A stretch of 64,000 nt of DNA from an uncultured Gammaproteobacteria bacterium (lineage in GTDB: Bacteria > Patescibacteriota > Microgenomatia > JALYQM01). The position numbers were made by a program, and so were the translations under genes. The DNA is taken from positions 712,630 to 776,629 of the forward strand of contig CAYOFQ010000001.1 of the NCBI GenBank assembly GCA_964403585.1, written 5' to 3'. Below, one piece after another: positions 1-64,000 of the stretch. The notes under the pieces were generated by a model. That model saw nothing but the letters and a program-made list of their open reading frames with translations, was not told where the DNA came from and searched no databases. The stretch's first letter is position 1. Every line of letters begins with the position of its first letter.

Positions 1-1017
1 GTCGAAGGAGGGAAGTACTATGTTGCCTATCCGCCGATGCCAGCAATTATGGCAATTCCGTTTGTCATGTTCTCCATAGCTGACAAAAGCCAAACATTTA
101 TTTCAATCTTATTTGCCTGCTTCAATGGAGTGCTCTTCTATTGGCTGATGAAAAAAATCTATACGCCACGAATTGCGGCCGTTAGTACTGTCTTACTGAT
201 GTTCGGAACCAACCACTGGTATCTCGCTACCGAAGGATCTTCCTGGTATATCGCACATATTTTTGCTGTCTTTTTTCTGCTGTTGGCGCTACTGACATAT
301 CTGAATAAAAATGAAGAGGGCCGGGTGTCTGTGCCGTCTAAGGTTGTGACCTGGTTTTTTGTCGGCGTAAGTGTTGGGGCAGCATACTGGTCCCGCTTAC
401 CGGCTATTCTCGGTGCACCGTTTTTTGTGCTTCTTCCGGTTGTGCAAAAAGAGTTAAGAAAGTACGTCAGACATATTATCGTCTTCTGCATCGGCGTGGG
501 AATTTTTCTGCTGCTCAACTTCGGGTACAATTATATCCGCTTTGGCACCATCAGCGACAAAAGTTATGTGCTGATACCGGGTGTTCTTGATGAGCCCTGG
601 TTTACCGAGGGTATATTTAGCCTCTCGTATCTGCCTAAAAACATTATTTTCTTCTTCACTAAAATGCCGGCGCCATTTCCGGATTTTCCTTATTACAAAC
701 CAACTCTTGAGGGAATGTCCTTCTTCCTGACTTCACCATTTTTTATTTTCCTGCCGTTTATTAAATGGAAACGGCCGGTTGTCTGGTTATCCGTTGTAAT
801 TGGGGTGGTTATGTTAATGCCGGGGTTACTTCACGGAACGCCCGGTTTTGCCCAGTTCGGCTACCGGTTTGCCATGGAGGCCACCCCGTTCTTTTTATTG
901 GCTCTCGGTTCATTTATGGAACGGAAATGGTGGTGGGTAAGTCTACCTTTTATGGTGCTCGCTATCGCTATTAACTATTGGGGAATATACTTCATCCGTA
1001 CCCTCGGCATCCATTAA
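1..1017 (+). CDS. GT-C family membrane glycosyltransferase (ArnT/PMT-like), 5'-truncated by the window edge. The reading frame is open from nt 1.
   Basis: Frame 1 is continuous with the 37..1017 ORF. It is a polytopic membrane protein with repeated hydrophobic segments. The C-terminal region resembles the GT39/ArnT family. Confidence 0.45.
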   Translation, partial: VEGGKYYVAYPPMPAIMAIPFVMFSIADKSQTFISILFACFNGVLFYWLMKKIYTPRIAAVSTVLLMFGTNHWYLATEGSSWYIAHIFAVFFLLLALLTYLNKNEEGRVSVPSKVVTWFFVGVSVGAAYWSRLPAILGAPFFVLLPVVQKELRKYVRHIIVFCIGVGIFLLLNFGYNYIRFGTISDKSYVLIPGVLDEPWFTEGIFSLSYLPKNIIFFFTKMPAPFPDFPYYKPTLEGMSFFLTSPFFIFLPFIKWKRPVVWLSVVIGVVMLMPGLLHGTPGFAQFGYRFAMEATPFFLLALGSFMERKWWWVSLPFMVLAIAINYWGIYFIRTLGIH

Positions 1018-1039
1018 CCAAATACGGTATAATCCGACT

Positions 1040-1924
1040 ATGTACGTTATAACAGGACAAACCGGCACCGGAAAAACTTCACTCGCCTTACAAATTGCCA
1101 GACAGCAGAACGGTGCACTTATTTCAGCTGATTCCCGTCAGGTGTTCACCGGGATGGATATCGGCACCGGTAAGATTGACTCACCTGCGGATTTGGAGTA
1201 CCAGGGCAATACGTGGTATCTCTGCGGCGTGCCCATCTATGGAATAAATCTCATTAATCCTAACCAGGTTTTTAGTGCGGGTGACTTTGCGGCCTACGGA
1301 AGAGAAGTTATTGCCAAAATACAGTCACAGGGAATGTTGCCAATCGTAGTGGGGGGTACCGGATTCTACCTTAAATCGTTACTTGATCCCGACGATACGG
1401 TGTTTATACCCCAAAATGACCAATTGCGGGATACGCTTGAAAAACTGAGTGTAGCCGAATTACAAGCTGCTTTGGCCACCGGCGATCCGGTTAAATTAAG
1501 CAACATGAATAATTCTGACCGCCACAACCCCCGACGATTAGTTCGTGCACTTGAAGTCGCGGAGTGGAAGAAGCAGAATGCCTGCCAGAGACACCCGGCT
1601 ATGGATTTTTCCGGTGACATAACCTGGATCGGGCTAACCGCTCCTAAGGAAACTCTGCTGGAACGCATCACGAAAAGAATTACGCAGATGTTGGAAAATA
1701 ATTTGGAGAATGAAGTTCGCACGCTCGCTTCAAACTATTCGTGGGAAACGCCTGGATTGCAAACCATTGGCTATCGCGAATGGCAGGGATATTTTGCCGG
1801 AGAAAAAACGCTCGAACAGGTCAAACAGAATATGATTACAGCACACCTTCAATATGCACGAAAACAAATGATCTATTTCAAAAGGCTGCCACAAATAGCC
1901 TGGCGCGATATCTCACAACCTTGA
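1040..1924 (+). CDS. miaA: tRNA dimethylallyltransferase
   Basis: The N-terminal P-loop GQTGTGKTSLAL is followed by SADSRQVFTGMDIGTGK and DRHNPRRLVRALEV motifs, which are typical of MiaA. Length is 294 aa. Confidence 0.85.
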   Translation: MYVITGQTGTGKTSLALQIARQQNGALISADSRQVFTGMDIGTGKIDSPADLEYQGNTWYLCGVPIYGINLINPNQVFSAGDFAAYGREVIAKIQSQGMLPIVVGGTGFYLKSLLDPDDTVFIPQNDQLRDTLEKLSVAELQAALATGDPVKLSNMNNSDRHNPRRLVRALEVAEWKKQNACQRHPAMDFSGDITWIGLTAPKETLLERITKRITQMLENNLENEVRTLASNYSWETPGLQTIGYREWQGYFAGEKTLEQVKQNMITAHLQYARKQMIYFKRLPQIAWRDISQP

Positions 1925-1955
1925 CCCGCGTCAGCAAACCCTTTACGCTATAGGT

Positions 1956-3014
1956 ATGGAAATGCGTTCCAAACAAACTATCAACTGGGATATCTCGAGC
2001 TCTGCCATTATCAAAGTACTGGTTACAATTGGCATCATCTTTTTACTGTATTACCTACAGGACGTACTCGTATCATTATTTGTGGCTGTTATATTAATGT
2101 CAGCCATAGCCCCGCTGGTATCAATACTGCGTGATCGGTTTAAGATCTCCACACGGTTCGCAATTACCATTTCCTATTTGTGTACCTTAGCAGTAGTTAT
2201 TACCTTAATCTATCTCGTCGTACCGCCGCTGCTCAGGCAATTAGGCTTGTTCCTTGTCGATCTCCCCAAGTACACCCGGTCGGTTATTTCATCCCTGGGT
2301 TTTTTCAATAATGATACCCAAATAGATATGTACAAAGATAACGTGCTCAACTATTTCAATGAGCAAACCGGAAAGGTCGCCGAAGGTGCCTTCAATGCCA
2401 CAGTCACGCTCTTCTCAAGCGTACTCAGTGCCATCAGTGTAGCGGTATTTACATTTTATCTCTTGCTTGAAAAAGAAGCTCTGCACGGAAGCCCTTTACG
2501 CTTCGTTCCGTGGCTTTCGCATAAACAAAAAAAAGAATTCACGAAACTGCTCAACGAAATTCAGATCCGTCTTGGTCACTGGGCACGCGGTCAAATGTTA
2601 TTGTGTTTTATCGTTGGGACACTTACTTATATTGGCCTATCATTATTACAAATCCAATTCGCTTTGCCGCTCGCTGTAATTGCCGGAATGCTAGAAATTG
2701 TACCAATTATCGGTCCGATAATTTCATCGGTACCTGCAATCATCGTAGTAATGGCTGTTGAGCCGGAAAAAGCGATATTTGTCGTAGCTTTATATCTGCT
2801 GGTGCAGCAACTTGAAAACGGATTTATCGTTCCGCAGGTAATGAAGAAAGCGGTCGGACTGTCGCCGATTATAACGCTGCTCGCTTTAATGATCGGAGAA
2901 AAACTTATGGGAACAACCGGCGCCCTGCTTTCACTCCCTGCGACATCTGCATTGTTGGTAATATTGGATTATTACTCAAAGCAAAAAGACAAACTTTCAA
3001 TCCGATTGGACTAG
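1956..3014 (+). CDS. AI-2E family transporter (PerM/YhhT-like, UPF0118)
   Basis: About 8 TM segments and 352 aa. The conserved C-terminal GLSP...LL region matches the family. Confidence 0.7.
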   Translation: MEMRSKQTINWDISSSAIIKVLVTIGIIFLLYYLQDVLVSLFVAVILMSAIAPLVSILRDRFKISTRFAITISYLCTLAVVITLIYLVVPPLLRQLGLFLVDLPKYTRSVISSLGFFNNDTQIDMYKDNVLNYFNEQTGKVAEGAFNATVTLFSSVLSAISVAVFTFYLLLEKEALHGSPLRFVPWLSHKQKKEFTKLLNEIQIRLGHWARGQMLLCFIVGTLTYIGLSLLQIQFALPLAVIAGMLEIVPIIGPIISSVPAIIVVMAVEPEKAIFVVALYLLVQQLENGFIVPQVMKKAVGLSPIITLLALMIGEKLMGTTGALLSLPATSALLVILDYYSKQKDKLSIRLD

Positions 3015-3015
3015 T

Positions 3016-3648
3016 ATGGATACCTTTACCATTTTTCTGTTCGCAGTTGTACTCTTTGTCGCATTTATCTATTTTCTCCGCCAGTTGCATAGTCAGCCAT
3101 CCCTCGCCGATCATAAAATTTCCAAGCTGTATGTCGATGCCCACATTATCGAACTGGAGGAGAATGACCTGATCATTGACGGGCAAACAAATAACGACAT
3201 TCATCTGGGACATTTTGAAGAGCTTATCGAAGTACTTAACCGGTGCGCGATGTATAAAGAAATTTTCAATAATTACAAAATCTATGTAGCGGTGAACCAT
3301 ATTATTGGTCTGCCGAAACTCCAAAACTATATCCATGGTGAGAATTTCATGACCGTGGAAGAGACGCAGTTTCGTGAAGATCTGAGATATGGTGGTTGTT
3401 ACTTTCAAAACAAAGACGGTGGTGCTATGATTCATGCTATAGGAGAGCCGGATGCTATCCTAAATCTCTGTTCTCAGATTCATGATACCGAAGAGATTCT
3501 TCGGGTATCTCAAAAATGGATAAAACAGGGATACCTTGTTTCCGCTGTAGCAACAGCAGATGTTTATGGCGATAAAAAGAATGTTTTAGTACGCGGCGTA
3601 AAAGAAAAAATGGTCTTTCTAGGACTACTCGCTATTAAAAATTCATGA
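3016..3648 (+). CDS. Hypothetical protein with an N-terminal TM helix and a C-terminal segment resembling a P-type ATPase nucleotide-binding/hinge region. Possible gene remnant.
   Basis: The C-terminus GEPDAILNLCSQI...GYLVSAVATA...MVFLGLLAIKN parallels the KGAPE..C...GxRVLAxA...FxGLxxxxDP block of P-type ATPases. That block includes the bona fide ATPase at 30929..33469. The ORF stops before the DPPR/TGD motifs. Confidence 0.35.
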   Translation: MDTFTIFLFAVVLFVAFIYFLRQLHSQPSLADHKISKLYVDAHIIELEENDLIIDGQTNNDIHLGHFEELIEVLNRCAMYKEIFNNYKIYVAVNHIIGLPKLQNYIHGENFMTVEETQFREDLRYGGCYFQNKDGGAMIHAIGEPDAILNLCSQIHDTEEILRVSQKWIKQGYLVSAVATADVYGDKKNVLVRGVKEKMVFLGLLAIKNS

Positions 3649-3691
3649 ACAGACACTTGTAAATCTTCGGGTTTTGATATATACTTCTATA

Positions 3692-3992
3692 GGCCTTAGG
3701 AAACAGATGGTTAGGTCGGAGTGCTTCGTAAGAAGCACGAAGATCAGGAAAGTCCAGACAGCATAAAGCAAGGGTGCTAAAATTAAATTTTTAGACGCGA
3801 AAGCGCTAGTTAGAGCATCAGAGACAATTAAATTTTCTACTTAAGCTTAGTAGAAGATGGAAGGTGAAAAGGGCAATCCTCCCCGCTGCAATCCTAGACT
3901 GAACCGTTATCAGGTCGCTTGCCGAGGTTCGAATCAGGAGCATTAGATAGATAACCATTAAAACAGAATCTGGCTTACTCGTTTCCTAAGGC
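3692..3992 (+). ncRNA. rnpB: RNase P RNA (bacterial type, compact)
   Basis: The P4 5' strand caGGAAAGTCCagaCagCATAAaGCAaGGGTGCtaa matches the universal AGGAAAGUCCGGGCUCCAUAGGGCAGGGUGCC block. The P4 3' strand ACAGAAtCtGGCTTAc covaries with it (ccaga/tctgg). The terminal P1 pairing is ggccttaggaaac / gtttcctaaggc. Confidence 0.7.
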
Positions 3993-4102
3993 TTTTTTAA
4001 ATCAACACTGCCCAACCCCCAATAATTATTGATTATATTTTATTACAAGAATTCGCGTTCGTGTGGTGTGCACGCTGCGATAGATATTAGTAATTTAAAA
4101 CC

Positions 4103-4197
4103 GCTGTAGCGATTCTTTTCCGTGCGACTTAGGAGAGCATGAAATGCTCGACGCGGAGCGAAGCGGGGAGCAAAGGAAAAAATCGCAAAGAGGTTTT
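4103..4197. repeat. Conserved ~90-nt structured element, copy A (second copy at 52990..53075)
   Basis: The core is gcgat.cttttc.gtgcgact.a + variable hairpin + gc.gAGCGAAGCGGGGAGC.AAAG.AAAA.ATCGCAAA.AGGTTT. The outer stem gcgatNcttttc/gaaaaNatcgc and an internal hairpin are retained with different sequence in the two copies. Confidence 0.5.
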
Positions 4198-4229
4198 AAA
4201 AAGATTAAGAGAATTTAGGAGAAAGTATA

Positions 4230-4963
4230 TGAATACCAAAGCCATTACAACAGAAAAAGAAAACTTAAAAGAAGAGATACAGTCATTCATTCTTGGGGGT
4301 GAACTTAGTCGAAGATTATCATCAACACAGAAAGATCTCTGTATCAAAACATCACTCGCCTTTAACTTAAACCCGTTAAAGAGAGAAGTTCACTTTGTCC
4401 CGTTTAACAACGATATTAAAATTGTTGTCGGGTACGAAGTATATTTAAAGCGGGCAGAGAAGTCCGGCAAACTCAACGGCTGGAGAGTAGATATTGATGG
4501 AGCAGGCTCCAATATGAAAGCAGTTGTCACCATTAACCGTAAAGACTGGGAAAAACCATTCGTGCACGAAGTATTTTTAGTCGAAGCACGCCAGTCAACA
4601 CCACTCTGGCTAAAGATGCCACGCTTCATGCTTAAAAAAGTTGCGATTGCCCAGGCATTTCGCTTAGCCTTTCCGGAAGAACTCGGCGGTCTCCCGTATA
4701 TGCCGGAGGAAGTCGGGTTGGAAGGAGTGACACAACCTGAAGAGAAAAAGAATGTCGCGGTGAATACACCTCCCAAGGTACACCACACTATTCTCACTTC
4801 TGCTCCACGCGCTATTAAATTAGAAAAAATTCAGTGCGAAAAGTGTCAGAGGGAAATTACACCGGGCATCAAAGCCTTTAGTGAAAAGAATTTTGGACGA
4901 GTTTTGTGCATGACGTGTCAGAAAACAGCTAAATCTGCGACTCCTGTACAAGCGACAGCCTAA
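4230..4963 (+). CDS. recT: RecT-family single-strand annealing protein with C-terminal Cys4 zinc-ribbon
   Basis: WLKMPRFMLKKVAIAQAFRLAFPEELGG matches the E. coli RecT HPERMLRHKAMIQCARLAFG block. The C-terminus is CEKCQ...CMTCQ. The start was moved to the M at 4230, which has the aggagaaagtatATG RBS, because 4139..4229 is the repeated element. Confidence 0.7.
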
Positions 4964-4989
4964 ATAACGTTGCGCTGCCCGCAACAACA

Positions 4990-5020
4990 AAAAGCCATCT
5001 CTTTACGGGGTGGCTTTTTT
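4990..5020 (+). terminator. Rho-independent terminator after recT
   Basis: Hairpin agccatctctttacggggtggct followed by TTTTT. Confidence 0.6.
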
Positions 5021-5036
5021 ATAGCACAATTATCCT

Positions 5037-6557
5037 ATGTTAACAAAAATTGCCTCGGCGGCCATCGTCGGCTTAGAGGCAAAACTCGTCACAATTGAAG
5101 TTGACATACAATCACAGGGCTTGCCACACTTCATCATCGTCGGACTTCCCGATAAATCAGTTGATGAATCCAAAGAGCGTGTTCGCAGCGCGATCAAAAA
5201 TAGCGGATTTGAATTTCCAAACAAGAAGATTACCGTCAACATGGCACCTGCCGATGTTTTTAAAGAAGGTTCACGCTTTGATCTGCCACTGGCACTCGGC
5301 ATACTTGCAGCTTCCGGGCAGATCAATAATACCTCTCTCGATACTAAATTATTTTACGGCGAACTCTCTTTAGATGGCACCATCAAACCGGTACGGGGGA
5401 GTGTATTAATTGCAATCTCAGCAAAAGAAGCCGAAATACAAGAGCTGTATGTCCCGGCAGACAATGCTGCCGAAGCCCGTATCATTGAAGGAAGTAAAAT
5501 CTATGCCTGCCAAAAGTTATCGCAGCTTGCCAACTATTTTAATGAAAAAGAAATACTCACCTCTTTCAGTTACATTCCGGCCGGAACTATCAGGCCAACA
5601 ACCAATTCTACCGATATCGCCGAAGTACGAGGACAGCTCCAAGCAAAACGGGCATTGGAAATTAGCGCTGCCGGTGGGCATAACTGCATCTTAATCGGGA
5701 ATCCTGGCGCCGGTAAAACACTCCTGGCAAAAACTTTTCCATCCATTCTGCCGGATATTACTCCCGAAGAATCAATTGAACTCACCAAACTCTACAGTAT
5801 CTCAGGGTACCTTGATCAAAACATGCCCATAATTACTGAGCGGCCATTTCGGCACCCGCACCATACCGGAAGTGTATCTTCAATAGTTGGCGGTGGATCA
5901 AACCCGAAACCGGGTGAAATTTCACTCGCACATCGGGGAGTTTTATTCCTGGATGAATTTCTCGAATTTCCCAAAGCAGTGCTGGAATCATTACGCCAAC
6001 CGCTTGAGGATGGAACGATGACTGTTTCCCGGGCTGCGCTGACGGTAACCTTTCCGGCAAAATTTATTCTGCTGGCCGCCTGTAACCCCTGCCCGTGCGG
6101 CTATGCATTTAGTACCGAAGCAGGAAAACAGTGCACCTGTTCACAACTTCAACTCGCGAACTATCAGAAAAAACTATCCGGACCGATTCTTGATCGCATT
6201 GATCTCCAAATTAAAATCCGCTCAGTACCGGTACACGAATTAACACAGCTGGAAAGGGGAGAATCCTCTCAGGTAATCCGAGACCGGGTACAAGCAGCCA
6301 GAAGTATTCAAAAGGAAAGACTAACGGGATTACATAAATATACCAATGGCGAAATGACCTCTGAAGAGGTCCAAAAACTCTGTTCATTATCAGGTGATGC
6401 CGCCGCGCTTATGAGCCAGGCAGCGGCTAAAATGAATTTATCAGCCCGTTCATATTTTCGGACAATCAAAGTGGCCCAGACTATCGCCGATCTGGCGGGA
6501 GAAACAGTAATTACCCAACAGCATGTCGCCGAATCACTACAGTACCGACTGAGTTGA
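5037..6557 (+). CDS. comM: YifB/ComM family Mg-chelatase-like AAA+ ATPase
   Basis: Lon-like N-terminal domain (LPDKSVDESKERVRSAIKNSGFEFP, DLPLALGILAA). AAA+ Walker A GNPGAGKT. Cys-rich insert CNPCPCGY. Length is 506 aa. Confidence 0.85.
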   Translation: MLTKIASAAIVGLEAKLVTIEVDIQSQGLPHFIIVGLPDKSVDESKERVRSAIKNSGFEFPNKKITVNMAPADVFKEGSRFDLPLALGILAASGQINNTSLDTKLFYGELSLDGTIKPVRGSVLIAISAKEAEIQELYVPADNAAEARIIEGSKIYACQKLSQLANYFNEKEILTSFSYIPAGTIRPTTNSTDIAEVRGQLQAKRALEISAAGGHNCILIGNPGAGKTLLAKTFPSILPDITPEESIELTKLYSISGYLDQNMPIITERPFRHPHHTGSVSSIVGGGSNPKPGEISLAHRGVLFLDEFLEFPKAVLESLRQPLEDGTMTVSRAALTVTFPAKFILLAACNPCPCGYAFSTEAGKQCTCSQLQLANYQKKLSGPILDRIDLQIKIRSVPVHELTQLERGESSQVIRDRVQAARSIQKERLTGLHKYTNGEMTSEEVQKLCSLSGDAAALMSQAAAKMNLSARSYFRTIKVAQTIADLAGETVITQQHVAESLQYRLS

Positions 6558-6595
6558 AGGTCGCCTCAAAACACATTTAGTGATACTATTGAAAT

Positions 6596-7495
6596 ATGAA
6601 AGTATTACTTACCGATGTTACCGGTGTCGTCGGATCGCGTGTTCTGGATATTCTCTTAAAAAAGAATCATGATGTTTACGTTCTGGTGCATAATCCTGCA
6701 CGTCTGGAAGAGTTCCAGCACAAAGGAGTTCATGCCTTGAGCGGCAATGCCGAAGAAAACGGATCGTGGCTTGGCCAGTTACCGGAGGAACTTGATTATG
6801 TGATCAACAGTATCGTCCCCCAACTGCCTGCCCGTGTATCACTCAAGCAAATCGAGGAAACGTACGCACCTCTCATGTTTAATATTACGAAAAATCTACT
6901 CTATGCAGCAACAAAAACTAAAGCCAAACACTTTTACCAAACAGCCGACGCGCACATCTATCTCAATACCGGTAATGTTGTCAACGAACGCACCGGATTC
7001 AACCGCGATGCGGGTAATTACGGCAGACTATTTATGGAGATGATTCCCTATGTGCAAAGTCAGAAGGGAATTCCTGTCACGGTTTGTGTCCATGGACTTA
7101 TATATGATTCAACAGGGAACACCATCCCCGAAATTCCGGCCACTGCCGGACGGTTGCCAATAGTAGGCGGCGGTGAAAACTTTATGCAACTCACCCATGC
7201 TGATGATTTAGCTGCCGGAATAGTATTTGCCATTGAGAAAAATTGTGAGGCGCCTGTACTCAACATTGTTGATGACAAACCGGTAACTCAAAAAGAATTT
7301 ATACAAATACTCGCCATGAAACGTCAGCAAAGTACTGCACCGGTACCAAAATTTTTAGCTACACCCTTATTTGGCGAAGTACTGACTAATACCTTATCTG
7401 AATCGCTCCAGGTTAATAATGATGACCTCAAAGCAATGGGGTATTGGCTGAAATTCCCTGATATACGGGCCGGATTTGCACTCGGACTTACTTGA
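6596..7495 (+). CDS. NAD(P)-binding SDR family protein (NmrA/epimerase-like)
   Basis: N-terminal Rossmann motif LLTDVTGVVGSRV. Length is 299 aa. Confidence 0.6.
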   Translation: MKVLLTDVTGVVGSRVLDILLKKNHDVYVLVHNPARLEEFQHKGVHALSGNAEENGSWLGQLPEELDYVINSIVPQLPARVSLKQIEETYAPLMFNITKNLLYAATKTKAKHFYQTADAHIYLNTGNVVNERTGFNRDAGNYGRLFMEMIPYVQSQKGIPVTVCVHGLIYDSTGNTIPEIPATAGRLPIVGGGENFMQLTHADDLAAGIVFAIEKNCEAPVLNIVDDKPVTQKEFIQILAMKRQQSTAPVPKFLATPLFGEVLTNTLSESLQVNNDDLKAMGYWLKFPDIRAGFALGLT

Positions 7496-7721
7496 TTACC
7501 TTAAAGAAGTAGAGAGCCAGTTCAATTGCAATCGCTGCTCCGCCAACCATCAGCGAACGCTTAATATCGTGGGCGTAGGCAGCAATTTCCTGGGTATTGC
7601 GTTCCGATTGTGAAAGTTTAGCAGTCGATGCTTCCTTACGGACCGTATTTAGCGAGACACCGAGTCCTTCGCTGCTGTTTTTCTTAAGTTCTTCCCGACG
7701 AATTTGTTTTTGTATTGCCAT
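7488..7721 (-). CDS. Small tail-anchored hypothetical protein (77 aa)
   Basis: ORF with a C-terminal TM helix. It overlaps the stop of the convergent gene. RBS is weak. Confidence 0.3.
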   Translation of the reverse strand: MAIQKQIRREELKKNSSEGLGVSLNTVRKEASTAKLSQSERNTQEIAAYAHDIKRSLMVGGAAIAIELALYFFKVIK

Positions 7722-7802
7722 AGCGCAAAGTATATCCTACAAATTCTACCTTGACAAGCAAATATCTCTTTAACTATCATTGAGTAGTATAGGTGCTCAT
7801 TT

Positions 7803-8969
7803 ATGAATACAAAAAAAATAGTTGTTCTCAGCCTCGCCGGCTTGCTTGTACTCGGATTATCAATTTTCGGTGCTTATTCTATAACCAAATATATTAATAC
7901 GCCAAACGGTACCGAACAGACCTCATCCAACACACCCCAGCCAACAATAACCAAAGTTGATGCTGAAAGTTACTGCCCGTTGAACGGCAAAAAATACACC
8001 ACCGACGACCAGCTCGCCTGGGAACAACGACATCCGGTTGCTGTTATGATCGAGAACCATCCGGAATCCCGACCGCAATCCGGATTAACATCCGCCGACG
8101 TCGTCTACGAAGCGGTAGCCGAAGGTGGAATTACCCGCTTTATGGGAGTTTTCCTCTGCGAGCCGACACCCAAAGTAACCGGACCGGTGCGCAGTGCCCG
8201 AACCTATTTCCTTGACTGGCTTTCCGAATACAATGCGTTTTATGCTCACGTCGGCGGTGCTAACTCTGACGGACCAGCCGATGCGCTGCAGCAAATTAAA
8301 GATTATGGCATCAAGGATTTCGACGGGATCGCCGGGAATGTCTCGGTCGGTTTTTATCGTGACGAAAACCGGAATCCCGATGTCGCCTACGAGCACACCA
8401 TGTATCTGGATGTCGACCGTTTGCGCAAATATGCCAAAGACACGTTCAACTGGGATGCTAAAATTAACGGTGCCCGCTGGGACAGCACTTTTGAAAAATG
8501 GAAGTTTATCGACGCTAAAACATCACCAAAGCCGGCTACCAGAGAAAGCTCACCTGCCGCCACAATTGCCTATCAATTTTGGGATACTTCAGCCAATCTT
8601 TTTAATGTCAAATGGACCTATAACCCTCAGACTAAAGAATACTCACGCGAAATGGCCGGTCGACCGCACGTCGACAAAAACAACAATGAGCAAATTAAAG
8701 TTACTGATCTCATCGTAATGCTTCAGGAAGAAAGCCGGGCTGATGACGAGTATCACGACAATTTGCATTTACTATATAAAGACATCGGGACAGGTGAAGC
8801 CTATATCTTTATGGACGGGAACATGATAAAAGGAACATGGAGCAAGTCCGGAAGGACCGCCAAAACCAAATTCCTCGACTCTTTTGGACAAGAAATACCC
8901 TTGGAACGAGGAAAAATCTGGATATCAATCGTCCCGACATACAGTAAGGCTACGATTAAGGTCCAATAA
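7803..8969 (+). CDS. DUF3048 (YerB-like) lipoprotein/secreted protein
   Basis: Signal/TM N-terminus. PVAVMIENHPESRPQSGLTSADVVYEAVAEGGITRFMGVF and RSARTYFLDW blocks are characteristic of DUF3048. Confidence 0.6.
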   Translation: MNTKKIVVLSLAGLLVLGLSIFGAYSITKYINTPNGTEQTSSNTPQPTITKVDAESYCPLNGKKYTTDDQLAWEQRHPVAVMIENHPESRPQSGLTSADVVYEAVAEGGITRFMGVFLCEPTPKVTGPVRSARTYFLDWLSEYNAFYAHVGGANSDGPADALQQIKDYGIKDFDGIAGNVSVGFYRDENRNPDVAYEHTMYLDVDRLRKYAKDTFNWDAKINGARWDSTFEKWKFIDAKTSPKPATRESSPAATIAYQFWDTSANLFNVKWTYNPQTKEYSREMAGRPHVDKNNNEQIKVTDLIVMLQEESRADDEYHDNLHLLYKDIGTGEAYIFMDGNMIKGTWSKSGRTAKTKFLDSFGQEIPLERGKIWISIVPTYSKATIKVQ

Positions 8970-9003
8970 CTCATAACACTACTCCTGCCCGAAAGGAGAA
9001 CCT

Positions 9004-9585
9004 ATGCTGAATGATCTATTTATCTCTAAAGTTCGGGTCAAAATGTTGCAGCTCTTCATGCTGAATCCCACTCAAATGTTCCACGTCCGTGAAATAGTTC
9101 GTCAGGTCGACGAAGAGATCAATGCCGTTCGCCGCGAACTGCAGCGTATGGAAAAGGGTGGCATGGTTCGATCCGAATGGCGTGCCAATCGCCGTTATTA
9201 TGAGTTCCGTAAAGAGTATCTCTTCTATTCCGAACTTCTTGCCATGATGAATAAAATTGGTGGCTTAGGCGGGGAAATTATCCAAAATCGTGCCAAACTC
9301 GGGAAGGTTAAGTTTGCGTTTATCTCAGGAGGGTTCGCCCGCGGCAAAAACCCCGGCCCCAAAGACGTCGAACTCCTCGTAGTGGGAACAATCGTGCTCC
9401 CGGAGCTTTCGGCACTGGTAAAAAATGAAGAAGTGAAGCGCGCTCGAGAAATTAACTATACCGTCATGGCCGAAGATGAGTACAAATACCGCGTTACCCG
9501 TCGTGACCCCTTCATTTTAGACGTTCTGGAACGTCCGCGCATCATGCTGATCGGTGAAGAAGAAGCCCTTTTGGCTGACGTGTAG
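9004..9585 (+). CDS. wHTH + minimal nucleotidyltransferase domain protein
   Basis: N-terminal winged-helix-like region. C-terminal FISGGFARGKNPGPKDVELLVVG resembles the Pol-beta-type NTase GSxARG...D.DL motif. Confidence 0.45.
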   Translation: MLNDLFISKVRVKMLQLFMLNPTQMFHVREIVRQVDEEINAVRRELQRMEKGGMVRSEWRANRRYYEFRKEYLFYSELLAMMNKIGGLGGEIIQNRAKLGKVKFAFISGGFARGKNPGPKDVELLVVGTIVLPELSALVKNEEVKRAREINYTVMAEDEYKYRVTRRDPFILDVLERPRIMLIGEEEALLADV

Positions 9586-9599
9586 AATATCCCATAGTA

Positions 9600-9628
9600 T
9601 TGACATATAGGTTAAAGTGTGGTAATAT
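9600..9628 (+). promoter_or_regulatory. Consensus sigma70-type promoter (TTGACA-17-TAATAT)
   Basis: TTGACA at 9600-9605, a 17-nt spacer, TAATAT at 9623-9628. Confidence 0.55.
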
Positions 9629-9634
9629 AACACT

Positions 9635-10117
9635 ACCTTAAGAGTAGGTGAACTCAATTTGAGCTCAACTCTGCTCGAGAGGGGTGAGTTTAAGCCCACT
9701 TGCACATTCACACGAGAGGCAGATTACTCCTAATCTACGGAACGGGAAGTAGTCCAACGAAGCTTCTTGTTGAATAAACATCAAACCTCGCCACTATGTA
9801 CCGGCTCCTAAAATAGGAGGAAGGTTAAGGCCTCGCAGACCCTGAGCTCAAACTCAGGCCAATTTGCGTAGGTGTTATCTTCATTTTTCTCGAAATATTT
9901 GTTGTGCTAAGCCAAGGTCGCTTCCTTTTATCCGAAGCTCACCTGAACCGCGGCTTGTAGCCCCGGTTGACTAAATTGCCATCTCGGATTTCCGAGTATC
10001 TTTAGCGACTGAGTCTACAAGCCGCGACTCAAAGTGAGTTTGAAACCCTGCAGAGGTTTCAAGTACGTACTCTGTACGTATCAAGGCTATGTGCATCACT
10101 CATAGGAGGCTTTACTC
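9635..10117 (+). promoter_or_regulatory. Long (~480 nt) highly structured non-coding leader / candidate large ncRNA
   Basis: No ORF longer than about 20 codons on the + strand. Several stems are present: a long-range 12-bp helix cgcggcttgtag/ctacaagccgcg (~9950/~10016) that encloses the hairpin ctcggatttccgag, plus hairpins cctgagctcaaactcagg and tgaaacc..ggtttca. Confidence 0.35.
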
Positions 10118-10372
10118 ATGTCCACGATCATCACAACCACCAACACCCGCCCGCTCAACCCGATCCTGACAGCACGCCAGCAGCTTCCCCGCGAAATTCG
10201 CCTCGGCCAGATTTGCTTTTACGAAGGCACCCTCGCCGAACAGGCCGAGTTTGCGCTGGAGATCCTCGAGAATTTCGAAGCTGCGTACGTTCCGTCGGAC
10301 GAAGGTGATGACTCCGATGTCGTTATGACCTGCGAAGGTGAAATCGATATGGGGCCGTGCCTGAACCTGTAA
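10118..10372 (+). CDS. Small acidic hypothetical protein (84 aa), GC-rich coding
   Basis: Strong RBS aggagg with 8-nt spacing. Codon usage is GC-rich (about 57% by eye) against an AT-richer neighbourhood. No homology recognised. Confidence 0.45.
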   Translation: MSTIITTTNTRPLNPILTARQQLPREIRLGQICFYEGTLAEQAEFALEILENFEAAYVPSDEGDDSDVVMTCEGEIDMGPCLNL

Positions 10373-10472
10373 GCTAGACCGGCAGCGCCGATCTGTTGAG
10401 CTTTGGAGCTCTGCTTCACTGCAATATACAGATCGGCGTCAGCCATCAAACAACAAACAAAGGAGAAAAACA

Positions 10473-10589
10473 ATGAACGATAACAAGATACGAGCAAAAG
10501 AAAAGAAAAATAACTTTAGACGTTTGAGTCTAAACTATATTTACCATTTACTTTTACTTCATATTTCTTTTCCACTCCGCCTCTCGTGA
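10473..10589 (+). CDS. Unannotated 38-codon small ORF (MNDNKIRAKEKKNNFRRLSLNYIYHLLLLHISFPLRLS)
   Basis: Consensus RBS aaaggag 7 nt upstream of the ATG. The N-terminus is basic and the C-terminus hydrophobic. It is below the ORF-track length cutoff. Confidence 0.3.
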   Translation: MNDNKIRAKEKKNNFRRLSLNYIYHLLLLHISFPLRLS

Positions 10590-10663
10590 CTTGTTTCTTA
10601 AATATGATAACTATTGTATTTAAAGAACAGGGTAAATAAATTATAATTTAACTAGGTAAAAAT

Positions 10664-11632
10664 ATGACCGAAGTAATTGACTATCCAGGTATTGAAATAA
10701 CACAATACACGCCGCCAAAGGAACGTTTTGTTGTTACGGTTGATCATTCTGAACTTTCGCGTGCGCAAAAAGTCGCAGGTATAGTTAATACTGTGCAACC
10801 CGATTTTGTCCGCGTTGCTCCACAATTTGATAATGAAGGCAAGATTGTTACGAGCTTTGACTTTCACGAAGAAATACCCGGTTGCCGAGGTGAATCAGCC
10901 GATATTTTCATTATGCTTTATGATTTGGCTGAAGCCTTAGAGCTAAGCCCAAAGGTCGAAGATCCAACTTCTACATTTGCGGACCAAGAGCAACAAATAA
11001 ATAATCTCGTGCGAACCAAACTCGATTTGTATCTCGAACAGAAGCGAGCGGTACAAGAAGCGAACCGTGAAGCTGAAAATAATAGACTCAACATCGCGAC
11101 AGAACCTACCTCGGAAGGAATTGACTCTCATATTTATATTGATACTGATCTTGATACTCGTGCCACCCTCCGTTTAGCAGACCGCGCGGCATCACTTGTT
11201 TTTGCAGAATTTATTAGCAACCGCACATTAGATATGTCTGAAGTGCGAAAACTCAGTATGTACCTAAGAATGGATTTGCCTGAATTAATTGTGAATACAG
11301 TCGAGGAAGAAGGCAAAAAGGGTACTCAAACAGCAGATGTGGGCATTAATTTTGCTCAAATCACTGGTCCCGACTCGTCTCAGGTACTCGAAGTAATGGT
11401 ATTTGATAAAAATAACCAATATCCTGAAGAAGTGCTTAAGCAGCTCAACAAGAACGATCTTCCAAAGAGAATCACATCAAGTAAAGAGTCCGAGGTGGAG
11501 GGACAAGATCGGGGCCACGGCTTAGTAAAGGTTATAAGTGACGTAAGAGAAGAGTTGCAAGGAAATATACGATTCGATAATACAGATACAGGCTCGTATG
11601 TGAGGATTACTGTCCCTCTCACTAGAAAATAA
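10664..11632 (+). CDS. Protein with C-terminal HATPase_c (anti-sigma-factor kinase RsbW/SpoIIAB-like) domain and an uncharacterised N-terminal domain
   Basis: C-terminal GHGLVKVISDV...GNIRFDNTDTGSYVRITVPL matches the G2/G3 boxes of GHKL ATPases. An upstream ATLRLADRAASLVFAEF block fits the RsbW-type N-box. Confidence 0.5.
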   Translation: MTEVIDYPGIEITQYTPPKERFVVTVDHSELSRAQKVAGIVNTVQPDFVRVAPQFDNEGKIVTSFDFHEEIPGCRGESADIFIMLYDLAEALELSPKVEDPTSTFADQEQQINNLVRTKLDLYLEQKRAVQEANREAENNRLNIATEPTSEGIDSHIYIDTDLDTRATLRLADRAASLVFAEFISNRTLDMSEVRKLSMYLRMDLPELIVNTVEEEGKKGTQTADVGINFAQITGPDSSQVLEVMVFDKNNQYPEEVLKQLNKNDLPKRITSSKESEVEGQDRGHGLVKVISDVREELQGNIRFDNTDTGSYVRITVPLTRK

Positions 11633-11663
11633 TTCACAAATAGAGTATACTACTATCACATTA

Positions 11664-11689
11664 CATACGTCTCGCAACGTATGTTTTTT
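11664..11689 (+). terminator. Rho-independent terminator
   Basis: acatacgt-ctcgca-acgtatgt hairpin followed by TTTTTT. Confidence 0.5.
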
Positions 11690-11724
11690 GCTGTTATAAG
11701 GATAAAATTGCACAAGGAGTTCAT

Positions 11725-11952
11725 ATGCCCGAATCCCGCAGTCACGGACATTTAATTATCGGAATTGATCAAAGAGGATCCGAAAAAATAGGCCGACCTG
11801 CTTCCGGAAGTGCAACCGAAGGTCCCGCTTTTTTCTTAACCGAGGCACCCCCCGCACGACGCGCACTTGCAGATAATACAGCCATAGACATTAAATCAGG
11901 AACTGGTGCCGGACGGGTGGACATTTCCGGTGGTCCGGTAACGCGTCGCTAA
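11725..11952 (+). CDS. Small Gly/Ala-rich hypothetical protein (75 aa)
   Basis: RBS aaggag. No TM segment, so it is not YajC. It lies immediately upstream of secD. Confidence 0.35.
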   Translation: MPESRSHGHLIIGIDQRGSEKIGRPASGSATEGPAFFLTEAPPARRALADNTAIDIKSGTGAGRVDISGGPVTRR

Positions 11953-11990
11953 TTGACTCTCACCTCAAATAAAAATATAATACCGCCATT

Positions 11991-13403
11991 ATGGCACAAC
12001 ACAACCGCTACGCGAATAAACCGCACACCCAAAAAACAGGACGCCCTATTCGGATGTTCATGTTCGTGCTTCTGGTATTCGTCGCTGCACTTATATATAA
12101 CCTTCCTCAGACTAAAATAAACCAGACAATTTTCGGCAAAAAAATAGAAACAATTGGCGGATATAACATCCTTGGTCGCCCGCTGGAACTCCGCCGCGGC
12201 CTCGATTTACAAGGCGGTGTCCAGTTAACGCTGCAGGCTGATATGAAAAATATCGCCGAAAAGGATCGCCAGCAGGCATTGGATTCGGCTCGTGATGTTA
12301 TTGACCGTCGTGTGAATATGTATGGTGTTTCCGAACCGGTAGTACAGTCCGCAAAATCAGGTAATGATTACCGCGTTATTGTTGAACTCCCCGGCGTCAC
12401 CGATATGGACGAGGCCATGAACCTGGTTGGCCGTACCGCACGGCTCGAATTCCGCGAACCCGACGAGTCAACCGAAAGTGCTGAGGCACAGATGCGTGAA
12501 GCCACTGCTTCGGCAATGTTGGGACTTGATGCTTCGACAGCAGCACAATTAAAAGAGTATATTGCTACACAACCCCGCTACAAATCCACCGAACTTACCG
12601 GAAATGAATTAAAACGTGCAACAGTTACCTTTAGTCCGCAAATCAACGAACCACAGGTGAATTTGGAATTTAAAGATAAAGGAACAAAACTGTTTGCCGA
12701 TCTAACGACTAAATATGTTGGTAAAACTATCGCAATTTATCTTGATGAAGAACAGGTGAGTGCCCCTCGCGTGAATGTACCAATCACCGATGGTAATGCA
12801 GTCATTTCAGGCGGGTTCACCGTTCCACAAGCGCAGCAGCTGGCCACCCAGTTAAACGCCGGTGCCTTACCGGTGCCTATTCAGGTCATAGAACAGCGAA
12901 CCGTCGGCGCAACTCTGGGAAACCAGTCGGTTGAACGCAGTATTATTGCCGGCGCGGTCGGGGTCGGACTCGTCGCGCTGTTCATGTTAGCGTTGTACGG
13001 ATTCCAGGGATTTCTGGCCGACATCGCCCTGGTTCTCTATGCATTGATCTCGTTATTCCTATTCCGGTTTATTCCGGTAACCTTAACCCTGGCGGGAATC
13101 GCCGGATTCATTTTGTCGATTGGTATGGCGCTGGACGCGAATATCCTTATTTTCGAACGTATTCGTGAAGAAATCCGCTGGGGTAAAAGCCGTAAAGAAG
13201 CACTGCGACTCGGATTCAGCCGTGCCTGGTCGTCTATTCGTGACTCCAACGTCTCTTCGCTGATTACCTGTTTTATTCTCTATAGTTTTGGAACCGGTAT
13301 CATTCGGGGGTTTGCACTCACTTTGGCAATTGGTATTTTTGTATCACTGTTTACCGCGATTACGGTAACCAGAACTTTGTTGCACATGTTTTATCGGGAC
13401 TAA
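11991..13403 (+). CDS. secD: protein translocase subunit SecD
   Basis: LDLQGGVQLTLQ and IAIYLDEE...SAPRV motifs. Six C-terminal TM segments of the RND-like SecDF fold. Confidence 0.9.
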   Translation: MAQHNRYANKPHTQKTGRPIRMFMFVLLVFVAALIYNLPQTKINQTIFGKKIETIGGYNILGRPLELRRGLDLQGGVQLTLQADMKNIAEKDRQQALDSARDVIDRRVNMYGVSEPVVQSAKSGNDYRVIVELPGVTDMDEAMNLVGRTARLEFREPDESTESAEAQMREATASAMLGLDASTAAQLKEYIATQPRYKSTELTGNELKRATVTFSPQINEPQVNLEFKDKGTKLFADLTTKYVGKTIAIYLDEEQVSAPRVNVPITDGNAVISGGFTVPQAQQLATQLNAGALPVPIQVIEQRTVGATLGNQSVERSIIAGAVGVGLVALFMLALYGFQGFLADIALVLYALISLFLFRFIPVTLTLAGIAGFILSIGMALDANILIFERIREEIRWGKSRKEALRLGFSRAWSSIRDSNVSSLITCFILYSFGTGIIRGFALTLAIGIFVSLFTAITVTRTLLHMFYRD

Positions 13404-13406
13404 TAT

Positions 13407-14321
13407 ATGAACTTTGTTAAACATAAAAATATCTTCTTCATTATCTCAGGCTTACTGATTTTGCCGGGATTAATTTCGCTATTCACCAAAGGCCTCCGGC
13501 TTGGTATCGATTTTACCGGCGGTACTTTGATGGAAATTAAGAGTGATAAATTTAACTCCGGTAAATCTGACGAGATCCGTAATCTTATTAAGTCTCAGGG
13601 AGTTGAAGTTTCTTCCATTCAACAGTCAGGTGCTAATTCATTCATCATCCGATCCAAAGAAGTTAAGCAGGCTACGGACACAAAAATACTGGAAGAGCTA
13701 AACAAAAAATACGGCAAGGTTGAACAGTCACGCTTTGAAACAGTTGGGCCAACTATCGGTGCCGAATTAACCCGCAATGCCTTTATGGCCGTGGCGGTCG
13801 CGTCTACATTTATTGTGGTGTATATTGCCTGGAGTTTCCGCGAAGTACCGAAACCCGCCTCCAGCTGGAGATTTGGCTTAACGGCCATTGCCGCGCTTCT
13901 GCACGATGCATTATTTGTACTGGGTGTTTTCTCCATCCTCGGCTGGGCGTACGGAGTGGAAATCGATTCGTTGTTTGTTACTGCGTTGCTCACTGTTATC
14001 GGATTTTCGGTTCACGATACGATTGTTGTGTATGACCGGATTCGTGAGAACCTGATCAAAGGCAAGGCTGCTAATTTTGATGACACCGTTAATTTGTCGA
14101 TTTGGGAAACCCTTGCCCGTTCCATTAATACCTCGGCCACTGTTATTATCGTGCTCACCGCGCTACTGCTTTTTGGCGGTGAATCAATCCGCTGGTTTGT
14201 TTTTGCCTTATTGATCGGTATCGTTTCAGGAACCTATTCTTCCATTTTCAACGCTGCTCAATTGCTGGTGTTGTGGGAAGATTATTCCGAACTGAAAACA
14301 TTGCCGAAAAATCAAAAGTGA
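13407..14321 (+). CDS. secF: protein translocase subunit SecF
   Basis: GIDFTGGT motif and C-terminal TM bundle. It follows secD with a 3-nt gap. Confidence 0.9.
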   Translation: MNFVKHKNIFFIISGLLILPGLISLFTKGLRLGIDFTGGTLMEIKSDKFNSGKSDEIRNLIKSQGVEVSSIQQSGANSFIIRSKEVKQATDTKILEELNKKYGKVEQSRFETVGPTIGAELTRNAFMAVAVASTFIVVYIAWSFREVPKPASSWRFGLTAIAALLHDALFVLGVFSILGWAYGVEIDSLFVTALLTVIGFSVHDTIVVYDRIRENLIKGKAANFDDTVNLSIWETLARSINTSATVIIVLTALLLFGGESIRWFVFALLIGIVSGTYSSIFNAAQLLVLWEDYSELKTLPKNQK

Positions 14322-14333
14322 TATAATTAAAAA

Positions 14334-14855
14334 ATGAATATATCAGTTTTGACCCCCGAAACCCCTAAACATGAAGTAATCAATTATTATAAGGATATTC
14401 TCGTATCTCACCACATTGAAATCGACCATATCGAGGACGACCGTCCGTGGGGAGGCGAAATCTGGATCAAAAATAGTGCTTCCCAACCGTTTCAGGATAT
14501 CTATTTTGCCGAGACCCAATACAGTAATGAGGATCTGCAAGGACCGCCGACTCCGAAATTTTTAATCGTGCAACCGGGCCATAAACTTTCCTGGCAGTAT
14601 CACAAGCGCCGTCAGGAAATCTGGCGGGTAGTACACGGCCCGATTGGTGCCATTCTCAATAATTCGGATTTTATGACCGCTATCAATATTTTTACGACCG
14701 GCAGCCTAATCGAGGTTGGTAAGGAAATGCGGCACCGTCTGGTTGGTTTGGATAATTGGGGAGTAGTTGCCGAGATATGGAAGCACAACGACCCGATGAA
14801 CGTTTCAACCGAAGAAGATATTATTAGAATTCAAGACGACTACAAACGAAAGTAG
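14334..14855 (+). CDS. Cupin-type mannose-6-phosphate isomerase (type II PMI C-terminal-domain-like)
   Basis: RPWGGEIWI and PGHKLSWQYHKRRQEIWRVVHG match the type-II PMI cupin signature. Confidence 0.55.
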   Translation: MNISVLTPETPKHEVINYYKDILVSHHIEIDHIEDDRPWGGEIWIKNSASQPFQDIYFAETQYSNEDLQGPPTPKFLIVQPGHKLSWQYHKRRQEIWRVVHGPIGAILNNSDFMTAINIFTTGSLIEVGKEMRHRLVGLDNWGVVAEIWKHNDPMNVSTEEDIIRIQDDYKRK

Positions 14856-14866
14856 AAAGGAAAATT

Positions 14867-16222
14867 ATGCAAGTCGAGCAATCTATTTTTAAAGCATATG
14901 ACATCAGAGGAATTTACGGGCAGACTCTTAATGAAGAGGTGGCTCGAGCAGTTGGAAAAGTATTTTCGAAGGTCGTACCGACAGAGCAGGTGGTAGTTGG
15001 GCGTGATGCCCGTATCTCAAGCCCTGCCTTACACGATGCGCTTATTGATGGTCTTACCAGTGTTGGAGTTTCAGTAATTGATGTGGGTATGGTTTCTACG
15101 GATATGTATTACTTTGCCTGCGCGAGCAAAAATCTTCCCGGGATCATGGTCACCGCCAGCCATAACCCTAAAGAATACAACGGGTTTAAAATGGTCCGCC
15201 GTATTCCATACCTGCTTTCCGGAGACGAAGGAATTCAGGATATCCGCAAATGTATTGAAGCAGACGACTTTCCCTCAGAGTCTGCAACAAAAGGCACCGT
15301 AACCAATGCCAACATTATGGACGAATTTGTACATAAAATTCTTTCCCTGGTACAGGTTTCCGAAATTAAACCATACAAAGTTTTGGCAGACACCGCCAAT
15401 GGAATGGTTGGTCCGTCACTTGTTGAAATATTCAAACATATTCCTCAAGTTCAGCTGGTGCCTATGTATTTCGAACCGGATGGTAATTTCCCCAACCATG
15501 GTGGTGATCCCTTGATGCCGGAAAATCGTCAGGAGTTGCAGGAACGGGTGGTTGCGGAAAATGCCGACTTCGGGTTCGCGTTTGACCCCGACGGTGATCG
15601 ATTCTTCTGCATTGATAAGCGCGGCAGATTTATTTCAGGTGATTTTATGACCGCAATACTTTCCTACTATTTCCTGCAAAAATATCCCCGTTCGACAATA
15701 GTCTACGATATCCGAGCATCTAAAGCTGTTGAAGATACTGTCAACAAATATGGCGGTAAAGCTTTATATAACCGTGTCGGACATGCGTATATCAAAAAGC
15801 GTATGAGTGATGAGAACGCTGTTTTTGGCGGGGAAGTAACAGGACATTATTACTTTAAAGACTTCTTTGGTTGCGATTCGGGTGTTGCACCAATGCTATA
15901 TCTTCTCGATGCACTCTCTCACGGAGAACTTTCCCTTGATCAGGTCGTAGACCAATACGAAGAGCGGTACTTTATTTCGGGTGAGATAAACAATAAAGTT
16001 CCGGATGTTAAAGCAGTACTTTCTAAACTGGAAGAAGTGTACGGATTCAAAGCCAAGGAAGTGATTAAAGTGGACGGAGTAACCTGTGAATTTGAAGACT
16101 GGCGCTTTAATGTCCGTGGGTCCAATACCGAACCGTTAATTCGCCTCAATCTTGAAGCAAAGGATAAAGAAACCATGGAAGCGAAACGGGATGAAGTACT
16201 AAAGGTCATTAAAGGAGAATAA
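14867..16222 (+). CDS. phosphomannomutase/phosphoglucomutase (alpha-D-phosphohexomutase)
   Basis: Active-site TASHNPKEYNGFK and Mg-loop FDPDGDR. Confidence 0.85.
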   Translation: MQVEQSIFKAYDIRGIYGQTLNEEVARAVGKVFSKVVPTEQVVVGRDARISSPALHDALIDGLTSVGVSVIDVGMVSTDMYYFACASKNLPGIMVTASHNPKEYNGFKMVRRIPYLLSGDEGIQDIRKCIEADDFPSESATKGTVTNANIMDEFVHKILSLVQVSEIKPYKVLADTANGMVGPSLVEIFKHIPQVQLVPMYFEPDGNFPNHGGDPLMPENRQELQERVVAENADFGFAFDPDGDRFFCIDKRGRFISGDFMTAILSYYFLQKYPRSTIVYDIRASKAVEDTVNKYGGKALYNRVGHAYIKKRMSDENAVFGGEVTGHYYFKDFFGCDSGVAPMLYLLDALSHGELSLDQVVDQYEERYFISGEINNKVPDVKAVLSKLEEVYGFKAKEVIKVDGVTCEFEDWRFNVRGSNTEPLIRLNLEAKDKETMEAKRDEVLKVIKGE

Positions 16223-16223
16223 T

Positions 16224-16652
16224 ATGGGAGAAGCCGAAGGACAAATTGGTGTAGTTACAGAAAAAAGCGGATGGGAGCCAATCGATATCGATGATCCGCG
16301 TTTTACTGACCCCTCACGAAGACTTGCGGGATCGTACTACGACGCATCTCCTGAGGTTGGTCCGCGAGTAGTTGATTTTATTAAGCTCGCTGATAAAGAC
16401 GGTTTCGACAATTCGGGAAAAGGCTTTTTTGTTGATGCCGGTCAGAGTAGCAAGTTCGCTACGGAAGGTGAGGGGGGTGCAAATATTAGTGTCGTACTGA
16501 TTAAGGATGAAGCTAAACCGGTGTATAAAGTAAAATTATCGTTAAAAGAAAAGAAGAGTGATGGCTATACTCCGGAAGTATATCTTACTAAGCATGCACT
16601 GGATCGCTTTAAACAGTTCTTAAAAGAACCGCCGGAAGAGGCGAGTGAATAA
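16224..16652 (+). CDS. hypothetical protein (142 aa)
   Basis: ORF with RBS. It is apparently translationally coupled to the upstream gene. Confidence 0.4.
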   Translation: MGEAEGQIGVVTEKSGWEPIDIDDPRFTDPSRRLAGSYYDASPEVGPRVVDFIKLADKDGFDNSGKGFFVDAGQSSKFATEGEGGANISVVLIKDEAKPVYKVKLSLKEKKSDGYTPEVYLTKHALDRFKQFLKEPPEEASE

Positions 16653-16670
16653 ACTTTAGCAATGAACTAA

Positions 16671-16697
16671 AAGGGGAGACAAAATCTCCCCTTTTTA
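16671..16697. terminator. Bidirectional rho-independent terminator between convergent genes
   Basis: ggggaga-caaaa-tctcccc hairpin flanked by an A-run and a T-run. Confidence 0.6.
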
Positions 16698-16961
16698 TTC
16701 CTCTGAATCTTTGGAGGTATCTGCTTCATTGACGACTGGCTTGGGAGTTGCTGCTACGCCGGAGTCTTTTTTATACATTTCACCTACCAGCCAGAGCACG
16801 GCTTCTTTTTTATATCGTCGATCACCGCGTTGGTTGATTCGAATAGCTTGGAGCTTTCCGCGTTTTCCCCACCGCTTAAGCGTAATTTTCGATACGCGTA
16901 AAAAGTCTGCTACTTCCTGGATTGTCATTAATTCCGGTAAATCGTCGCCAATTGAGGCCAT
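16695..16961 (-). CDS. HTH (MerR/excisionase-type) DNA-binding protein
   Basis: MTIQEVADFLRVSKITLKRWGKRGKL helix-turn-helix. The start is set at the M with RBS taaggagaattcacATG. Confidence 0.55.
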   Translation of the reverse strand: MASIGDDLPELMTIQEVADFLRVSKITLKRWGKRGKLQAIRINQRGDRRYKKEAVLWLVGEMYKKDSGVAATPKPVVNEADTSKDSEE

Positions 16962-17061
16962 GTGAATTCTCCTTAATGTAATATAACTCATGAATTCATA
17001 ACTAATATATCAAAGGTAATCAGAAGGTATCAAAAATTAAGGCACACAACAAGGGGGAATT

Positions 17062-17097
17062 TATACGAAAAGAGCCGCATCTTTCGACACGGCTCTC
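17062..17097 (-). terminator. Rho-independent terminator downstream of rplL
   Basis: On the minus strand, hairpin agagccg..cggctct followed by TTTTCG. Confidence 0.45.
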
Positions 17098-17145
17098 TAA
17101 TATTTCGGAAGACGCTTAAGCGGTTCCTCAATGATTCATTACAAA

Positions 17146-17541
17146 CTACTTAAGTTCAACTGTAGCACCAGCTTCAGTGAGTTTCTTCTTTGCTTCTTCA
17201 GCTTTCTCTTTGTTAACACCTTCGAGAACTGCTTTTGGAGCTGATTCAACAACAGCTTTAGCTTCAGCGAGTCCGAGTGAAGGAACGAGTTCGCGAACAG
17301 CTTTAATCACAGCGATTTTGTTAGCACCTGCGCCGGTGAGAACAACATTGAATTCTGTCTTCTCTTCAGCCGGAGCTGCGTCACCAGCTGCTGCCGGTGC
17401 TGCGCCTGCCATCATCATAGGAGCTGATGCTGAAACACCAAACTTCTCTTCGAGAGCATGTACTAAATCAGCGAGTTCAAGAACGGAAAGTTCTTCAACA
17501 GCTGCGATAACCTTTTCAACTTTTGCAGATACGTCTGCCAT
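17146..17541 (-). CDS. rplL: 50S ribosomal protein L7/L12
   Basis: Classic L7/L12 N-terminal dimerisation helix, Ala/Pro hinge and C-terminal domain [13 protein letters not shown]...LGLAEAK. Confidence 0.92.
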
Positions 17542-17660
17542 ATGAATTCTCCTTAATGTAATTTAAAATTTCGAATTCACTCCGCGCATGCAATGCGTGG
17601 AGAAAACTCCTTATATTAATTAATCAAATCTCCGACGCGATTTTGAAATCGCGGAGGAAG

Positions 17661-18209
17661 TTAAGCGGCAGCTTTCTTCTCCTGAATCTGGTTTAATGCA
17701 TAAACCAAATTTCGGATGTTACCATTCAATACTCCTACCAAACCGGTAAGAGGTGCTACCAATCCGCCAACAACCTGTCCGCGGAGTTCCTGTTTACCAG
17801 GAAGCTTGCTTAAGGCTTTAACGCGATCGCCGGAAAGAACACTCATTTCGAGAATACCGTTCTTGATAGCCGGAAGATCATTGGATGTGGTTGCGAACTT
17901 AGTGAGAACCTTGAGCGGTCCAACTTCATCGTCATACGAGAAGAGAACGGCGGTTGGTCCGGCGAATGTGTCAGGAGTGACATCAGTCATACCTGCTTCA
18001 TTCAACGCGCGTGCAAAAATAGTGTTTTTTGTAACGCTGTATTCGCCGCTTTCACCAAGTGTCATACGAAGCTCGGAAAGTTTGACCATGCTTAATCCAC
18101 GGTAATCGGTAACGATCATGGATTTGGCGCGGCTAATTTTCTCTTTTATTTCAGCCAAAGTTGCTTCTTTCTTTGGTTTTTGTGACTTCTTATTCGCCAC
18201 TTTTGCCAT
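17661..18209 (-). CDS. rplJ: 50S ribosomal protein L10
   Basis: N-terminus MAKV...EIKEKISRAKSMIVTDYRGLSMVKLSELR is typical of L10. It lies immediately upstream of rplL. Confidence 0.9.
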   Translation of the reverse strand: MAKVANKKSQKPKKEATLAEIKEKISRAKSMIVTDYRGLSMVKLSELRMTLGESGEYSVTKNTIFARALNEAGMTDVTPDTFAGPTAVLFSYDDEVGPLKVLTKFATTSNDLPAIKNGILEMSVLSGDRVKALSKLPGKQELRGQVVGGLVAPLTGLVGVLNGNIRNLVYALNQIQEKKAAA

Positions 18210-18431
18210 AGTGTGTATTCACCTGCCCTTCATATGGATACCTATAAATACTAAAAAACGCCTGCTAAAGAGGCGTAACGAGACAAATTCGTGGGATAAC
18301 ACACCTGAAAACAGGAGAATTACCGGATTTTGAGCCTCGGTAGTCATGAAATTCATATTAAGCCTTTCGGCGACTACTGTCCTTAGCCTTGAAATTATAC
18401 CTGAAATATAGCCAAAAAGTCAACTAAAAGC

Positions 18432-19061
18432 CTATTCGGAGTGGGTCCGGCGCACCAACCAGCCATAATTCCCGTGATTAGTGAGGCTATATACCGCAGT
18501 TGTTGGAGCATCAGCTAAAGCAACCCGTACAACGGGCTCGAAATAGAGTCCGTGGATCATCAGGCTTCCGGCAACTTCAACGGGCTGAGTTATTATTAGT
18601 CGCAATTGCTGTTTTGGCTGCTCGTCATCTGAAATCGCTTCAGTTAGGTGGAAATTAGGATTCACCCTAGCACGGTACTCAGTATAACTCGTAAAATGCT
18701 CTTCTATTTGACCGAGCTGATATGAAGCAAAGGTAATCCTATCCAGATTAAGTTTTCTTGTCGGAGGTTCTACGCCATTCCCTCGTATAAGCTGAGCATA
18801 CCGACTACTGATACCATCAAGTATCGCGTAACTACCGTGACCGGACTCTGCGGTACGCATTCTGAGGGCACGCTTGTATCCCCATATCCGGTCGTCATAT
18901 CTCCCGGGTAGCACGGTTATTCTCCGCAAACCGTCATCACTCTGTCTCCGTATCTGATGGACTTCCATACCGGCGTTTTTGAACAACTGCATCAATGTCG
19001 CTTGTTCAACATCCTGATTGCCGGGAAGATTTTGTACGAGGTCTAATTGAGGAGTCTCCAT
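18432..19061 (-). CDS. hypothetical protein (209 aa)
   Basis: ORF only. No family recognised. Confidence 0.4.
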   Translation of the reverse strand: METPQLDLVQNLPGNQDVEQATLMQLFKNAGMEVHQIRRQSDDGLRRITVLPGRYDDRIWGYKRALRMRTAESGHGSYAILDGISSRYAQLIRGNGVEPPTRKLNLDRITFASYQLGQIEEHFTSYTEYRARVNPNFHLTEAISDDEQPKQQLRLIITQPVEVAGSLMIHGLYFEPVVRVALADAPTTAVYSLTNHGNYGWLVRRTHSE

Positions 19062-19178
19062 AAGTGGAGGAATTCTACACCGATCATTGGTTTATTTCAA
19101 GGACACTAATGACTTGAGTGTTGTTTCGGAGAGTTTTCGGGTATAGTATAATTGATGAACTGCCGCTAATATACACTC

Positions 19179-20201
19179 ATGAAACAAATCTTCGTCAAAG
19201 ACCTCAAGCCTGGTGCAACTTTCTCCAATATTCCTTTTGTGGTAATCAAATTTGAAAAGAAGCTCACGAAAACCGGTAAAGACTATATCGACATCACTAT
19301 CGGTGATCGTTCCGGGAGTATCGTCGGCAAAATCTGGAACGACAAATATGATGCCTGCTCGGTAGACAAGTTAAAAGATGGTGTCGTTGTGTTACTCTCC
19401 GGAACTGTTGGCGAGTTTATGAGCAAGGCGCAGGTTACAGTATCAATGGCAATTCTGGCTGATGCCTACGACGAAGAGGATTTTGTTCCGGTAACTAAAA
19501 AGAACATTGAAGATTTGATCGGCTACCTGCACGAGCAAATTGAAACAATCAACGATCGACACTTGAGAAAGTTATTGCGCAATATGCTGGGTGACGAAAA
19601 GTTCATGACTATTTTTAAGCGCACGCCGGCCGCCATGAAAATGCATCACGCGTACATGGGTGGATTGCTCGAGCACATTTGTGAAATGTTACAATTCGCT
19701 ATCCCGATGTGCGAAGCGTACCAGCCGTGTAATTGTGATCTGGTTAAAGCAGGCATTATTCTGCATGATATCGGCAAAACCGAAGAAATTATCTGGAAAA
19801 ACATGTCTATCGAGTATTCCGACCGGGGAAAACTGCTCGGGCATATTCAAATCGGACTCCAAATAATCGATAAGTACAAGCAGGCGGATTTCGATGGTGA
19901 ATGTCTCCAATTGCTGCAACACATCATTTTGGCGCACCACGGTAAACTCGAATATGGCGCGGTGGTCGTTCCGGCAACCATTGAAGCTAAAATAGTATCC
20001 CTGGCCGACGACGCTTCGGCTAAATTACGCGGGTACATGACCTTATACGAAGACGGTGTGAACAACGGCGCATCATTCTCGGAATATAGCCGCGCTCTCG
20101 AAACGATGGTCTATGTCAAAGAATATCAATCGGCGTTAGAACAGTTCATTGAAAAGGCCGAGGAAACCAACCAGCGATTGGAACAACTGGAATTGATATA
20201 A
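19179..20201 (+). CDS. yhaM: YhaM-like 3'-5' exoribonuclease (OB-fold + HD domain)
   Basis: N-terminal OB fold. HD motifs HHAYMGGLLEH, ILHDIGK, LAHHGKLEYG. Confidence 0.65.
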   Translation: MKQIFVKDLKPGATFSNIPFVVIKFEKKLTKTGKDYIDITIGDRSGSIVGKIWNDKYDACSVDKLKDGVVVLLSGTVGEFMSKAQVTVSMAILADAYDEEDFVPVTKKNIEDLIGYLHEQIETINDRHLRKLLRNMLGDEKFMTIFKRTPAAMKMHHAYMGGLLEHICEMLQFAIPMCEAYQPCNCDLVKAGIILHDIGKTEEIIWKNMSIEYSDRGKLLGHIQIGLQIIDKYKQADFDGECLQLLQHIILAHHGKLEYGAVVVPATIEAKIVSLADDASAKLRGYMTLYEDGVNNGASFSEYSRALETMVYVKEYQSALEQFIEKAEETNQRLEQLELI

Positions 20202-20221
20202 AATAGCTGTACACTAGTGGT

Positions 20222-20674
20222 ATGGAACAGGAATTAATCGTAACCCCTAAGCCTCGCGAAAAAAGAAAAGCCATCGAACTCCTGAGCGATGAAGAGATAC
20301 ATGATTTCCGCCAAAATGTTTTCGACGCGTTAAAGCAGAAATTAGAGCAATTTAGCATCCAAGACGATATGGAAGAGCATTACCGTAAGACAAACTGGGA
20401 AAGTAAAGACCGCGCCATACTCGGCATCAGTGATAAAACAGGTAAAAACAACATCGATTTATTCTTCACGGCTCTTAAAGAAGAAAATGAGTTAACTTCT
20501 TTCTGCTTATCTGTCATCGATCGAAAATCACAACGAAAAGACCGGATCGCTTTTTTCAAGGGTTCACACGTCATAGTTATCGAAAGCGAAAATGAACACA
20601 ATATCTCTCCTTTGGATACACTGAAAAAAGATGAGTTTGAAGACGTGATAAATCTGATAAAAGATTATAAATAG
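20222..20674 (+). CDS. hypothetical protein (150 aa)
   Basis: ORF only. Confidence 0.35.
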   Translation: MEQELIVTPKPREKRKAIELLSDEEIHDFRQNVFDALKQKLEQFSIQDDMEEHYRKTNWESKDRAILGISDKTGKNNIDLFFTALKEENELTSFCLSVIDRKSQRKDRIAFFKGSHVIVIESENEHNISPLDTLKKDEFEDVINLIKDYK

Positions 20675-20686
20675 ATAGTAGCTAAA

Positions 20687-23404
20687 CTACTTCTTTTTTC
20701 TCTTTTTATATTCTACAACTCCATTGAGGTCATCTTCGATAATTTCTGTATACGTTTTCATCCAGGTTTCAAATTGTTCGCCATCGATAATTCGCTTTGC
20801 TTTCTTATGGAGCAGCTCGTTCATAATTTCTGTTAAACTTTCCGGACCTTCAATTTCATATTTCTTTAACCCGATCCGGTACGTGTCTTTGGTGCCTAAT
20901 CGCTTAAGTGTTCTAAATGCTTTTTGCAACTCACGGTCGTAATCGGCCAAAGTGGCTTCTGCCCGACAGTAAAGAGACCATGTCTGGATGAGCGGTTCAA
21001 TCGCATTGTAATATTTATCGGTTAGCTTATTTGATTCTTCCACCCCTATACGTTCACTAGGGAACTGTCGAATATTATAAATAAACTCATGCCATAATGT
21101 TGGAACATCTGCAGGTTCAAGTCTGACTCTAAACACCTGATATTTTCCGTCGGGATGATCGGTAATACCTACCACTCCAAGGTTATCGACCATTTTATGA
21201 ATATCGAAATTATCTACTGTCTGGTTACGGGGGCGGGCAGTATCAAAACCTAAAGAGACGAGGTCTTCCATTTTTTCGCGAACCTCACTTTCTGCTATAG
21301 AAGTTGGACATACTGAAACCATTCCTCCGGACTGAGCAATCAGATTGACTGCTCTTTGAAAAGTACGTGCTGGTTTTTCTACCAACCGCTCAGTTGTCAT
21401 TCCAAGTGGAGCTGTGTATAACGCGGTCATAGCCAGTCCACGTCGTGCACGATCAAGCTCTCCGGATGTCTCTCGAATATATCGTTCGTAATATTCTTTA
21501 CCGAACAAATTTGAGTGAAGTAGGGGCAACATCGCAATCACCACCGATTGCAAATTATCATCACGTATATCGGCAGGTTTCCAAAGCGCTTCCCTGGCAT
21601 TGACCAGTAACTGAAAGTCGGTTGTATTATTGGCCATCGCGAGAACTTGTGCCATTACCACCGACTCATTAAATTTATACCGACGTTTTGTCAATTTAGG
21701 AACACCGCCCTCAGGATCCTCTTCGATCTCATCGCGATCAAAGTAAACGCGCGGTATTTCCAAATGCAAATATTCTGTCGCAACTGCCTCCATCAACGGG
21801 TAGTGGCGTGGCGGCAGTTTCTCTTTAGGCGGCAAACCGTTTTGTCGGCGAACTTCAGCATAATCGTGTTCGCCATTAAGAATCTTAGGAAAAGGGGCAA
21901 TGCGTATCGGCTCTTTGGCGTACTGTGCAACGTAATCACGAATTCCTAATGCAGTGTCGACCACATACGGTAGAACTGGTGCACCGTTCCAACGATGATT
22001 AACTTTAAAGTGCACATCGGCGTTCACGGCATTGAAAGTCAGGCACCAATCCGCGTCCGCAGTGTTCCCTAAGGACTGGGGGTCGTGGGTATTCCAGGCT
22101 GACAAATCTTCGTTATCAAAATACTGAGGAAAATGGTGATCGGGAGGCTCCGAGCGGTGATAATTTACTATGTACTGCGGCTTGTTGCGATAAAAAGCAG
22201 CATATAATGGTTGGTCCTTACGGTCATTTGAATAACATTGCCGGTGCAATGCCGCCCGCTGTACTCCGTCGATTTTAAGAAAATGAAATGGTTTAACGCG
22301 AACGAAATCATATATACGATTCATGATTTCCTCTCTGCGTACATCAGGATCTCCAATTTTAAGGAGGCTCTCTACATCGGTGGAGAAGTCAGCACGATAC
22401 TCCTCATCGAGTAAAATGGTCATCCGAAAGCTCTTTTTTGCGTCTTCAAATTCTGCCCGGTCTTTTTCATCTAAATTCGGTTGAGCACTTTGAGCTTCAA
22501 TATAGCGAAGATGATGGTCTATGTGCGCATGGATCAACCCTGCAGTTACTGCTGGAGCTTCTGTTTTTAACATCATCCATTGGTCTTTATCGTGATATCT
22601 AAAACTCCATCGGTATTTAGCAGATTCGGTATCTAACCGTCGGTCAACCTCTTTGCGTAATTCGAACCAGCGGCTTAAATCGTCCAGCCAACCGGCACGC
22701 ATCCCGGCCGAAAAGTTCAGAATGGCAACGTTAACAAAACTGAACGGTTCGCTCGCGCCAGAGCAGAATTCAAGATATTTACGAGCTGCTACACGGCTCG
22801 CTTTGACATCTTCAACAAACTCTTTGGTGTAGTAAAACGGTTTGTTTTCTGACTCAGTGGTATAAAACCACGATACCCCCTCTCGAAGATGTGCATACAA
22901 CACTTTAAGCATCGCAGCTTTGTCCTGCGCCGAAGCTTGACTCGAATAGCTCTCATCAGAAGTAACCGTGTCTATCAATTTTTCATAAGTACTGATAGCC
23001 TCTCCCGGCGAAGTAGCCATATCCAGATGATCAATAGCTTCGACAATGCTTTGTTTTATTTCCGGACGGAGTGCTTCATACGCTAATGCTGTCTGCTGAA
23101 CATTGAGCTGACTTGTGTCCTTCAGCATTTCGGCAATAACGCGCTGGTGCTCAACAACTTGCTGAATACGCTGCGAGGTTGTTTCAAGATCTGTTTCATT
23201 GATGATAGAGGCATCCTTCAACTGTTTAAGGTGCAGGAGCGCCGACCCCCTGATAGTATCAATACTGTGCGAGTCCCGTGCATTTATTAACAAAGTTGCA
23301 CTTAACCATTCAACTTGTTTAGAAGGCGAAAGACCATCCGGTACCTCACCCCGTTTTGCTTCCTGTGCGATCACATCAATTGGCTGTGCTTCAGAATCTG
23401 ACAT
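20687..23404 (-). CDS. large hypothetical protein (905 aa), ORFan
   Basis: Long uninterrupted ORF with native codon usage. No recognisable domain. Confidence 0.55.
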   Translation of the reverse strand: MSDSEAQPIDVIAQEAKRGEVPDGLSPSKQVEWLSATLLINARDSHSIDTIRGSALLHLKQLKDASIINETDLETTSQRIQQVVEHQRVIAEMLKDTSQLNVQQTALAYEALRPEIKQSIVEAIDHLDMATSPGEAISTYEKLIDTVTSDESYSSQASAQDKAAMLKVLYAHLREGVSWFYTTESENKPFYYTKEFVEDVKASRVAARKYLEFCSGASEPFSFVNVAILNFSAGMRAGWLDDLSRWFELRKEVDRRLDTESAKYRWSFRYHDKDQWMMLKTEAPAVTAGLIHAHIDHHLRYIEAQSAQPNLDEKDRAEFEDAKKSFRMTILLDEEYRADFSTDVESLLKIGDPDVRREEIMNRIYDFVRVKPFHFLKIDGVQRAALHRQCYSNDRKDQPLYAAFYRNKPQYIVNYHRSEPPDHHFPQYFDNEDLSAWNTHDPQSLGNTADADWCLTFNAVNADVHFKVNHRWNGAPVLPYVVDTALGIRDYVAQYAKEPIRIAPFPKILNGEHDYAEVRRQNGLPPKEKLPPRHYPLMEAVATEYLHLEIPRVYFDRDEIEEDPEGGVPKLTKRRYKFNESVVMAQVLAMANNTTDFQLLVNAREALWKPADIRDDNLQSVVIAMLPLLHSNLFGKEYYERYIRETSGELDRARRGLAMTALYTAPLGMTTERLVEKPARTFQRAVNLIAQSGGMVSVCPTSIAESEVREKMEDLVSLGFDTARPRNQTVDNFDIHKMVDNLGVVGITDHPDGKYQVFRVRLEPADVPTLWHEFIYNIRQFPSERIGVEESNKLTDKYYNAIEPLIQTWSLYCRAEATLADYDRELQKAFRTLKRLGTKDTYRIGLKKYEIEGPESLTEIMNELLHKKAKRIIDGEQFETWMKTYTEIIEDDLNGVVEYKKRKKK

Positions 23405-23452
23405 ACTAATTCAATAATGTTATTATATAAAGCAAGAGAACAAATAATCCAT

Positions 23453-23806
23453 ATGGCACTCAATCAATATTACGGCAATGCAATCTGGACCAACCACGCG
23501 CTTGAGCGTATTGGCCAGCGCGGGCTCACACAGGAACTCGTCTGGAAAGCCTTTAACATGCCGGAAAAATCACTTCAGGGTAAAAATCCGGGAACTATGG
23601 AATACCAGCGGACGTTCGGTAAATCTGTAGTCACCGTTATTGCTAAACAGAATGAGAAGCGGGAATGGTTAATTCTTTCCTGCTGGATCGACCCGCCGCT
23701 GCCCGGTTCAATCGATATTAAAAAGCGGGAAGAGTGGAAGAAATACAAAAAAGCTGGTTTCTGGGGTAAATTTTGGTTGACTTTAAGAAAGCAACTCGGG
23801 TTATAA
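23453..23806 (+). CDS. DUF4258-like small protein (HAxER motif; toxin-like domain)
   Basis: WTNHALERIGQRGLTQELVWKAF...VVTVI fits the DUF4258 HAxxR pattern. The start is set at the internal M. Confidence 0.45.
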   Translation: MALNQYYGNAIWTNHALERIGQRGLTQELVWKAFNMPEKSLQGKNPGTMEYQRTFGKSVVTVIAKQNEKREWLILSCWIDPPLPGSIDIKKREEWKKYKKAGFWGKFWLTLRKQLGL

Positions 23807-23813
23807 TGAGTGC

Positions 23814-26297
23814 ATGTCTATCCCAGAATACGGCACTCCTGACATTCGCAAAGAAGCCGAACGCAAGTACGGCAATATCGAAGCTAATCAGAAAGATACA
23901 CTTCGACAAGAATTCTCCTCAATGCTGGAGAAGGTTGACCGCGAAGATCTTCGTCAAACAGTCCTTTGGGACATTCAACATAATGCTGAAGATATCAGCC
24001 GAATGTTACAAAAACTCAACAAATATAAACTTAAAAACGGTGAATCCCATCCACTTGACCTGTGTCTGGTATTGCTTACCGCCGCCGGAGCCGACATGGA
24101 CGGGTTAGAAATACAAAAGAAGGAGCCAGATCCAAGTGAAAAAGTTACCAGCATCGAAGTTCCATTTAAAAATGAGCTATTAAAAATCGAAAATGTTTGG
24201 CAATCGGTAAGAAGATCGCGCGAAAAAGTATTTGATGAATACGGGAATTCTGTGCAGAGAGAGTATCTTATAACTGAGTTTAAATTAAGCGACTGTATTC
24301 GTATCGACACACAGGATAAAAACTTAAGCTCACGGGAGGAATTTTTAGCCAGGGCAATGACGCAATATTTACAGATGCGCTATCAGTGGGACAGCAATAT
24401 CTTTCAGGATAAGAAGTACCAGGTAATTAAGGAATTAAACGATGATGAAACCAAACTTGTAGACAGCGTTTTTGATGAGTTGGATATTAGCAAAAAAGAG
24501 CAGTACAGCTTCGAGGGACTGTCTAAAAAGAATATCGAGAAAAGAGTTGTATTCAATAAGAGTTTGTTCTGGAATAAAGGGCATTCTTCCGAAAGGCGAC
24601 GATATTCCAGTCTCGACAATGTCGTACTTTCTTTAGGTATCGGGCAAATGCTGACACGCGATTCAGTCGTTGTTAACGGGCACCACGGTTGGTGCGGTGA
24701 CCCGGAGGCGATGATGGGGATAGTAGCTCAGACGATGTACAAAGCCAACCGGGCCCTTGCTGCGCAGGAGGGGAGGGGTAAGTATACCAGTGTGGTAGGC
24801 ATTACAGCCGAAAATCTGGGTATAGTCCCAATTCCTGAGGAGAAGCAACTACATAAACGGTTCATGGAAAAATTAAAGCGCCGATTTGGGAAAATTCAAA
24901 ACCCAAACTTGTCGGAAGGTTTTTTCAAAGAATTTCGTTACGCAGAGACTTCCGAGAGGGCTGCTTTTGATCCTGAGACATACGGTCGTGACATGGAGTG
25001 GACAGCCAATCATATTTTCGGATTACTTGGCCAAAAAGATGGAGAAGGGCCTAAAAACTTATGGATCGGGTGGTCGTATGGTGGTGCCGGCGCAGAAGAA
25101 TTCGCAGCACGAATTTTGTCCCGTGTTGAAGATAACTGGATGGATCAAGCTCCAAAACTCTATGCAACTCTCGGTGCAGAGTATCAACGCTGTATTGACC
25201 TTATTAATGATGACAAGTCGACACCCGACCTGCTTAAGCGAACAGCAGTACTGTATCCTGTGTTACGGAAACTGCATCAGGTACTTCAGGATCCGCATTT
25301 GCCCGAGTTCAAAGACTGGCAACATGTCGGTGCTCCTGATCTCATAGTCTTACCACATGCTTCGGCGGTTAATGACACCTGTGATTTTTTAGGGCCAGGG
25401 CGACTGGATGCTTTCCTGAAGAAGTTCGGCGAATTTTCCGCGAGTGCGGGCTCAGGATTTTTGGTAGGCACGGGAACCGGGTTGCATCGTGTTCGGGCGA
25501 CAGGCTTAGCCCCAGTCCGTTGGGCCTTAGAAGGTATTGCCGGTGTCTACACTAAAATGATTCTTTATACAGGCACAATCCAGCCCGAGGAACGGGAAGA
25601 GCTTGATCGCATTGGAAAACGCCACAAAGTAAACTATTCTTCACCAATTAACGGACAGGATGTCGTCGGTGAACAATCCCGGGGATTGCGCCTTTATAAA
25701 GGGAAATCTGAGGAGGCCTCACGATTACTCCGCACTCATCAGCTATTCGTTATGCATGCCATGGGCTATGGTGATTTTTTGGTTAACTTTAAAAAATGGT
25801 CCAATTCTCAAGCCAATTCCGACACTGATATGCTAACCACAGTCGACGATTTCGGTCACAGTATTGTTGCTAAAAAAGAACATAAGGAACGGATGCCGAT
25901 AGACATGTATATTGAAGCTTCAAAGACACAGTTATACGCCTTCCGCGAGAAAATGAAACAATTGGCGGGATTAAACATAGGATTTTCACCGGGAAGAGAC
26001 TTTATTAACGCTGAGGAAACGGATTTATTCGGGCGTTTTGTTGAGAGTAACTGGGATTTGACCCTACGTCATCTCGACGAGCCTACGGTCTTGGCGCGTA
26101 AAGAAATCTATGAGGATGTCGATAAGATCTTTATTAATGATCCGCAGTTGGGCCTTCGGGCGATGCAAGTATTAGAAGAACATGAACCCCACCTGTTTAT
26201 GCCCCGACCATTAAAGCCAACCGATAACCGTGGAGCACTCATGCGTCTGGAAAACATCAGGAGCAAAATTGCCGCTTCGCTATTAAGTGTGATTTAA
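23814..26297 (+). CDS. large hypothetical protein (827 aa), ORFan
   Basis: Long ORF that starts 8 nt after the DUF4258 gene. No recognisable domain. Confidence 0.55.
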   Translation: MSIPEYGTPDIRKEAERKYGNIEANQKDTLRQEFSSMLEKVDREDLRQTVLWDIQHNAEDISRMLQKLNKYKLKNGESHPLDLCLVLLTAAGADMDGLEIQKKEPDPSEKVTSIEVPFKNELLKIENVWQSVRRSREKVFDEYGNSVQREYLITEFKLSDCIRIDTQDKNLSSREEFLARAMTQYLQMRYQWDSNIFQDKKYQVIKELNDDETKLVDSVFDELDISKKEQYSFEGLSKKNIEKRVVFNKSLFWNKGHSSERRRYSSLDNVVLSLGIGQMLTRDSVVVNGHHGWCGDPEAMMGIVAQTMYKANRALAAQEGRGKYTSVVGITAENLGIVPIPEEKQLHKRFMEKLKRRFGKIQNPNLSEGFFKEFRYAETSERAAFDPETYGRDMEWTANHIFGLLGQKDGEGPKNLWIGWSYGGAGAEEFAARILSRVEDNWMDQAPKLYATLGAEYQRCIDLINDDKSTPDLLKRTAVLYPVLRKLHQVLQDPHLPEFKDWQHVGAPDLIVLPHASAVNDTCDFLGPGRLDAFLKKFGEFSASAGSGFLVGTGTGLHRVRATGLAPVRWALEGIAGVYTKMILYTGTIQPEEREELDRIGKRHKVNYSSPINGQDVVGEQSRGLRLYKGKSEEASRLLRTHQLFVMHAMGYGDFLVNFKKWSNSQANSDTDMLTTVDDFGHSIVAKKEHKERMPIDMYIEASKTQLYAFREKMKQLAGLNIGFSPGRDFINAEETDLFGRFVESNWDLTLRHLDEPTVLARKEIYEDVDKIFINDPQLGLRAMQVLEEHEPHLFMPRPLKPTDNRGALMRLENIRSKIAASLLSVI

Positions 26298-26344
26298 ATC
26301 TCAGTGCTCCCACTTGCATCTCTCCAACATTTGATCAACAATAA

Positions 26345-28630
26345 TTGTATATGGAAAAATTACTTGTCTGGTTTCATGAAGTTGGTAAAAACGATGTTGG
26401 TTTAGTTGGCGGAAAAGGTGCTAACTTAGGCGAAATGACTCAGGCAGGGATACCGGTTCCTCCCGGATTTATTGTCACCGCTGAGAGCTGGTACCAGTTC
26501 ATTGACGAAACCGGCCTGCGCAAAGAGATTAAATCGCATTTGCAGGGGCTTGATGTCGGCGACTCAAAAAAACTCCAGAAAGTATCCGAAGAAATTAAGT
26601 GGTTAATTACTTCAACCAAAACACCAAAGTATCTTGAAGATAAAATTAAAGAGTATTATCGCCAGTTGTCCAACGGCACGAATATGTTAGTGGCAGTACG
26701 CTCATCAGCCACTGCCGAAGATCTTCCCGATGCCTCATTTGCCGGGCAACAGGCAACGTTTCTAAATATCCGCGGCGAAGAGGAAGTAGTACGAACCGTC
26801 AAGAAATGTTGGGCATCGTTGTTTGAAGCACGCGCAATTTTTTATCGTACCGAACAGAAATTCGACCACTTTAAAGTCGGCATTGCCGTACCGATACAAA
26901 AAATGGTCCAGTCCGATGTCTCCGGTATCATGTTCTCAATTAATCCGGTAACCAATGATAAAAATACCATTATTATCGAAGCAATTTACGGTCTTGGTGA
27001 ATACATTGTCGGTGGTAACGTTAATCCGGATCACTATGAAGTCGACAAGAAAACGCTCTCAATCAAAGATAAAATTATTGTTCCGCAGACACACAAATTA
27101 GTCAAAATGGGTGACGGTGGCAATGATGACCAGCCGGTGCCCGAAGAATGGCAGAACATTCAGAAGTTGTGGGATGAATCTATCCCGCCACTGGCCGAAC
27201 TCTCCCGCAAACTCGAGGAACACTATGGCAAGCCACAGGACAGCGAATGGGCTGTCGAAAAGGGACAGATCTTTATCGTCCAAACACGACCGATTACAAC
27301 CGTTAAAGCAGTCGAAAAAGTAAACGCAGCTTCGGTTAGTGCCGACACCCAGGCCGTTTTGAATACTCCGGCTATTGTTACCGGGGCGGCTGCTTCGCCC
27401 GGTGTCGCTGCCGGACCGGTCGTTGTTATTCATTCACCAAACGACATTGATCAGGTAAAGCAAGGTGATGTACTCGTAACTGAAATGACCACTCCGGATT
27501 TCGTGCCGGCTATGAAGCGCGCCGCGGCGATTGTTACTGATCTCGGCGGCAGAACCTGTCATGCGGCCATTGTTTCCCGTGAATTGGGAATCCCGTGCGT
27601 AGTTGGTACCAACAATGCAACACAGGTACTCAAATCCGGCCAGATGATCACCGTCAATGGTTCAGGTGGAACCGTCCATCAGGGCGGTGTTGCCCATATG
27701 AGCGACCAGAAAGCCAAATCCGAGCAGGAAGAGCACGAAGCCGAGCGACTAAACACACATACGAAAGTATATGTGAACTTAGCCGAACCGGAACTGGCTT
27801 CAGAAATAGCTGCAAAGCATGTTGATGGTGTTGGCTTATTGCGCGCTGAATTCATGATTGCCGGAATTGGTGTCCATCCGAAAAAACTTCTTAAGGAAGG
27901 CCGTGGTCAGGAATTTACCGACAAATTAGCTGAAGGCTTAAAACAGTTCTGTGAAGCGTTCGATCCACGACCAATTATCTACCGCGCCACCGATTTTAAA
28001 ACCAACGAGTACCGTTCATTAGAAGGCGGTGCCGAATTCGAACCGGAAGAACCAAATCCGATGCTCGGGTATCGAGGTTGCTTCCGCTATATCAACGATC
28101 CCGAGGTCTTCCGGCTTGAAGTGGAAGCGATCAAAAAAGTCCGCAACGAATACGGGTTTAAAAATCTTCACTTGATGATTCCGTTTGTCCGGACAGTTGA
28201 TGAATTAGTTAAAGTTAAGCACATCTTAAATGAGTTTGGACTTCGCCGCTCTTCAACCTTTAAACTGTTAATGATGGTCGAGATACCTTCAAACGTTTTA
28301 TTGCTCGATGAGTTCCTCGATGTTGGCGTCGATGGTGTTTCTATTGGTTCGAACGATCTGACCATGCTTATTCTGGGTACCGACCGTGATAACAACGAAG
28401 TCGCCGGCGAGTTTGATGAGCGAAACGAAGCAGTGATGTTAGCACTGGAACATATCGTCAAAACTTGCAAGAAACATCATGTCATTTGCGGTATTTGCGG
28501 CCAGGCGCCTTCCGTATATCCGGAGATTACTGAGAAATTGGTGGAATGGGGAATTACCTCAGTATCCGTATCTCCAGATATGATTGGGCATACCCGGAAA
28601 ATTGTCAGCCAGATCGAAAAACAAAAATAG
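26345..28630 (+). CDS. ppsA: phosphoenolpyruvate synthase (pyruvate, water dikinase)
   Basis: ATP-grasp N-terminus KNDVGLVGGKGANLGEM. Phosphohistidine domain GGRTCHAAIVSRELGIPCVVG. PEP-utilising C-terminal domain. Confidence 0.85.
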   Translation: MYMEKLLVWFHEVGKNDVGLVGGKGANLGEMTQAGIPVPPGFIVTAESWYQFIDETGLRKEIKSHLQGLDVGDSKKLQKVSEEIKWLITSTKTPKYLEDKIKEYYRQLSNGTNMLVAVRSSATAEDLPDASFAGQQATFLNIRGEEEVVRTVKKCWASLFEARAIFYRTEQKFDHFKVGIAVPIQKMVQSDVSGIMFSINPVTNDKNTIIIEAIYGLGEYIVGGNVNPDHYEVDKKTLSIKDKIIVPQTHKLVKMGDGGNDDQPVPEEWQNIQKLWDESIPPLAELSRKLEEHYGKPQDSEWAVEKGQIFIVQTRPITTVKAVEKVNAASVSADTQAVLNTPAIVTGAAASPGVAAGPVVVIHSPNDIDQVKQGDVLVTEMTTPDFVPAMKRAAAIVTDLGGRTCHAAIVSRELGIPCVVGTNNATQVLKSGQMITVNGSGGTVHQGGVAHMSDQKAKSEQEEHEAERLNTHTKVYVNLAEPELASEIAAKHVDGVGLLRAEFMIAGIGVHPKKLLKEGRGQEFTDKLAEGLKQFCEAFDPRPIIYRATDFKTNEYRSLEGGAEFEPEEPNPMLGYRGCFRYINDPEVFRLEVEAIKKVRNEYGFKNLHLMIPFVRTVDELVKVKHILNEFGLRRSSTFKLLMMVEIPSNVLLLDEFLDVGVDGVSIGSNDLTMLILGTDRDNNEVAGEFDERNEAVMLALEHIVKTCKKHHVICGICGQAPSVYPEITEKLVEWGITSVSVSPDMIGHTRKIVSQIEKQK

Positions 28631-28643
28631 AGAAAATACCTGA

Positions 28644-29717
28644 TTAGAGCGAAGCTAAGACTGCCTGGTCGGGCTGAGGAAGTGCGGTATCCGGTACTGT
28701 ACGCGCCAGATCATTAATTTTTGTCCGAACAGCTACCTTTTCGTCTGCGGTCCCGAAAGACAACTGAAAAACTTCTTCGGTCGATAGTTGGGTAACGCCT
28801 TTATACCATATCTTTGTATCGCGAATGCTTGCATCATAGTTCGAGAATACGCCTCGAAGTTCAGCTTGTACTCCCGGTGGAAACCGGTGCACATTTTTTT
28901 CGAAGCGAACCTGCTGCCCAAGGGCGAAACCGTACTGAAACTTAAATGCGTTCACCAGCGTATTTTTATGCTGGGCAAAATCCGTGTCCCGGGTCGCCAA
29001 GGAATCGTAGGTACGGTATCGGGTAAGTAATCGCCTGGTAATAAAGAAATTATCTTCGATTGCCAATTGCACGGCTGTTTCCAGCAAACTTTCAGTGCTC
29101 CCGATACCGGGATCTGCCAGGTCGGCCATGGCGGTAAGATATGTCGAATATGCCGAATCAGACTTAAGGTTAGGTTGGCGTACGGTAAACAATTTGCGTG
29201 AAGCATCCTGCTCCACCGGGTTAAGCATGGTAAATTCGGGTATTGTTGCCAGTACTGCTTCTTTTGCCAAAGCTATATGTCGCTCGGTGTAATAAACAAT
29301 GCCTTCAGGGCTATTGTTTGCCTCAGTCATCCAGTTAATAATAAGCTGAGCAGATTCTACCTCGTTATATCCTCGTCGATTGGCACCCCGAGCATCTTTT
29401 TCGACAACACTATCGTGTCCGGCGATAAATAAGCGGGAAAGAATGAGTTCATCTTCGGGGATCTGATTACCATCCGGAGCCCGTTTTATCGCCTCAATCA
29501 TTCGTCCGTTAACCATGAGTAACGCTACGGTATGATCAAGTTTATGATACTCTCGCCGGTATTCGGGTAGCGTATAGGGGTCTTTAACCGGTTGAGACTC
29601 ACCAAAATCTTTGCGGAGCTTATTTAAAAAGAAAGCAACGCCTTCCTCGGTTTTTGTTCGTAACTCTTCTTCACTTGCTTCTCTTCTCAGTGGGGTTTCG
29701 TGTTGCTCATCGCTCAT
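28644..29717 (-). CDS. hypothetical protein (357 aa), possibly HD-domain-like
   Basis: The H...HD spacing (LDHTV...FIAGHDSV) is weak evidence only. Confidence 0.4.
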   Translation of the reverse strand: MSDEQHETPLRREASEEELRTKTEEGVAFFLNKLRKDFGESQPVKDPYTLPEYRREYHKLDHTVALLMVNGRMIEAIKRAPDGNQIPEDELILSRLFIAGHDSVVEKDARGANRRGYNEVESAQLIINWMTEANNSPEGIVYYTERHIALAKEAVLATIPEFTMLNPVEQDASRKLFTVRQPNLKSDSAYSTYLTAMADLADPGIGSTESLLETAVQLAIEDNFFITRRLLTRYRTYDSLATRDTDFAQHKNTLVNAFKFQYGFALGQQVRFEKNVHRFPPGVQAELRGVFSNYDASIRDTKIWYKGVTQLSTEEVFQLSFGTADEKVAVRTKINDLARTVPDTALPQPDQAVLASL

Positions 29718-29759
29718 AAAGCAAAATAAAGTATACTATACTGATCTAATATATACACC

Positions 29760-30305
29760 ATGAAACAATTTCTCGGTCTCATTTTATTTTTGGTATGGAG
29801 CATCATCGCGCCAGCTACTAATTCATACGCTCATACGGTGCACACCAGCGGCTCTATTAGCGCTATATTACACATTGCCGCTGACGATGATCCGATTGTA
29901 GGGGAACCAACCCGCCTGATTTATACAATTAAGGATGCAAATAGAAAATTCTCAGCTGAAAAATGCGAGTGCAAAGTTGAAATCAGCACCAACGGCACGG
30001 TTATTGAAAATAAGTTGTTATCCCGCGACAATAATTCCGAACAATCACTAGATTTCACTTTTAAACAAAAAGGAATCTATACAATTACGCTAAGCGGGAG
30101 TGCCCGGGATAATTCATTTGAACAATTCCAAATCAAAAATGAAATCCGGGTCTCGCGCGAAAATGCCAATTCCTCAATTATGAACCTTATCATTGCCTAT
30201 CTACCGATATCTGCGCCAATCGCCGCCGCGGTAGCTTATACCGTAGTATTATTATTGGGTGGAAAAAAGGAATCCAAATTAAACACAGAAGGAGTTACAC
30301 CGTGA
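29760..30305 (+). CDS. secreted/membrane-anchored hypothetical protein. Mature N-terminus is predicted to start with His.
   Basis: Signal peptide ...SYA|HTVHT. C-terminal TM helix. Confidence 0.45.
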   Translation: MKQFLGLILFLVWSIIAPATNSYAHTVHTSGSISAILHIAADDDPIVGEPTRLIYTIKDANRKFSAEKCECKVEISTNGTVIENKLLSRDNNSEQSLDFTFKQKGIYTITLSGSARDNSFEQFQIKNEIRVSRENANSSIMNLIIAYLPISAPIAAAVAYTVVLLLGGKKESKLNTEGVTP

Positions 30306-30928
30306 ACCATAAAATAACCAGAAGTATTATTGCTGCAATTATCCTGATCGCAGGCTCGGTATCACCGTCATATGCACACGTTACCGTTCGGCCAAACGAA
30401 GTTGGAGTTGGTCAATTTATTACCTTTACCATGGGAGTTCCGCCCGAAAAAAAGGTTCCCACAACTGAAATACGTCTGGTAATTCCCGACGGGCTTGAGT
30501 CGATTCGGCCGTTAGTTAAACCGGGGTGGAAAATAGAAATGAAAAAAGAGAGCGACAAAGAAGACGCCCGGATAACCGAAATCCTTTGGACCGGTGGTGC
30601 GATTCCTTCCGATCAGAAAGACGAATTCTCGTTCAGTGCTAAAGCTCCGGCCAAAGCAACAACCCTGCAATGGAAGGCCTACCAGACCTATTCCGACGGT
30701 ACCATCGTTGCCTGGGATCAGCCTCCGGCGGAGTCGGAGACAGAAGCAAAAGATGAAAACAAAGGCCCGTATTCGCAGACTAAAATTATTGACGATCTGG
30801 TAACTGCTGATACTGCTAAGCCGCAAACAGCCGGGCAATCAGCCGACAAATCATTCACTCAATACATGTCTCTTGCCGCCCTGGCACTGTCGATCATCTC
30901 GTTGGCACTGGCTATCCGCAAGAAATAA
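30302..30928 (+). CDS. YcnI-like (DUF1775) copper-binding cell-surface protein
   Basis: Signal peptide ...SYA|HVTVRP with the mature N-terminal His typical of YcnI. C-terminal TM anchor. Confidence 0.55.
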   Translation: MNHKITRSIIAAIILIAGSVSPSYAHVTVRPNEVGVGQFITFTMGVPPEKKVPTTEIRLVIPDGLESIRPLVKPGWKIEMKKESDKEDARITEILWTGGAIPSDQKDEFSFSAKAPAKATTLQWKAYQTYSDGTIVAWDQPPAESETEAKDENKGPYSQTKIIDDLVTADTAKPQTAGQSADKSFTQYMSLAALALSIISLALAIRKK

Positions 30929-33469
30929 CTACTTCTTATGAAACGAGAAATAATAGTGTTTAACAACTTCAGTAATCGAGATATACGTAACTAATACAAT
31001 CGCGATTAAAGTGAGATGTGTCCAGCTTGGTGCAACAAACTGGAAGATATTCCTGCCCACAAAGGTAAACGGCAACACAACCGTTACTATCGCCGCAACT
31101 CCGGTTAAAAGTAATACCAGGAAAGACGGTGGTTTAGCCCGCAGAAAAAATAGCCGCGTGCGGACCGAGAAAAGGAACAGCAGTTCGGTCAGAACGCTCG
31201 CCACAAACCAGTTCGTGCGTAAAACACCCGGTTCCTGATGGCGGAACATACTGAATACAATAAAATCAAACACCGTACTGGTAATACCGAGAACGGTAGC
31301 AATCAGCGCAATATCCCGGACATCATAACTTTTAGGCCGTTGCACATCCTCCTCATCAACATTGTCGGCCGCGATCGAAATCATCGGGAAGTCGGATAAT
31401 AAATTACAGAGCAACAATTGAACCGGCAACATTGGCAGATAATCCAAAATCAGCGAGGCAACCGCCACGGCATAGAAATTACCGAAGTTGGAAGCTAACG
31501 TCGCGCGAACATATTTAAGTGTATTGGCAAATACCGCGCGCCCTTCCTGAATACCATCCACAATAACGGTCAGTGAATGCTTTAGTAACACAATGTCCGC
31601 TGCTTCACGGGCAACGTCGGAAGCACTGTCAACCACGAGCCCGACATTCGCAATTTTCAACGCCGGCGCATCGTTAATACCTTCACCTAAAAATCCAACT
31701 TCATGAGTATGTTGTAAAATTTGAATAATCGTATATTTTTGTTCCGGTGTCACACGGGCAAAAACAGCGCAGTTCTGCACCTGTGTCATCTGCTCTTCAT
31801 GCGACATCCTCTCGACCTGTTCTCCGGTCAGCACATCGGTATTAGAAGAGGTGAGCCCGATCTGGTAGGCAACCGCGCCGGCAACTTCCGGACTATCACC
31901 AGTGAGAATTTTAACCTGCACACCCAGGGAGTTCGCTTTCTTAATTGCTTCAACTGCGGTCGGCTTAATCGGATCTACAAACGAAAGCAACCCTACTAAC
32001 TGCAGGTCGGTCTCGGCCTGCAACAGGTCATCGGGAGCGGTTGTCCCACAATCTTTGTATGCCACGGCAATAGCACGCTTTCCCTGACTTCCCATCGCTG
32101 CAATCCACTGCTTCAGTTCTTCCACCGTTTGACTCGCCAGACCGGAAGATATATGCACAATATCCTCAGCCGCTCCACGAACAATCAGAGAATACGTTCT
32201 GTCTTTCTCGACCAGCATGCTGTTCCTCCGGCGGTGCGGATCAAAGGGAATTTCGTCAACTCGTTTGTACTCTCGAAGCGTACTGCGTTCATCTTCGGAA
32301 ATAGCCTGATGAATTGCCAGATCAAAAGCGTTATTCGGCAATCCTTTTGTCTCATCCAAAAACGGCGCGGCCAGGCTGGCAAAATGCAAAACATTCTGGT
32401 CTCCTAAAGATTTTATTTCGGCAACCTGCAGCTTATTCTGCGTCAACGTCCCCGTTTTATCGGTACACAAAATCTCAATACTCCCCAGATCTTCAATCGC
32501 CGAGAGCCGCTTAACCACAACTTTATTCTTAGCCAAAGATACCGCCCCGCGCGACAGGGAAAAGGTCATGACTACCGGAAGCGCTTCGGGAATAACACTT
32601 ACCGCGAGTGCGATTGAGAAAATAATCAGCTCGGTCAATCGCGATCCGCTCCCATCCGGACTATTAACTCCCTTTATAAACAAGTTTGCAAAGAAGACAA
32701 AAACCAGCGTCACAATAACCAGATTGAGAATAAACTTACTTAATTTATTAATACTTTTATCAAACGAACTCCGGTGTTTGGTTTGGGTAGCCAGATGGGT
32801 AATATCCCCCAAATTGGTCTGTGAACCCGTTAAGAGCACCACACCGGTAGCTTTTCCACTTACAACGGTCGTCCCGGAGAACATAATATTCGAAGCTTTA
32901 TAAATATCCTCTGTTGGCTGGCTCAACGTCTCGCTGGTTTTCTGTACCGGTACCGATTCACCGGTCAGAATTGACTCGTCAACAGTGAGATCTTTGTGCG
33001 CAACAACACGTACATCGGCCGGGATAATATCTCCGGTTTCCAGAATAATCACATCACCCGGTACCAGTTCCGAACTGTCAATCACCGTTTCTTTACTTTC
33101 ACGGATTACCCGCGCCCGGCGTACAATAAATTTTTTCAACAACGCCAACGACTGAGCAGAATGATATTCCTGGTAAAATCCGAGAACCGTATTAATAGTA
33201 ATAAACAGCACAATCAAATAAGCATCGGTGCGTTCACCAAGAATAAATGCTAAAAACGCCGAAAGAAATAACAGATAAATAAACGGTGACGCAATTTGTC
33301 GCAACAATAATTCCTTAACACTGGTATCTTTACCTTTTATCTCATTCTTGCCATATTTTTGCTGCCGCTCTTTGACAGTTTTTTCGTTTAACCCGGCCTC
33401 TTTAGAGGTAGTAAAGTCGCTGAATAATTCGGTAAGGGGTTTGGAAGTAAACGGTGAGAATGATGCCAT
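30929..33469 (-). CDS. cation-transporting P-type ATPase, type II (Mg2+/Ca2+-like)
   Basis: TGES, DKTGTLT, PEALP (TM4), TGDSPEVA and GDGINDAPAL motifs. Length is 846 aa. Confidence 0.85.
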   Translation of the reverse strand: MASFSPFTSKPLTELFSDFTTSKEAGLNEKTVKERQQKYGKNEIKGKDTSVKELLLRQIASPFIYLLFLSAFLAFILGERTDAYLIVLFITINTVLGFYQEYHSAQSLALLKKFIVRRARVIRESKETVIDSSELVPGDVIILETGDIIPADVRVVAHKDLTVDESILTGESVPVQKTSETLSQPTEDIYKASNIMFSGTTVVSGKATGVVLLTGSQTNLGDITHLATQTKHRSSFDKSINKLSKFILNLVIVTLVFVFFANLFIKGVNSPDGSGSRLTELIIFSIALAVSVIPEALPVVMTFSLSRGAVSLAKNKVVVKRLSAIEDLGSIEILCTDKTGTLTQNKLQVAEIKSLGDQNVLHFASLAAPFLDETKGLPNNAFDLAIHQAISEDERSTLREYKRVDEIPFDPHRRRNSMLVEKDRTYSLIVRGAAEDIVHISSGLASQTVEELKQWIAAMGSQGKRAIAVAYKDCGTTAPDDLLQAETDLQLVGLLSFVDPIKPTAVEAIKKANSLGVQVKILTGDSPEVAGAVAYQIGLTSSNTDVLTGEQVERMSHEEQMTQVQNCAVFARVTPEQKYTIIQILQHTHEVGFLGEGINDAPALKIANVGLVVDSASDVAREAADIVLLKHSLTVIVDGIQEGRAVFANTLKYVRATLASNFGNFYAVAVASLILDYLPMLPVQLLLCNLLSDFPMISIAADNVDEEDVQRPKSYDVRDIALIATVLGITSTVFDFIVFSMFRHQEPGVLRTNWFVASVLTELLFLFSVRTRLFFLRAKPPSFLVLLLTGVAAIVTVVLPFTFVGRNIFQFVAPSWTHLTLIAIVLVTYISITEVVKHYYFSFHKK

Positions 33470-33510
33470 ATACCAGTAGTATACCGCGGAGTTACATCTA
33501 CAGCGAGAGT

Positions 33511-34524
33511 TTAGTGAATGATAACCGAATTAGAATTACTTGAATTAGTAATAGTCGTTGTCGCCGAACCGGTTGCCGTATTCACATCCCCGCCGGAATT
33601 ATTGCCCGTATTCACAGTATTATTCACCGTTGTTGTCTGTGTTGAAGTATTGCTTTGATTAACCGTAGTTGAGCTGTTGTTGTTTATGATTATGACGTTA
33701 GTAGAACCACTACCGTTTCCGGTATTACCGATTCCTGACGGGCTAGGGTGGAAAGTCGACGATGCTGTTGGGGAGGGAGTGGTGGTAGGATCGGAGGTTG
33801 AAGATGGAGATGGTGAGGCTGTTGCCGAGGAAGTCGGACTTGCTGAGGCAGAAGCTGATGGGCTGGGAGTAAATGTTGCAGTTGAAATTTGAAGATTAAA
33901 AAGCGGCTTGGTTAAATGAAAGTAAGCTAATACTGAATCCGGTGAAATGGATAACCACAATAAAACTCCAACTACCACTCCGATAATTGGTTTATTTTTG
34001 GAAAAATTAAAATTAAGTTTAAAATCAAGTTTTTTCATCTCTCGGATAATTATCCAGCTTTCATGAATAATTATAAGTATCGAAGGCACAAGAATAAAGA
34101 AGAGCAGACCTAAAGGATTTTTAGTTGATTCCTGAAGAAATCCAACATAGGGAAGCGTTAGTACAACTTTCCCGACAATATCGTTTTTGCTTACAGTCTT
34201 TGGATCTATTTCTTTGTTCGCGTCTCCTTTAGTTAGGTAGTAATTATGAGCAAAAATTACTCGGTGGGTTACTAAATTGGATCCGAGACGATAGGTCACG
34301 ATGTCATTTATATAATAATCAGCTTGCGAGAGCACAACCACGGCACTGCCAACACCAATAGCGGGCGTCATTGAACCGGAAACAACGGAGAGTAATTTAA
34401 TTTGAGAAGTGTGAGAGAACTTGGAATACAGCGCCACGACTCCAATCGTAGCAACCACTACTAAAAACACGACACTCATCACTTCATAAGAAGTAAATAG
34501 TAATTTTCTCCAGTTTAGTTTCAT
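33511..34524 (-). CDS. sipW: SipW-type (S26B) signal peptidase I with long C-terminal TM plus Ser/Pro/Thr/Asn-rich extension
   Basis: The SGSMTP catalytic-serine box and the H of VTHRV are characteristic of SipW/archaeal-type SPases. The 337-aa length reflects a low-complexity tail of about 150 aa. Confidence 0.65.
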   Translation of the reverse strand: MKLNWRKLLFTSYEVMSVVFLVVVATIGVVALYSKFSHTSQIKLLSVVSGSMTPAIGVGSAVVVLSQADYYINDIVTYRLGSNLVTHRVIFAHNYYLTKGDANKEIDPKTVSKNDIVGKVVLTLPYVGFLQESTKNPLGLLFFILVPSILIIIHESWIIIREMKKLDFKLNFNFSKNKPIIGVVVGVLLWLSISPDSVLAYFHLTKPLFNLQISTATFTPSPSASASASPTSSATASPSPSSTSDPTTTPSPTASSTFHPSPSGIGNTGNGSGSTNVIIINNNSSTTVNQSNTSTQTTTVNNTVNTGNNSGGDVNTATGSATTTITNSSNSNSVIIH

Positions 34525-34579
34525 ATTTTCCTTTATTCATTGCGCAGTGGCCACTACGCAATGTAAAAGGACTAAACCT

Positions 34580-35269
34580 TTATGTTGAGGATACCGGATT
34601 CCAGTTAGTTGCCGGTGAAGGCGAGACTGCCGGATCGGAACCTTCCTTCTGCATACCGAACAACTCAATCGGTGTTGTGTATGTCTTTCCTGCTAAGCCT
34701 GAATCAGCTGTTGCTGGCAGGGTTACTGTTACAGCAAATACGGAATAATACCCTGGATCCATGGCTGGCTCTTGTTCGAGAATTAAGAACGGTGTTGTAT
34801 TAGCACTGTCAAAATCACCGCCTCGAAGTGCTACATCCTGCCATTCTGCTTTAGCTGTATCGGCTGGACCATAAACTAGAGGTTCAGCAAACCCAGCTGG
34901 TCGGCTAAGTCCTGCACAATTTCCGGCCGAAGGGTTCAAAATAGCATCAAGTTGTAAAGCGTTCCCAAGAGCACCATCACCTGAATCAGGATTCGAGCGA
35001 TAGATCTTGTAGCGTCCTGGCACATCACTGTTATTTCGTATCCACAAACAACGTGTCGCTGATTGTCCCGGGCGAAGTCCATTCTGCACAAAAGCAGCTA
35101 CAGATGCTCCTGCAGTGTCAGTCATCACAAATTGGAAATCAAGATCTCCAGCAGTAGATAACGTGTTATCAGCAATTGTTTTTGTATCGGTAAAAAATGC
35201 CAGTGTCGCGGTGGTAGCAAGCGCCATCACAACGCCAATGGTAAACAAACTAAGAAGTATACGTGTCAT
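34580..35269 (-). CDS. TasA/camelysin family secreted protein (SipW-cognate signal peptide)
   Basis: N-terminus ...ALATTATLAFFTDT... matches the AFF(T/S)D SipW-dependent signal and TasA fold family. Confidence 0.6.
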   Translation of the reverse strand: MTRILLSLFTIGVVMALATTATLAFFTDTKTIADNTLSTAGDLDFQFVMTDTAGASVAAFVQNGLRPGQSATRCLWIRNNSDVPGRYKIYRSNPDSGDGALGNALQLDAILNPSAGNCAGLSRPAGFAEPLVYGPADTAKAEWQDVALRGGDFDSANTTPFLILEQEPAMDPGYYSVFAVTVTLPATADSGLAGKTYTTPIELFGMQKEGSDPAVSPSPATNWNPVSST

Positions 35270-35414
35270 TTATTATTTCACCTCCTTCCAAAAAAGAATT
35301 CACAGTAGGATAGATAAACGCGGTAAGGTGAAAGTTATTCTAGGAGTATGAGAGTTGTTGATAACTCTATAAATAGCGTAGTGCTATTAAAGCTACAATG
35401 TCAATAGAGGAGAA

Positions 35415-35627
35415 TTATAACGAGCCAAGTTGATGGTGTTCGATTGGTTGATACAGACCAACGGCATCCTTGCCATGATCGGCACTCGCAGGTTGACCAA
35501 CTTTCCATCCCATACGAACCATTCGCACCAGATCTTCATTTTTCAGTGTATCATCGCAGAACCAGCGGAAGTTCCGTTGGACTGCAGTTTCACGAGTCAA
35601 CGTAGTATCGACAGAAATTGTACTCAT
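35415..35627 (-). CDS. small hypothetical ORF (70 aa)
   Basis: ORF upstream of the tasA-like gene. No clear RBS. Confidence 0.2.
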   Translation of the reverse strand: MSTISVDTTLTRETAVQRNFRWFCDDTLKNEDLVRMVRMGWKVGQPASADHGKDAVGLYQPIEHHQLGSL

Positions 35628-35668
35628 AGCTTTGGCAGTGTGCCTAAGAATTATGATATCATAAAGGT

Positions 35669-36664
35669 ATGATTGATTCAGAATTTCACTTTATTGATGG
35701 TGATGAAAAACCGGATATCGACGAGATGGAAGGATATTTTCAGGCAAGGTTAAAAGGTACAGCCTGGGAAGGTATTACCATAAACCGGGATAAAAAAGAT
35801 GGTAACTATGTCATCACATCACTTGGAAAAACCGAACATACTTTTGCAGGAGAAGTGCCTGCTACAATGCTTATCTCGCGGGAAGGGCGAAAACTCATCC
35901 ATGACAATCGCGGGTTGCTTCAGGACATTGTATTCGGTCCTGAAGATGCAGAACTGATTGGCGAAGGTATGGAGGGTAAAGTGTATGCTATTATGCTCGA
36001 CGTCGGAGCTACTCAAAAGGAATATGCACTAAAATATATCTTTCCTGTAATGCCGGATGCTGTCGATTCTGCGTACATTTTTATGCCCGGTATTCAGACA
36101 ATGCGGCTGATGCAGCAGGCAGAAAAAGAAAAACCTGTTCACGGACTCAAATACGCAGTCCCGGTATTGGCGACAATAGATATGACATTGAGCCCCTATA
36201 TTGAGAATAATACTAATTTATCAGACATTTTGGATTATTACGCGCAGGTTATAAAATACAATCGTTCAAGCCACGGTACATTGCATGATCAGCCAAGAGA
36301 TACAACGCATGACATGATCGATGAAATTGCTCACTATGACAGGCAACACTCTTCTGATGACAGTAAATTTATGACCCAGGTTAATATTTGCCTGGAAAGA
36401 GCGGAGACTCAATTAAGTACCTGGATGCAAGAGAAAAAGCGACAAGATCCTGTGCTCCAGGCTGCCCGAATAGACCCGATAAGAGAAACCGGTATCCCAC
36501 AGAGCACGCTGATCACCTTGAAGCCCCTCTATGACTTATTTACGAAATTCAAAACTGACCCGTCGTTCAACGCCGGAAACCCAGAATTTATGGACGAGCT
36601 TATGCAGATGTGCACCGTAGTAGAAATGACCACCGGTATTGTTGAGAACAGAGGGTCACAGTAA
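35669..36664 (+). CDS. hypothetical protein (331 aa)
   Basis: ORF only. Confidence 0.45.
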   Translation: MIDSEFHFIDGDEKPDIDEMEGYFQARLKGTAWEGITINRDKKDGNYVITSLGKTEHTFAGEVPATMLISREGRKLIHDNRGLLQDIVFGPEDAELIGEGMEGKVYAIMLDVGATQKEYALKYIFPVMPDAVDSAYIFMPGIQTMRLMQQAEKEKPVHGLKYAVPVLATIDMTLSPYIENNTNLSDILDYYAQVIKYNRSSHGTLHDQPRDTTHDMIDEIAHYDRQHSSDDSKFMTQVNICLERAETQLSTWMQEKKRQDPVLQAARIDPIRETGIPQSTLITLKPLYDLFTKFKTDPSFNAGNPEFMDELMQMCTVVEMTTGIVENRGSQ

Positions 36665-36686
36665 AAACATACCTGCCCTGCCGAAA

Positions 36687-36920
36687 TTATTTGTTTCCTG
36701 CAATTTTAAGTTTACTGATCGCAAAGTAAGACACAATAAAAAGAGAGACAAGCATAAGGATATTAACGAAGTATTGTAATACCATGTACGGCCCGGGGTC
36801 GAAGTCAACAGTTGCATAATCCGGTGGCCCAACGTCAGGAAATAACGGCGTGAGAGATAGTAAATAATAAAGAAAACTGGCAGACACACCAGAAATAAGC
36901 AGTTTAAGTACTTTCACCAT
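36687..36920 (-). CDS. small membrane protein (77 aa)
   Basis: Two predicted TM helices. Confidence 0.3.
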   Translation of the reverse strand: MVKVLKLLISGVSASFLYYLLSLTPLFPDVGPPDYATVDFDPGPYMVLQYFVNILMLVSLFIVSYFAISKLKIAGNK

Positions 36921-37076
36921 AATAAAACTATAACAAAAAAGGGAAGTAAATTACAGAAAACAGCAAAAGACAGAACAAAAACTACAACAATAGAGAACCT
37001 CCGGGACGTGGTGCGCGAAACGCGCATGTGCTCGCGCACCACATCTTTACAAGGTTGGCCGGAGTCCGGTAAGGTG

Positions 37077-37724
37077 CTAACTATCCTCAATACTGATCAC
37101 ACGTCGGCCGATTTCGAGACCCAGGAAATAGGTTAGCACGGCATCGCCGCGCGTAATCCTAGTATACGGGATTCCGAACCACGAGCAACGCTCGACTATC
37201 CGGACAGCAGTAAGCTGACCGTGGGTATTCAGTGCCCAGCGGCCGGAAGCAAGTCGAGCTTGCTCTGTGACGGTCGGCCGGCGCGACTGGAAATCGCCGA
37301 TACTTAGCTGAGATCGAACGCGCGGATTCTCTTCGAACGGCATGAAGTCTACGATGCTGAACAGCGACGCCGGCCATTGAGTGAAGTCCAATTGTCGTAA
37401 ATCACCCATTACTGCGGAGAATTCGCCGATCAGCGCCAGTAGCTCAAGCGTGGTTCGCTCAGTCTCCTCAGCGTCTACGTCGAGCGCTAACTCCTGCTCT
37501 CGTAAGAGGCGCATGTAGTGCTCTTGTGGGGTCCGTGCCAGGATGAGGAGTGGTCGCCCGAGCAGCAGTTGAATGTTAGCCTTGTGGAGTAGGTAGTCAG
37601 TAAACCTCCGCTCAGTAAGTGCCGTCCAGGCCAATTTCGCCTCGGAAACTTGCGAGGTATTCTCGTGCTCGATATCCTTGAGTCGGAGGATCATCCCGAA
37701 GGCGACGTCTCTGGTGGGGTCCAT
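37077..37724 (-). CDS. hypothetical protein (215 aa) in GC-rich island
   Basis: ORF in GC-rich sequence (about 55% vs about 40% in sampled 60-mers). No family recognised. Confidence 0.45.
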   Translation of the reverse strand: MDPTRDVAFGMILRLKDIEHENTSQVSEAKLAWTALTERRFTDYLLHKANIQLLLGRPLLILARTPQEHYMRLLREQELALDVDAEETERTTLELLALIGEFSAVMGDLRQLDFTQWPASLFSIVDFMPFEENPRVRSQLSIGDFQSRRPTVTEQARLASGRWALNTHGQLTAVRIVERCSWFGIPYTRITRGDAVLTYFLGLEIGRRVISIEDS

Positions 37725-37739
37725 AGGTGTACTCCTTTT

Positions 37740-38183
37740 TTAACGTATCGGGCCAAGTCGAATAATGAGTCTGACCTTGAGGAAATTAAACTCCATCTCC
37801 ACCAGGTAGCGGGCGGAACGGTCAGCGATGTAATAGCTGGTCGATCGGGAAATGCTGATCGGGAACGGAATGCGTGGGCGGCCGGTGGCTCTTCCTTTGG
37901 CAGCCCAGAACGGAATCGCTCCGCTCTTTGGCGACTCAATCAGCAACCATCGCAGATACCACGGGATGAGCGGCATGCCGTCCATAAGTAGGCTATCAGC
38001 ATCAATTCCACTATCGGGAAATACCTCACGTCCGGTGAGGTTTACCGACGGGAACTTTTGCTTCAGCGCTCTCATTCGGATCATGCGTATCATCGCCTCG
38101 GATCTGTCTCGGTCAAGCACATACTGCACGAATTCGTCGAACAGTCTCTCCAGCTCCTCCTGAGGATCGGTTTGGGAAACCAT
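37740..38183 (-). CDS. hypothetical protein (~147 aa) in GC-rich island
   Basis: The start is set at the M with RBS gagagg. It is separated by 16 nt from the downstream gene, so they are probably co-transcribed. Confidence 0.4.
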   Translation of the reverse strand: MVSQTDPQEELERLFDEFVQYVLDRDRSEAMIRMIRMRALKQKFPSVNLTGREVFPDSGIDADSLLMDGMPLIPWYLRWLLIESPKSGAIPFWAAKGRATGRPRIPFPISISRSTSYYIADRSARYLVEMEFNFLKVRLIIRLGPIR

Positions 38184-38600
38184 TTGGCACCTCTCATACA
38201 TATAGCGCACCTATCAGCTCATCAATCGATCGGGCAAGTGCCCTTGTGCTGTAGGTCTTCTATCCAAGAAGTAAAGCGCTTCACGCGTTCGAGGAATCAA
38301 ACGAATAAAGCACCTTACTTCTTGGGGTGTCTGTCTTTTGCTGTTAAGGAACAAAATGCTGAAAGAACGTCGAAATCAAGCCCAATTGAGCTCAAAAGGA
38401 CAGACTTTTAGCTCTACTATTATATCACATTTGAGCTCAGAAGTAAATACTATAGGTTAATTTTTAGTTATGGAAAAGGCACTAAGGTTTGGTATAGACA
38501 GTATAGTTACGAAAAAAGCTTCGAGGCGAGGTGTCGTTGCCGACCCCAAGCTGAAACCTCTCGCACTGTATCCAGTCCCCTTAGTGCCTGATCCTGCACA

Positions 38601-39056
38601 TCATTCGCGTAACCGCCGAGCGGCAGACTCATGTATAGCCACCAGCCAGTGCACCAGACGCCGGTAGGCATCGTAGTGGTTGGCCAGGAGCTTAATGCAC
38701 TCCCAAACGATCACGACGGTGACATACGTCTGGGTACTGATTTGCCGACTCCCGTCGACGCCCGCGTTCCACCCGACCACAATTATGCCAATAAACAGCA
38801 CCGACCACAGCACGTCGCGGAACAGGTAGCCAACTGATAGCGGCTGCGGCTCGGGCGCCAGGTGGATAAGAATTCCGTACAGTTTTGCGAACTCGTCGAT
38901 TTTACCGGCGAACTCCTTGCGGTATCTGGGATGCCGTAACATGCTCATCATGAGAACTCCAAACGACACCAGTACCAACAGGCAACTCAGGCTATTGTCC
39001 AGGAGAAAATTCACCATCTCAGTGCTCCTTTTACTTATCGACATTCGAAACGGCAA
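38601..39056 (-). CDS. membrane protein (island)
   Basis: Multiple TM helices. Confidence 0.4.
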   Translation of the reverse strand: MPFRMSISKRSTEMVNFLLDNSLSCLLVLVSFGVLMMSMLRHPRYRKEFAGKIDEFAKLYGILIHLAPEPQPLSVGYLFRDVLWSVLFIGIIVVGWNAGVDGSRQISTQTYVTVVIVWECIKLLANHYDAYRRLVHWLVAIHESAARRLRE

Positions 39057-39206
39057 ATACGCTATGGTAACGTGCAGGAGTTAACTATCTCCCTACTATC
39101 TTGCGCAGACTGTGCCTTGTAACCATGAAGCCGTTAACGGCTATCACAATCCAAAACACAAGCTGCGGTAAGCAGAAGAGAGCATAGTTCCGGCAATGGG
39201 AAGCGG

Positions 39207-39698
39207 CTAGCGACGGATACGGGTAAACGTGATCTGGATTGTGCGACCCTGCAGGTCGTCCCGGTCGATGAACAACACCAGGGAGATGTCCTGAGACGCT
39301 CCCTTCAAGTGAAAGTTGTCCGGAGCGTTGCCTATCCACAAGTCGGGATCGACCTGCTCGAAGTAACCATCGTCCAGCCCTGGAGTGACTATCTCCACTG
39401 ACCTAGGATAGATCAGCGTCCAATAGTCGTCCTCCCACGGGTTGTTCGCGAGCAGGTTGTTCATCCAGAACCGGCCAGTTGCATCGAACCGGGCTTTGAT
39501 CCGGAGCGGCTCGGAGGCCGTTATCTGCACCGTCTCTCCGGCTGTGTATACTTCATTCGTACCGAACGTCGAAATTTGCCAGTTGCCCGGTGCAACGACG
39601 ATAGTAACCGTATCAGGCTGTGCCCGAGCCGCCTGGGGGAGTGCCAACGCGATTGTCGTGATGATCAGAATCAGCGGGGTGATCAGACGTCTTCTCAT
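39207..39698 (-). CDS. secreted hypothetical protein (island)
   Basis: Signal peptide ...AARA|QPD. Confidence 0.45.
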   Translation of the reverse strand: MRRRLITPLILIITTIALALPQAARAQPDTVTIVVAPGNWQISTFGTNEVYTAGETVQITASEPLRIKARFDATGRFWMNNLLANNPWEDDYWTLIYPRSVEIVTPGLDDGYFEQVDPDLWIGNAPDNFHLKGASQDISLVLFIDRDDLQGRTIQITFTRIRR

Positions 39699-39808
39699 GA
39701 GGATGCTCCTCTGCTTACAAAAGATAGTAGGGACAATCAGCGCTTCAATACTTTAAAGTTCTGACTGTCACTACTAAGGTAATAGCATGGTAAGGTGCAA
39801 AAGGGAAG

Positions 39809-39882
39809 TGCTCCCGATGTGACTCGAACACATGACCTACTCCTTAGAAGGGAGTTGCTCTATCCAGCTGAGCTACGGGAGC
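39809..39882 (-). tRNA. tRNA-Arg (anticodon TCT)
   Basis: Cloverleaf has 7-bp acceptor gctcccg/cgggagc, D-loop AGCTGGATA, anticodon stem actcc/ggagt with loop cTTCTaa, and T-loop TTCGAGT. No encoded CCA. Confidence 0.85.
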
Positions 39883-39936
39883 GTAAAAGCACGACTAATT
39901 ATACCAATTCAGAAGGGTTTCTGCTACACTATTTAT

Positions 39937-40302
39937 ATGACAGATCTTTATTTTACTTTCTTATCCATTCATATTTTAGGTGCCGTCAGCCTTTTTGCCT
40001 GGATTTTCTTCGCCCTTCTATCGCTTAAAGTTACAACCCTGATGAGTTATCGAAAACAGGCCATGATTATTTCAATTAACGGCGGAGTACAGCTTGTCAC
40101 CGGCTCGCTGGTCGGATTGGCGCACCACGGAAACCCTGTTACGTTCTGTGCCAAAATTGGCTTATATTTGGCCGTTATTGCGGTTACCGAACTGGCTTTG
40201 TACTGGAAAATGCAACACAAAGAGGCCTTCCCGGCTGCCACGGTGTATTCTACGCTGACAATAGGCATGCTCTTTGCCGTAATGACGGTTATTTCCTTTT
40301 AA
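39937..40302 (+). CDS. small membrane protein (~121 aa)
   Basis: Four TM helices. The start is set downstream of the tRNA. Confidence 0.4.
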   Translation: MTDLYFTFLSIHILGAVSLFAWIFFALLSLKVTTLMSYRKQAMIISINGGVQLVTGSLVGLAHHGNPVTFCAKIGLYLAVIAVTELALYWKMQHKEAFPAATVYSTLTIGMLFAVMTVISF

Positions 40303-41294
40303 AGTAGTTCCTGGAGTTGCCGTCCGATCTTCCCGTGGTCGTGGCGAATCGTATCCAGTTTATTCCAGATCTCGCGCTTTTCACCGGCCGATTCGGCAAA
40401 ATCCGCAACAATAACCTGAAAGGGCAGTGTATTCAATTTTTCCATTTCGCGGTCATCAGGATTAATAACATGGATACCGTCGGCAGCATATTTTGCCAGC
40501 ACTGTTTCGGTGAGATGAGTGCTCTTATTAACCAGCGCGTAATCCAAAACACCGCTCCCTAAAAACTCCGACATCTTGGTAACATAGTCAAAGGCGGAAT
40601 AAGTATCAGTTTGTCCCGGCTGTGTGGTGGTGTTTGCAACATACACGACAGTACCGTTAGTTTCAGCTAACGCTTCACGGATCCCGCCAAACACTAACGT
40701 AGCCATAATACTGGTATAAAAACTTCCCGGACCAATAACTACCAGATCGGCAGTTCTGATTTCATCTAATACTACCTCGGTAGCCCGGGCATCCTCATCA
40801 GACAAAAAAAGTCGTTTAATCGGCGACTTGTTTAACCCCCGTGTTTCCAGTTCGTTGCGGGTAATAGTTCCGTCTTCCAGTTCCGCACATAAATCGACAT
40901 TCGCGTCAGAAACAGGTACAACCCGTGCAATGCACCCGACTAATTCCTGCAATTCATCTACCGCTACTGAAAAACTTCCCTCCATTTGCGCCAAAGCAGC
41001 AATAATCAGATTACCAACGGCCATCCCTTCAAGTTGCGGAACGCCGTCTCCATTAAAACGGTGTTGTAAAAGGCGGGGAATCAACCGCTCATGGTCGTAA
41101 GCCAAATTAGAAATAGTATTGCGGATATCTCCGGGAGCAGGAATATTCCCGATCGACCGGGCAACACCGGTACTTCGACCACAATCGGTAGTACCGACAA
41201 TCGCAGTCATTTGCGAAAAATAGGACTGGCAGGAAAGAATTATTTGCGTAGTGCCGTTGCCCCCGCCTAGAGCAACTAATTTTTTATCATGCAT
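40299..41294 (-). CDS. yvcK: YvcK-like gluconeogenesis factor (CofD/UPF0052 family)
   Basis: N-terminus KLVALGGGNGTTQIL. Family-typical GDIRN and GPGSFYTS motifs. Confidence 0.8.
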   Translation of the reverse strand: MHDKKLVALGGGNGTTQIILSCQSYFSQMTAIVGTTDCGRSTGVARSIGNIPAPGDIRNTISNLAYDHERLIPRLLQHRFNGDGVPQLEGMAVGNLIIAALAQMEGSFSVAVDELQELVGCIARVVPVSDANVDLCAELEDGTITRNELETRGLNKSPIKRLFLSDEDARATEVVLDEIRTADLVVIGPGSFYTSIMATLVFGGIREALAETNGTVVYVANTTTQPGQTDTYSAFDYVTKMSEFLGSGVLDYALVNKSTHLTETVLAKYAADGIHVINPDDREMEKLNTLPFQVIVADFAESAGEKREIWNKLDTIRHDHGKIGRQLQELL

Positions 41295-41315
41295 ATAACG
41301 TAGTATACTAATGCT

Positions 41316-42083
41316 ATGACAAAAGAGCCAACAGAAAAATTATACGGGGAGTATTACAAACTGGATGCACACAAAGTTGAAAAAAGGGCGTACAATTTAT
41401 TTTTCGACGTTTTAAAACAGCAGAATTTTGACAAAACTAAAGCAACCTATGTATTTGATGTCGACCATACCTTACTAAATGTTAACCATCTGAAAGAGGT
41501 ATTTAATCACGCCTTTGCTACATTTGACCCTGTCTTTAGCCCGTCGGTATGGCTGGACACCTATCCCCAGGCGAAAACTAAAGAAAACTATTACGATTAT
41601 ACACAGCACATGGCTATTCTGGCCCAAAAATCTGAAGGCAATAAAGAAGAATTAATGCGTTTGATGGAGCGGACTGTGGCACAAGCTATACCCGAAATGA
41701 TCCACCCGAATTTACTCTGGCAAATGCAGGACGAGCGGGATCATATTAATGTGGTCCTCGCGACTGCGGGCGAAACGCTTTATCACCGCTTGAAAATTAG
41801 AGCGCTGCTCGCATACCTACCAGTCTTGCCAAATGCAATCATTTATATAGAGCGAACAAGTAAGGGCGATGCGCTTAATGAACTATATAAATACTTCAAA
41901 CTGCCTGATGAACATGAAACGTATCTCTTTGACGACAACCCCTCGGAACTGGAAGATGTCCACCAACACTGCAAGGGCAAAAAGATCCATCTGATCAGAG
42001 TTCGTCAGGTCAACGGTCATTACAACGATAAAGTCCTTGCAAACCTGATTAGGGCTGAAGAGTGGAATTATAGTAATCACTAG
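41316..42083 (+). CDS. hypothetical protein, possibly HAD-like (DxDxT)
   Basis: FDVDHTL fits HAD motif I. The rest is not recognisable. Confidence 0.35.
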   Translation: MTKEPTEKLYGEYYKLDAHKVEKRAYNLFFDVLKQQNFDKTKATYVFDVDHTLLNVNHLKEVFNHAFATFDPVFSPSVWLDTYPQAKTKENYYDYTQHMAILAQKSEGNKEELMRLMERTVAQAIPEMIHPNLLWQMQDERDHINVVLATAGETLYHRLKIRALLAYLPVLPNAIIYIERTSKGDALNELYKYFKLPDEHETYLFDDNPSELEDVHQHCKGKKIHLIRVRQVNGHYNDKVLANLIRAEEWNYSNH

Positions 42084-42116
42084 ACAAGATCTCCAGGATA
42101 CTTCTATACTGAAAAG

Positions 42117-44399
42117 GTGATAGCTTTTAAACATACCAAAGCACTCCATATACTCCTTGTCACGGTTATCGTAACCAGCCTGCTGGCAGTTATGAGCAAT
42201 TATGGACGTGAATTGAGTTATGGACAAACTATCAATCCTGCCGGTTGTTACACCTATGTTGTTACGGATAAAAATAACTCGAGTGTCAAGTTTATGGCTA
42301 TAAACTTAAATACAAGAGTACTCACTCCTTTGTCAGCAACCTACTCCGGAGATGATATTTTCGAATCCCTTGCTATAGATCCAACCAACAAAGTTCTCTA
42401 TACCGTTTCGTTAAGTGGGTATTCATCTCCCGGTCGACTGTATAAAGTCGATGGTACTACCGGAGCCGTTACATTAGTTGGTAACACCGGCTACACCAGC
42501 GTTTCTGCGCTGTCATTTAAGCCGGATGGCACCCTATGGGGCTGGGATGAAACGAAAGGTTTAATTAGTATTAACAAAACCACTGGTGCTGCAACATTGT
42601 CCTATTCAACTGTCAGGGATTTCGGTGGTATGGCGTGGAACACTGCCGGCACAGTGCTATACTTATCTCTCGAAAATAAGGAATTGTGGACTTATACTCC
42701 TTCCACAAACACACTTTCAAGAATTGCTACCAATCTTCCCTATGAAGGCGACTCATTAGCCATGAGACCCGACGGAGTATTGCTTGGCGGAAACGGTAAC
42801 GGTGGTTCAGGTCAGGTAACCATTTACTCCTACAATACTTCAACTAAGACCTCCAGCAATGTGATCTCGATTGCAAGCGACTACGATGATGTTGAGGATA
42901 TTGCCTGGCCACAGAGCTGCGGAAATCCATATAGCCCAACACCCAGCCCGACACCGAGCCGCACACCAACACCGACACCTACTCCGTCACGAACCCCTAC
43001 ACCTACTCCGACACCCACACCAACGCCTACGCCATCACCGACCCCAACTCCTACGCCTGCCTGTGCTCCGAATTGCTCAACAAAAGAAATCGGTACTATT
43101 AATCCGCTATTCAACACCTTCTCCGCCGACGGTGACAACACCATTGAAATGAATGATCCGGACACCTGGGTTCGCTTAACAATTCAGGGCCCGAGCCCGC
43201 TTGCCTCAAGCAATGTCATTGTCAGTGAACGAATTGATACCACCAACTTTACAATTAACTCGCCCTACCACACCTCAGCGTCAGACTACAGTATTAAAGT
43301 TACCAAGAAGAGCGGTGCCACAGAAAACGATATAACCTGTGCCGATAGTGGCGACGCGGATGCAATACCTGATTGTGTGACCAGGCTCCCAGCCAGCGGA
43401 TCGATTACCGGACTCAATGTTACCTTAACGAATGTTTTAGCTGCCGATGTACATTACATCTACTTTAAAGTGACACCGGTTCGATCGTTAAGTTCTGCGG
43501 AAATTGACAGCAGTACCAGCCAAATTGAATATGTTGGCTTTGGCGCAACCAATCCGAACCGGCTTGTGTCTTTGGATATGCACCAGGTAAACATTAATTC
43601 GGGACCCTCATTCTTCCAGGTATATAATGGCGATGTCTACACCGCATCAACCGATACATCGGTCGCGGTAGAATCGAAACTGCCCCTCAATACTGCTTTT
43701 GACCCAACCAATAAATCCATAATTATCGCCAAAGGCGGCTCCAACTGGGGAAATGGGCGAGTTAATACCAAAGGGTGGGATATCAGCAATTACAATAGAG
43801 TAGACAATAGCGATTTTGATTATGATGTTTATGCAGCACGCTATGCCGAACAAATCAAAGCGGTAGATATAACCAACCTTGGATACGCAGCCCTTACGAC
43901 TTCAGGTTATTATATTGATACGAACGCTACGGCTGCAGGGTATTCATTAACATTAGGGAATACCTGGAGTGGGATAAATATCCAGGGGAAGCAACTTGTA
44001 GTATTTGTACCCGGAGATCTGTTTATCAATAAATCATTTACAATTCAAAAAGACGGATTAAGTTCGATTATCTTTATCGTCAAAGGTAATATCGGAATCG
44101 ATCCGGATGTGACCAAAGTAGAGGGTATGTATATTGCCGAACAGGGGAAAATTGATACATCGTGTCGAGGAACATTTACGCTATCTCTCTGCGCTCCGGA
44201 TAGTACAAATTCATTATCCAACAAACAATTAGCACTCGAAGGGTTTTTCTATTCTGACGACGGTGGATTCAACCTGGATCGTAAGCCAACCTCAACGACC
44301 ACTGCCGGAGAAATATTCACCTTACGCCCGGATCTCTTAATTAATGCCATGACTTCGGTTGGACTGAAGCAATATGCCTGGACAGAAAATGTGCAGTAA
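42117..44399 (+). CDS. large secreted cell-surface protein with Pro-Thr/Pro-Ser repeat linker
   Basis: N-terminal TM/signal anchor. [17 protein letters not shown]... low-complexity linker near residues 270-320. Confidence 0.55.
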
Positions 44400-44402
44400 T
44401 CT

Positions 44403-44912
44403 ATGACTTCAAAAATCCTTCTGCTCGTATTAATGCTCTACTGGTGCTACTGGTTACTCTTTCCGCGCGGTAATCCCTGGATCTTTCTTGATGGCGTTAA
44501 CTTGATCTTTCATGAAGCTGGCCATGTGATCTTTATGATTCTCGGTCAATTCATGATGGTGCTTGGAGGATCATTAACCCAGTGTTTGATTCCCACACTA
44601 ATCGGAGTTTATTTTATTGTCAAAAAACAATGGTATTCGGCTAATTTCTGTTTATTTTGGCTTGGCGATAATCTGATTAATGTCAGTGTATATATAAAAG
44701 ATGCCCGTTCAATGATTCTTCCGCTTTTAGGTGGTGATACCAGCGGACACGACTGGCACTGGCTGCTGAATACGTTAAATCTGCTCGAATACGATCAACA
44801 AATTGGCGGTTTTGTCTGGGGGTGTGGAGCGCTTGGTGTGCTCACATCAATCGGATTGGCTATTTATTTGATTATGCTACACCACCTGGACAGAGAAATA
44901 GCCGTAGCTTAA
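44403..44912 (+). CDS. polytopic membrane protein with HEAGH (HExxH) motif
   Basis: Four to five TM helices. FHEAGHVIF in the first cytoplasmic-side loop. Confidence 0.4.
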   Translation: MTSKILLLVLMLYWCYWLLFPRGNPWIFLDGVNLIFHEAGHVIFMILGQFMMVLGGSLTQCLIPTLIGVYFIVKKQWYSANFCLFWLGDNLINVSVYIKDARSMILPLLGGDTSGHDWHWLLNTLNLLEYDQQIGGFVWGCGALGVLTSIGLAIYLIMLHHLDREIAVA

Positions 44913-44929
44913 AATCAAGACAAACATCT

Positions 44930-45549
44930 ATGAACCACCTCATTTTAGCGTCAACTCCCCCCGCCGCAAAGAGATTCTCAGTTGGCTTGGTATGCCGTTC
45001 GATACAGTCAGTCCCGAGGTTGACGAAGAAGCAGTCATAAACCCAAACGCTGAGCAATTATGTATGACATTAGCAGAAGCAAAAGCGCAAAATATAGCGC
45101 AAAACCGCCGCAAAGGACTGGTAATCGGTTCAGATTGCGTTGGCGATTGTGCAGGTGAAATAATCGGCAAACCACGCGACAAAGCACACCAGCGGCAAAT
45201 GCTCGAAAAATTTCAGGCAACGCCAACTGACTGGTACACCGGGGTATGTATTATCGACGCTTCAACCGGGCGAAAAATAATCAGAGCGGATAAATCGACA
45301 CTCTACATGCCCAGATTAGACCCTGTCCATCTGGAGCACTATATCAATACTGTTGACAGTTCAGGCAAAGCCGGAGGTTTTGGGATTCAGGAAGAAGATG
45401 GCTTCTTTGTTGAAAAAATTGAAGGAAGCTTTACTAACATTATGGGGTTCCCGATTTGCCTGGTTGCCGGAATGCTGCAGGAGTTTGGTCTTCAAATACC
45501 CGTAAATGTCCATCAGGTAGCAATGGAGCATATCGGGAGAGAGTGCTAA
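44930..45549 (+). pseudogene. maf: Maf-like nucleoside triphosphate pyrophosphatase, interrupted by a frameshift in a C6 homopolymer
   Basis: The ATG at 44930 gives MNHLILAST.... After the C-run at 44957-44962 the conserved SPRRKEILSWLGMPFDTVSPEVDEE continues in the frame of the 44992 ORF. Adding one C or removing two restores a full Maf. The downstream core IGSD and GKP are intact. Confidence 0.6.
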
Positions 45550-45552
45550 TTG

Positions 45553-46461
45553 TTATTCTGCCTGCTTACCTAAAACTTTCTGATCAAATACATCTTGATC
45601 AATTTGAAACGAATTAATAAGTCTAATCATATTCTTTTCGGCATCAAATGAATCTCTTTCATCAAGCCCGACCCCGCGCACTTGCCCGATAAAACCGGTT
45701 ACGAGTGGTAACCCTAACCCGACAATACCTTCGGGCAACGTAAGATTACCTCTGATATTGGCGTAGCCGATAAATGCAGCCATGGTTGCTCCATAGCTTC
45801 CGACCGTTAGCGCAACGGTACGTCCCAATTTATAAATTTGCTTATTCTTATGTTCATACTCATGGGCTAATGTTCCCGCCATTTCCCGCTGGGCCGCATG
45901 CTTTAATAGCCGGCCATAAAATTGCAAAGCATGTTCCCGTTGTTCCTCAAGTGGAACACCGGGCATAAGTGTTCCCTCATAGGCAGCCCACAAATACTCG
46001 TCCCTTCGTGTCTTGTTACCTGAAAAAAGCGGTTTCTCTTCACGGCCGGACAATTTATACGGCCAAAAGCCCGGCCACAGTGTCCGATACACTTTCGAAT
46101 CCTGAAATTTTTGCCACCAGCTGTCTTTGTGCACTCGCTCAACTACAGGCGTGTCATCTTCTTCCCGATACATCCAGTTAGTTATATCCGTATACACATG
46201 ATTGAGTCTGCGTGCGATAGCGTTTTCGTAGATAGTGATCCGGTTTGTGAGCCTATTTAACGCTCCAACTACAGTAGTTTTGCTCTCACCGGACAATTGC
46301 AATGGAATCCTTACGTTATCCGGGTATCCCAAATTGCGCAGGCCTTCGGCTAACTTTTGCTGGTCAATCCTAAAAAGCGAACTTCCCGGAGAGAGTTCTT
46401 TATATGTAACTTCTATAGGATTAAATGATTTTTCACTATTACCTGGTGACTCTGCTTCCAT
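45553..46461 (-). CDS. hypothetical protein with HEYEH (HExxH) motif, putative metallopeptidase-like
   Basis: LAHEYEH is followed by a hydrophobic segment. Confidence 0.4.
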   Translation of the reverse strand: MEAESPGNSEKSFNPIEVTYKELSPGSSLFRIDQQKLAEGLRNLGYPDNVRIPLQLSGESKTTVVGALNRLTNRITIYENAIARRLNHVYTDITNWMYREEDDTPVVERVHKDSWWQKFQDSKVYRTLWPGFWPYKLSGREEKPLFSGNKTRRDEYLWAAYEGTLMPGVPLEEQREHALQFYGRLLKHAAQREMAGTLAHEYEHKNKQIYKLGRTVALTVGSYGATMAAFIGYANIRGNLTLPEGIVGLGLPLVTGFIGQVRGVGLDERDSFDAEKNMIRLINSFQIDQDVFDQKVLGKQAE

Positions 46462-46506
46462 GTTTAGATAATATCAGGTACAAAAGAATTGCTCAATTAT
46501 ATACTA

Positions 46507-48531
46507 TCAACGCTGAGTACTTTCTAATGTAAACGGAATCGAAGAAATAGATTGCACCCCCGGTTGTTCAAGCCGAATTTCATCCCGGGCGATTACATAC
46601 GGCCGAAGAGGTGGAAATATTCCGAGAAGCCGGGAGGCCTGGTTAACTGAGCGAACCAGCCGGTGTGTTTCGCGCCAGAGCGCATGATTGCGCTTGGAAT
46701 AATCCGGCTCCAGCCACTCATCCGCTACAAAGTTCCCCTGATCATGCAATTGAACGGCCGAATCGTCATTTACGATAATATTCTCAAAGAAGAAGTTGAA
46801 CACTTCCGGAGAAAGCGACTCACGTGTTGTAGCGAGGGCAAGTAGCCCGGCATAGACATCGGCATAGTCTGCCGGACGGTACAAGTTACGGGTATACATA
46901 TGAATAGCATTTTGTACAGCAGCCGGCATTTCCAGCGGATCCGCGTGCAGGCGTGCAACACGCAGTGCCTGTGGATGACTTACACCGACATAGTGTAAAT
47001 CAACAACCTTACCGGTAATGTCTTTGATATCAAGTTTATACACATACGGCAGTCTGACTACCGGGCTGCGTGTGGTTTGTCCGTCCAGTAGAAAATAAAT
47101 ATAACGATCGGTTTTTAACGGCTGATTAATATTATCTACCGCACGAAGTCCCTCCTGTCCAAGTAACCGTAACTGCAATGAATGCGCCTCACGCTGCAGC
47201 TCTTCAAGTTCTGCTGCAGTATACGCGCCCGTGTCCAATTGAGCTCTCCGCATGAGTGTGCCGAGCGAAGTCTCGGAAAGCGATGCAAAAACCTGAGCAG
47301 CAGCTGTTTGTTCCAGCGCATGCGCTTCCTGATTAAGTACCCAAAAACCCGGCACTAGGCGATCGAGATCGTTATGTGGACTGTAATGCGCTACCGAATG
47401 GATTCGGGGCAAAATAAGTTCACGAATATAGTCCTGATCGGCAATAAATTCAGCAGGTGCCTTTCCGTACTCACTTAAAACAGCTGGCAGCCTTCGCTCC
47501 AATTGATGATACTGCGCTTCCATATCCCGTGGTCTGCGCCAGTAAAGAACATCTAGATCGCGAATCCACTCGCGGGGATATGTTCGTACTGCAGTCTGAA
47601 ATACGTTATGATTAAATATTCTCTCACGCAACCGGCGCTTCAAAACAGCCTTGCGCTCTCGATAGTCTTCGAACTGCTCGGCCAGATAGTCGAGATCGAT
47701 TAGGCCATCTTTTAACGTATCACTGTTGATACTTGATGCATCGATCAGCATCTGCTGGGCTTCAGTTAATTCTACTGACGACCGTCCCATACGGTGATAG
47801 GATTCAACTGCCCGTTGGAGGGATACATTTGCAAACGTTTGTAAAAATAGGTTGCCAATAGTTCGGCGGGCCGGTCTGGTTGACTCTCTCCAGGCTAACT
47901 GCAAACTCCGCAGATACCGTACGATAGCCGCAGCTGGCAAAGACGTATCTTGAGAATTGATTTGCAACTCGGGTGAGAGCTGCCTGGTCAGTGTCCGGTA
48001 GGCAAGGTCATGAGTAACCGAAGCACGTACCATCAGCACATAGCCGTTAAAATCATTCTGGTTAAATTCGGACGGACCACCATTTGGTCCGGTATCCTGT
48101 TTGTATCGCTCGGGACGAGTATCCATTTTATCAGCGTCGTACAGGAGTGACGTGGTGAGATGTCGGGGGTCTTTCCACTGCTCTTTTGCTTTACTGTGAT
48201 CCTGAATTGCTTGAACAATGTCGGCGATGTCGTCAGGTGATAACGGTAAGTTAACTGCTTCTCGTTCCAGAATTGCAGTCGTACTTTCAGAGTTACCCAC
48301 TAAACGGTGAAAATCATGCAAGAGCACTGCCACCCTGGCCTTAAACAAATCATGCCGCCGTATTGAGCCCGGTTGTACCTGCTCAAGTGCATCAAGATTA
48401 CCTATAACGGCATCAACGTGCACACGCCCGTGTACACGGTCTGTTTCGGGATAGCGGTCAATAAAGCGCAGGTAAAGGGCCTGAAAAGCCGTTTCATACT
48501 GATGTTCAGAATGTACCGATTCCATAAGCAA
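46507..48531 (-). CDS. large hypothetical protein (674 aa)
   Basis: ORF only. Confidence 0.5.
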   Translation of the reverse strand: MLMESVHSEHQYETAFQALYLRFIDRYPETDRVHGRVHVDAVIGNLDALEQVQPGSIRRHDLFKARVAVLLHDFHRLVGNSESTTAILEREAVNLPLSPDDIADIVQAIQDHSKAKEQWKDPRHLTTSLLYDADKMDTRPERYKQDTGPNGGPSEFNQNDFNGYVLMVRASVTHDLAYRTLTRQLSPELQINSQDTSLPAAAIVRYLRSLQLAWRESTRPARRTIGNLFLQTFANVSLQRAVESYHRMGRSSVELTEAQQMLIDASSINSDTLKDGLIDLDYLAEQFEDYRERKAVLKRRLRERIFNHNVFQTAVRTYPREWIRDLDVLYWRRPRDMEAQYHQLERRLPAVLSEYGKAPAEFIADQDYIRELILPRIHSVAHYSPHNDLDRLVPGFWVLNQEAHALEQTAAAQVFASLSETSLGTLMRRAQLDTGAYTAAELEELQREAHSLQLRLLGQEGLRAVDNINQPLKTDRYIYFLLDGQTTRSPVVRLPYVYKLDIKDITGKVVDLHYVGVSHPQALRVARLHADPLEMPAAVQNAIHMYTRNLYRPADYADVYAGLLALATTRESLSPEVFNFFFENIIVNDDSAVQLHDQGNFVADEWLEPDYSKRNHALWRETHRLVRSVNQASRLLGIFPPLRPYVIARDEIRLEQPGVQSISSIPFTLESTQR

Positions 48532-48634
48532 AAGACTATTATATCAAATAGTCTTTTTGCTTATGAGAATGACACAACCTAATCCAGTTCAAAGGTAAAG
48601 TCGTCAACGTACACTTTAGTAGCTACCCATAGGG

Positions 48635-48709
48635 TGGAGCGGAGGAAGAGATTCGAACTCTCGACGTTCACCTTGGAAGGGTGACATTCTACCACTGAAT
48701 TACCTCCGC
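48635..48709 (-). tRNA. tRNA-Gly (anticodon TCC), CCA encoded
   Basis: gcggagg acceptor. D-stem attc/gaat. Anticodon stem tcacc/ggtga with loop cTTCCaa. T-loop TTCGAAT. Discriminator U followed by CCA. Confidence 0.85.
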
Positions 48710-48749
48710 ACGAGATCAAGAAGTATCATACCAAATTCCCCATTCTATA

Positions 48750-49016
48750 TCAATGAGACTGCTCCAGACGCCTAAGTACCGACGCCGAGGGGCGATTAAG
48801 CTGATACGCGACGCGGAGGGCCTCCCGAAAATGATCAGCCGCCCGGCCGATCGCCTCAGGAACGCCAATATTTTCGTGGGCATTTTTCAACCCCACTTCA
48901 GCTAAGTGCAATTCGTAGTCTGCGCCTCTTTCCCGACGGGAAATCCAACGTTCCATACCAGAATATTCTAGCACTGCCCGAGTAATCCGCAACTTTACAT
49001 GAGTGCTATAATACAT
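48750..49016 (-). CDS. small GC-rich hypothetical ORF (88 aa) next to tRNA-Gly
   Basis: ORF only. Confidence 0.3.
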   Translation of the reverse strand: MYYSTHVKLRITRAVLEYSGMERWISRRERGADYELHLAEVGLKNAHENIGVPEAIGRAADHFREALRVAYQLNRPSASVLRRLEQSH

Positions 49017-49024
49017 ACAAAATT

Positions 49025-50251
49025 TTACTTAAGAGTTATATCCTGGGCACTCAATTTATCCTGTTTGACGACTTCTCCGGGAGAAGTGTACGAATGATAG
49101 GCGAGTTTCCGCCCCGGATAGATACTCGTATGGACGCCGGTGCGGACATGATCTCCAACAATCGCACCCAAATGATACAAGCCTGTATCGATTAAATTTT
49201 CTTTAACGTTGACTTTTATTTCACCGCGATCATGTCGTCGATCTGCAGTAACTGTGCCGCCACCGAAAATAATATTATTTCCCAGCACGCTGAATCCGAC
49301 AAAGGATAGGTGTTCGATATTGACCTTATTGCCAATCGAAGAATGCTCAATTTCCACCGAACTGCCGATTTTGCAGTAGTCGCCAATATCAACATTGCCG
49401 CGCAAATAGGTATGCGGACCAATAACACAGTTCTCACCAATAATGACATTACCGTCAATATATGTCCCGGACTTTACGACAGTACCTTTGCCGATAATGA
49501 CATTGCCTTTAATGACAACGTTGTCCTCAATCTCACCCTGAATATCCCGTTTGATTTCCGGCATCAGCCGTTCATTGGCTGTTAATATAGACCAGGGATA
49601 ACCGATAGTTAGCCAGTAGCCATTAACAGTCACGATCTCCATCGGATATTCCTGACAATAAGCAGTTAATACATCCGTCAATTCATATTCACCGCGTTTG
49701 GAAAGGGGAATAGTTTTAGTGAACTTGAAAACATTTTTATCGAGATTAAACACACCGATGTTCGCACTGTTGCCTACATATTCATTCGGCTTTTCCACAA
49801 TGTTGTCCAGGGTTCCGTCAGCTTTCGTACGTAAAATACCGAAAATTTGCCAGTTGTCCACGGGTTTGCCGGCTATACTGCGATCATACTTCACCGATTC
49901 CTCATAAAAAACCGGATCGTAGATATCATCACCGTAAATCATCAGGAATTTATCATTGTGAATCGCATCCTCAGTTACTTTAAGCGCGTGCCCGGTACCG
50001 AGCGGTTCATGCTGGCGCACATAGTAGACCGGCTTGCCTTCAAAAGAATCTCCAATAGCCGATTCTATCTGCTCGTGCATATACTCGACCACCAGAATAT
50101 ATTCATTAACAAACGGTGCCAGATTGCGCATGTTATGGTATAAAACACTCTTCCCGGCAACTTTTAGTAATTGTTTTGGAACGGTTTTGGTAAGCGGCTC
50201 AAGACGGGTACCTTTTCCCGCGGCGAGGATAATGGCTGATCGGTCTGACAT
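49025..50251 (-). CDS. bifunctional-type sugar-1-phosphate nucleotidyltransferase with left-handed beta-helix acyltransferase domain (GlmU-like)
   Basis: N-terminus AIILAAGKGTRLEPLT. C-terminal hexapeptide repeats (VIIGKGTVV..., NVIIGENCVIG...). Confidence 0.7.
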   Translation of the reverse strand: MSDRSAIILAAGKGTRLEPLTKTVPKQLLKVAGKSVLYHNMRNLAPFVNEYILVVEYMHEQIESAIGDSFEGKPVYYVRQHEPLGTGHALKVTEDAIHNDKFLMIYGDDIYDPVFYEESVKYDRSIAGKPVDNWQIFGILRTKADGTLDNIVEKPNEYVGNSANIGVFNLDKNVFKFTKTIPLSKRGEYELTDVLTAYCQEYPMEIVTVNGYWLTIGYPWSILTANERLMPEIKRDIQGEIEDNVVIKGNVIIGKGTVVKSGTYIDGNVIIGENCVIGPHTYLRGNVDIGDYCKIGSSVEIEHSSIGNKVNIEHLSFVGFSVLGNNIIFGGGTVTADRRHDRGEIKVNVKENLIDTGLYHLGAIVGDHVRTGVHTSIYPGRKLAYHSYTSPGEVVKQDKLSAQDITLK

Positions 50252-50356
50252 ACGATTTCTCCTTAATGGGAAAACTCCCTATAGAAGTAAATCATACACC
50301 AAAAGCGCCCATCTGAAAAAGATGAGCGCTTAAGAAGGTATATTTACTACCTATAA

Positions 50357-52321
50357 TTATCTAACGTAAAAACTGACCCGATCAACATTTACTTCAAACG
50401 TTGAGCCGGCGGTTTTGTAGTATTGAATTCCGGTATACTTTACTGCGCTTGAAGAAGGTGTATAGACAAACCAGTCGATGTGCGTACCGGCGGCAGCTGC
50501 ACCTAACCATTGACCTGAAATCCAGTTACCGTTGGCATCATATTCGTCCAGGTAATACCCGAACTCTCCGGTACCGGTACCAACTATGACACAGGTTCCG
50601 AAATCATAGGTCTTAGTACTGTCAACCGCGATCAACTTTGTATTTACAAGATGCACGTTGACTGTGTTATTTGCCTTCATAATAATACTTTCCGCTCCGG
50701 AGCAACCTTTCGAATTCGTGTCATAGATTACTGAAGCATCATCGGCTTTCCAGTACAGTGCAAATCCGTTTTCCGCTGCACCCATATTAGAGTTGCGTAC
50801 TAAATTCGTACCAACAGGGCTTGGTGTCGGCACTACGGTCGCTGTGGCGGTAGGAGAAGGAGAAACAGTCACTGTTGGGCTCGGTGAAACGCTCGGTCTC
50901 GGAGTCGCACTGGCACTCGCTGTCGGTGTTACCGATGGCTTTGGTGTGGCACTGGCCGAAGCGGTTGGAGTTGCCGAGGCTGTAGCAGTCGGTGACGCGG
51001 ATTCTGTCGGACTTGGGCTCACTGAAGGAGCCGGTGTTGCACTTGGCGGAGGGGTAACCGTACTGTCAGTGAATACTTTGTACATCTCGACATTATCAAC
51101 ATAGATACGTCCGGATGATCCGGCGGTCATATAAACTTCCAGCATCATGGTTGAAACATTCCATGAGGTCGGCTGGTAGACAAAACCGAATTCATTCACG
51201 TCGTTGCTCTTATTGGTATCGTTATTAAACATACCACGCAACCATTTACCTGAAATCCAGTTACCCTGAGCATCATACTCATCAACATAGAAACCGTATT
51301 CTCCGGTCTTCCATCCCACCTGGTTAACAAAGGCTTTAAATGCGTACGTATCGTTGGCCGACACAGCAATCTTCTTACTGAACAGGTGTACGGCGGTGGA
51401 AGTACCGTTTAAGGCAACCGAACTTTTTGAATTAGGCATAGCACCGTTGGTATTGGTATCGATTTTTACCTGGGTACTATTTTCAGTAGTCCAGCCGGCG
51501 GTCATTCCACTTTCAAAAGAAGAATTATCAAATATATTAGTCTGGTTAACTTTAATCATGTCTTTAACCTGAGACACTTTGATCCCGCTTGATTTAACGT
51601 AATCGGCGATAGACTTAAGGGTACTTTCAGTGACGTCGTATTGATCTGACGCTTTACTTGAAACTACTTCATGGAAAACCAGCACCAGCCAGGTATTAGT
51701 TGCTTTGGCGTGATCAACCCAACCCTTAACTTGAGTTACCGTAGTGGATTTCTCAACAGATTGAACATTGATCATATATCTGTTGTACGGGAAGATATTA
51801 TCGCTTTCACGGTCATGGAAAGGACGATGTGCCTCGAACTGCTTGGCAATTGCCGAAACAACCCGATTATCATAGTCTCCATACGGTGTAGCAAACGAAA
51901 CAGGATTGATACCATGAGAAACTAAATCCTTTTTCGATTGTTCCACTTCATATTTAATTTGAGAGTCTGAGAGCGTACTCATCAACGGATGCGTAACGGA
52001 ATGGCTTCCGATCTCCCAACCGTATTTATTTTGCAAATCCTGAGTTTGAGTCCAGGACATGTAGCCGGATTTACCCATATACCCGGTATTGGCATACATA
52101 ACGCCTTTGATACCGCGGTCTTTAAGTATCGGCATGGCTCTGGTATAGGTGCTGGATAAAGCATCATCAAATGTAAATGATACTGCAGCCTGCGGAGCAT
52201 AAACCTGCGCGGAATACACTTCACTGGCCATAATGCCGGCAAACTGAGCTAAAGCCATCGCAGTACCAACGGCAACTGCGGCGATACGTTTAACTGATTC
52301 TTTGGTAAATGTATTTTTCAT
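50357..52321 (-). CDS. polysaccharide deacetylase (CE4/NodB) with C-terminal carbohydrate-binding-module-like domains and Pro/Thr linker
   Basis: Signal peptide. NodB motifs TFDDALSS and GSHSVTHP. PT-rich linker. Two beta-rich repeats that share a YVDEYDAQGNWISG / YLDEYDANGNWISG block. Confidence 0.75.
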   Translation of the reverse strand: MKNTFTKESVKRIAAVAVGTAMALAQFAGIMASEVYSAQVYAPQAAVSFTFDDALSSTYTRAMPILKDRGIKGVMYANTGYMGKSGYMSWTQTQDLQNKYGWEIGSHSVTHPLMSTLSDSQIKYEVEQSKKDLVSHGINPVSFATPYGDYDNRVVSAIAKQFEAHRPFHDRESDNIFPYNRYMINVQSVEKSTTVTQVKGWVDHAKATNTWLVLVFHEVVSSKASDQYDVTESTLKSIADYVKSSGIKVSQVKDMIKVNQTNIFDNSSFESGMTAGWTTENSTQVKIDTNTNGAMPNSKSSVALNGTSTAVHLFSKKIAVSANDTYAFKAFVNQVGWKTGEYGFYVDEYDAQGNWISGKWLRGMFNNDTNKSNDVNEFGFVYQPTSWNVSTMMLEVYMTAGSSGRIYVDNVEMYKVFTDSTVTPPPSATPAPSVSPSPTESASPTATASATPTASASATPKPSVTPTASASATPRPSVSPSPTVTVSPSPTATATVVPTPSPVGTNLVRNSNMGAAENGFALYWKADDASVIYDTNSKGCSGAESIIMKANNTVNVHLVNTKLIAVDSTKTYDFGTCVIVGTGTGEFGYYLDEYDANGNWISGQWLGAAAAGTHIDWFVYTPSSSAVKYTGIQYYKTAGSTFEVNVDRVSFYVR

Positions 52322-52331
52322 ATGATTTTAT

Positions 52332-52964
52332 TTACGCCTTAGCATTCAGCTGCGTAATCTCCTTAAGCGTAGCTTTAATAATCAGGCGTTTTTCATCAAA
52401 GAAACCATTACAGGTAATAAGCGTTAACTCACGACCTTCGCCTGGCTTCATAACCTCTACATTTTTCGGGTTAGTGGTACTAATTTCACTTACTTCATAG
52501 GTAAACTGGTAGGTTGAGGTTTGTACATATACCAGATCTCCCTTTTTAAGCTGAGACATTGGCCGGAAAGCATCCGGCTTATTATGACCAAAAAGTACAC
52601 TGTTTCCGACATCACCATTAAACGGAGATGTTTCTTCAGCAAAGTTTGCAACACCTTCATCAACCGCCCAGGTACCGTTCTGCATCGGTTGTGACACAAT
52701 CGGTAATCCAAGCGTTAGGGAAGGAATAACTAACCGCTTCGGTTTGCCCGGCTCATCAATCTTTTGAAACGGGACGGATTTAATCGTCTCATTCGACTGT
52801 TTCTCCACAACAACATCTACAGTTTTTGGCTGAGACGCCTGCATGAACGGAGCCGCAAATGACCGTACCTGCCAAAAAACAAGTACCGTTGCGAAAACCG
52901 TAACGAGTATGGCCGGTTTCGAGGCCTTAACAAAAGATAATGAGCGGGCAATAGTGTTTTTCAT
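52332..52964 (-). CDS. sortase family transpeptidase
   Basis: N-terminal TM anchor. LFGHN and TLITC catalytic Cys motif. Confidence 0.8.
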   Translation of the reverse strand: MKNTIARSLSFVKASKPAILVTVFATVLVFWQVRSFAAPFMQASQPKTVDVVVEKQSNETIKSVPFQKIDEPGKPKRLVIPSLTLGLPIVSQPMQNGTWAVDEGVANFAEETSPFNGDVGNSVLFGHNKPDAFRPMSQLKKGDLVYVQTSTYQFTYEVSEISTTNPKNVEVMKPGEGRELTLITCNGFFDEKRLIIKATLKEITQLNAKA

Positions 52965-52989
52965 ATAACCTTTTTATATTTAAACCGAT

Positions 52990-53075
52990 GCTGCGATGCT
53001 TTTCTGTGCGACTAAGCCAGGTAATCCTGGCGCAGAGCGAAGCGGGGAGCTAAAGAAAAGATCGCAAATAGGTTT
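52990..53075. repeat. Conserved ~90-nt structured element, copy B (see 4103..4197)
   Basis: Same core as copy A. The variable hairpin is ccagg-taat-cctgg instead of gagcat-gaa-atgctc. Confidence 0.5.
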
Positions 53076-53086
53076 AAATTCATATA

Positions 53087-53278
53087 TTAGTTATTTTTCT
53101 TTGCATTTTTGTAATAACGAACAACTACACTTACTGAGTACATAAGACTCAATACTGATACGGCTGCAAAAGCCATAGCAAGATTGTAGTTAACGTTTCT
53201 TGACCAAAGGTACATAGCACCTGAAGTCATAGGTAACGCTGTCGCTGCAGCAAGTGTGACACCACCTGTGTATGACAT
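53087..53278 (-). CDS. small two-TM membrane protein (IcaD/PgaD-like position)
   Basis: The start is set at the M with RBS aaaaggag. It lies immediately downstream of the GT2 gene. Confidence 0.4.
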   Translation of the reverse strand: MSYTGGVTLAAATALPMTSGAMYLWSRNVNYNLAMAFAAVSVLSLMYSVSVVVRYYKNAKKNN

Positions 53279-53289
53279 AAAAACTCCTT

Positions 53290-54588
53290 TTACCTGGTTC
53301 CCCATCCCATGGAGTAACCAGCCTTTAAAAATAATGAACTTATCTGTTTATCGATTTTTTCGGCCCAGGCGCCAGTCGTGAGAAGCTTGCGCACGAGCTT
53401 GGTATAAACAATAAACAAATACGAACCCAAGAGACCAACAGTTAAAATGTTGGCATAGATAAATTCAGGAATAATCGTAATTCTCAAAATCCAATCCCAG
53501 ATATCCGCATCCTCGTAACTCTTTAGAGTTAAAACGCTAAATGAAAATCCAACAATAAATTGTGTAATCGCAGTCATTGCAATCACCCAGGTAATGATCG
53601 GGTAACTATTCTGCGCCGGAATCATGAACGCCAGAATAACGCTGACAAACGTCGCAATAAACATAAAGTGTCCAATAACATCCTGGAATATTGCGGGTAA
53701 GTACCGTTCTTTAGCTAAAATTTCTAACCCGCCCACTGACCAGCGGATACGTTGCTTCCAGAGTGCGGTGAAATTTTCCGGAACATCGGTCCAGGCTGCT
53801 GCATGAGTCGCAAATTTAACATCGTATCCGGCTTTTTTAATCCGGGCGGTCATGTCATAGTCTTCGATTAAGTGTCCGGTAGCAAAGGATCCGACCTTCA
53901 TAATAGCTTCATAGCGGAAGGCGGAAAGCATACCGTGCATAACCAGCGGACCATTAACAAAACCTGATTCGGCCTTTCGAATGACGTTGTATCCATGATA
54001 TTCCAATCCCTGGAGTCGGGTTAATAAGTTCTTATTCTTATTCCAGGCTCGGGCCTGAGAACAAACAGCCCCAAGGCGTTCATCACGCATCATTTCCGAA
54101 GCCATGTGACCGATAGTATATTCATTAATTTGAACATCATCATCCAATGTAAAAATAACGTCAGCAACCATGTTGTTCTCTTTAATGTGTGTCAACGCCA
54201 AGTTGATCGCACCGGCTTTAAGATAGTTAGTCGGTGTTTTAAGGACGGTTACCCGGTCAGAGATTCCTTTTATTGAATCAAAAACGGCATCGTATTCTGC
54301 TGGAGACGAATCGTTAACCACTATTACTTGTGCTTTATGGTTATAGGTAACGATGTCTGAAACAAGTTGGGTAAGGGCTTTACCACCTTTATATGAAGGG
54401 ATAATCGCGATCGAACTGACATTCGGTACAATATAAAACTCCTCGTACGTTTTAGGGGCTACGAAGTAGGAAAGGTTTTTGGCAACTTTCTTAGTTGAGC
54501 TCAAAGCACCTTTTTCTTCAGGTACCGCGCTGTAGCTTTGGACCTGAACTTTGATTGCATTTGACGGTTTTTGATAGAAATTTTTCAT
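53290..54588 (-). CDS. family 2 processive glycosyltransferase (IcaA/PgaC/cellulose-synthase-like)
   Basis: DxD motifs plus the QRIRW signature of processive GT2 synthases. C-terminal TM helices. Confidence 0.8.
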   Translation of the reverse strand: MKNFYQKPSNAIKVQVQSYSAVPEEKGALSSTKKVAKNLSYFVAPKTYEEFYIVPNVSSIAIIPSYKGGKALTQLVSDIVTYNHKAQVIVVNDSSPAEYDAVFDSIKGISDRVTVLKTPTNYLKAGAINLALTHIKENNMVADVIFTLDDDVQINEYTIGHMASEMMRDERLGAVCSQARAWNKNKNLLTRLQGLEYHGYNVIRKAESGFVNGPLVMHGMLSAFRYEAIMKVGSFATGHLIEDYDMTARIKKAGYDVKFATHAAAWTDVPENFTALWKQRIRWSVGGLEILAKERYLPAIFQDVIGHFMFIATFVSVILAFMIPAQNSYPIITWVIAMTAITQFIVGFSFSVLTLKSYEDADIWDWILRITIIPEFIYANILTVGLLGSYLFIVYTKLVRKLLTTGAWAEKIDKQISSLFLKAGYSMGWGTR

Positions 54589-54791
54589 AAATACCTATAC
54601 TGAACCTAACTAGACTATAGTAAAATGAGCTAGAATAAGCTCAAACTAACTATAATAGGCTGGATTATAGCAGAAAATAGGCTAAAAGTCAAATGCTATA
54701 GGATAGAACACCTCAAACTACAATGACCTATATCACATAAATAAATGCTCAGAGCATTACCTTGTGCTATTAACCGTGATAGAATAAAAGG

Positions 54792-56018
54792 ATGAACAAG
54801 TTATCTTTGTTAGTGTTGGTGACTATTATTCCGATTTCACTGAGCTCCTGTGCCGGAAAACCCGCTGCAAGTAGACCGACCGCAATTCCGACCATAGCCC
54901 CAACAGCCCCTCCAACGAACGATTCGACCGCCTCGATAAGTGCGCAACCTTCCACGCCCGGAGTAAACAATACCGGCCTCCCGCTAACCGTTCCTGCCGG
55001 TTTCACGCTCAGTACCTATACCAAAAACTTGGGGAATCCGCGCGTAATTATAGTCGATTCGGCTAATACAGCTCTGGTCAGTATTCCTGCCCAGGGAAAA
55101 GTTGTGGCAATCAAAGACGGGGGAGAACAGCAAAAAGTGCTGATTGATAAACTCAATGCACCCCACGGCCTGGCGCTTTACTGCGAAGATCTTTGTCAGC
55201 TATATGTTGCCGAAACCAACGGTGTGACCCAATTCCAGTACAACCCTGAAACGGTCAGCGTATCCAATAAAACTAAAATTCTGGATCTGCCAACCGGAGG
55301 CCGGCATACCACCCGCAGCCTGCTCATTAAAAAGACTGAAACCGGACGAAAACTGCTCATTTCCATTGGCTCTGCGTGTGATGTCTGCGTAGAAAAAGAT
55401 ACTCGTCGCGGCACGGTTATGGTGGCCGACCTGGACGGTAAAAATGCCCGAGCATATGCCACCGGTTTACGCAACTCGGTCTTTATGATTGAGCAGCCGG
55501 GAAGCAACAAAGTCTGGGCGACCGAAATGGGTCGTGACTTTCTCGGTGACGATCTGCCACCTGATGAAATAAACATCCTCGAAGACGGTAAAAATTACGG
55601 GTGGCCACTCTGTTATGGTAAAAACGTCCATGATACCGACTTCGATAAAAAAATAGATGTGAACAATCCGTGTAAGGAGCCTGCGTATACGCCTGCGCAT
55701 ATCGATCTGCAGGCACATTCAGCTCCACTTGGCTTAGCCTTCACCCCAGACCAGTGGCCTCAGCAGTTCAAAGATAATGTGCTGGTATCCTACCACGGCT
55801 CGTGGAACCGGAGCCAGGCAACAGGATATAAGGTAGTGAGATTTAGCCTTGATCAACAAGGAAATTATCAAAGTAGAGAAGATTTTATCACCGGTTGGCT
55901 GGATAAAGAGGGAAAATCGATCGGCCGCCCGGTAGACTTACGCACTGACAATAAAGGTAATGTATTAATCAGCGACGATAAGTTAGGGAATATCTACAAA
56001 CTGTCTGTGACTCAGTAA
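54792..56018 (+). CDS. lipoprotein, PQQ-dependent sugar (glucose/sorbosone) dehydrogenase-like beta-propeller
   Basis: Lipobox LSSC. The NYGWP motif is typical of soluble GSDH family proteins. Confidence 0.65.
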   Translation: MNKLSLLVLVTIIPISLSSCAGKPAASRPTAIPTIAPTAPPTNDSTASISAQPSTPGVNNTGLPLTVPAGFTLSTYTKNLGNPRVIIVDSANTALVSIPAQGKVVAIKDGGEQQKVLIDKLNAPHGLALYCEDLCQLYVAETNGVTQFQYNPETVSVSNKTKILDLPTGGRHTTRSLLIKKTETGRKLLISIGSACDVCVEKDTRRGTVMVADLDGKNARAYATGLRNSVFMIEQPGSNKVWATEMGRDFLGDDLPPDEINILEDGKNYGWPLCYGKNVHDTDFDKKIDVNNPCKEPAYTPAHIDLQAHSAPLGLAFTPDQWPQQFKDNVLVSYHGSWNRSQATGYKVVRFSLDQQGNYQSREDFITGWLDKEGKSIGRPVDLRTDNKGNVLISDDKLGNIYKLSVTQ

Positions 56019-56019
56019 G

Positions 56020-56286
56020 CTATTTAGTCTTCTTGTCACCCCAGCGCCATTCCGGTTTTTCTCCGGTAGCGAAACATACCACAAGCAATACGACCGTAAA
56101 AATGAAGACCGATGTCAAGAAGTTTATAATAATGCTCGGCACCGAGTGTGTGAAGATATTGAAGCTGAAAAACTCAAAAAGAATTGCAATAACATAGACA
56201 GCAATGACCGCCCAACCCTGCCAGGTAACCGGAGTCCACCCCCAACCATACTTTTTTGCCTTAAACCACACCTTTTGGTCATTCAT
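56020..56286 (-). CDS. small membrane protein (88 aa)
   Basis: Two TM helices. Confidence 0.35.
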   Translation of the reverse strand: MNDQKVWFKAKKYGWGWTPVTWQGWAVIAVYVIAILFEFFSFNIFTHSVPSIIINFLTSVFIFTVVLLVVCFATGEKPEWRWGDKKTK

Positions 56287-56298
56287 AAAAATAGTATA

Positions 56299-57123
56299 TC
56301 ACTCCTTATCCGGAATGCTATATATTCCTTGATCGTCAGAGACAATACCGTCTCTGATCATTCCTGATACTATTTTTCTGAGCCGATCTTCATCTGTTCC
56401 GGTTGCATTGTACAAAGAGTCGAAATCAAGGCGGGGAGTATCCAGCAGCAACCGCACTATTTCACCGCGAATCTTGCGGTCCGAACCGAGAAAAGAGGAT
56501 TGTTTAGAATAATGGGCACTTTTCCTTCCGGGATTGGGCAGTGTCTTTTTTAGCATTACCCCGTAATCCATTAATGCATAGTACCACTCCCGTGGTTGTT
56601 CCGGGGCAACGGTCGCTGCCACTAAGGGCTCAATTTCTCTGTCAGTAATTTCAGTCCGATCGGCGAAAAAATGGTGAATAAATACAGTACGAATATTAGT
56701 CTCAATAAATACAGAAGGTAGATTATACGAATACGTATACACAGCGCAGGCCGTAGCATAGCCAATTCCGGGCAAAGCATCGAGCTCTTCAATCGAATTG
56801 GGTACTTTGCCTCCATGTTCGAGAACAACCTTTTGTGCCAATTTCATTAAATATAAAGCGCGTCGATTATATCCGAGCCCTTGCCACAACTTCAGGACAT
56901 CAGTCAGCGATGCCTTGGCCAATACCTCTACGGTCGGAAATTCTTCCAGAAATGCCAGGTACTTAGGAACCACCCGATCGGTTTGCGTTTGCTGCAGCAT
57001 CAGTTCGGAGACAATAATTGCGTAAGGATCGGTAGTTTCGCGCCAGGGAAAGGATCGTTTATGTGTTTTGTAGTAATTCCAAACTCGTTGCTGGAACTCA
57101 ATTAAATTATTTTGGTCAGTCAC
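56299..57123 (-). CDS. HhH-GPD base-excision DNA glycosylase, MutY-like N-terminal domain without Fe-S cysteine cluster
   Basis: VSELMLQQTQTDRVVPKYLAFLEEFPT...LWQGLGYNRRA...LPGIGYATACAV parallels MutY. There is no Cys-x6-Cys-x2-Cys-x5-Cys block. Confidence 0.7.
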   Translation of the reverse strand: MTDQNNLIEFQQRVWNYYKTHKRSFPWRETTDPYAIIVSELMLQQTQTDRVVPKYLAFLEEFPTVEVLAKASLTDVLKLWQGLGYNRRALYLMKLAQKVVLEHGGKVPNSIEELDALPGIGYATACAVYTYSYNLPSVFIETNIRTVFIHHFFADRTEITDREIEPLVAATVAPEQPREWYYALMDYGVMLKKTLPNPGRKSAHYSKQSSFLGSDRKIRGEIVRLLLDTPRLDFDSLYNATGTDEDRLRKIVSGMIRDGIVSDDQGIYSIPDKE

Positions 57124-57252
57124 ACAAGGAGTATACTATACCTATGAAGCTCTCCGGGAAACAAATGATCAGTCTCGTTCTCACCATCAACACCATTATT
57201 ATGCTGCTGATAGCCTGGTATATTTATACCCACTCTCCGTATTTCAAGTGAA

Positions 57253-57783
57253 TTAGAGTCTGTCCTTAGCTTTCAGAGCTTCAAGTTCCCGCATTACCAG
57301 CTGTAATTGCTTCTCAATTGTCTCAAGTGCTTTGTTGGTATTGGCAACATGGGCATCATGCTCATCCTGTTCTTCTTCTTCACTCATTTCCTGAACCTGA
57401 TCATGAATTTTATCAACATCACCCTCAATCTCATCAACATCTTTCGAGATTTCTTCGACATCGTCGCCAATCTCGCCGACGTCTTCCTGAATATCTTCAA
57501 CATCCTCCTGAATTTCATCAATATCTTTCTCTACGTCCTGAAGACTTTGTGTATTCCGGTTAACGGTCATCTGAATGAAAATTGCCAGATAAATAGCCTC
57601 CAGCGATACCGCTGTCGTCAAAATAAGCAAAATTGATTCGAAGCTAACTCCAAATAGTCGTAGGGCAAATATGGCAATAAAAAGAATGGTATGGACAATT
57701 ATCGAGATCGGGGTACCTACCCAGTCGGTAAGTTTGGTTGAAAGCTTCTCAAGTGGTGTAACTTCGCGTGGTTTATAAGTCAT
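57253..57783 (-). CDS. DUF1003-like membrane protein with acidic coiled-coil tail
   Basis: Two TM helices. A repeated acidic segment D(V/I)(E/D)EI..DV spans residues about 95-140. Confidence 0.5.
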   Translation of the reverse strand: MTYKPREVTPLEKLSTKLTDWVGTPISIIVHTILFIAIFALRLFGVSFESILLILTTAVSLEAIYLAIFIQMTVNRNTQSLQDVEKDIDEIQEDVEDIQEDVGEIGDDVEEISKDVDEIEGDVDKIHDQVQEMSEEEEQDEHDAHVANTNKALETIEKQLQLVMRELEALKAKDRL

Positions 57784-58249
57784 ATTTACCTCCGGACACG
57801 TAACAAGACTCTCCTGTAGAAAGAAGAATATGTGTATGTAAAATACTGATTAATTGCACTTTCCGAGGCTCGTTTTGTAATCTGAAGCTTTAACAACTAT
57901 TATTATACCAAAAAGCAATCCTATAGTAAACACCATATGATGCACTACTCACATATATATTGTCTACCATCCAATCAGATATGTCCACTGCGTGTATACC
58001 TAGTAGCGCATAAAGTAATTTTATGATATACTATAGGCCAGTAATATGTTATTACTGTGGATTGAGTTGGTACTCAATTCGGGCCGTTCATTAACAACAA
58101 AAGACAGGATAGGCACAAAAATGCCTATTATGGAATTCTCCCTTAAATTCCTCTCACGCTGTTAAAGTCGAACTAAGTGCTGGACTACGGCTCGAGTATT
58201 TTGTTCGACTTTAATAAGGAAGGAGGTGAAATATACTATGTCTCTAGGA

Positions 58250-58492
58250 ACTAAAACGGGAACTCCGACGAGTTATGACGAGCGAAGCGCACACCCGCTC
58301 ACACACGCAACGTACGACGCTCTGGTCGACAGACTGGGAGCTTTGGCCGTGGCCGAAATGAGCGAGCAGCAGCTCGCCGCACTGGTCGCCGGAGGCGAGC
58401 CGATTGACGAATCTGAAGCAGGCATGCTCAAAGGAGTGGCATCTATGGCCACACTAATGGGCGCCAGCAGTCAGGCGGTCGGCAAGGCGTAG
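58250..58492 (+). CDS. small GC-rich hypothetical ORF (~80 aa) downstream of tRNA-Pro
   Basis: RBS aggaaggagg. A 12-bp inverted repeat lies in the leader. The track's start is GTG, so the ATG at 58250 was used. Confidence 0.3.
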   Translation, partial: TKTGTPTSYDERSAHPLTHATYDALVDRLGALAVAEMSEQQLAALVAGGEPIDESEAGMLKGVASMATLMGASSQAVGKA

Positions 58493-58671
58493 GAGCAAGA
58501 GACAGAAGGGAGAGAGGAACGGCGTAACCATGCCACACTGCGACTCGGTCAGCCGTGCTGACAGTTTCCGCGCTGTGCGTGTGTTGTACCGCTCCTTTTA
58601 CCCTTCTGTCTTTTGTTGTCCCTTTTTTGAAGAATCTCTTGTATAAATGAAGAAATTTAGGAATTAACTTG

Positions 58672-58744
58672 TCGGGGCGACATGACTCGAACATGCGACC
58701 TCATGGTCCCAAACCACGCGCTCTACCAACTGAGCTACGCCCCG
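58672..58744 (-). tRNA. tRNA-Pro (anticodon TGG)
   Basis: C1-G72 acceptor cggggcg/cgccccg is common for tRNA-Pro. Anticodon loop tTTGGga with G37. T-loop TTCGAGT. Confidence 0.85.
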
Positions 58745-58938
58745 TAAACGCTATTTTAACAATTTAGTTGAGGCATAGCAAGCATACTCTTTAGGTAAGG
58801 CATTTCTCTAAATTTTGGATACAATAGAGGAAAGATAGGAAAGAGAGATGTGGTCGACGCTGTGCGTTTGCGCGCGAGGCGCCGACCACGGTGTGTTTGG
58901 TTCTCTCTAAAAAGTTACTAGTCGGAAAATATCTTCAC

Positions 58939-60198
58939 TTACATGTTGAAATAGTCCGGTAGACCCCGCGGCATTTGCGGAGAACCGTAAAAGGTCCGCT
59001 GAAAGTGAATTATTTCGTCCGAGCTGAGCTGTTCGACTACTTGACTGATAAAAGACTTGTAACACCCGTAGGTGTACGAGTTCTTGTCAATAAAGTAGAT
59101 CGGTGTGCCGGGAGCTTCTCGACTCATTAAGTCGTTCAGTATTAGTAAAAGTACTGTAGCCCAACCGTCTCCTGCGATATATTGTCCACCTGCTGTGACT
59201 TTGCTGACAGATACGTAGGTGTCGACCCATTCCTCGGCGACGTCTCCGGACTCGCCTTTAATGATATCGCCGTATGCGTATGCGACCCGAGTGTTACTCG
59301 AGCGCTCCCAGATTTCAACCCTGATCTTTTCGCTCGGCCAATCCGAACTGGGGTTCCGAAGAACACGCAACTCAAACAGGTCGTTGTTGAAACCTCCAAA
59401 CCGCTGCATTAACTGGCAAGGATCGTTTGGTGGGGGTGTAGGGAATGAAAGCTCGTCTTCACCAACTTTTTCCCTGCTGGAACCCTCTACCTGTTCGGCG
59501 GCGAGTGACCATTGTCGTGCGTTTGCCCGAACTCGCGACTTAGCGATGTTCTCATGCGGTGAATATGGAGGGATTGTTTGCCCCCACATATCCGCGGTCT
59601 TGAGTGATTCACCGATCTGGTGAATCACGGCATAGGCTATTATACCTACGCCAACCGCCGCGACTGCCACCAGAATTACCGGCGTGCTTGCTGCCAGCAA
59701 GGCTCCCGATACAGCAGCGGCCACAAGGACCGTGCCGATGTAGGCTCCGCCTGGTATTGGAACTCCATTTCCCACGCCAGCAAGATTGAAAGGAATTTGT
59801 TTGAGGTTCGGGTCGTGCACCTTGAATTCAAACAAGTTGCCTTTTCGGGTTGAAGTGGGATTTATGGTTAACGAGTTACCCGAAGATAGGTCAGACGGGT
59901 CAAGCGGAAACACTGGCTGGTTAAGCATCGGCGCCATTTCGCTCGGCGCGTACATGCTTGCCCCATCCTCCATGATGAAAAGAAGGTCGTCCCTCTGGAA
60001 CACTGACCCGTTTGCAAGGGCCGTGCCCCAAAAGACATCCAGACGGACGTACGAATCTCCCTCAGGCCCATCGGCCCAGGGGAGCATGACCTGGTATTGG
60101 TTTGCTTCCGGTTTGGGACTAGCCTGGACCGAAGCACCCATCGACGCGAGCACCAACAGCGCACTCAATGCGAAAATCCAGAATGCCCTATGTTTCAA
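58939..60198 (-). CDS. secreted hypothetical protein with central TM segment (419 aa)
   Basis: Signal peptide. GC-elevated coding. Confidence 0.5.
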   Translation of the reverse strand: MKHRAFWIFALSALLVLASMGASVQASPKPEANQYQVMLPWADGPEGDSYVRLDVFWGTALANGSVFQRDDLLFIMEDGASMYAPSEMAPMLNQPVFPLDPSDLSSGNSLTINPTSTRKGNLFEFKVHDPNLKQIPFNLAGVGNGVPIPGGAYIGTVLVAAAVSGALLAASTPVILVAVAAVGVGIIAYAVIHQIGESLKTADMWGQTIPPYSPHENIAKSRVRANARQWSLAAEQVEGSSREKVGEDELSFPTPPPNDPCQLMQRFGGFNNDLFELRVLRNPSSDWPSEKIRVEIWERSSNTRVAYAYGDIIKGESGDVAEEWVDTYVSVSKVTAGGQYIAGDGWATVLLLILNDLMSREAPGTPIYFIDKNSYTYGCYKSFISQVVEQLSSDEIIHFQRTFYGSPQMPRGLPDYFNM

Positions 60199-60328
60199 AG
60201 TACCATTCTCCTAATGCTGTTAAAGAACCAAACACATCCTATAGTATATCATAATATGATAATCAGATCAATTATTGATACTACGTTGAGAGATTTCTTT
60301 AAGAAAAGATCGAGAGTTTGGCTAAAAT

Positions 60329-60781
60329 CTATTCAGAAGTTTCTTTACCATTAGTCCAATCGGCTACTCTACGGATCAATGCGGCGTAATTACCTAAACG
60401 TGAAGCCACTTCCAATGTAGTAGCCATTCGTGATCCAATACCGGTTTGCTTCATAAGCTCATGCAGTCTCTTCCGCTGCCCCATTACTGTCAAATCATAT
60501 TCCATCTGGGCGGGATTCTCGCCGTCTTGCGAACCGTGTCTTGCGATATCCTGTAAAGGCGCTGCTTCGTGCAATATAAGCCCGATTTCCGCCACTTGTC
60601 GTAAAACCCCTGCCGCTTTGATCGCCCTGAAAAACTTATCTTGCGCTAGAGTAAGCCGCCTTCGACTTTCCGGGGTATCGGCAAATCCTAACAAATCTGC
60701 ACGACTATTCAACAACCAATTCAAATGGGGCTCAAGTGTACGATCGCCTAAATCTTCCCGCAATAATAAAGTTTCCGGCAT
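60329..60781 (-). CDS. hypothetical protein (150 aa)
   Basis: ORF only. Confidence 0.4.
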   Translation of the reverse strand: MPETLLLREDLGDRTLEPHLNWLLNSRADLLGFADTPESRRRLTLAQDKFFRAIKAAGVLRQVAEIGLILHEAAPLQDIARHGSQDGENPAQMEYDLTVMGQRKRLHELMKQTGIGSRMATTLEVASRLGNYAALIRRVADWTNGKETSE

Positions 60782-60789
60782 AAATTCTC

Positions 60790-61224
60790 CTAATAACCTC
60801 TCCTTGATAACGCTTCGCGGACCGCCAGCGCGTACGAAGTTGTGTAATCACCCTTGCGCTTAGCAAAAGCTGTTACATCAGAAGCTGACAAAGTCAGAGC
60901 ATGAGTTCCAATAAGATCTGAAATTTGCTGCTCAGCTTGCTCCCGCACTCGTCCATATACTAAACCAATTCCCGGGGTATCACATCCGATATCAGGCATA
61001 CCACCGACAAGAATCGGGCTGGACATATGCAAATGTTCACCAATTTCAATAATACGCCGTAAAACTTCATCTCCGGCACTTTGAAGTGCGGTAAAGACTT
61101 CATTGTCGCCAACCGTATAAACCACACGGCTCCACTTCGCGTCTAATTGAGTACGGGAACGGGAGGACAGGTCGATAGAAGTAACTATTCTTTCAGCGAT
61201 AAGCTGTCTATTGAAGACATACAA
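60790..61224 (-). CDS. hypothetical protein (144 aa)
   Basis: It ends 4 nt before the tRNA-Leu 3' end. Confidence 0.4.
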   Translation of the reverse strand: MYVFNRQLIAERIVTSIDLSSRSRTQLDAKWSRVVYTVGDNEVFTALQSAGDEVLRRIIEIGEHLHMSSPILVGGMPDIGCDTPGIGLVYGRVREQAEQQISDLIGTHALTLSASDVTAFAKRKGDYTTSYALAVREALSRRGY

Positions 61225-61228
61225 TACG

Positions 61229-61311
61229 TGCCGGGAGAGGGAGTCGAACCCTCACGCCTTTGAGGGCGAGGGATTTTAAGTCCCTTGCGTCTGCCATTCC
61301 GCCACCCCGGC
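61229..61311 (-). tRNA. tRNA-Leu (anticodon TAA), type II with long variable arm
   Basis: GCCGGGGTGGCGGAATGGCAGACGC... parallels the E. coli tRNA-Leu architecture. Anticodon loop cTTAAaa. Variable arm cgccctcaaaggcgtg. Confidence 0.85.
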
Positions 61312-61379
61312 TCATAAACTTTCATTATTCTATCAGGTTATTGCAAAAGGGAAAAGAGTTACTTAAAATACGCCAACCC

Positions 61380-61916
61380 ATGGCATACCAGGAAGCATTA
61401 CGATCACTTTTGCGATACGTTAACCAAGGACGGGGGGAGAATGGCGGCCCTTGTGTGCCTTTCAGCGTGGAATGTCTATTCCCATCCCGAGTGAATCTTC
61501 CACCACGTTTCTACGCCTTAGCAGGTGAAAGAGGTATGGCGGTCGAGGAAATCATCCCACCATTAACTCAAGCCGGAATACTATATGTAACTGAGTTTAA
61601 TACTCCCTTAACCGCGGATAGCAAGAGAACATTAAGGGAAGTACTGGATGATCCTGCAATTCCGGGAATTTTAGTACGCGAGCTAGCGCAAGAAGAATCA
61701 CACCTATTCTCTGTTCAGGGGCCAGCAACACGCATACTCGGTCGATACCGGGTATACGATACCGGTACTAGAAAACTTTCGTATTATGCCTGGGCAGGAA
61801 GTATCCTAAAACGAGCACTGACGCGTGTTCCAGACGAACAGTATATCGGGGTAGTACACAAAGGTCCAAACTGGGGAGATCAAAAGGCGCTGAGAAGACT
61901 CGGCGGCAAAGTATAA
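61380..61916 (+). CDS. hypothetical protein (~178 aa)
   Basis: The start is set at an internal M that clears the tRNA. Confidence 0.4.
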   Translation: MAYQEALRSLLRYVNQGRGENGGPCVPFSVECLFPSRVNLPPRFYALAGERGMAVEEIIPPLTQAGILYVTEFNTPLTADSKRTLREVLDDPAIPGILVRELAQEESHLFSVQGPATRILGRYRVYDTGTRKLSYYAWAGSILKRALTRVPDEQYIGVVHKGPNWGDQKALRRLGGKV

Positions 61917-62642
61917 CTACACTTCCCAAGTTTCCACCACTTCAACATCGGTACCTGGGTTTTCGCGCGTCGGCCGCAGTATTCGTACACCTGCTGGCAT
62001 CTCAGGATTTGCCCAGTAATACAGTGTTTCTGCGTCAGTCAGAGTCATGTTCACGCACCCGTGCGACATCGGATGACCGAAATTATTATGCCAGTAGGTG
62101 CTGTGGAAACTGATCGCCTGGTCAAAAAACTGGACGAACTGAACGTTAGGCAGGTAATAATACGTACCGAGTGCCCGGTCGCCGCCTTTCATCGCCTGCG
62201 AGCGAACTTTGTACCAGATCTTAAAATTCCCCGTGCGGGTGCGTCCGTACAGTCCGGTGGAAACCAGGAAATTAAAGACAACCCGGTTCCCTTCGTACGC
62301 ATAGACACGCTGATCCTCCAGATCCACAACAATACGCTTCTTTTCTGTTGAAGAACCGAGAACCGCTAGTGTTGGAGCCGGTTTATAGGCTAATGACCGC
62401 AGAGTATCAGTCGGAGTAACAAATTCGGTATTATTAAATATATAGGTGTTTTCACCCTCTTTGAAATTACCATCCTGGTTCAGAACATTTTCCTGAACGT
62501 ATTTATCCGTAAGCAGTTCATTAACCGGCTCAGCTGCTTTTACCAGGCCACTATTTGCGGGGAGATGCAGCACTTTTAATCCGCCCACCATAATTCCGGC
62601 TGCTAAGAGGAAAAAAGATATAACTAAAACCTGAGGTTTCAT
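61917..62642 (-). CDS. L,D-transpeptidase (YkuD domain)
   Basis: Catalytic HSTYWHNNFGHPMSHGCVNM motif. N-terminal signal/TM. Confidence 0.75.
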   Translation of the reverse strand: MKPQVLVISFFLLAAGIMVGGLKVLHLPANSGLVKAAEPVNELLTDKYVQENVLNQDGNFKEGENTYIFNNTEFVTPTDTLRSLAYKPAPTLAVLGSSTEKKRIVVDLEDQRVYAYEGNRVVFNFLVSTGLYGRTRTGNFKIWYKVRSQAMKGGDRALGTYYYLPNVQFVQFFDQAISFHSTYWHNNFGHPMSHGCVNMTLTDAETLYYWANPEMPAGVRILRPTRENPGTDVEVVETWEV

Positions 62643-62643
62643 A

Positions 62644-63144
62644 TTATTGCTTTGGCACCGCTACTTTTGGATTTTTGCGTAGCATTGCTACACCAAAACC
62701 TGCACAGCTAATGATTACCAAGAATATGATAATACTGAGAACGATACTTGGTCCACTGGGAGGTTGGGAATCGGTAGAGGCCTGGACCTCACCGGTCGGC
62801 TGCGGAGTTGCGGTCGGCATGAGTGTAGGAGTGGGTGTCGGTGAAGCAGTAACTGTCGGACTCGGTGATGCTGTTTTTACGACCGGTTTTTTTGTTGCCG
62901 CCGCGGTTGGCTTCGCAGTAGCAGTTGTCGAAGGAGAAGGCGACACCGATGGACTTGGTGAAACCGACGCACTGGCACTTGGCGAAGGTGTTGTTGTAAC
63001 AGTCGGACTTGGTGACGGTGTTGCCGTTACGTCCGGCGAAATATCAATAGCGGGCATGCCGCTTGGCGTTTGAGCATTCACCGGAACTACTACAACCAGC
63101 AACAAAAGTAAGGCGCAAAGCGCAATGGCAGTACTTTTTATCAT
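62644..63144 (-). CDS. Ser/Pro/Thr-rich surface protein with N-terminal signal and C-terminal TM plus basic tail
   Basis: Low-complexity TPSPSPT repeats. The start is set at MIKSTAIALCALLL. Confidence 0.45.
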   Translation of the reverse strand: MIKSTAIALCALLLLLVVVVPVNAQTPSGMPAIDISPDVTATPSPSPTVTTTPSPSASASVSPSPSVSPSPSTTATAKPTAAATKKPVVKTASPSPTVTASPTPTPTLMPTATPQPTGEVQASTDSQPPSGPSIVLSIIIFLVIISCAGFGVAMLRKNPKVAVPKQ

Positions 63145-63175
63145 GCATTTATAGTACGCATTTGAATCTGTCGTG

Positions 63176-64000
63176 TCAATTGTTCTTGATCGCATGACCG
63201 CCAAACCGATTTCGTAATACGGCGACAACTTTTGCCGAGAACGAATCTTCCTGCCGGGAGCGATACCGGACAAAAAGTGAGTGGGCCAGAGTAGTAAGAG
63301 GCACTTTATATTGCAATGCTGTTTCCACCGACCACTGTGCTTCACCATTATCCTCAACATATCCTTTAACTGCAGTTAAGTCATTATCTTCCTTAAAGGC
63401 GTCTTCCGCCAAATGCATCAGCTTTGATTGAATAATACTTCCGCTATTCCAGATATCGGCTATTTCACCTAAGTTCAAGCCGGGGTAAGGACCATGCTTT
63501 ATAAGTTCAAAGCCCTCACCCATTGCCTGTAGAAAGCCATATTCAACGGCGTTGTGCACCATCTTCACAAAGTGACCGGCACCGGCCGGGCCAACATACT
63601 TGTAACCGTTTACTACCGAAAGCGACTCAAACAGCGGGCGCAGTTCCTCAAAAACTTCTTTTTCACCGCCAATCATTAAACACGCACCACTGCGGGCTCC
63701 ACCCGGACCGCCACTGGTACCGCTATCCAGGAAGTGAATTCCCAACTCGGCGCATTTTTCCGCTCGTCGTTTTGAATCATTAAAGTTGGAGTTTCCACCA
63801 TCAATAATAATGTCACCCTTCTTTAAATGTGAAACCAGATTATGCGAACCAAATAACATATCTTCGGTAACATCACCGGCAGTTAACATAATCCAAATTA
63901 CTTTTCGTTCATCAACCAATTGTGATACGACATCCGCCGGCGAATTTGCGGCTGTGGCACCGGCTTTAACGACTTCCTCAAGAGGCGCAGGTGATCTGTT
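63176..64000 (-). CDS. 6-phosphogluconate dehydrogenase-like NAD-binding protein (decarboxylating, YqeC/Gnd-like), 5' end beyond window
   Basis: IIDGGNS, GTSGGPGGARSGACLMIGG and GAGHFVKMVHNAVEYG motifs. The frame stays open to nt 64000. The apparent track start is a non-ATG codon. Confidence 0.7.
   Translation of the reverse strand, partial: NRSPAPLEEVVKAGATAANSPADVVSQLVDERKVIWIMLTAGDVTEDMLFGSHNLVSHLKKGDIIIDGGNSNFNDSKRRAEKCAELGIHFLDSGTSGGPGGARSGACLMIGGEKEVFEELRPLFESLSVVNGYKYVGPAGAGHFVKMVHNAVEYGFLQAMGEGFELIKHGPYPGLNLGEIADIWNSGSIIQSKLMHLAEDAFKEDNDLTAVKGYVEDNGEAQWSVETALQYKVPLTTLAHSLFVRYRSRQEDSFSAKVVAVLRNRFGGHAIKNN

Follow-up and report, generated by a model that had tools for sequence, protein, structure and literature searches.

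A rare, previously undescribed hairpin-forming intergenic repeat in an uncultured bacterium and a related genome

The window, which is the whole 64-kb stretch of DNA analysed in this study, contained two copies of a hairpin-forming element (Table 1). Copy A (107 nt) lay in the sense orientation between an RNase P RNA gene, which ended 104 nt upstream, and recT, the true start of which was 28 nt downstream. The RNase P RNA gene was a sub-threshold but convincing match. Copy B (100 nt) lay in the antisense orientation between a small transmembrane ORF, whose stop codon was 8 nt away, and the sortase gene. Both copies were slightly longer than the limits given in the original prediction. The element had no conserved reading frame, and the frames within it were short. 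A spurious ATG at 4139 (MKCSTRSEAG...) fell within the apical hairpin of copy A, as had been predicted, and the element thus generated a spurious upstream recT start in the annotation.

Table 1. Coordinates of the element, its parts and the neighbouring genes in the window
Feature	Position	Strand	Remarks
RNase P RNA gene (class A, reduced)	3700..3989	+	Rfam RF00010, 80.7 bits, E 1.2e-24, under the gathering score of 100
Copy A, full element	4094..4200	+	CM 128.8 bits; forward orientation defined as the purine-rich core strand
Outer stem of copy A, 5' arm TTTAAAACC	4094..4102	+	Pairs with 4192-4200 (GGTTTTAAA); RNAalifold 1-9 with 99-107
Inner stem of copy A, 5' arm GCGATTCTTTTCC	4109..4121	+	Pairs with 4175-4186 (GGAAAAAATCGC); pairs 21/88, 27/83 and 28/82 co-vary among copies
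Invariant 5' core GTGCGACT	4122..4129	+	Identical in A, B and L011
Variable apical hairpin P2, copy A	4132..4152	+	G-C, tandem G.A/A.G, then GAGCAT-GAA-ATGCTC
Near-invariant 3' core CGCGGAGCGAAGCGGGGAGCAAA, with heptamer GCGAAGC	4152..4174	+	Comparison of copies
recT, 244 aa	4229..4963	+	Pfam RecT, 4.3e-23; exact 244-aa product on record
Sortase gene	52332..52964	-	Pfam Sortase, 8.6e-25; ATG 14 nt from copy B
Direct repeat TTCATATA, second copy	52960..52967	.	Takes in the sortase ATG (52964-52962); 11 nt from the element
Copy B, full element	52979..53078	+	CM 108.3 bits; forward on +, hence antisense to the GT2-small TM-sortase-deacetylase operon (- strand)
Variable hairpin P2, copy B (CCAGG-TAAT-CCTGG)	53017..53030	+	Sequence and fold
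Direct repeat TTCATATA (TATATGAA on the - strand), first copy	53079..53086	.	Directly adjoins copy B
Small membrane ORF, 63 aa	53087..53278	-	63-aa call in L057; also conserved in L059, L060 and L071

The two window copies were homologous, with 77% identity between them and 83% column identity in the MAFFT alignment. An nhmmer profile of three copies matched them with E-values of 5e-37 and 4e-33, and the 15-mer AGCGAAGCGGGGAGC occurred exactly twice in the window, with zero mismatches. The predicted common architecture of two loci 49 kb apart was therefore borne out by MAFFT, nhmmer, the CM and the shared 15-mer. The CM search with filters off found no copies in the 64-kb window beyond A and B. 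Copy A was also carried by Logan contig L065, and extension of the window by about 11 kb via Logan contigs gave zero additional copies. For two of the ORFs at the edges, no record was found.

A third full copy was found at locus L011 of MAG GCA_964535655.1, between LOG-like and DeoC (aldolase) genes and antisense to both. The L011 copy was about 88% identical to copy A, closer than A was to B. The L011 genome was a relative of the window organism, with 78% identity in sortase and at least 90% in L10. Nucleotide identity between their orthologous genes was 66-78%, below the value of about 88% for the element. Proteins of the L011 locus had zero matches in the window, so this locus was non-syntenic with the window region. 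The element thus occurred in at least three unrelated spacers, once in sense and twice in antisense orientation. Its density was two copies in about 75 kb of the source genome and one in about 49 kb sampled from the L011 genome. The host lineage is uncultured, with a small genome, and is possibly CPR-like; the label "Gammaproteobacteria" of the related MAG appears doubtful from gene content.

Copies A and B had a common design, in which a long hairpin with bulges carried an invariant asymmetric core (GTGCGACT ... CGCNGAGCGAAGCGGGGAGC) and, at its apex, a hairpin of variable sequence. The arms formed an interrupted stem of roughly 28 bp. In the RNAalifold structure of the three full copies, P1 began with a 9-bp outer stem and a small internal loop, continued with a bulged stem of 5-6 bp and another stem of 6-7 bp, and ended at its top with UGC/GCA, tandem G.A and CU/GG. 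Above P1 was a three-way junction with the variable hairpin P2 and a conserved CGC-NGAGCGAA-GCG hairpin (P3). P2 had the predicted arms, GAGCAT/ATGCTC in A and CCAGG/CCTGG in B. The core of 8 + about 21 nt was identical in the three full copies and was the best-conserved part of the element, above the termini. The terminal inverted repeats were perfect over 8-9 bp in every copy (consensus TTYAARCC/GGYTTRAA), with the pairs TTTAAAACC/GGTTTTAAA in A, TTTAAACC/GGTTTAAA in B, and TTCAAAACC/GGTTTTGAA.

Folding was compared between strands and with shuffled sequences. Single-sequence folds were better than those of shuffles on both strands, with z of -3.1 to -4.8 as RNA and -3.4 to -6.0 as DNA. The forward strand folded better in all copies, by 1-6 kcal/mol as RNA and 2-4 kcal/mol as DNA, and the consensus fold was -34.1 kcal/mol forward vs. 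-31.8 kcal/mol reverse. Tandem G.A/A.G pairs were present at 33/76 and 34/75 in all copies. Two C.A mismatches in the forward P1 were U.G wobbles on the reverse strand. The strand signals were therefore split: the better fold and the G.A motifs pointed to the forward strand, while the U.G wobbles pointed to the reverse strand. GCGNAGC sequences have been described as "extraordinarily stable mini-hairpin DNA" (PMC13037366). The core contains GCGAAGC, which is of this type, so structure at the DNA level may also play a part.

Orthologous B-site loci were fetched through sortase homologues. The window B site (sortase 100%) had the full 100-nt element. In L059, which belongs to the same MAG as L011 (sortase 78%), there was no spacer, and the small-ORF stop and the sortase start overlapped as TAATG. 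The L070 spacer (sortase 75%) was 122 nt long and contained a divergent 81-nt homologue oriented as in the window (CM 23.6 bits, E 3e-5). The core of this homologue was reduced yet recognisable (GCTG, TGC, CGGAGC-AAG), and its stems were TTCAAGCC/GGCTTGAA (termini) and GTTGTTTTCT/AGAAAACAAC. L060 (sortase 69%) had an 82-nt spacer with an unrelated-looking hairpin. In L071 (sortase 66%), the spacer was 35 nt and the outer stem alone was left, as a 19-nt relic (TTAGACC-TAATT-GGTTTAA). These states showed that the B-site copy, common to L070 and L071, is old, and that it was cleanly deleted, internally truncated or kept intact depending on the lineage.

The element was searched for beyond the window and its relatives. 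The exact-core pattern, GTGCGAC-N(8-38)-GCGAAGCGGGGAGC, had 26 matches in the GTDB one-genome-per-species set (185,579 genomes), of which one was genuine (L011) and 25 were chance matches in G+C-rich genomes. The same pattern had 0 matches in IMG/VR and 30 in JGI metagenomes, all by chance; a second viral pattern, GCGAAGCGGGGAGC-N10-ATCGC, had a single chance match. This exact-core pattern was too strict, as the differing core of the L070 homologue would escape it, and the family is broader than the pattern could detect. Blastn of copy A against phage and plasmid collections gave chance matches of 24-26 nt only. No gene calls running through other copies were found among the 8000 candidates listed for a chimeric six-frame query, and an exhaustive phmmer search with the open forward frame gave two unrelated repetitive proteins only. 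A chimeric RecT+DeoC+LOG query for the reciprocal A and L011 sites gave distant homologues only. The core sequence in the full-text literature matched an unrelated primer only. Rfam 15 at gathering thresholds gave 4 tRNAs only in the whole window. At E<=10, nothing overlapped the element in the 401 nt around each window copy, and L011 was likewise negative. The original remark that the element was not recognised as a known riboswitch, leader or REP-type element was supported in so far as no Rfam family matched. The element is a rare, previously undescribed hairpin-forming repeat.

Base pairing in the element is clearly under selection. With only three sequences aligned, 6-7 of the 33-35 predicted pairs had double compensatory changes. 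Copy A and L011 differed at 13 positions, eight of which formed four compensated pairs (3/105, 21/88, 27/83, and 43/55); the remaining five comprised three unpaired and two pair-breaking differences. The probability of at least four compensated pairs was 6.5e-5 in 10^6 simulations, in which the substitution count and transition bias were kept equal to those of the A/L011 comparison. Relative to A, the outer stem in L011 had a compensated T-A to C-G change, and pair 43/55 of P2 was A-T in A and G-C in L011. The base of P2 was tandem G.A/A.G in A and L011 and C-G, C-G in B. The outer stem of copy B was one base shorter in both arms alike. Between B and L070, P1 had four further compensated pairs, and none of 18 pairs was broken. 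The preservation of the stems by compensatory change, as originally proposed, thus has statistical support, with third and fourth copies. The proposed covariation of the variable position in the closing stem held in part: copy A had T/A and L011 had C/G, but copy B had G/G.

Outside the element, the flanks of the three full copies were unrelated, and conservation began and ended at the hairpin base. No shared or consistent sigma-70-like promoter or terminator was found at the three full copies. No transposase, HUH/Y1_Tnp, RAYT, integrase, IS200-type or other recombinase was found among the 47 window ORFs scanned or beside any copy, and neither the scanned window ORFs nor the surroundings of the fetched loci yielded a parent IS sharing the element termini. 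Terminal inverted repeats and flanking duplications had been named in the original prediction as signs of a transposable element. The former were present in every copy, as described above; an 8-bp flanking direct repeat was present at copy B only, displaced from the hairpin ends by 1 and 11 nt. An 8-mer was shared between flanks at only 0.5% of random window positions. Copy A had no shared flank word of 5 nt or more, and L011 had a 6-mer only, for which the background frequency was 8%.

The favoured reading, to which we give an even balance of probability, is that the element is a palindromic intergenic repeat, non-autonomous, restricted to one lineage and present in few copies. It would be of the ERIC/bcr1/Correia kind, that is, MITE-like. 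Bacterial MITEs are <200 bp, have terminal inverted repeats, form long RNA stem-loops, are co-transcribed and affect mRNA stability (PMC3184786). The MITE-like reading rested on the small size of the element, its perfect terminal inverted repeats, its dispersal in either orientation, its presence/absence and internal-deletion variants and its compensated fold. The above-background conservation between A and L011 and the direct repeat at copy B alone also spoke for it. The size of 100-107 nt was below the limit of about 400 bp for MITEs, and there was no transposase ORF within it. Dispersal covered three loci in two genomes, with presence/absence differences at the B site, and the copy number was low. 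The original prediction had taken covariation as a sign of RNA-level selection that would exclude a MITE or DNA repeat. This dichotomy is invalid. The bcr1 element is MITE-like and shows compensatory changes preserving a cruciform at the RNA level (PMC3184786), so covariation is no argument against a MITE-like element.

Several observations stood against the MITE-like reading. The copy number was very low for a MITE or REP family. There was no consistent target-site duplication and no transposase among the window ORFs scanned. The B-site copy is old, yet its core was still perfect. The best-conserved part was the asymmetric interior core, a pattern more in keeping with a functional RNA or a protein-binding site than with a plain MITE.

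If the element is MITE-like, it would have arrived at these sites by insertion, and the mobilising enzyme would have acted in trans. Having no promoter of its own, it would be co-transcribed with the neighbouring genes. The transcript would fold into a long bulged duplex that might be a substrate for enzymes such as RNase III or RNase E, whose action has been reported for Correia and ERIC. Processing could then affect how stable the flanking cistrons are or how they are coupled. The invariant core might be the recognition site of a mobilising or binding factor, or a strand-specific RNA module.

A novel strand-specific structured ncRNA was considered as a tentative alternative, of clearly lower probability. 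It would consist of the forward P1 with tandem G.A, the three-way junction, P2 and the P3 hairpin, and would act in trans or as a self-contained module with one or two paralogues per genome. The unpaired and junction core was 100% identical in three copies while the stems co-varied, the tandem G.A/A.G pairs were present in all copies (and at the P2 base in A and L011), and the forward strand folded better as RNA and DNA alike. In addition, so low a copy number is more in line with a gene than with a selfish repeat, and conservation between genomes was above that of coding DNA. The ncRNA reading was opposed by the absence of conservation and of a shared promoter or terminator outside the hairpin, by the antisense position of two of the three copies, squeezed into gaps of 100-130 nt within operons, by the C.A mismatches of the forward P1 that are U.G wobbles on the reverse strand, and by the zero matches in Rfam. 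At the B site, the locus was empty in L059, the core was degraded in L070, and it was deleted in L071 with the outer stem surviving. An autonomous sRNA gene was therefore weakened both by the absence of a promoter and terminator outside the hairpin and by the series of decay at the B site.

A related reading, which we regard as doubtful, is that the forward strand is a new compact structured RNA class with its own activity (e.g., self-cleavage or protein or ligand binding) that propagates as a mobile module. Its parts would be the long helix, the tandem G.A, the three-way junction and the 8 + 21-nt core with GAGCGAAGCGGGGAGC. Were the core active in this way, the element would be considerably more interesting, as a functional RNA that moves and not a passive MITE.

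Selection on pairing at the DNA level was also considered, and a single-stranded DNA hairpin site was judged improbable. Such a site would be recognised by HUH/Y1 enzymes (REP/REPIN, IS200/IS605 ends) or a tyrosine recombinase (attC), or would have a role in replication or recombination. Both DNA strands folded far better than shuffles, the core held a heptamer of the stable DNA mini-hairpin type (PMC13037366), and orientation was independent of transcription. The layout of a terminal stem, an unpaired spacer, a second stem with a bulged base and a variable end resembled folded attC or REPIN as generally described. However, no integrase, RAYT, IS200-type or other recombinase was found beside the copies or among the window ORFs scanned. 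The ends GTTTTAA and GTTTAAA do not match the attC R' consensus GTTRRRY, the copies were solitary and 49 kb apart with no cassette arrays, and there was no conserved flanking tetranucleotide of the IS200/IS605 or REP type.

A bidirectional intrinsic terminator or insulator, with the A-tract, hairpin and T-tract alike on both strands, was unlikely and was given a very low probability. The ends AAAACC...GGTTTT provide each strand with a hairpin and a short T-run, and the RNase P RNA gene is upstream of copy A. However, a terminator scan was empty at A and B and found only a small hairpin inside one arm in L011. The T-run was 3-4 nt and itself paired, as against the criterion of a short G+C-rich stem followed by at least 5 T. 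The downstream genes at B and L011 started 14-20 nt after the element, leaving no room for a promoter, so a terminator there would silence sortase/deacetylase or DeoC.

The weakest of these readings was a cis-regulatory 5' leader of recT (forward) and/or sortase (reverse), as originally suggested for copy A and the sortase gene, which can be excluded for practical purposes. All three full copies ended 14-28 nt before a start codon (recT 4229, sortase 52964 and DeoC at L011 2111), and copy A is probably in the recT 5' UTR, since a T-run follows the upstream RNase P RNA gene. A leader or riboswitch would be expected to serve one gene family in a consistent orientation with conservation at orthologous sites. 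Instead, the downstream genes were functionally unrelated, the orientation of the element toward them was mixed (two of three antisense), the Shine-Dalgarno sequences sat outside the element, and the L059 sortase does without it. A closing stem of roughly 28 bp is also said to be atypical of ligand-responsive leaders. Hammerhead, twister and other known ribozymes were rejected with zero Rfam signal, SRP, 6S and Y RNA with zero Rfam signal and two divergent paralogues, and a DGR template repeat because the differences were not adenine-specific.

If the MITE-like reading is true, the element would represent a new ERIC/bcr1-like hairpin family in an uncultured small-genome lineage, where such elements are hardly catalogued. 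The B site would then show how an inserted hairpin can split a translationally coupled pair, with a TAATG overlap replaced by a 122-nt spacer and a new ribosome-binding site. The compensatory pattern was unusually clean for so few copies, which provides a small test case for RNA- versus DNA-level selection on palindromes.

Compared with known systems, the element is like integron attC in its folded layout, where an unpaired spacer separates the terminal stem from a second stem that has an extrahelical base and leads to a variable end. The attC sites have the boxes RYYYAAC/GTTRRRY and are 57-141 nt in size, a range that takes in the element. Unlike attC, the element has no such boxes, no cassette array and no intI, and its copies lie among core genes. 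REP/REPIN sequences with RAYT are likewise hairpin-forming extragenic repeats, and a REPIN is a hairpin of ~100 nt made of two inverted REPs. The pairing of REPINs is reportedly maintained by compensatory change. A REPIN is near-symmetric, without the 30-nt asymmetric core, and its copy number is far higher than that of the element. The 5' GTAG-type tetranucleotide of REP is conserved, whereas the three copies have GTAG, GCAG and GCTG, and no Y1_Tnp match was found in the scanned ORFs.

Correia elements (CREE/NEMIS) of Neisseria are similar to the element in size and terminal inverted repeats, and in their long hairpin. The Correia hairpin is said to be an RNase III substrate. None of the other Correia features, namely 26-bp terminal inverted repeats, a TA duplication, an IHF site, outward promoters and copies in the hundreds, was found in the element. 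Correia elements insert beside genes and are co-transcribed (PMC3184786), as is probably true of the element. The sizes of ERIC (127 bp), Correia (104-157 bp) and bcr1 (~155 bp) are all close to that of the element (PMC3184786). The MITE-like bcr1 of the Bacillus cereus group resembles the element in that its genomic distribution is not conserved between relatives. The two sequences are unrelated. Moreover, each bcr1 copy is flanked by 5-bp direct repeats and a genome contains tens of them, whereas two copies of the element were seen in about 75 kb and one of the three full copies had a direct repeat.

ERIC/IRU (~127 bp) apparently has no sequence similarity to the element and occurs in enterobacterial hosts, unlike the uncultured small-genome bacterium studied here; the likeness is functional and architectural only. 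ERIC is reported to occur in either orientation, as the element does. Termini of the ERIC type are flanked by TA with target duplications, whereas those of the element co-vary as a stem and have a direct repeat at one copy only. The element also differs from ERIC in its invariant asymmetric core and its branched top. Both are imperfectly palindromic, measure about 100-130 bp and lie in intergenic spacers that are transcribed; both differ in presence or absence at equivalent sites of related genomes and are well conserved across species. The long RNA stem-loop of ERIC, a form predicted for the element too, can alter mRNA processing (PMC3184786).

The window was found to encode a class A RNase P RNA upstream of copy A of the element. 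A default Rfam scan misses it because its 80.7 bits fall below the gathering score of 100 for RNase P RNA. Alignment to the model showed that a 43-position model segment was missing and that the 3' helix ahead of the ACAGAA motif was deleted. The window RNase P RNA is a reduced form. A T-run, GGCTTTTTT, followed the RNA at about 3990-4000.

Many large ORFs of the window (670-905 aa) had no Pfam match at 1e-4. Several large ORFs, including the deacetylase tail and a 760-aa ORF, had degenerate G/T-rich coding repeats in common, which are probably low-complexity linkers of surface proteins. Combined with the contig size of 1.57 Mb, the sortase/GT2 envelope genes, and the reduced form of the RNase P RNA, the large Pfam-less ORFs suggested that the window came from an uncultured lineage with small genomes. 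The record of the related MAG, GCA_964535655.1, carries a 'Gammaproteobacteria' label that looks doubtful.

Sequencing run SRR8893623 contained exact copies of the window proteins MiaA and YkuD-domain protein (L067, L069, and L064 are loci of this sample). A contig from the same run carried the L10 protein sequence of the related MAG, which bears the third copy (L011). Both organisms with the element seem to live in the same environment.

On either side of the conserved sortase and SecDF blocks of the related MAG (L059 and L063), there were genes for a reverse transcriptase (RVT_1), AbiEii, HTH regulators, and a 506-aa serine recombinase. The regions holding them resemble integrated islands of mobile or defence genes, and the window had no regions of this type. 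Within the 1-kb gene-poor gap of the window, about 330 nt (9591-9908) was 73.6% identical to L063 18210-18535, which lies in the corresponding syntenic gap of that MAG. The stretch had no Rfam match at E<=1, and ORFs of 84 and 38 aa were called in it on the Logan contig carrying copy A (L065). A small protein or an unknown RNA may be encoded there.

Features of the window and of the related MAG
Feature	Location	Strand	Details
RNase P RNA, class A	window 3700-3989	+	Rfam 80.7 bits, E 1.2e-24
Block-flanking regions, related MAG	L059 1-4900, L059 18149-20300, L063 18674-20100
Gene-poor gap	window 9586-10663		1 kb
Inverted repeat	window 9944-10031		24-nt arms
G/T-rich coding repeats	window 50840-50977, 62821-63015, 33811-33846, 42933-43016		about 36-48 nt; 12-nt periodic at 42.9 kb
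Large ORFs without Pfam match (examples)	window 20687-23404, 23814-26297, 42117-44399, 46507-48531
Long intergenic hairpin	window 58487-58627		27-nt arms, 81% complementarity, 66-nt separation
20-nt inverted repeat (ATTTTATGATATACTATAGG)	window 58018-58037 and 60238-60257		95%; copies 2.2 kb apart

The long intergenic hairpin was located in an 880-nt gap adjoining tRNA-Pro, and its sequence was unrelated to that of the studied element. Rfam gave weak matches to miRNA-precursor models only, which points to a generic long hairpin. One copy of the 20-nt inverted repeat lay ~40 nt upstream of a 419-aa ORF (58939-60198, minus strand), and the other was directed into the gene-free gap containing the hairpin. 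The repeat included an extended -10-like box, TGATATACT, and may be a promoter motif of the lineage.

Follow-up and report, generated by a model that had tools for sequence, protein, structure and literature searches.

The region described here lies between a wHTH-nucleotidyltransferase gene and secD within the window, the 64,000-nucleotide stretch of Patescibacteria DNA that was analysed as a whole. Unless stated otherwise, all features are on the + strand. Transcription is predicted to start at ~9635, from a sigma-70-type promoter (TTGACA-17-TAATAT, 9600–9628) with its -35 hexamer at 9600–9605, a 17-nt spacer, TAATAT at 9623–9628 and an extended -10 TG at 9620–9621. The initial annotation had called this a consensus sigma70 promoter and, with 10 of 12 matches, it is indeed the joint-best promoter-like site in 9000–11000 (tied with 10619–10647). 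The TTGACA hexamer and its spacing are kept in five of six homologous loci (alignment A2), L004, L007, L008 and L010 among them. Abutting the -35 hexamer on its upstream side is a CCYATAGYA motif (9591–9599) that is also kept at the homologous promoters. This motif occurs seven times in the window compared to 1.2 expected, and the copies at 38448(-) and 54694(-) also adjoin a -35/-10 pair. Since it is found upstream of two unrelated promoters in the window, we rejected it as an operator specific to this element; judged by sequence, it looks like a general promoter-proximal motif.

The stretch downstream of the promoter had been described as free of ORFs above about 20 codons. This was slightly understated: from ~9635 to 10117 the only ORFs are of 22–36 codons with TTG or GTG starts, plus a single ATG ORF of 26 codons at 10089, which overlaps the real start of the 84-aa ORF discussed below. 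None of these short ORFs is conserved, however; in the leaders of the homologs they are in a different frame or position, or absent. The stretch is highly structured, as claimed, with an MFE of -174.4 kcal/mol compared to -129.8 +/- 5.7 for shuffled sequences (z = -7.87, 0/100 as stable). The minus strand of the same stretch has a fold z of -5.9. We also recovered the proposed 12-bp stem (9949–9960 with 10015–10026), which encloses the hairpin CTCGGATTTCCGAG (z = -6.5). Three further hairpins, at 9841–9858, 10041–10061 and 10063–10080, are present in the sequence as described, but their sequence is not conserved in homologs.

Six distinct versions of the region were compared: five full-length versions (window, L004, L007, L010 and L038) and one short form (L008). 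Every statistic on the RNA given here rests on these five to six sequences. All six versions lie between the same wHTH-nucleotidyltransferase gene and secD, in related Patescibacteria contigs. Third-codon-position identity in the neighbouring gene is 38–47% (47% compared to L004), meaning that synonymous sites are saturated. The RNA itself is 87.5% identical to L004 over 136 nt and 74% identical to L007 over 330 nt. Because motifs and helices persist where synonymous sites have been randomised, the element does something that matters to the cell. The three checks that could have refuted the initial annotation left it standing: the region is conserved and covaries despite saturated neutral sites, relatives have an ORF-free, similarly folded stretch here rather than a protein gene, and no Rfam family accounts for the region. 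A pseudogene was rejected because no homolog has a conserved frame. Conservation is also independent of the downstream ORF, which differs in every homolog.

The 5' part comprises three domains. Domain 1 (D1, 9636–9699) is a three-part extended hairpin (9636–9682) followed by hairpin P2 (9684–9699). In an alignment of six sequences (A6), 90% of cells are paired and 16 of 22 pairs have compensatory changes; none of 500 shuffles scored as high, and slid controls were 29–51% paired. The D1 covariance model (R1) matches the + strand only. A linker, GCACAUUCA (9702–9710), is near-invariant in five of six homologs and leads into the core of domain 2 (D2, 9711–9840). D2 consists of a local helix (P3/P3a), a small hairpin, the motif CGCCACUAU, which is single-stranded in the fold (9789–9797), and a hairpin at 9805–9819 that bears the Shine-Dalgarno (SD)-like UAGGAGGAAGG (9814–9824) with no start codon after it. 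It is this domain that shows the 87.5% identity to L004 over 136 nt; L008, the short form, lacks it, and L038 has a reduced version. D2 is followed by a variable hairpin, CCUGAGCUCAAACUCAGG (9841–9858), in a region that has been deleted from L004 and that differs in L007 and L010. Domain 3 (D3, 9944–10031) is a long stem whose internal motif (UGUAGCCCCGGUUG / CUGAGUCUACA; internal loop GCCCC/GAGUC) is invariant and whose outer stem and apical hairpin both covary. Its alignment (A7, four sequences) is 91% paired, with compensatory changes in 14 of 31 pairs and 0/500 shuffles as high; slid controls for D1 and D3 together were 27–51% paired. The D3 model (R2) scores 81–99 bits on the + strand compared to 29–40 bits on the - strand. 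The G-U pairs and this strong strand asymmetry of the models argue for RNA, not DNA.

In the short form, L008, the D1 and D3 models reach their full scores (84 and 95 bits, respectively) even though D2, the usual ORF and the 3' domain are missing; U7 comes directly after D3. nhmmer and the two covariance models located a single copy at each locus and no further copies across the window and the 38 loci searched. Between D3 and the ribosome-binding site, three spacer hairpins (10027–10039, 10041–10061 and 10063–10080; together 10027–10080) are found in the sequence and in the MFE structure. Sequences read by eye appear to give homologs unrelated hairpins at this position. The invariant nucleotides in loops and internal loops are probably contacts for a factor or for tertiary structure.

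In our model, the functional unit exceeds 9600–10117. The flagged stretch appears to be the front half of a unit of about 965 nt, from ~9635 to ~10600 (both ends predicted), in which a structured 3' domain would pair back to the 5' domain so that the ends enclose a small ORF. The most conserved motif, LR1a (CACGAGAGGCAGA, 9711–9723), is the 5' strand of the closing helix, and LR1b (UCCGCCUCUCGUG, 10576–10588) is its 3' strand. Within LR1a, GAGGCAGA is invariant in all five full-length versions. The 5' motif GAGAGGCAGA (9714–9723) is complementary to the 3'-terminal GCCUCUCGUG (10579–10588), a pair predicted in every full-length version. Across homologs GAGAGGCAGA pairs with UCYGCCUCUC, and the flanks covary (CAC/GUG, U/A, AAC/GUU and GACAAC/GUUGUC). 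The LR1 duplex has an energy of -21.6 kcal/mol in the window, with 0/500 shuffles as good, and energies of -15 to -21.6 kcal/mol across the five full-length versions, with a shuffle p <= 0.01 in each. Of 598 segments scanned in this sequence, none pairs better with the 5' motif than LR1b; the LR1 partner ranks top among 563–670 segments in 5/5 full-length versions, where it outranks the local P3 partner (9762–9770 in the window), and LR1 is present in the full-length MFE of four of the five. With its top-ranked partner at the 3' terminus, the most conserved 5' motif is predicted to bring the two ends together around the ORF.

A second long-range helix, LR2, joins a pyrimidine-rich strand (LR2a, UGUUAUCUUCAUUUUUCUC...UUUGUUGUG, 9872–9906) to a purine-rich strand (LR2b, CAACAAACAAAGGAGAAAAACAAUGAACGAUAACA, 10447–10486). 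The duplex between 9872–9906 and 10441–10486 has an energy of -26.3 kcal/mol, compared to -12.9 +/- 2.9 for shuffles, and LR2 is in the full-length MFE of four of five versions. In three homologs it is not better than the best of 200 shuffles. The evidence for LR2 is weaker than that for LR1 because both LR2 strands are of low complexity. LR2b contains the SD and ATG of a Lys-rich ORF of 38 aa (10473–10589) that is called as a gene in the public contig and lies inside the purine/pyrimidine hairpin. We rejected it as a real gene, since the frame is not conserved and L038 has ATG-TAA at the same place; it is probably not a gene.

The remainder of the 3' domain is also structured. Directly after the stop codon of the 84-aa ORF is a GC-rich hairpin, H1 (10381–10444), and a strong equivalent of other sequence is found in L004, L007, L010 and L038, as judged from individual folds with loops of varying length. 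The apical region of H2 (10487–10575) has a conserved apex, GACGUUUGAGUC, in both alignment A5 and the folds. The U-rich tail ACUUGUUUCUU (10589–10600) is the putative transcript 3' end, assigned from sequence only. In L010 and L038 the U-runs that follow this helix are clearer. A terminator scan made no call at the 10590 U-rich tail, and upstream of the ORF it returned only a weak 5-bp hairpin (9983–9996) inside D3. The original proposal of a candidate large ncRNA holds insofar as a conserved structured RNA is present; 9600–10117 would be its 5' part only, and may be a pure leader or may double as an ncRNA. What is new here is that the "leader" would be just the 5' domain of a ~965-nt unit with a 3' hairpin, a purine/pyrimidine domain and end pairing.

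The enclosed ORF starts at ATG 10118, behind the SD AGGAGG (10104–10109), and is the variable cargo of the unit (10104–10372 with its SD). The ribosome-binding site, the start and the acidic character reported earlier all stand: the ORF (10118–10372) encodes 84 aa with 15 D+E compared to 4 K+R. Each of the five full-length versions has an SD+ATG ORF of 69–99 aa, and all six promoters and leaders, including that of L008, are followed by an SD-equipped ORF. The embedded ORFs are orphans, unrelated or barely related to one another, and those of the window and L038 have no similarity to the others. Among 5.8 billion clusters the sole match of the 84-aa ORF is itself, and a HMMER scan of 1.84 billion proteins gave, apart from this, only three unrelated repeat proteins. 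Matches to DUF7507, TPR-CHAT and Big_2 were judged spurious and repeat-inflated. Pfam, PADLOC and PHROGs gave no match to any ORF of the island, and a profile search with the secreted proteins of L007 and L010 returned those two proteins only. GC3 of the 84-aa ORF is 0.71 compared to 0.54 in the neighbouring gene, and is raised in three of five versions. The L004, L007 and L010 ORFs start with a hydrophobic segment, and in L007 and L010 the product resembles a signal-peptide protein, not a membrane toxin. The acidic, hydrophilic window ORF has no hydrophobic segment, and the L038 ORF (69 aa) is a hydrophilic, soluble helical peptide.

Folding predicts that the leader occludes the SD. In the window, P(unpaired) for the SD is 0.16–0.33 with the leader compared to 0.40 for the local sequence alone; across versions, ensemble folds give means of 0.00–0.33 and 0.11–0.59, respectively. 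A candidate anti-SD, GCUUCCU (9920–9926), is a pyrimidine segment just 3' of LR2a. This segment can pair with the SD of the ORF in all five versions, with a shuffle p of only 0.003–0.25, and the partner of the SD in ensemble folds differs between homologs. Given this weak significance and the inconsistent predicted partners, we rejected a conserved anti-SD. Pairing of CGCCACUAUG with the window SD, seen in the MFE of the 5' domain, was likewise not reproduced in homologs.

The element was found in a narrow group of uncultivated, ultra-small bacteria. It is absent from L037 and L005, which are equally close relatives, and is therefore dispensable. The locus is an insertion hot spot: it is empty in L037 and has other cargo in L005, L004, L007 and L011. 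AbiEii/AbiEi adjoin the variable island in three relatives; a necessary link to AbiE was rejected, as these genes are absent from the window, L008, L010 and L038. At distant loci the wHTH gene directly adjoins secD or an AbrB-like small ORF unrelated to this sequence. The exact pattern GAGGCAGATTACTCCT-N45-75-CGCCACTA was found in the genome contig collection in the genome of L004 only and had no match in metagenome contigs. Since L010 carries this pattern, the metagenome collection without a match simply lacks the L010 sample. A protein-anchored metagenome scan found just two close loci. Six distinct sequences from one clade are the main limit on the impact of the finding.

No known RNA family explains the region in the window or its homologs, whether gathering scores or relaxed thresholds (up to E <= 10) were applied. 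Rfam 15 at gathering score matched four tRNAs only in the whole window and nothing in five homologous loci, and searches of 9500–10250 and 10100–10700 at E <= 10 or 5 gave only sub-threshold chance matches. ARAGORN found no tmRNA, in agreement with the initial annotation. Two resemblances seen by eye were rejected: GGAGGAAGGU recalls the P4 consensus of RNase P, with support from neither P4 pairing nor the model, and GUACCG recalls a T-box, with no support from the model. The D3 pattern had 0 matches in viral contigs, and blastn against phages and plasmids gave no match. We found no transposase or RT in the island and no IscB/TnpB-type gene adjacent to the RNA. Rfam and the literature searched contain no structured RNA of this kind from Patescibacteria.

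Our preferred explanation, which we hold tentatively and at slightly less than an even chance, is that the modelled unit is a cis-acting RNA chassis for a fast-evolving small protein, with control over stability and translation. Ribonuclease attack on the mRNA would be hindered by the 5'-terminal stem-loops together with the 5'-3' closure, and the leader would keep the SD paired, leaving translation at a low default level. Competition of LR1 and LR2 with local helices (P3 in D2 and H2 at the 3' end) may create a refolding step, co- versus post-transcriptional. This step would set when the ORF is translated, a kind of mechanism known for the hok, hbs and icaR mRNAs. Some observations count against a chassis. 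The RNA is far better conserved than its cargo, the opposite of what is expected for a simple gene plus UTR. The invariant loop nucleotides and a multi-domain leader of 480 nt exceed the needs of stabilisation or SD masking. Finally, there is no conserved anti-SD, the LR2 tracts are of low complexity and no terminator is called at 10590. A bolder reading, which we consider rather unlikely, is that this is a new large bacterial RNA class: an ornate scaffold of ~1 kb whose paired ends enclose a translated slot, with the RNA rather than the protein being selected. From lineage to lineage the slot would hold a different small protein, often a secreted one, that is replaced or diverges rapidly, and the RNA would be a dual-function regulator or a platform on which Patescibacteria trial and express new small proteins.

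The main alternative is that the scaffold is the product itself, a dual-function or stand-alone trans-acting RNA (RNP component, protein sponge or base-pairing regulator) whose ORF is a passenger like hld in RNAIII. Motifs and helices, but not ORFs, are kept across saturated divergence, and there are invariant single-stranded or internal-loop motifs (GCACAUUCA, CGCCACUAU, GRGGRAAGG and UGUAGCCCCGGUUG/CUGAGUCUACA). L008 retains D1 and D3 despite the loss of D2, the usual ORF and the 3' domain, and has U7 after D3; long-range helices close off domains in an RNAIII-like organisation; and, to judge from the sequences, every full-length version is a structured RNA encoding a small SD+ATG ORF (69–99 aa). 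However, an SD-equipped ORF follows every version including L008, five of six versions have no terminator between the 5' domain and the ORF, no target or partner can be proposed, and the absence from the equally close L037 and L005 shows the RNA to be dispensable. We regard such a role as plausible in outline but not probable. A sensor leader, in which the 5' domain binds a metabolite, ion, tRNA or protein and switches termination or translation of the following ORF, is improbable. The multi-helix architecture with invariant internal-loop nucleotides in D3 and D2, the predicted occlusion of the SD with the leader attached and the D3 stem of L008, which runs directly into U7 like an intrinsic terminator, are consistent with it. 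D3 lacks a U-tract in the window, L004 and L007, though, and is followed by U7 in L008 only; upstream of the ORF we identified no terminator and antiterminator that would exclude each other. Furthermore, no riboswitch, T-box or leader family in Rfam matches even at E <= 10, and no metabolic theme links the downstream genes, which are unrelated orphans.

A hok-like type I toxin-antitoxin mRNA, with a 5'-3' lock, activation of the toxin by 3' trimming and control by an antisense RNA, seems very improbable. The 5'-3' closure, the competing metastable-like local helices and the occluded SD do resemble hok (PMC9841398), the variable island lies next to AbiEii/AbiEi in three relatives, and the L004, L007 and L010 ORFs have a hydrophobic N-terminal segment. 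The cargo fits poorly, however: the window encodes an acidic, hydrophilic protein and L038 a soluble helical peptide, and the ORFs are 69–99 aa long, with those of L007 and L010 being signal-peptide-like rather than membrane toxins. In addition, a consensus scan, which a weak promoter could escape, found no antisense promoter over the SD and start (10050–10200); the only minus-strand promoter-like site (9652–9624) points away, and the unit is 2–3 times larger than known type I toxin mRNAs. We give almost no credence to the idea that the region is non-functional DNA, a decayed pseudogene or mobile-element remnant whose inverted repeats mimic RNA helices. The insertion hot spot at this site, unoccupied in L037 and with other cargo in L005, L004, L007 and L011, would fit such an origin, and LR1, being perfect Watson-Crick inverted repeats, could equally be DNA-level terminal repeats. 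Against this, no homolog has a conserved reading frame, sequence and structure are kept although neutral sites are saturated, and the G-U pairs and strand asymmetry of the models favour RNA. Moreover, each locus has a single copy, the chromosomal site is the same throughout, the promoter and D1 lie outside the LR1 repeats, and there is no phage or plasmid similarity.

Several known systems share parts of the proposed organisation. In the hok mRNA of the hok/Sok type I TA system, tac/fbi pairing closes the 5' and 3' ends and the nascent RNA forms metastable hairpins (PMC9841398). Our model likewise has a small ORF inside a transcript with paired ends, competition between local and long-range helices, and an SD that would be occluded when closed. 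The unit differs from hok in its length (~965 nt instead of ~400 nt) and in its three elaborate 5' domains, which covary. Its cargo is something other than a conserved hydrophobic toxin (typically under 60 aa in the hok type), and we saw neither an evident antisense RNA gene nor any similarity in sequence or Rfam match. Pairing between 5' and 3' UTRs also controls RNase access and translation in Bacillus subtilis hbs and Staphylococcus aureus icaR (PMC5737220, PMC3868564). Here, too, a 3'-UTR segment is predicted to pair with the structured 5' UTR of the same small-protein mRNA, a pairing conserved among relatives. In hbs and icaR, however, the protein is conserved and the UTRs are modest, whereas in this unit the UTRs (~480 + ~230 nt) are conserved and the protein is hypervariable.

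Staphylococcus aureus RNAIII has 514 nt, 14 stem-loops and long-range domain-closing helices, and encodes delta-haemolysin (hld). Like RNAIII and other dual-function RNAs, the element combines many hairpins and long-range closing helices in one large RNA that also codes for a small peptide, often a secreted one; it differs in having no homology, an ORF of 69–99 aa placed 3' of the main structured domain, and a different phylum. With OLE, GOLLD, ROOL, HEARO/omega RNA and raiA it shares a length of hundreds of nt, many helices and a narrow or patchy distribution, and the biochemical function of those RNAs was also unknown at discovery. It matches none of their covariance models at gathering score or E <= 10, and RNAs of the OLE/GOLLD/ROOL/HEARO/raiA type are not known to carry a translated ORF closed by 5'-3' pairing. 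STAB-SD is an mRNA stabiliser of Bacillus thuringiensis cryIIIA. Like STAB-SD, UAGGAGGAAGG (9814–9824) is a conserved SD-like sequence that lies a long way ahead of the start codon and has no ORF after it. In contrast to STAB-SD, it is half-buried in a hairpin as one small part of a much larger structure, and its counterparts in L007 and L038 are weaker.

Patescibacteria (CPR) make up a large share of bacterial diversity, and almost nothing is known of their RNA-level regulation. The element described here is strongly constrained, yet dispensable in close relatives, and carries orphan proteins. If the RNA acts in trans, it would be a new large ncRNA class. If the chassis model is true, it would extend the UTR-UTR pairing principle of hok, hbs and icaR to a much larger and more elaborate RNA, and would represent a system for the expression and turnover of small, possibly secreted, effector-like proteins in ultra-small symbiotic bacteria.

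The promoter upstream of the element consists of TTGACA (9600–9605) and TAATAT (9623–9628) separated by 17 nt (score 10/12), confirming the near-perfect promoter proposed in the initial annotation; an extended -10 TG precedes TAATAT. The same annotation described the following region as a highly structured leader free of ORFs above about 20 codons. The 483-nt leader folds with a minimum free energy of -174.4 kcal/mol, compared to -129.8 ± 5.7 kcal/mol for dinucleotide shuffles (z = -7.9; z = -5.9 for the opposite strand), and contains all of the helices that had been named. On the + strand between ~9635 and 10118 there are only short ORFs, as stated, but at 22–36 codons they exceed the proposed limit. 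All but one start with TTG or GTG, and the sole ATG-start ORF (26 codons) overlaps the real start at 10118. An Rfam scan of the leader gave no match at gathering score or E ≤ 10 and ARAGORN found no tmRNA, in agreement with the annotation, which recognised no tmRNA, SRP RNA, 6S, T-box or riboswitch core in it. The initial observation is confirmed. It should also be noted that the motif CCYATAGYA occurs seven times in the window (1.2 expected), at 9591–9599, 38448–38456(-), 54694–54702(-), 3435(-), 57920, 58029(-) and 60238. The first three sites lie directly upstream of a -35/-10 pair; the promoter at 38448(-) is followed by a ~230-nt leader and a 156-aa ORF, and that at 54694(-) by a 432-aa ORF. 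One possibility is that the motif serves the source organism as an UP-like element or as the site of a regulator.

The gene upstream of the element (9004–9585) encodes a winged-helix and nucleotidyltransferase protein (wHTH) that is common in Patescibacteria, with its closest named relatives in Microgenomates and Daviesbacteria MAGs (~62% identity). We gathered homologous loci from contigs encoding the nearest homologs of this protein. This yielded five more distinct versions, every one between the wHTH gene and secD: the full-length versions L004 (MAG GCA_030855825.1; same sequence in L012), L007 (same sequence in L036), L010 and L038, and the short form L008 (same sequence in L009). The element is missing from two equally close relatives: L037 has 48 nt (695–742) between the wHTH and secD genes, and the gap of L005 (4583–6031) holds a ferric-reductase gene. 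In more distant relatives (52–61% aa identity) the immediate neighbour of the wHTH gene is either secD or a small AbrB-like gene. An AbiEii/AbiEi pair occupies the same gap in three relatives (L004, L007 and L011). Since the element is absent from equally close relatives and the contents of the gap vary, we conclude that the gap is an insertion hot spot and the element a lineage-restricted, dispensable occupant. The element is single-copy, a search for phage, plasmid or viral-contig similarity found none, and exact-pattern scans of genome and metagenome collections matched L004's genome alone.

The gap spans 9586–11990 in the window, 4583–7793 in L004 and 5529–8589 in L007, and elsewhere holds assorted orphan ORFs. 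In the window, a 322-aa orphan ORF (10664–11632) lies in a low-GC stretch (0.33–0.43) with its own promoter-like site at 10619–10647. The homologous islands lack this ORF, and it has no match in Pfam, PADLOC or PHROG; its C-terminus (GHGLVKVISDV...), judged by eye, bears a faint likeness to the GHKL ATPase G-box. A conserved intrinsic-terminator-like hairpin follows (11655–11690; ACAUACGUCUCGCAACGUAUGUUUUUU; 81% identical to L004), and 3' of it, just upstream of the secD promoter, is a Shine-Dalgarno (SD) sequence with a small ORF (11725–11952). These small ORFs are strongly divergent, encoding 75 aa in the window, 86 aa in L007 and ~43 aa in L004. Outside the gap, a 77-aa ORF at 7488–7721(-) lies between an epimerase-like gene and a DUF3048 gene. 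L004, L007, L008 and L010 each have an ORF of 68–79 aa called in the same position, which makes a genuine, conserved small gene probable.

Comparing the window with L004, L007, L008, L010 and L038, the flanking wHTH proteins are 86–96% identical while third codon positions are merely 38–47% identical. This indicates very strong purifying selection on the protein across deeply diverged genomes, and neutral sites are effectively randomised between loci. The RNA is 87.5% identical between the window and L004 over 136 nt and 74% identical between the window and L007 over 330 nt, and where its sequence has diverged the helices are preserved. In the first 5' domain (D1, 9636–9699; six sequences) 90% of cells are paired with 16/22 compensatory pairs, and in the third (D3, 9944–10031; four sequences) 91% are paired with 14/31; none of 500 shuffles was as high for either domain, and slid controls gave 29–51% and 27–38%, respectively. 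The outer stem and the apical hairpin of D3 both covary, and the internal motif that they surround, UGUAGCCCCGGUUG / CUGAGUCUACA, is invariant. On the + strand the covariance models of the two domains reach 61–99 bits, compared to no score (D1) and 29–40 bits (D3) on the - strand, which fixes the orientation of the RNA as +. Domain 2 (D2, 9711–9840) is the part most conserved in sequence; L038 carries a reduced form of it, and in L008 it is deleted. The homologous leaders share no common reading frame, ruling out a pseudogene. Judging from these comparisons, in which all statistics, like those given below, come from 4–6 sequences of one narrow clade, the leader is under selection as RNA.

The initial annotation covered 9600–10117. 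The unit extends well beyond this leader, which makes up just one half of it: conservation resumes directly 3' of each ORF's stop codon. The first 3' feature after the stop codon is a strong GC-rich hairpin (H1, 10381–10444), which takes the same form with other sequence in L010 and L038. It is followed by a purine-rich tract, a conserved apex (GACGUUUGAGUC) and a pyrimidine-rich tract ending (A)CUCCGCCUCUC. A 38-aa ORF called by gene callers at 10473–10589 was rejected: its frame is not conserved, and at this position L038 reads ATG-TAA. Beyond the 3' end of this domain lies a U-rich tail, distinct in L010 and L038 but less so in the window. We infer that the transcript probably ends near 10600, but a terminator scan of the window called no terminator there.

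We folded five homologs as whole transcripts that begin at the predicted start and run through the complete 3' domain, and two nested long-range helices appeared in four of them. In the outer helix, LR1, the most conserved 5' motif, CACGAGAGGC(AGA) at 9711–9723, is predicted to pair with (UCC)GCCUCUCGUG at 10576–10588. Duplex energies are -15 to -21.6 kcal/mol (shuffle p ≤ 0.01 in 5/5), and in all five the best partner of the 5' motif among 563–670 windows over ~1.8 kb is the homologous 3' site, which outranks the partner in P3, a local helix of D2. The flanks of LR1 covary (CAC/GUG in the window, U/A in L004, AAC/GUU in L038, GACAAC/GUUGUC in L010), and L007 has a compensating inner CAGA/UCUG. 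The second helix, LR2, pairs 9872–9906 with 10441–10486 (-26.3 kcal/mol in the window, shuffles -12.9 ± 2.9); the low complexity of both strands weakens its support in the other homologs. Both long-range helices compete with P3 and with the local 3' hairpin H2, making two global folds plausible in the models.

In 5/5 full-length versions, an SD and an ATG 6–9 nt apart are followed by an ORF of 69–99 aa. The 84-aa acidic protein of the window (10118–10372) has no relatives among 5.8 billion clusters, and an exhaustive HMMER scan gave only repeat-inflated matches to three unrelated repeat proteins. Its residues 27–64 (IRLGQICFYEGTLAEQAEFALEILENFEAAYVPSDEGD) show ~40% identity to each repeat of the TPR-CHAT protein P0125, which could reflect one TPR-like helical hairpin or a chance repeat-inflated match. 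The L004, L007 and L010 proteins have signal-peptide-like N-terminal segments and a faint common Cys-x5-6-Cys-Leu/Ala motif (E = 0.002–0.01 in a five-sequence database); those of the window and L038 show no resemblance to anything. None of the embedded ORF proteins matched Pfam, PADLOC or PHROGs. GC content is higher in the ORF than in its flanks in 5/5, and GC3 is clearly above the ORF's own overall GC in 3/5, a pattern consistent with real coding. The predicted mean probability that the SD is unpaired is 0.00–0.33 with the leader compared to 0.11–0.59 for the local sequence alone, and changes little when the 3' domain is added. Since the predicted SD partner varies among homologs, no conserved anti-SD could be defined. 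The short form has an SD-ORF too, broken by an in-frame TAG: at L008 5957–6429 (same in L009) the ORF reads MEDQQPGETFGA, TAG and 145 further codons in frame. The two assemblies, which are independent, agree exactly over their common stretch (L008 5641–6091), which includes the TAG; L009 extends no further. This ORF is either a nonsense-mutated pseudogene or subject to stop-codon read-through or recoding.

Our preferred interpretation, held at slightly under even confidence, is that the element is a self-contained cis-acting structured mRNA with stabilising, translation-restraining 5' and 3' domains. The conserved 5' stem-loops and 5'-3' closure would stabilise the transcript, and SD occlusion would hold down translation of the embedded ORF, which refolding between local and long-range helices would also restrain. 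The computational support comprises the promoter, the domain structure with its covariation, the complementarity and conservation of LR1, and the constant SD-ORF; where the transcript ends, its protection, the effects on translation and any trigger are inferred. The main rival, which we consider possible though doubtful, is that the RNA itself is the product, as in the dual-function RNAIII. Conservation is far stronger in the RNA than in the protein, the loops of the RNA contain invariant nucleotides, and L008 retains D1 and D3 without the remainder, all of which favour this alternative.

A leader sensing a ligand or protein is improbable, with no backing from Rfam or from gene content, and a hok-like toxin system is quite a poor candidate, given what the ORFs encode and a consensus scan that found no minus-strand promoter near 10050–10200. 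Junk DNA or a mobile-element remnant is very improbable, as the constrained sequence, the asymmetry between strands and the presence of one copy all contradict it.

The hok mRNA, with its tac/fbi closure and metastable hairpins (PMC9841398), the B. subtilis hbs mRNA (PMC5737220) and the S. aureus icaR mRNA (PMC3868564) are precedents for the principle of the control proposed for a structured mRNA. The general kind, a UTR-UTR-paired structured mRNA or a dual-function RNA, is already known. Such an RNA in Patescibacteria is not described in Rfam or in the literature searched; what is new is its size, its leader of three domains, a closure that encloses a hypervariable ORF, and the phylum. The element is a real, unusual RNA with a narrow distribution and a putative function.

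Follow-up and report, generated by a model that had tools for sequence, protein, structure and literature searches.

A probable clade-specific insertion upstream of secDF, with a conserved structured RNA and variable cargo

A variable insertion between o193 and secD

Directly upstream of secDF (secD from 11991, secF from 13407, + strand), the window, by which we mean the whole 64,000-nucleotide stretch of DNA analysed, contains four consecutive + strand ORFs that the ORF listing places at 10118–10372 (o84, 84 aa), 10473–10589 (o38, 38 aa), 10664–11632 (o322, 322 aa) and 11725–11952 (o75, 75 aa). Comparison with related genomes suggests that this stretch, 10118–11952, is probably the variable cargo of a clade-specific insertion at an otherwise closed junction, and not one functional module. 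The ORFs lie exactly where an earlier note on this DNA had put them, with the peptide strings that it quoted, and its remark that, the GHKL fold of o322 apart, they lack a recognisable family agrees with our searches of Pfam, NCBIfam, PADLOC and PHROGs, none of which gave a match to any of the four at E ≤ 1. Its proposal of a single module fared worse, since the region holds separate promoter-like sites, a conserved hairpin, a terminator and ORFs of differing codon composition. Four adjacent unannotated ORFs are not to be taken here as an operon-level system; synteny across relatives shows which parts are a conserved scaffold of RNA and regulatory elements and which are interchangeable cargo.

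The gene order around the locus is DUF3048, the winged-helix (wHTH) gene o193, which ends at 9585, and secDF. In 74 of 81 related loci o193 adjoins secD at less than 300 nt, and this closed junction includes relatives at about 70% SecD identity (L089, L092 and L093). In the window genome, which is that of a Microgenomates-like member of the Patescibacteria (CPR), about 2.4 kb (9586–11990) is inserted between the two genes. Versions of the insert were found only here and in four close relatives (L084, L086, L087 and L088; SecD identity to the window 80–83%), each with a different gene content: the RNA described below, a 114-aa ORF, a 220-aa HATPase and a 77-aa ORF in L084; AbiE, the RNA, an ORF and an 83-aa ORF in L086; AbiE, the RNA and an ORF in L087, whose second slot holds no ORF; and a shortened RNA that has a terminator of its own, together with a 119-aa ORF, in L088. 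The AbiE genes that lie in the gap of L086 and L087 are AbiEii/AbiEi. Presence and absence counts for the insert rest on these five genomes, so the statistics drawn from them are thin. The same gap is occupied by large ORFs in L013 and L019, by a CopG/BrnA-like protein (assigned by eye) and an HTH-like protein in L100 and L107, and by a 94-aa ORF plus 1.5 kb in which no genes were called at a locus of JGI sample 3300071325 (SecD identity 68%). A metagenome scan with the SecD alignment gave no new insert carriers among the matches listed, all at 56% identity or less. Two independent SRA assemblies give the same window sequence, which excludes an assembly artefact. At the insert ends we saw no terminal repeats or target-site duplication, nor was any recombinase or integrase seen. 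For the neighbouring o193, PADLOC gives a match to the candidate PDC-M05A (E = 7e-38), but the gene is near-universal and syntenic and is therefore not itself island cargo.

Codon usage is mosaic across the insert. GC3 was 0.71 in o84, 0.34 in o38, 0.35 in o322 and 0.36 in o75, against 0.48 in secD, and the in-frame coding score was +0.35 bits per codon for o84, +0.19 for o322, +0.16 for o75 and −0.02 for o38, where the known genes of the window, our reference, score +0.26 to +0.31. We propose that the insertion would consist of a conserved scaffold and two variable slots at a junction closed elsewhere in CPR/Microgenomates. The scaffold, delimited by conservation, would comprise a strong promoter, the RNA of about 400 nt, a hairpin behind the first ORF, an A-rich element, a terminator and the secD promoter. 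Slot 1, directly behind the RNA, would hold a hypervariable GC3-rich small ORF, in the window the ORFan o84, whose N-terminal hydrophobic stretch would have decayed. Slot 2 would take optional cargo, which in the window and one relative would be a soluble stand-alone GHKL nucleotide-binding protein of the histidine-kinase CA type, and o75 would be a separately expressed, rapidly evolving small protein. On this reading the stretch would form three or more expression units, each with an evolutionary history of its own, and the ORFs would lie side by side through the tolerance of the junction for insertions and not through a joint function. The term permissive junction describes the pattern and is not an account of what the RNA or the proteins do. 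The promoters and transcript ends come from consensus matches or from conservation and are not mapped ends, and 9635–11690 could be a single transcript. Both HATPase-bearing genomes have a small ORF before the HATPase gene and an ORF of about 75 aa after it, so these genes may be loosely linked in function.

The structured RNA and the slot behind it

A predicted sigma-70-type promoter, TTGACA-17-TAATAT with a TG extension (9600–9628, + strand; promoter scan 10/12 plus TG), follows o193 and is kept in L084, L086, L087 and L088, with an invariant CCTATAGT motif directly 5' of its −35 element. From its position this promoter presumably drives a structured RNA of about 400 nt (9634–10036, + strand, the start being placed from the promoter), in which a 5' domain and a central domain are followed by a long 3' hairpin (9948–10034). 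The earlier note had posited a structured leader ahead of the ORFs, and this covarying RNA, which matches no Rfam family, corresponds to it. With nhmmer the RNA was found only in L084, L086 and L087 and, shortened, in L088, where it is a minimal form of about 175 nt. RNAalifold gave 85 pairs, 11 of them compensatory. In the 3' hairpin, whose core UGUAGCCCCGGUUG...CUGAGUCUACA is invariant, 13 of 34 pairs were compensatory, a level reached by 0 of 500 shuffles, while slid controls gave 0–3. The RNA is more conserved than the adjoining coding sequence.

Rfam 15 (4227 models) gave no match to the RNA at E ≤ 10 over 9590–10120 and no match at E ≤ 1 over 9000–12500, a range that takes in the hairpins, and no match reached the gathering score in the window or its relatives. 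The lone Rfam match in the former interval was a chance archaeal snoRNA on the opposite strand. RNase P RNA, tmRNA, SRP RNA, 6S RNA, riboswitches, T-boxes and group I/II introns were considered by eye and rejected, given that no tmRNA was predicted there by ARAGORN and that Rfam has no match. Pattern searches for the RNA found nothing in viral contigs (two patterns) or in JGI metagenomes (one pattern). It resembles OLE, ROOL, GOLLD and raiA-type RNAs in its length of a few hundred nucleotides, its strong promoter and its multi-domain covarying structure; unlike them, it has no Rfam match, is known from five closely related genomes only, and in four of the five runs into a predicted translated small ORF. 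We regard this RNA as the most interesting part of the locus and the more valuable lead, as it is well supported and unclassified and comes from a lineage in which few non-coding RNAs have been described. The slot that it heads takes hypervariable small proteins, many of them with a signal-peptide-like N-terminus, which could matter for the episymbiotic lifestyle of these bacteria. A further-reaching reading, which we hold to be possible although rather unlikely, is that RNA, hairpin and A-rich element together make up an RNA-headed expression scaffold, undescribed so far, in one Microgenomates-type CPR clade; unrelated small ORFs and optional cargo would be swapped in or diversify within it, the RNA would function in its own right as a non-coding RNA, and the raised GC3 of slot 1 would mark recombination or a special constraint.

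The first slot 3' of the RNA is filled by o84, an acidic ORFan with an AGGAGG RBS, GC1/2/3 periodicity in frame, a Cys-containing C-terminal tail and no signal peptide. As had been noticed before, it is GC-richer than its neighbours (58% versus 28–43%). A search of 5.8 billion clusters returned only o84 itself, and it matched neither STAS (Pfam, NCBIfam) nor, like o75, any leader-peptide family (Pfam, NCBIfam). The body of o84 could not be aligned to the slot-1 ORF of L086, whereas the flanks of both could. Conservation of the small ORFs at homologous loci had been named beforehand as a test of the single module; o84 was absent from every such locus, and unrelated ORFs occupy slot 1 there. Each genome's slot-1 ORF has an SD and a stop codon just 5' of the hairpin, and all four genomes compared show raised GC3 in the slot. 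The products of three relatives have signal-peptide-like N-termini, and one of them is Cys-rich and bacteriocin-like in composition.

Directly after the slot-1 stop codon lies a strong hairpin without a U-tract (10381–10444, + strand). The 10-bp inverted repeat that the earlier note reported at 10388–10443 is real, but its perfect arms measure 11 nt and the coordinates were off by a few bases: they run at 10386–10396 and 10428–10438, within a 12-bp stem with three further basal pairs. The hairpin's fold energy of −35.3 kcal/mol (z = −4.4) was matched by 0 of 200 shuffles; z reached −7.0 in L086 and −5.3 in L087. At the base of the stem, GCGCCG(A/G)U...A(U/C)CGGCGC, pairing is kept through compensatory changes. 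The hairpin probably acts as a 3'-end stabiliser, a processing site or an attenuator.

The next ORF, o38, has the RBS AAAGGAGAAAAACAATG, as described earlier, and sits within a conserved A-rich nucleotide element with a small covarying hairpin (10515–10521/10528–10534). Its N-terminal part of about 30 codons can be aligned in four genomes, while the conserved DNA at its 3' end is read in different frames in different genomes. Substitutions relative to L086 fell on the three codon positions as 5/8/8 in o38, compared with 14/2/101 in o193 and 84/37/265 in secD. Judged from these patterns, o38 is probably not a protein under selection, the constraint acting on the nucleotides, and the A-rich element would be open for 38 codons by chance.

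The putative divergent GHKL protein and the predicted secD promoter

A promoter-like site, TTTAAA-17-TATAAT (10619–10647, + strand; scan 10/12), lies directly 5' of o322 and would provide its putative, unmapped start; L084 has TGCTATAAT upstream of its HATPase gene. Two of the five insert-bearing genomes carry such a gene. The N-terminal region of o322 (residues 1–139; 10664–11080, + strand; coding score +0.23) is predicted to be beta-rich with a long helix. It had been called novel, and indeed it gave no Pfam, NCBIfam or PDB match better than E = 0.46 and is absent from P0002, the homologue described below. The PDB matches at E = 0.46, to ATP synthase epsilon and TerB, were rejected as chance, and a comparison with a relative's small ORF, as a possible fusion, yielded no significant similarity. 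A full-length AF2 model of o322 was poor (pLDDT 47, and about 50 for the N-terminal region), and its Foldseek matches to gyrase A and protein kinases (TM < 0.2) were meaningless.

The C-terminal region (residues 140–322, 183 residues; 11081–11632, + strand) is assigned, with weak to moderate confidence, as a divergent GHKL/histidine-kinase-type ATPase domain. Among 1.84 billion representatives phmmer returned a single true homologue, P0002 (E = 1e-15, 33% identity); a second match, P0003, was a spurious repeat protein, and a word-index search returned only o322 itself. The earlier note's GHKL fold gains weak to moderate support from P0002, profile and fold matches, but none from a direct HATPase_c match: o322 has no such match in Pfam at E ≤ 1, so the support for the assignment is indirect and borderline. 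P0002 matches Pfam HATPase_c with E = 1e-5 and 26.3 bits, 0.1 bit short of the 26.4 cut-off. A two-sequence profile of o322 and P0002 aligned RGHGLVKVI...GNIRFDN.DTGSYVRITVPLT of o322 to 'RGVGMDVVKNVVESLNGSISIESEKDKGTKVTIRLPLT' of CheA P4 (E = 0.036), while a PDB sequence search with P0002 alone gave nothing. An AF2 model of the C-terminal region from the two-sequence alignment was of low confidence (pLDDT 53, pTM 0.53) and places a beta-hairpin and a helix before the GHKL domain; the top 50 PDB matches of this low-confidence model in Foldseek were all histidine-kinase-type CA/HATPase domains (best E = 2.6e-4, TM 0.45).

At residues 207–215, ELIVNTVEE aligns with ELIVNSIEE of P0002; we take it to be the N box, with the Mg-binding Asn on the first long helix. 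The G1 box is degenerate, D248-K-N-N-Q, with the Asp kept and both Gly lost, where P0002 keeps the canonical D-K-G-D-G. Next come a G2-like RGHGL motif and C-terminal strands 'G-x-Y-V-R-I-T-V-P-L'. The N-box Asn, RGHGL motif and C-terminal strands are shared with histidine-kinase CA domains such as those of CckA, ThkA and CheA P4, the group to which all top fold and profile matches belong, and the low-confidence model is consistent with their beta/alpha sandwich (Bergerat) topology. Unlike these, o322 has no DHp/H-box, sensor, membrane segment or nearby response regulator, its G1 reads DKNNQ rather than DxGxG, and it carries an orphan N-terminal domain of 139 aa. The helix preceding the CA domain (residues 105–139) has no His, no HisKA match was found, and no hydrophobic stretch is long enough for a membrane segment (by eye). 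Because G1 is degenerate and a phospho-acceptor His is missing, classical two-component signalling is unlikely. The protein would rather bind ATP and act on some partner, whether as an ATPase, as a kinase of the Ser/Thr type or by binding without catalysis. Together, o322 and P0002 would make up a very small group of histidine-kinase-type ATPase domains, extremely divergent and lacking a phospho-acceptor domain, which is of modest interest for GHKL reuse in reduced CPR genomes.

A predicted intrinsic terminator, ACATACGT-loop-ACGTATGT with a T run (11663–11690, + strand; terminator scan), closes the unit containing o322 and is kept in L086 and L087. The downstream o75 is Gly/Pro/Arg-rich, has an AAGGAG RBS and ends 38 nt before the secD start. 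L086 and L087 keep its RBS and start and share the motif G..F(F/L)L.E.P with it, and its counterpart has 86 aa in L087 and is shortened or frameshifted in L086. It probably encodes a real but weakly constrained, fast-evolving small protein; by eye it has no signal peptide or hydrophobic segment. Behind it lies a predicted secD promoter, TTGACT-17-TATAAT (11953–11981, + strand; promoter scan 11/12), which is invariant in L084, L086, L087 and L088 and also occurs in L090. Since this promoter ends 9 nt before the ATG and secD has no SD, the secDF mRNA is probably leaderless, and since secDF has its own invariant promoter, the four ORFs are not a leader for it.

Alternative readings of the locus

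Apart from the mosaic insertion, several functional readings were weighed. The insert may be a mobile or selfish defence or addiction unit, such as an RNA-regulated toxin/antitoxin or abortive-infection system with the GHKL protein as optional effector, and its variable content and ORFans are typical of defence islands. With defence and accessory hotspots it shares conserved flanks around varying content, mosaic codon composition and, in relatives, AbiEii/AbiEi; the CopG/BrnA-like protein of L100 and L107, assigned by eye, and the PDC-M05A match of o193 point the same way. However, o193 is a syntenic gene of nearly all relatives, the four ORFs include no recognisable defence gene by PADLOC or PHROGs, and neither integrase or recombinase nor terminal repeats or target-site duplication were seen. 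The RNA did not turn up in the viral contigs or JGI metagenomes under the patterns used, nor were relatives of o322 found in phage records (tblastn) or viral contigs (GHKL profile), and a conserved RNA with regulatory hairpins framing the variable slots is unusual for such islands. We consider a defence unit unlikely. The earlier note had favoured a partner-switch or peptide-processing module, and the absence of o84 from homologous loci, the presence of the HATPase in two of five genomes and the nucleotide-level constraint on o38 all tell against it. As a partner switch, o322 would be an anti-sigma Ser kinase like SpoIIAB or RsbW, with o84 or o75 as antagonist or substrate. It is, like these, a small, soluble, stand-alone GHKL protein, and its modelled beta-hairpin and helix before the GHKL domain would resemble stand-alone GHKL kinases, in which a strand and a helix precede the N-box helix and Glu-x3-Asn is present. 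A Glu four residues before the N-box Asn marks ATPase and Ser-kinase type GHKLs, and o322 has it (ELIVN); the small, acidic o84 also lies upstream. Nevertheless, neither o322 nor P0002 matches HATPase_c_2 (Pfam, E ≤ 10), the PDB profile and fold searches led to CheA and ordinary histidine-kinase CA domains instead of SpoIIAB, so that the anti-sigma-kinase likeness once suggested for o322 is not upheld, and the G1 box is degenerate. The called genes of window positions 664–21632, about 10 kb on each side, include no STAS protein, sigma factor (both already reported missing), PP2C or response regulator. As o84 has no homologue and L084 pairs its homologous HATPase with an unrelated 114-aa protein with a signal-peptide-like N-terminus, we judge a partner switch quite improbable.

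That the slot-1 ORF is an exported or modified peptide, which the GHKL protein would sense, phosphorylate or help to mature much as in agr/com or RiPP systems, would fit the hypervariable, signal-peptide-like (in one case Cys-rich) slot-1 proteins of three relatives and the Cys in the o84 tail. It is very improbable, though, given that o84 has no signal peptide, that o322 has no membrane-length hydrophobic stretch, DHp/H-box or nearby response regulator, that the called genes at 664–21632 include no modification enzyme, protease or ABC exporter, and that three of the five genomes with slot-1 ORFs lack the HATPase. Least credible is a secretion monitor, in which o75 or the slot-1 protein would stall ribosomes and tune secDF as VemP, SecM and MifM do. 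A small ORF does lie directly 5' of a Sec-pathway operon, with o75 ending only 38 nt from secD, and in relatives small ORFs upstream of secDF begin with signal-peptide-like sequences. Yet o75 itself has no signal sequence or hydrophobic segment by eye, most relatives have no ORF there, an invariant promoter separates o75 from secD, which has no SD to mask, and the slot-1 ORFs are separated from secD by the hairpin, the terminator and about 1.5 kb. Finally, o84, o38 and o75 could all be non-coding, with 9635 to about 10600 forming one long structured RNA and o322 the sole real gene. The nucleotide-level constraint and missing coding signal of o38, the GC-rich o84 region bounded by conserved RNA structures and the lack of homologues of o84 and o75 agree with this. 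We nonetheless find it improbable in view of the in-frame codon signal (+0.35), codon-position periodicity and AGGAGG RBS of o84, the SD and pre-hairpin stop of every slot-1 ORF, the signal-peptide-like N-termini in three genomes, and the start, RBS and short peptide motif of o75 that are conserved in L086 and L087.

The interval between o193 and secD

The gene order DUF3048, o193, secD, secF was near-universal across 81 CPR loci and occupies 7803-9585 and 11991-14321 in the window, where o193, a wHTH/nucleotidyltransferase-like gene, lies at 9004-9585, secD starts at 11991 on the + strand and secF starts at 13407. In 74 of the 81 loci holding both genes, o193 ended less than 300 nt from the secD start, and these loci include three relatives with ~70% SecD identity (L089, L092 and L093). 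In the window ~2.4 kb (9586-11990) separates the two genes. Over 2.4-21 kb the sequence was identical in two independent SRA assemblies, and it lies on an NCBI contig of 1.57 Mb. SecD similarity identifies the organism as a Patescibacteria/CPR bacterium of Microgenomates type, with best matches among species representatives that are ~52% identical and include Gottesmanbacteria and Levyibacteriota. Although o193 matches the PADLOC candidate PDC-M05A (E = 7e-38), its near-universal synteny makes it look like a housekeeping rather than a defence gene.

The four + strand ORFs claimed by the earlier note, here named by their length in amino acids, were found at exactly its positions: o84 (10118-10372), o38 (10473-10589), o322 (10664-11632) and o75 (11725-11952). 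None of them matched Pfam, NCBIfam, PADLOC or PHROGs at E <= 1, and o322 and o84 each retrieved only themselves from a collection of 5.8 billion clusters. Retrieval of the closest relatives via their SecD proteins revealed the insert version of the junction in four genomes with 80-83% SecD identity, with different gene content in each. The window carries a structured RNA, o84, a hairpin, an A-rich element containing o38, o322, a terminator and o75. Locus L084 has the RNA, a 114-aa ORF, the A-rich element, a 220-aa HATPase (P0002), a 77-aa ORF and the terminator, and L086 has AbiEii/AbiEi on the opposite strand, the RNA, a Cys-rich 74-aa ORF, the hairpin, the A-rich element, an 83-aa ORF, the terminator and a truncated o75-like ORF. 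L087 has AbiEii/AbiEi, the RNA, a 99-aa ORF, the hairpin, the A-rich element, the terminator and an 86-aa o75-like ORF, and L088 has a minimal RNA followed by a 119-aa ORF. In L086 (3808-5212) and L087 (3936-5340), the stretch that separates the RNA from the o193 homologue holds the AbiEii toxin gene and, where AbiEi would be expected, a 212-aa gene, on the opposite strand; the window lacks this pair.

Other CPR lineages fill the same gap with unrelated insertions: a single ORF of 740 or 509 aa in L013 (5635-7857) and L019 (6332-7861), and an HTH-like 147-aa protein with a small protein, CopG/BrnA-like by eye, in L100 (6353-7671) and L107 (6990-7809). Given these varied fillings, the junction tolerates insertions, and we hold with moderate confidence that the window insert is a mosaic accessory insertion, in which a conserved RNA and regulatory scaffold would carry two variable slots, one for the first ORF behind the RNA (slot 1) and one for optional cargo (slot 2).

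The structured RNA and its regulatory elements

Just outside the coordinates of the earlier note, the insert contains a structured RNA that has good support and belongs to no known family. It spans ~400 nt (9634-10036) behind a strong promoter at 9600-9628 (TTGACA-17-TAATAT with a TG extension), and both are conserved over the five genomes, more strongly in the case of the RNA than the surrounding coding sequence. With its promoter it lies at 9600-10036 in the window, and its copies lie at 17-455 in L084, 5348-5760 in L086, 5483-5908 in L087 and 6108-6322 in L088, the last being a minimal form of ~175 nt that ends in a U7 terminator. RNAalifold on the four full-length copies gave 85 pairs, 11 with compensatory changes. 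In the 3' hairpin, compensatory changes affect 13 of 34 pairs, a number matched by none of 500 shuffles (slid controls gave 0-3), and the core of the hairpin, UGUAGCCCCGGUUG...CUGAGUCUACA, is invariant. Rfam 15 models gave no match to the RNA even at E <= 10, it is not a tmRNA, and within the sequence searchable it was found nowhere but at this locus of the five genomes. Directly 5' of the promoter -35, the element CCTATAGT (window 9590-9599) is invariant in five genomes and present twice in L088 (6063-6073 and 6106-6116); an operator or UP-like function is possible, and the wHTH protein o193 encoded next to it may be what binds there.

A second structure, at 10381-10444, contains the inverted repeat noticed earlier, which proved to be the core of a strong hairpin with perfect 11-nt arms (10386-10396 / 10428-10438). 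The window hairpin folds at -35.3 kcal/mol (z = -4.4), equalled by 0 of 200 shuffles, and a hairpin sits directly 3' of the first-ORF stop codon in every genome, with a conserved base (GCGCCG...), compensatory changes in the stem and z-scores of -4.4, -7.0 and -5.3. As it has no U-tract, it probably stabilises the 3' end, or acts in processing or attenuation, instead of serving as a classical terminator. The scaffold further includes the A-rich element and an intrinsic terminator (11663-11690), both conserved over the five genomes. The secD promoter (11953-11981, TTGACT-17-TATAAT, score 11/12) does not vary within the clade and recurs in L090. Because it ends 9 nt 5' of the ATG and no SD is present, the secDF mRNA is probably leaderless, and because secD thus has its own promoter, the insert region is not a leader for secDF.

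Small ORFs of the insert

We treated o84 as coding on account of its good RBS and strong in-frame codon signal (+0.35 bits per codon, against +0.26 to +0.31 for known window genes). As the earlier note had claimed, o84 is GC-rich (58% versus 28-43% in its neighbours), and the comparison with relatives showed that this is a property of slot 1, not of o84 alone: slot-1 GC3 exceeded same-genome secD GC3 by 0.21-0.29 in all four genomes, namely 0.71 versus 0.48 in the window (10118-10369), 0.50 versus 0.29 in L084 (500-820), 0.64 versus 0.39 in L086 (5821-6042) and 0.64 versus 0.35 in L087 (5965-6261). This elevation persists although the four slot-1 proteins are mutually unalignable; o84 aligns with its counterparts over the flanks and the first ~10 codons, but not over the body. 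The slot-1 products of L084, L086 and L087 begin with signal-peptide-like N-termini, all such calls being made by eye, and the N-terminus of o84, MSTIITTTNTRPLNPILTA, looks by eye like a decayed stretch of this kind. In L088 (6416-6888) a strong RBS precedes an ORF of 12 codons that stops at TAG, and the 119-aa coiled-coil-like ORF comes next; a stop codon or an error in sequencing may have split a single gene here.

The N-terminal ~30 codons of o38 could be aligned across four genomes, and the region is more conserved than secD synonymous sites. Substitutions between the window and L086 nevertheless fell evenly over the codon positions (5/8/8, against 14/2/101 for o193 and 84/37/265 for secD), the reading frame imposed on the conserved 3' DNA differs between genomes, a small internal hairpin (10515-10521 / 10528-10534) keeps its pairing through compensatory changes, and the coding score is -0.02. 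We conclude that the constraint on o38 acts on the nucleotides themselves, though a short Lys-rich peptide may still be translated from it. The ORF o75 shares its RBS, start codon and the motif G..F(F/L)L.E.P with ORFs at the corresponding position of L086 and L087, diverges fast elsewhere and is truncated in L086; it probably encodes a genuine small protein under weak constraint.

The HATPase-like protein and the nature of the insert

A phmmer search of o322 against 1.84 billion representatives returned one true relative, P0002 (220 aa, E = 1e-15, 33% identity to o322 residues 139-319); a second match was a spurious repeat protein. The alignment of the two contains an N box, ELIVN(T/S)(V/I)EE, a G1 box of canonical form in P0002 (DKGDG) but degenerate in o322 (DKNNQ), a G2-like motif, R-G-(H/N)-G-L, and terminal strands G-S-Y-x-x-(I/V)-x-(V/I)-P-L. 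P0002 falls short of the cut-off for Pfam HATPase_c by 0.1 bit (E = 1e-5), and CheA P4 domains were the sole PDB matches of the two-sequence profile (E = 0.036). An AF2 model of o322 residues 140-322, of low confidence (pLDDT 53, pTM 0.53), showed the expected bb-aa-bb-a-lid-a-bb order, and its top 50 Foldseek matches in the PDB were all histidine-kinase-type CA/HATPase domains, the best being CckA (E = 2.6e-4, TM 0.45). Taken together, these results make it likely that the C-terminal region of o322 is a GHKL histidine-kinase-type ATPase domain. The earlier call of this fold is supported indirectly, by way of P0002, the profile and the model; o322 itself has no HATPase_c match at E <= 1. No H-box or DHp domain was found in o322, no membrane-spanning stretch was seen by eye, and the anti-sigma-kinase model gave no match. 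The N-domain, described earlier as novel, indeed stayed so: residues 1-139 have no relatives and no counterpart in P0002, their best PDB match was at E = 0.46, and their structural model was uninformative. A promoter-like site precedes o322 (10619-10647), with TGCTATAAT at the equivalent place in L084, and o322 has a GC3 of 0.35 versus 0.71 for o84.

The partner-switch or peptide-processing module proposed in the earlier note dissolves as such and fails the note's own test at the homologous loci, where the HATPase is optional and the small ORFs are not conserved along with it; its defining partners are also absent. The genes called within ~10 kb of o322 include no STAS protein, sigma factor or response regulator. 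A role of the insert in defence or addiction is possible but improbable: AbiE genes and a CopG/BrnA-like gene occupy the same gap of other genomes, but the insert shows no sign of mobility. That o75 acts as a VemP-like secretion monitor is unlikely, since secD has its own promoter and no signal peptide could be seen by eye in o75. We give a small chance to the insert being an RNA-headed cassette scaffold. With the module gone, the locus still offers a very divergent ATPase protein of histidine-kinase type that lacks an H-box, carries an orphan N-domain and was seen in two genomes, several ORFans, and an unclassified structured RNA heading a slot in which the small proteins are hypervariable and often signal-peptide-like at the N-terminus. 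The RNA is the most rewarding part to pursue.

A relative with 68% SecD identity, on the P0017 contig of JGI sample 3300071325, has between its o193 homologue and secD 412 nt free of genes, an ORF of 94 aa and ~1.5 kb in which no gene is called, a layout by which the RNA-led insert may be older than the 80% clade.
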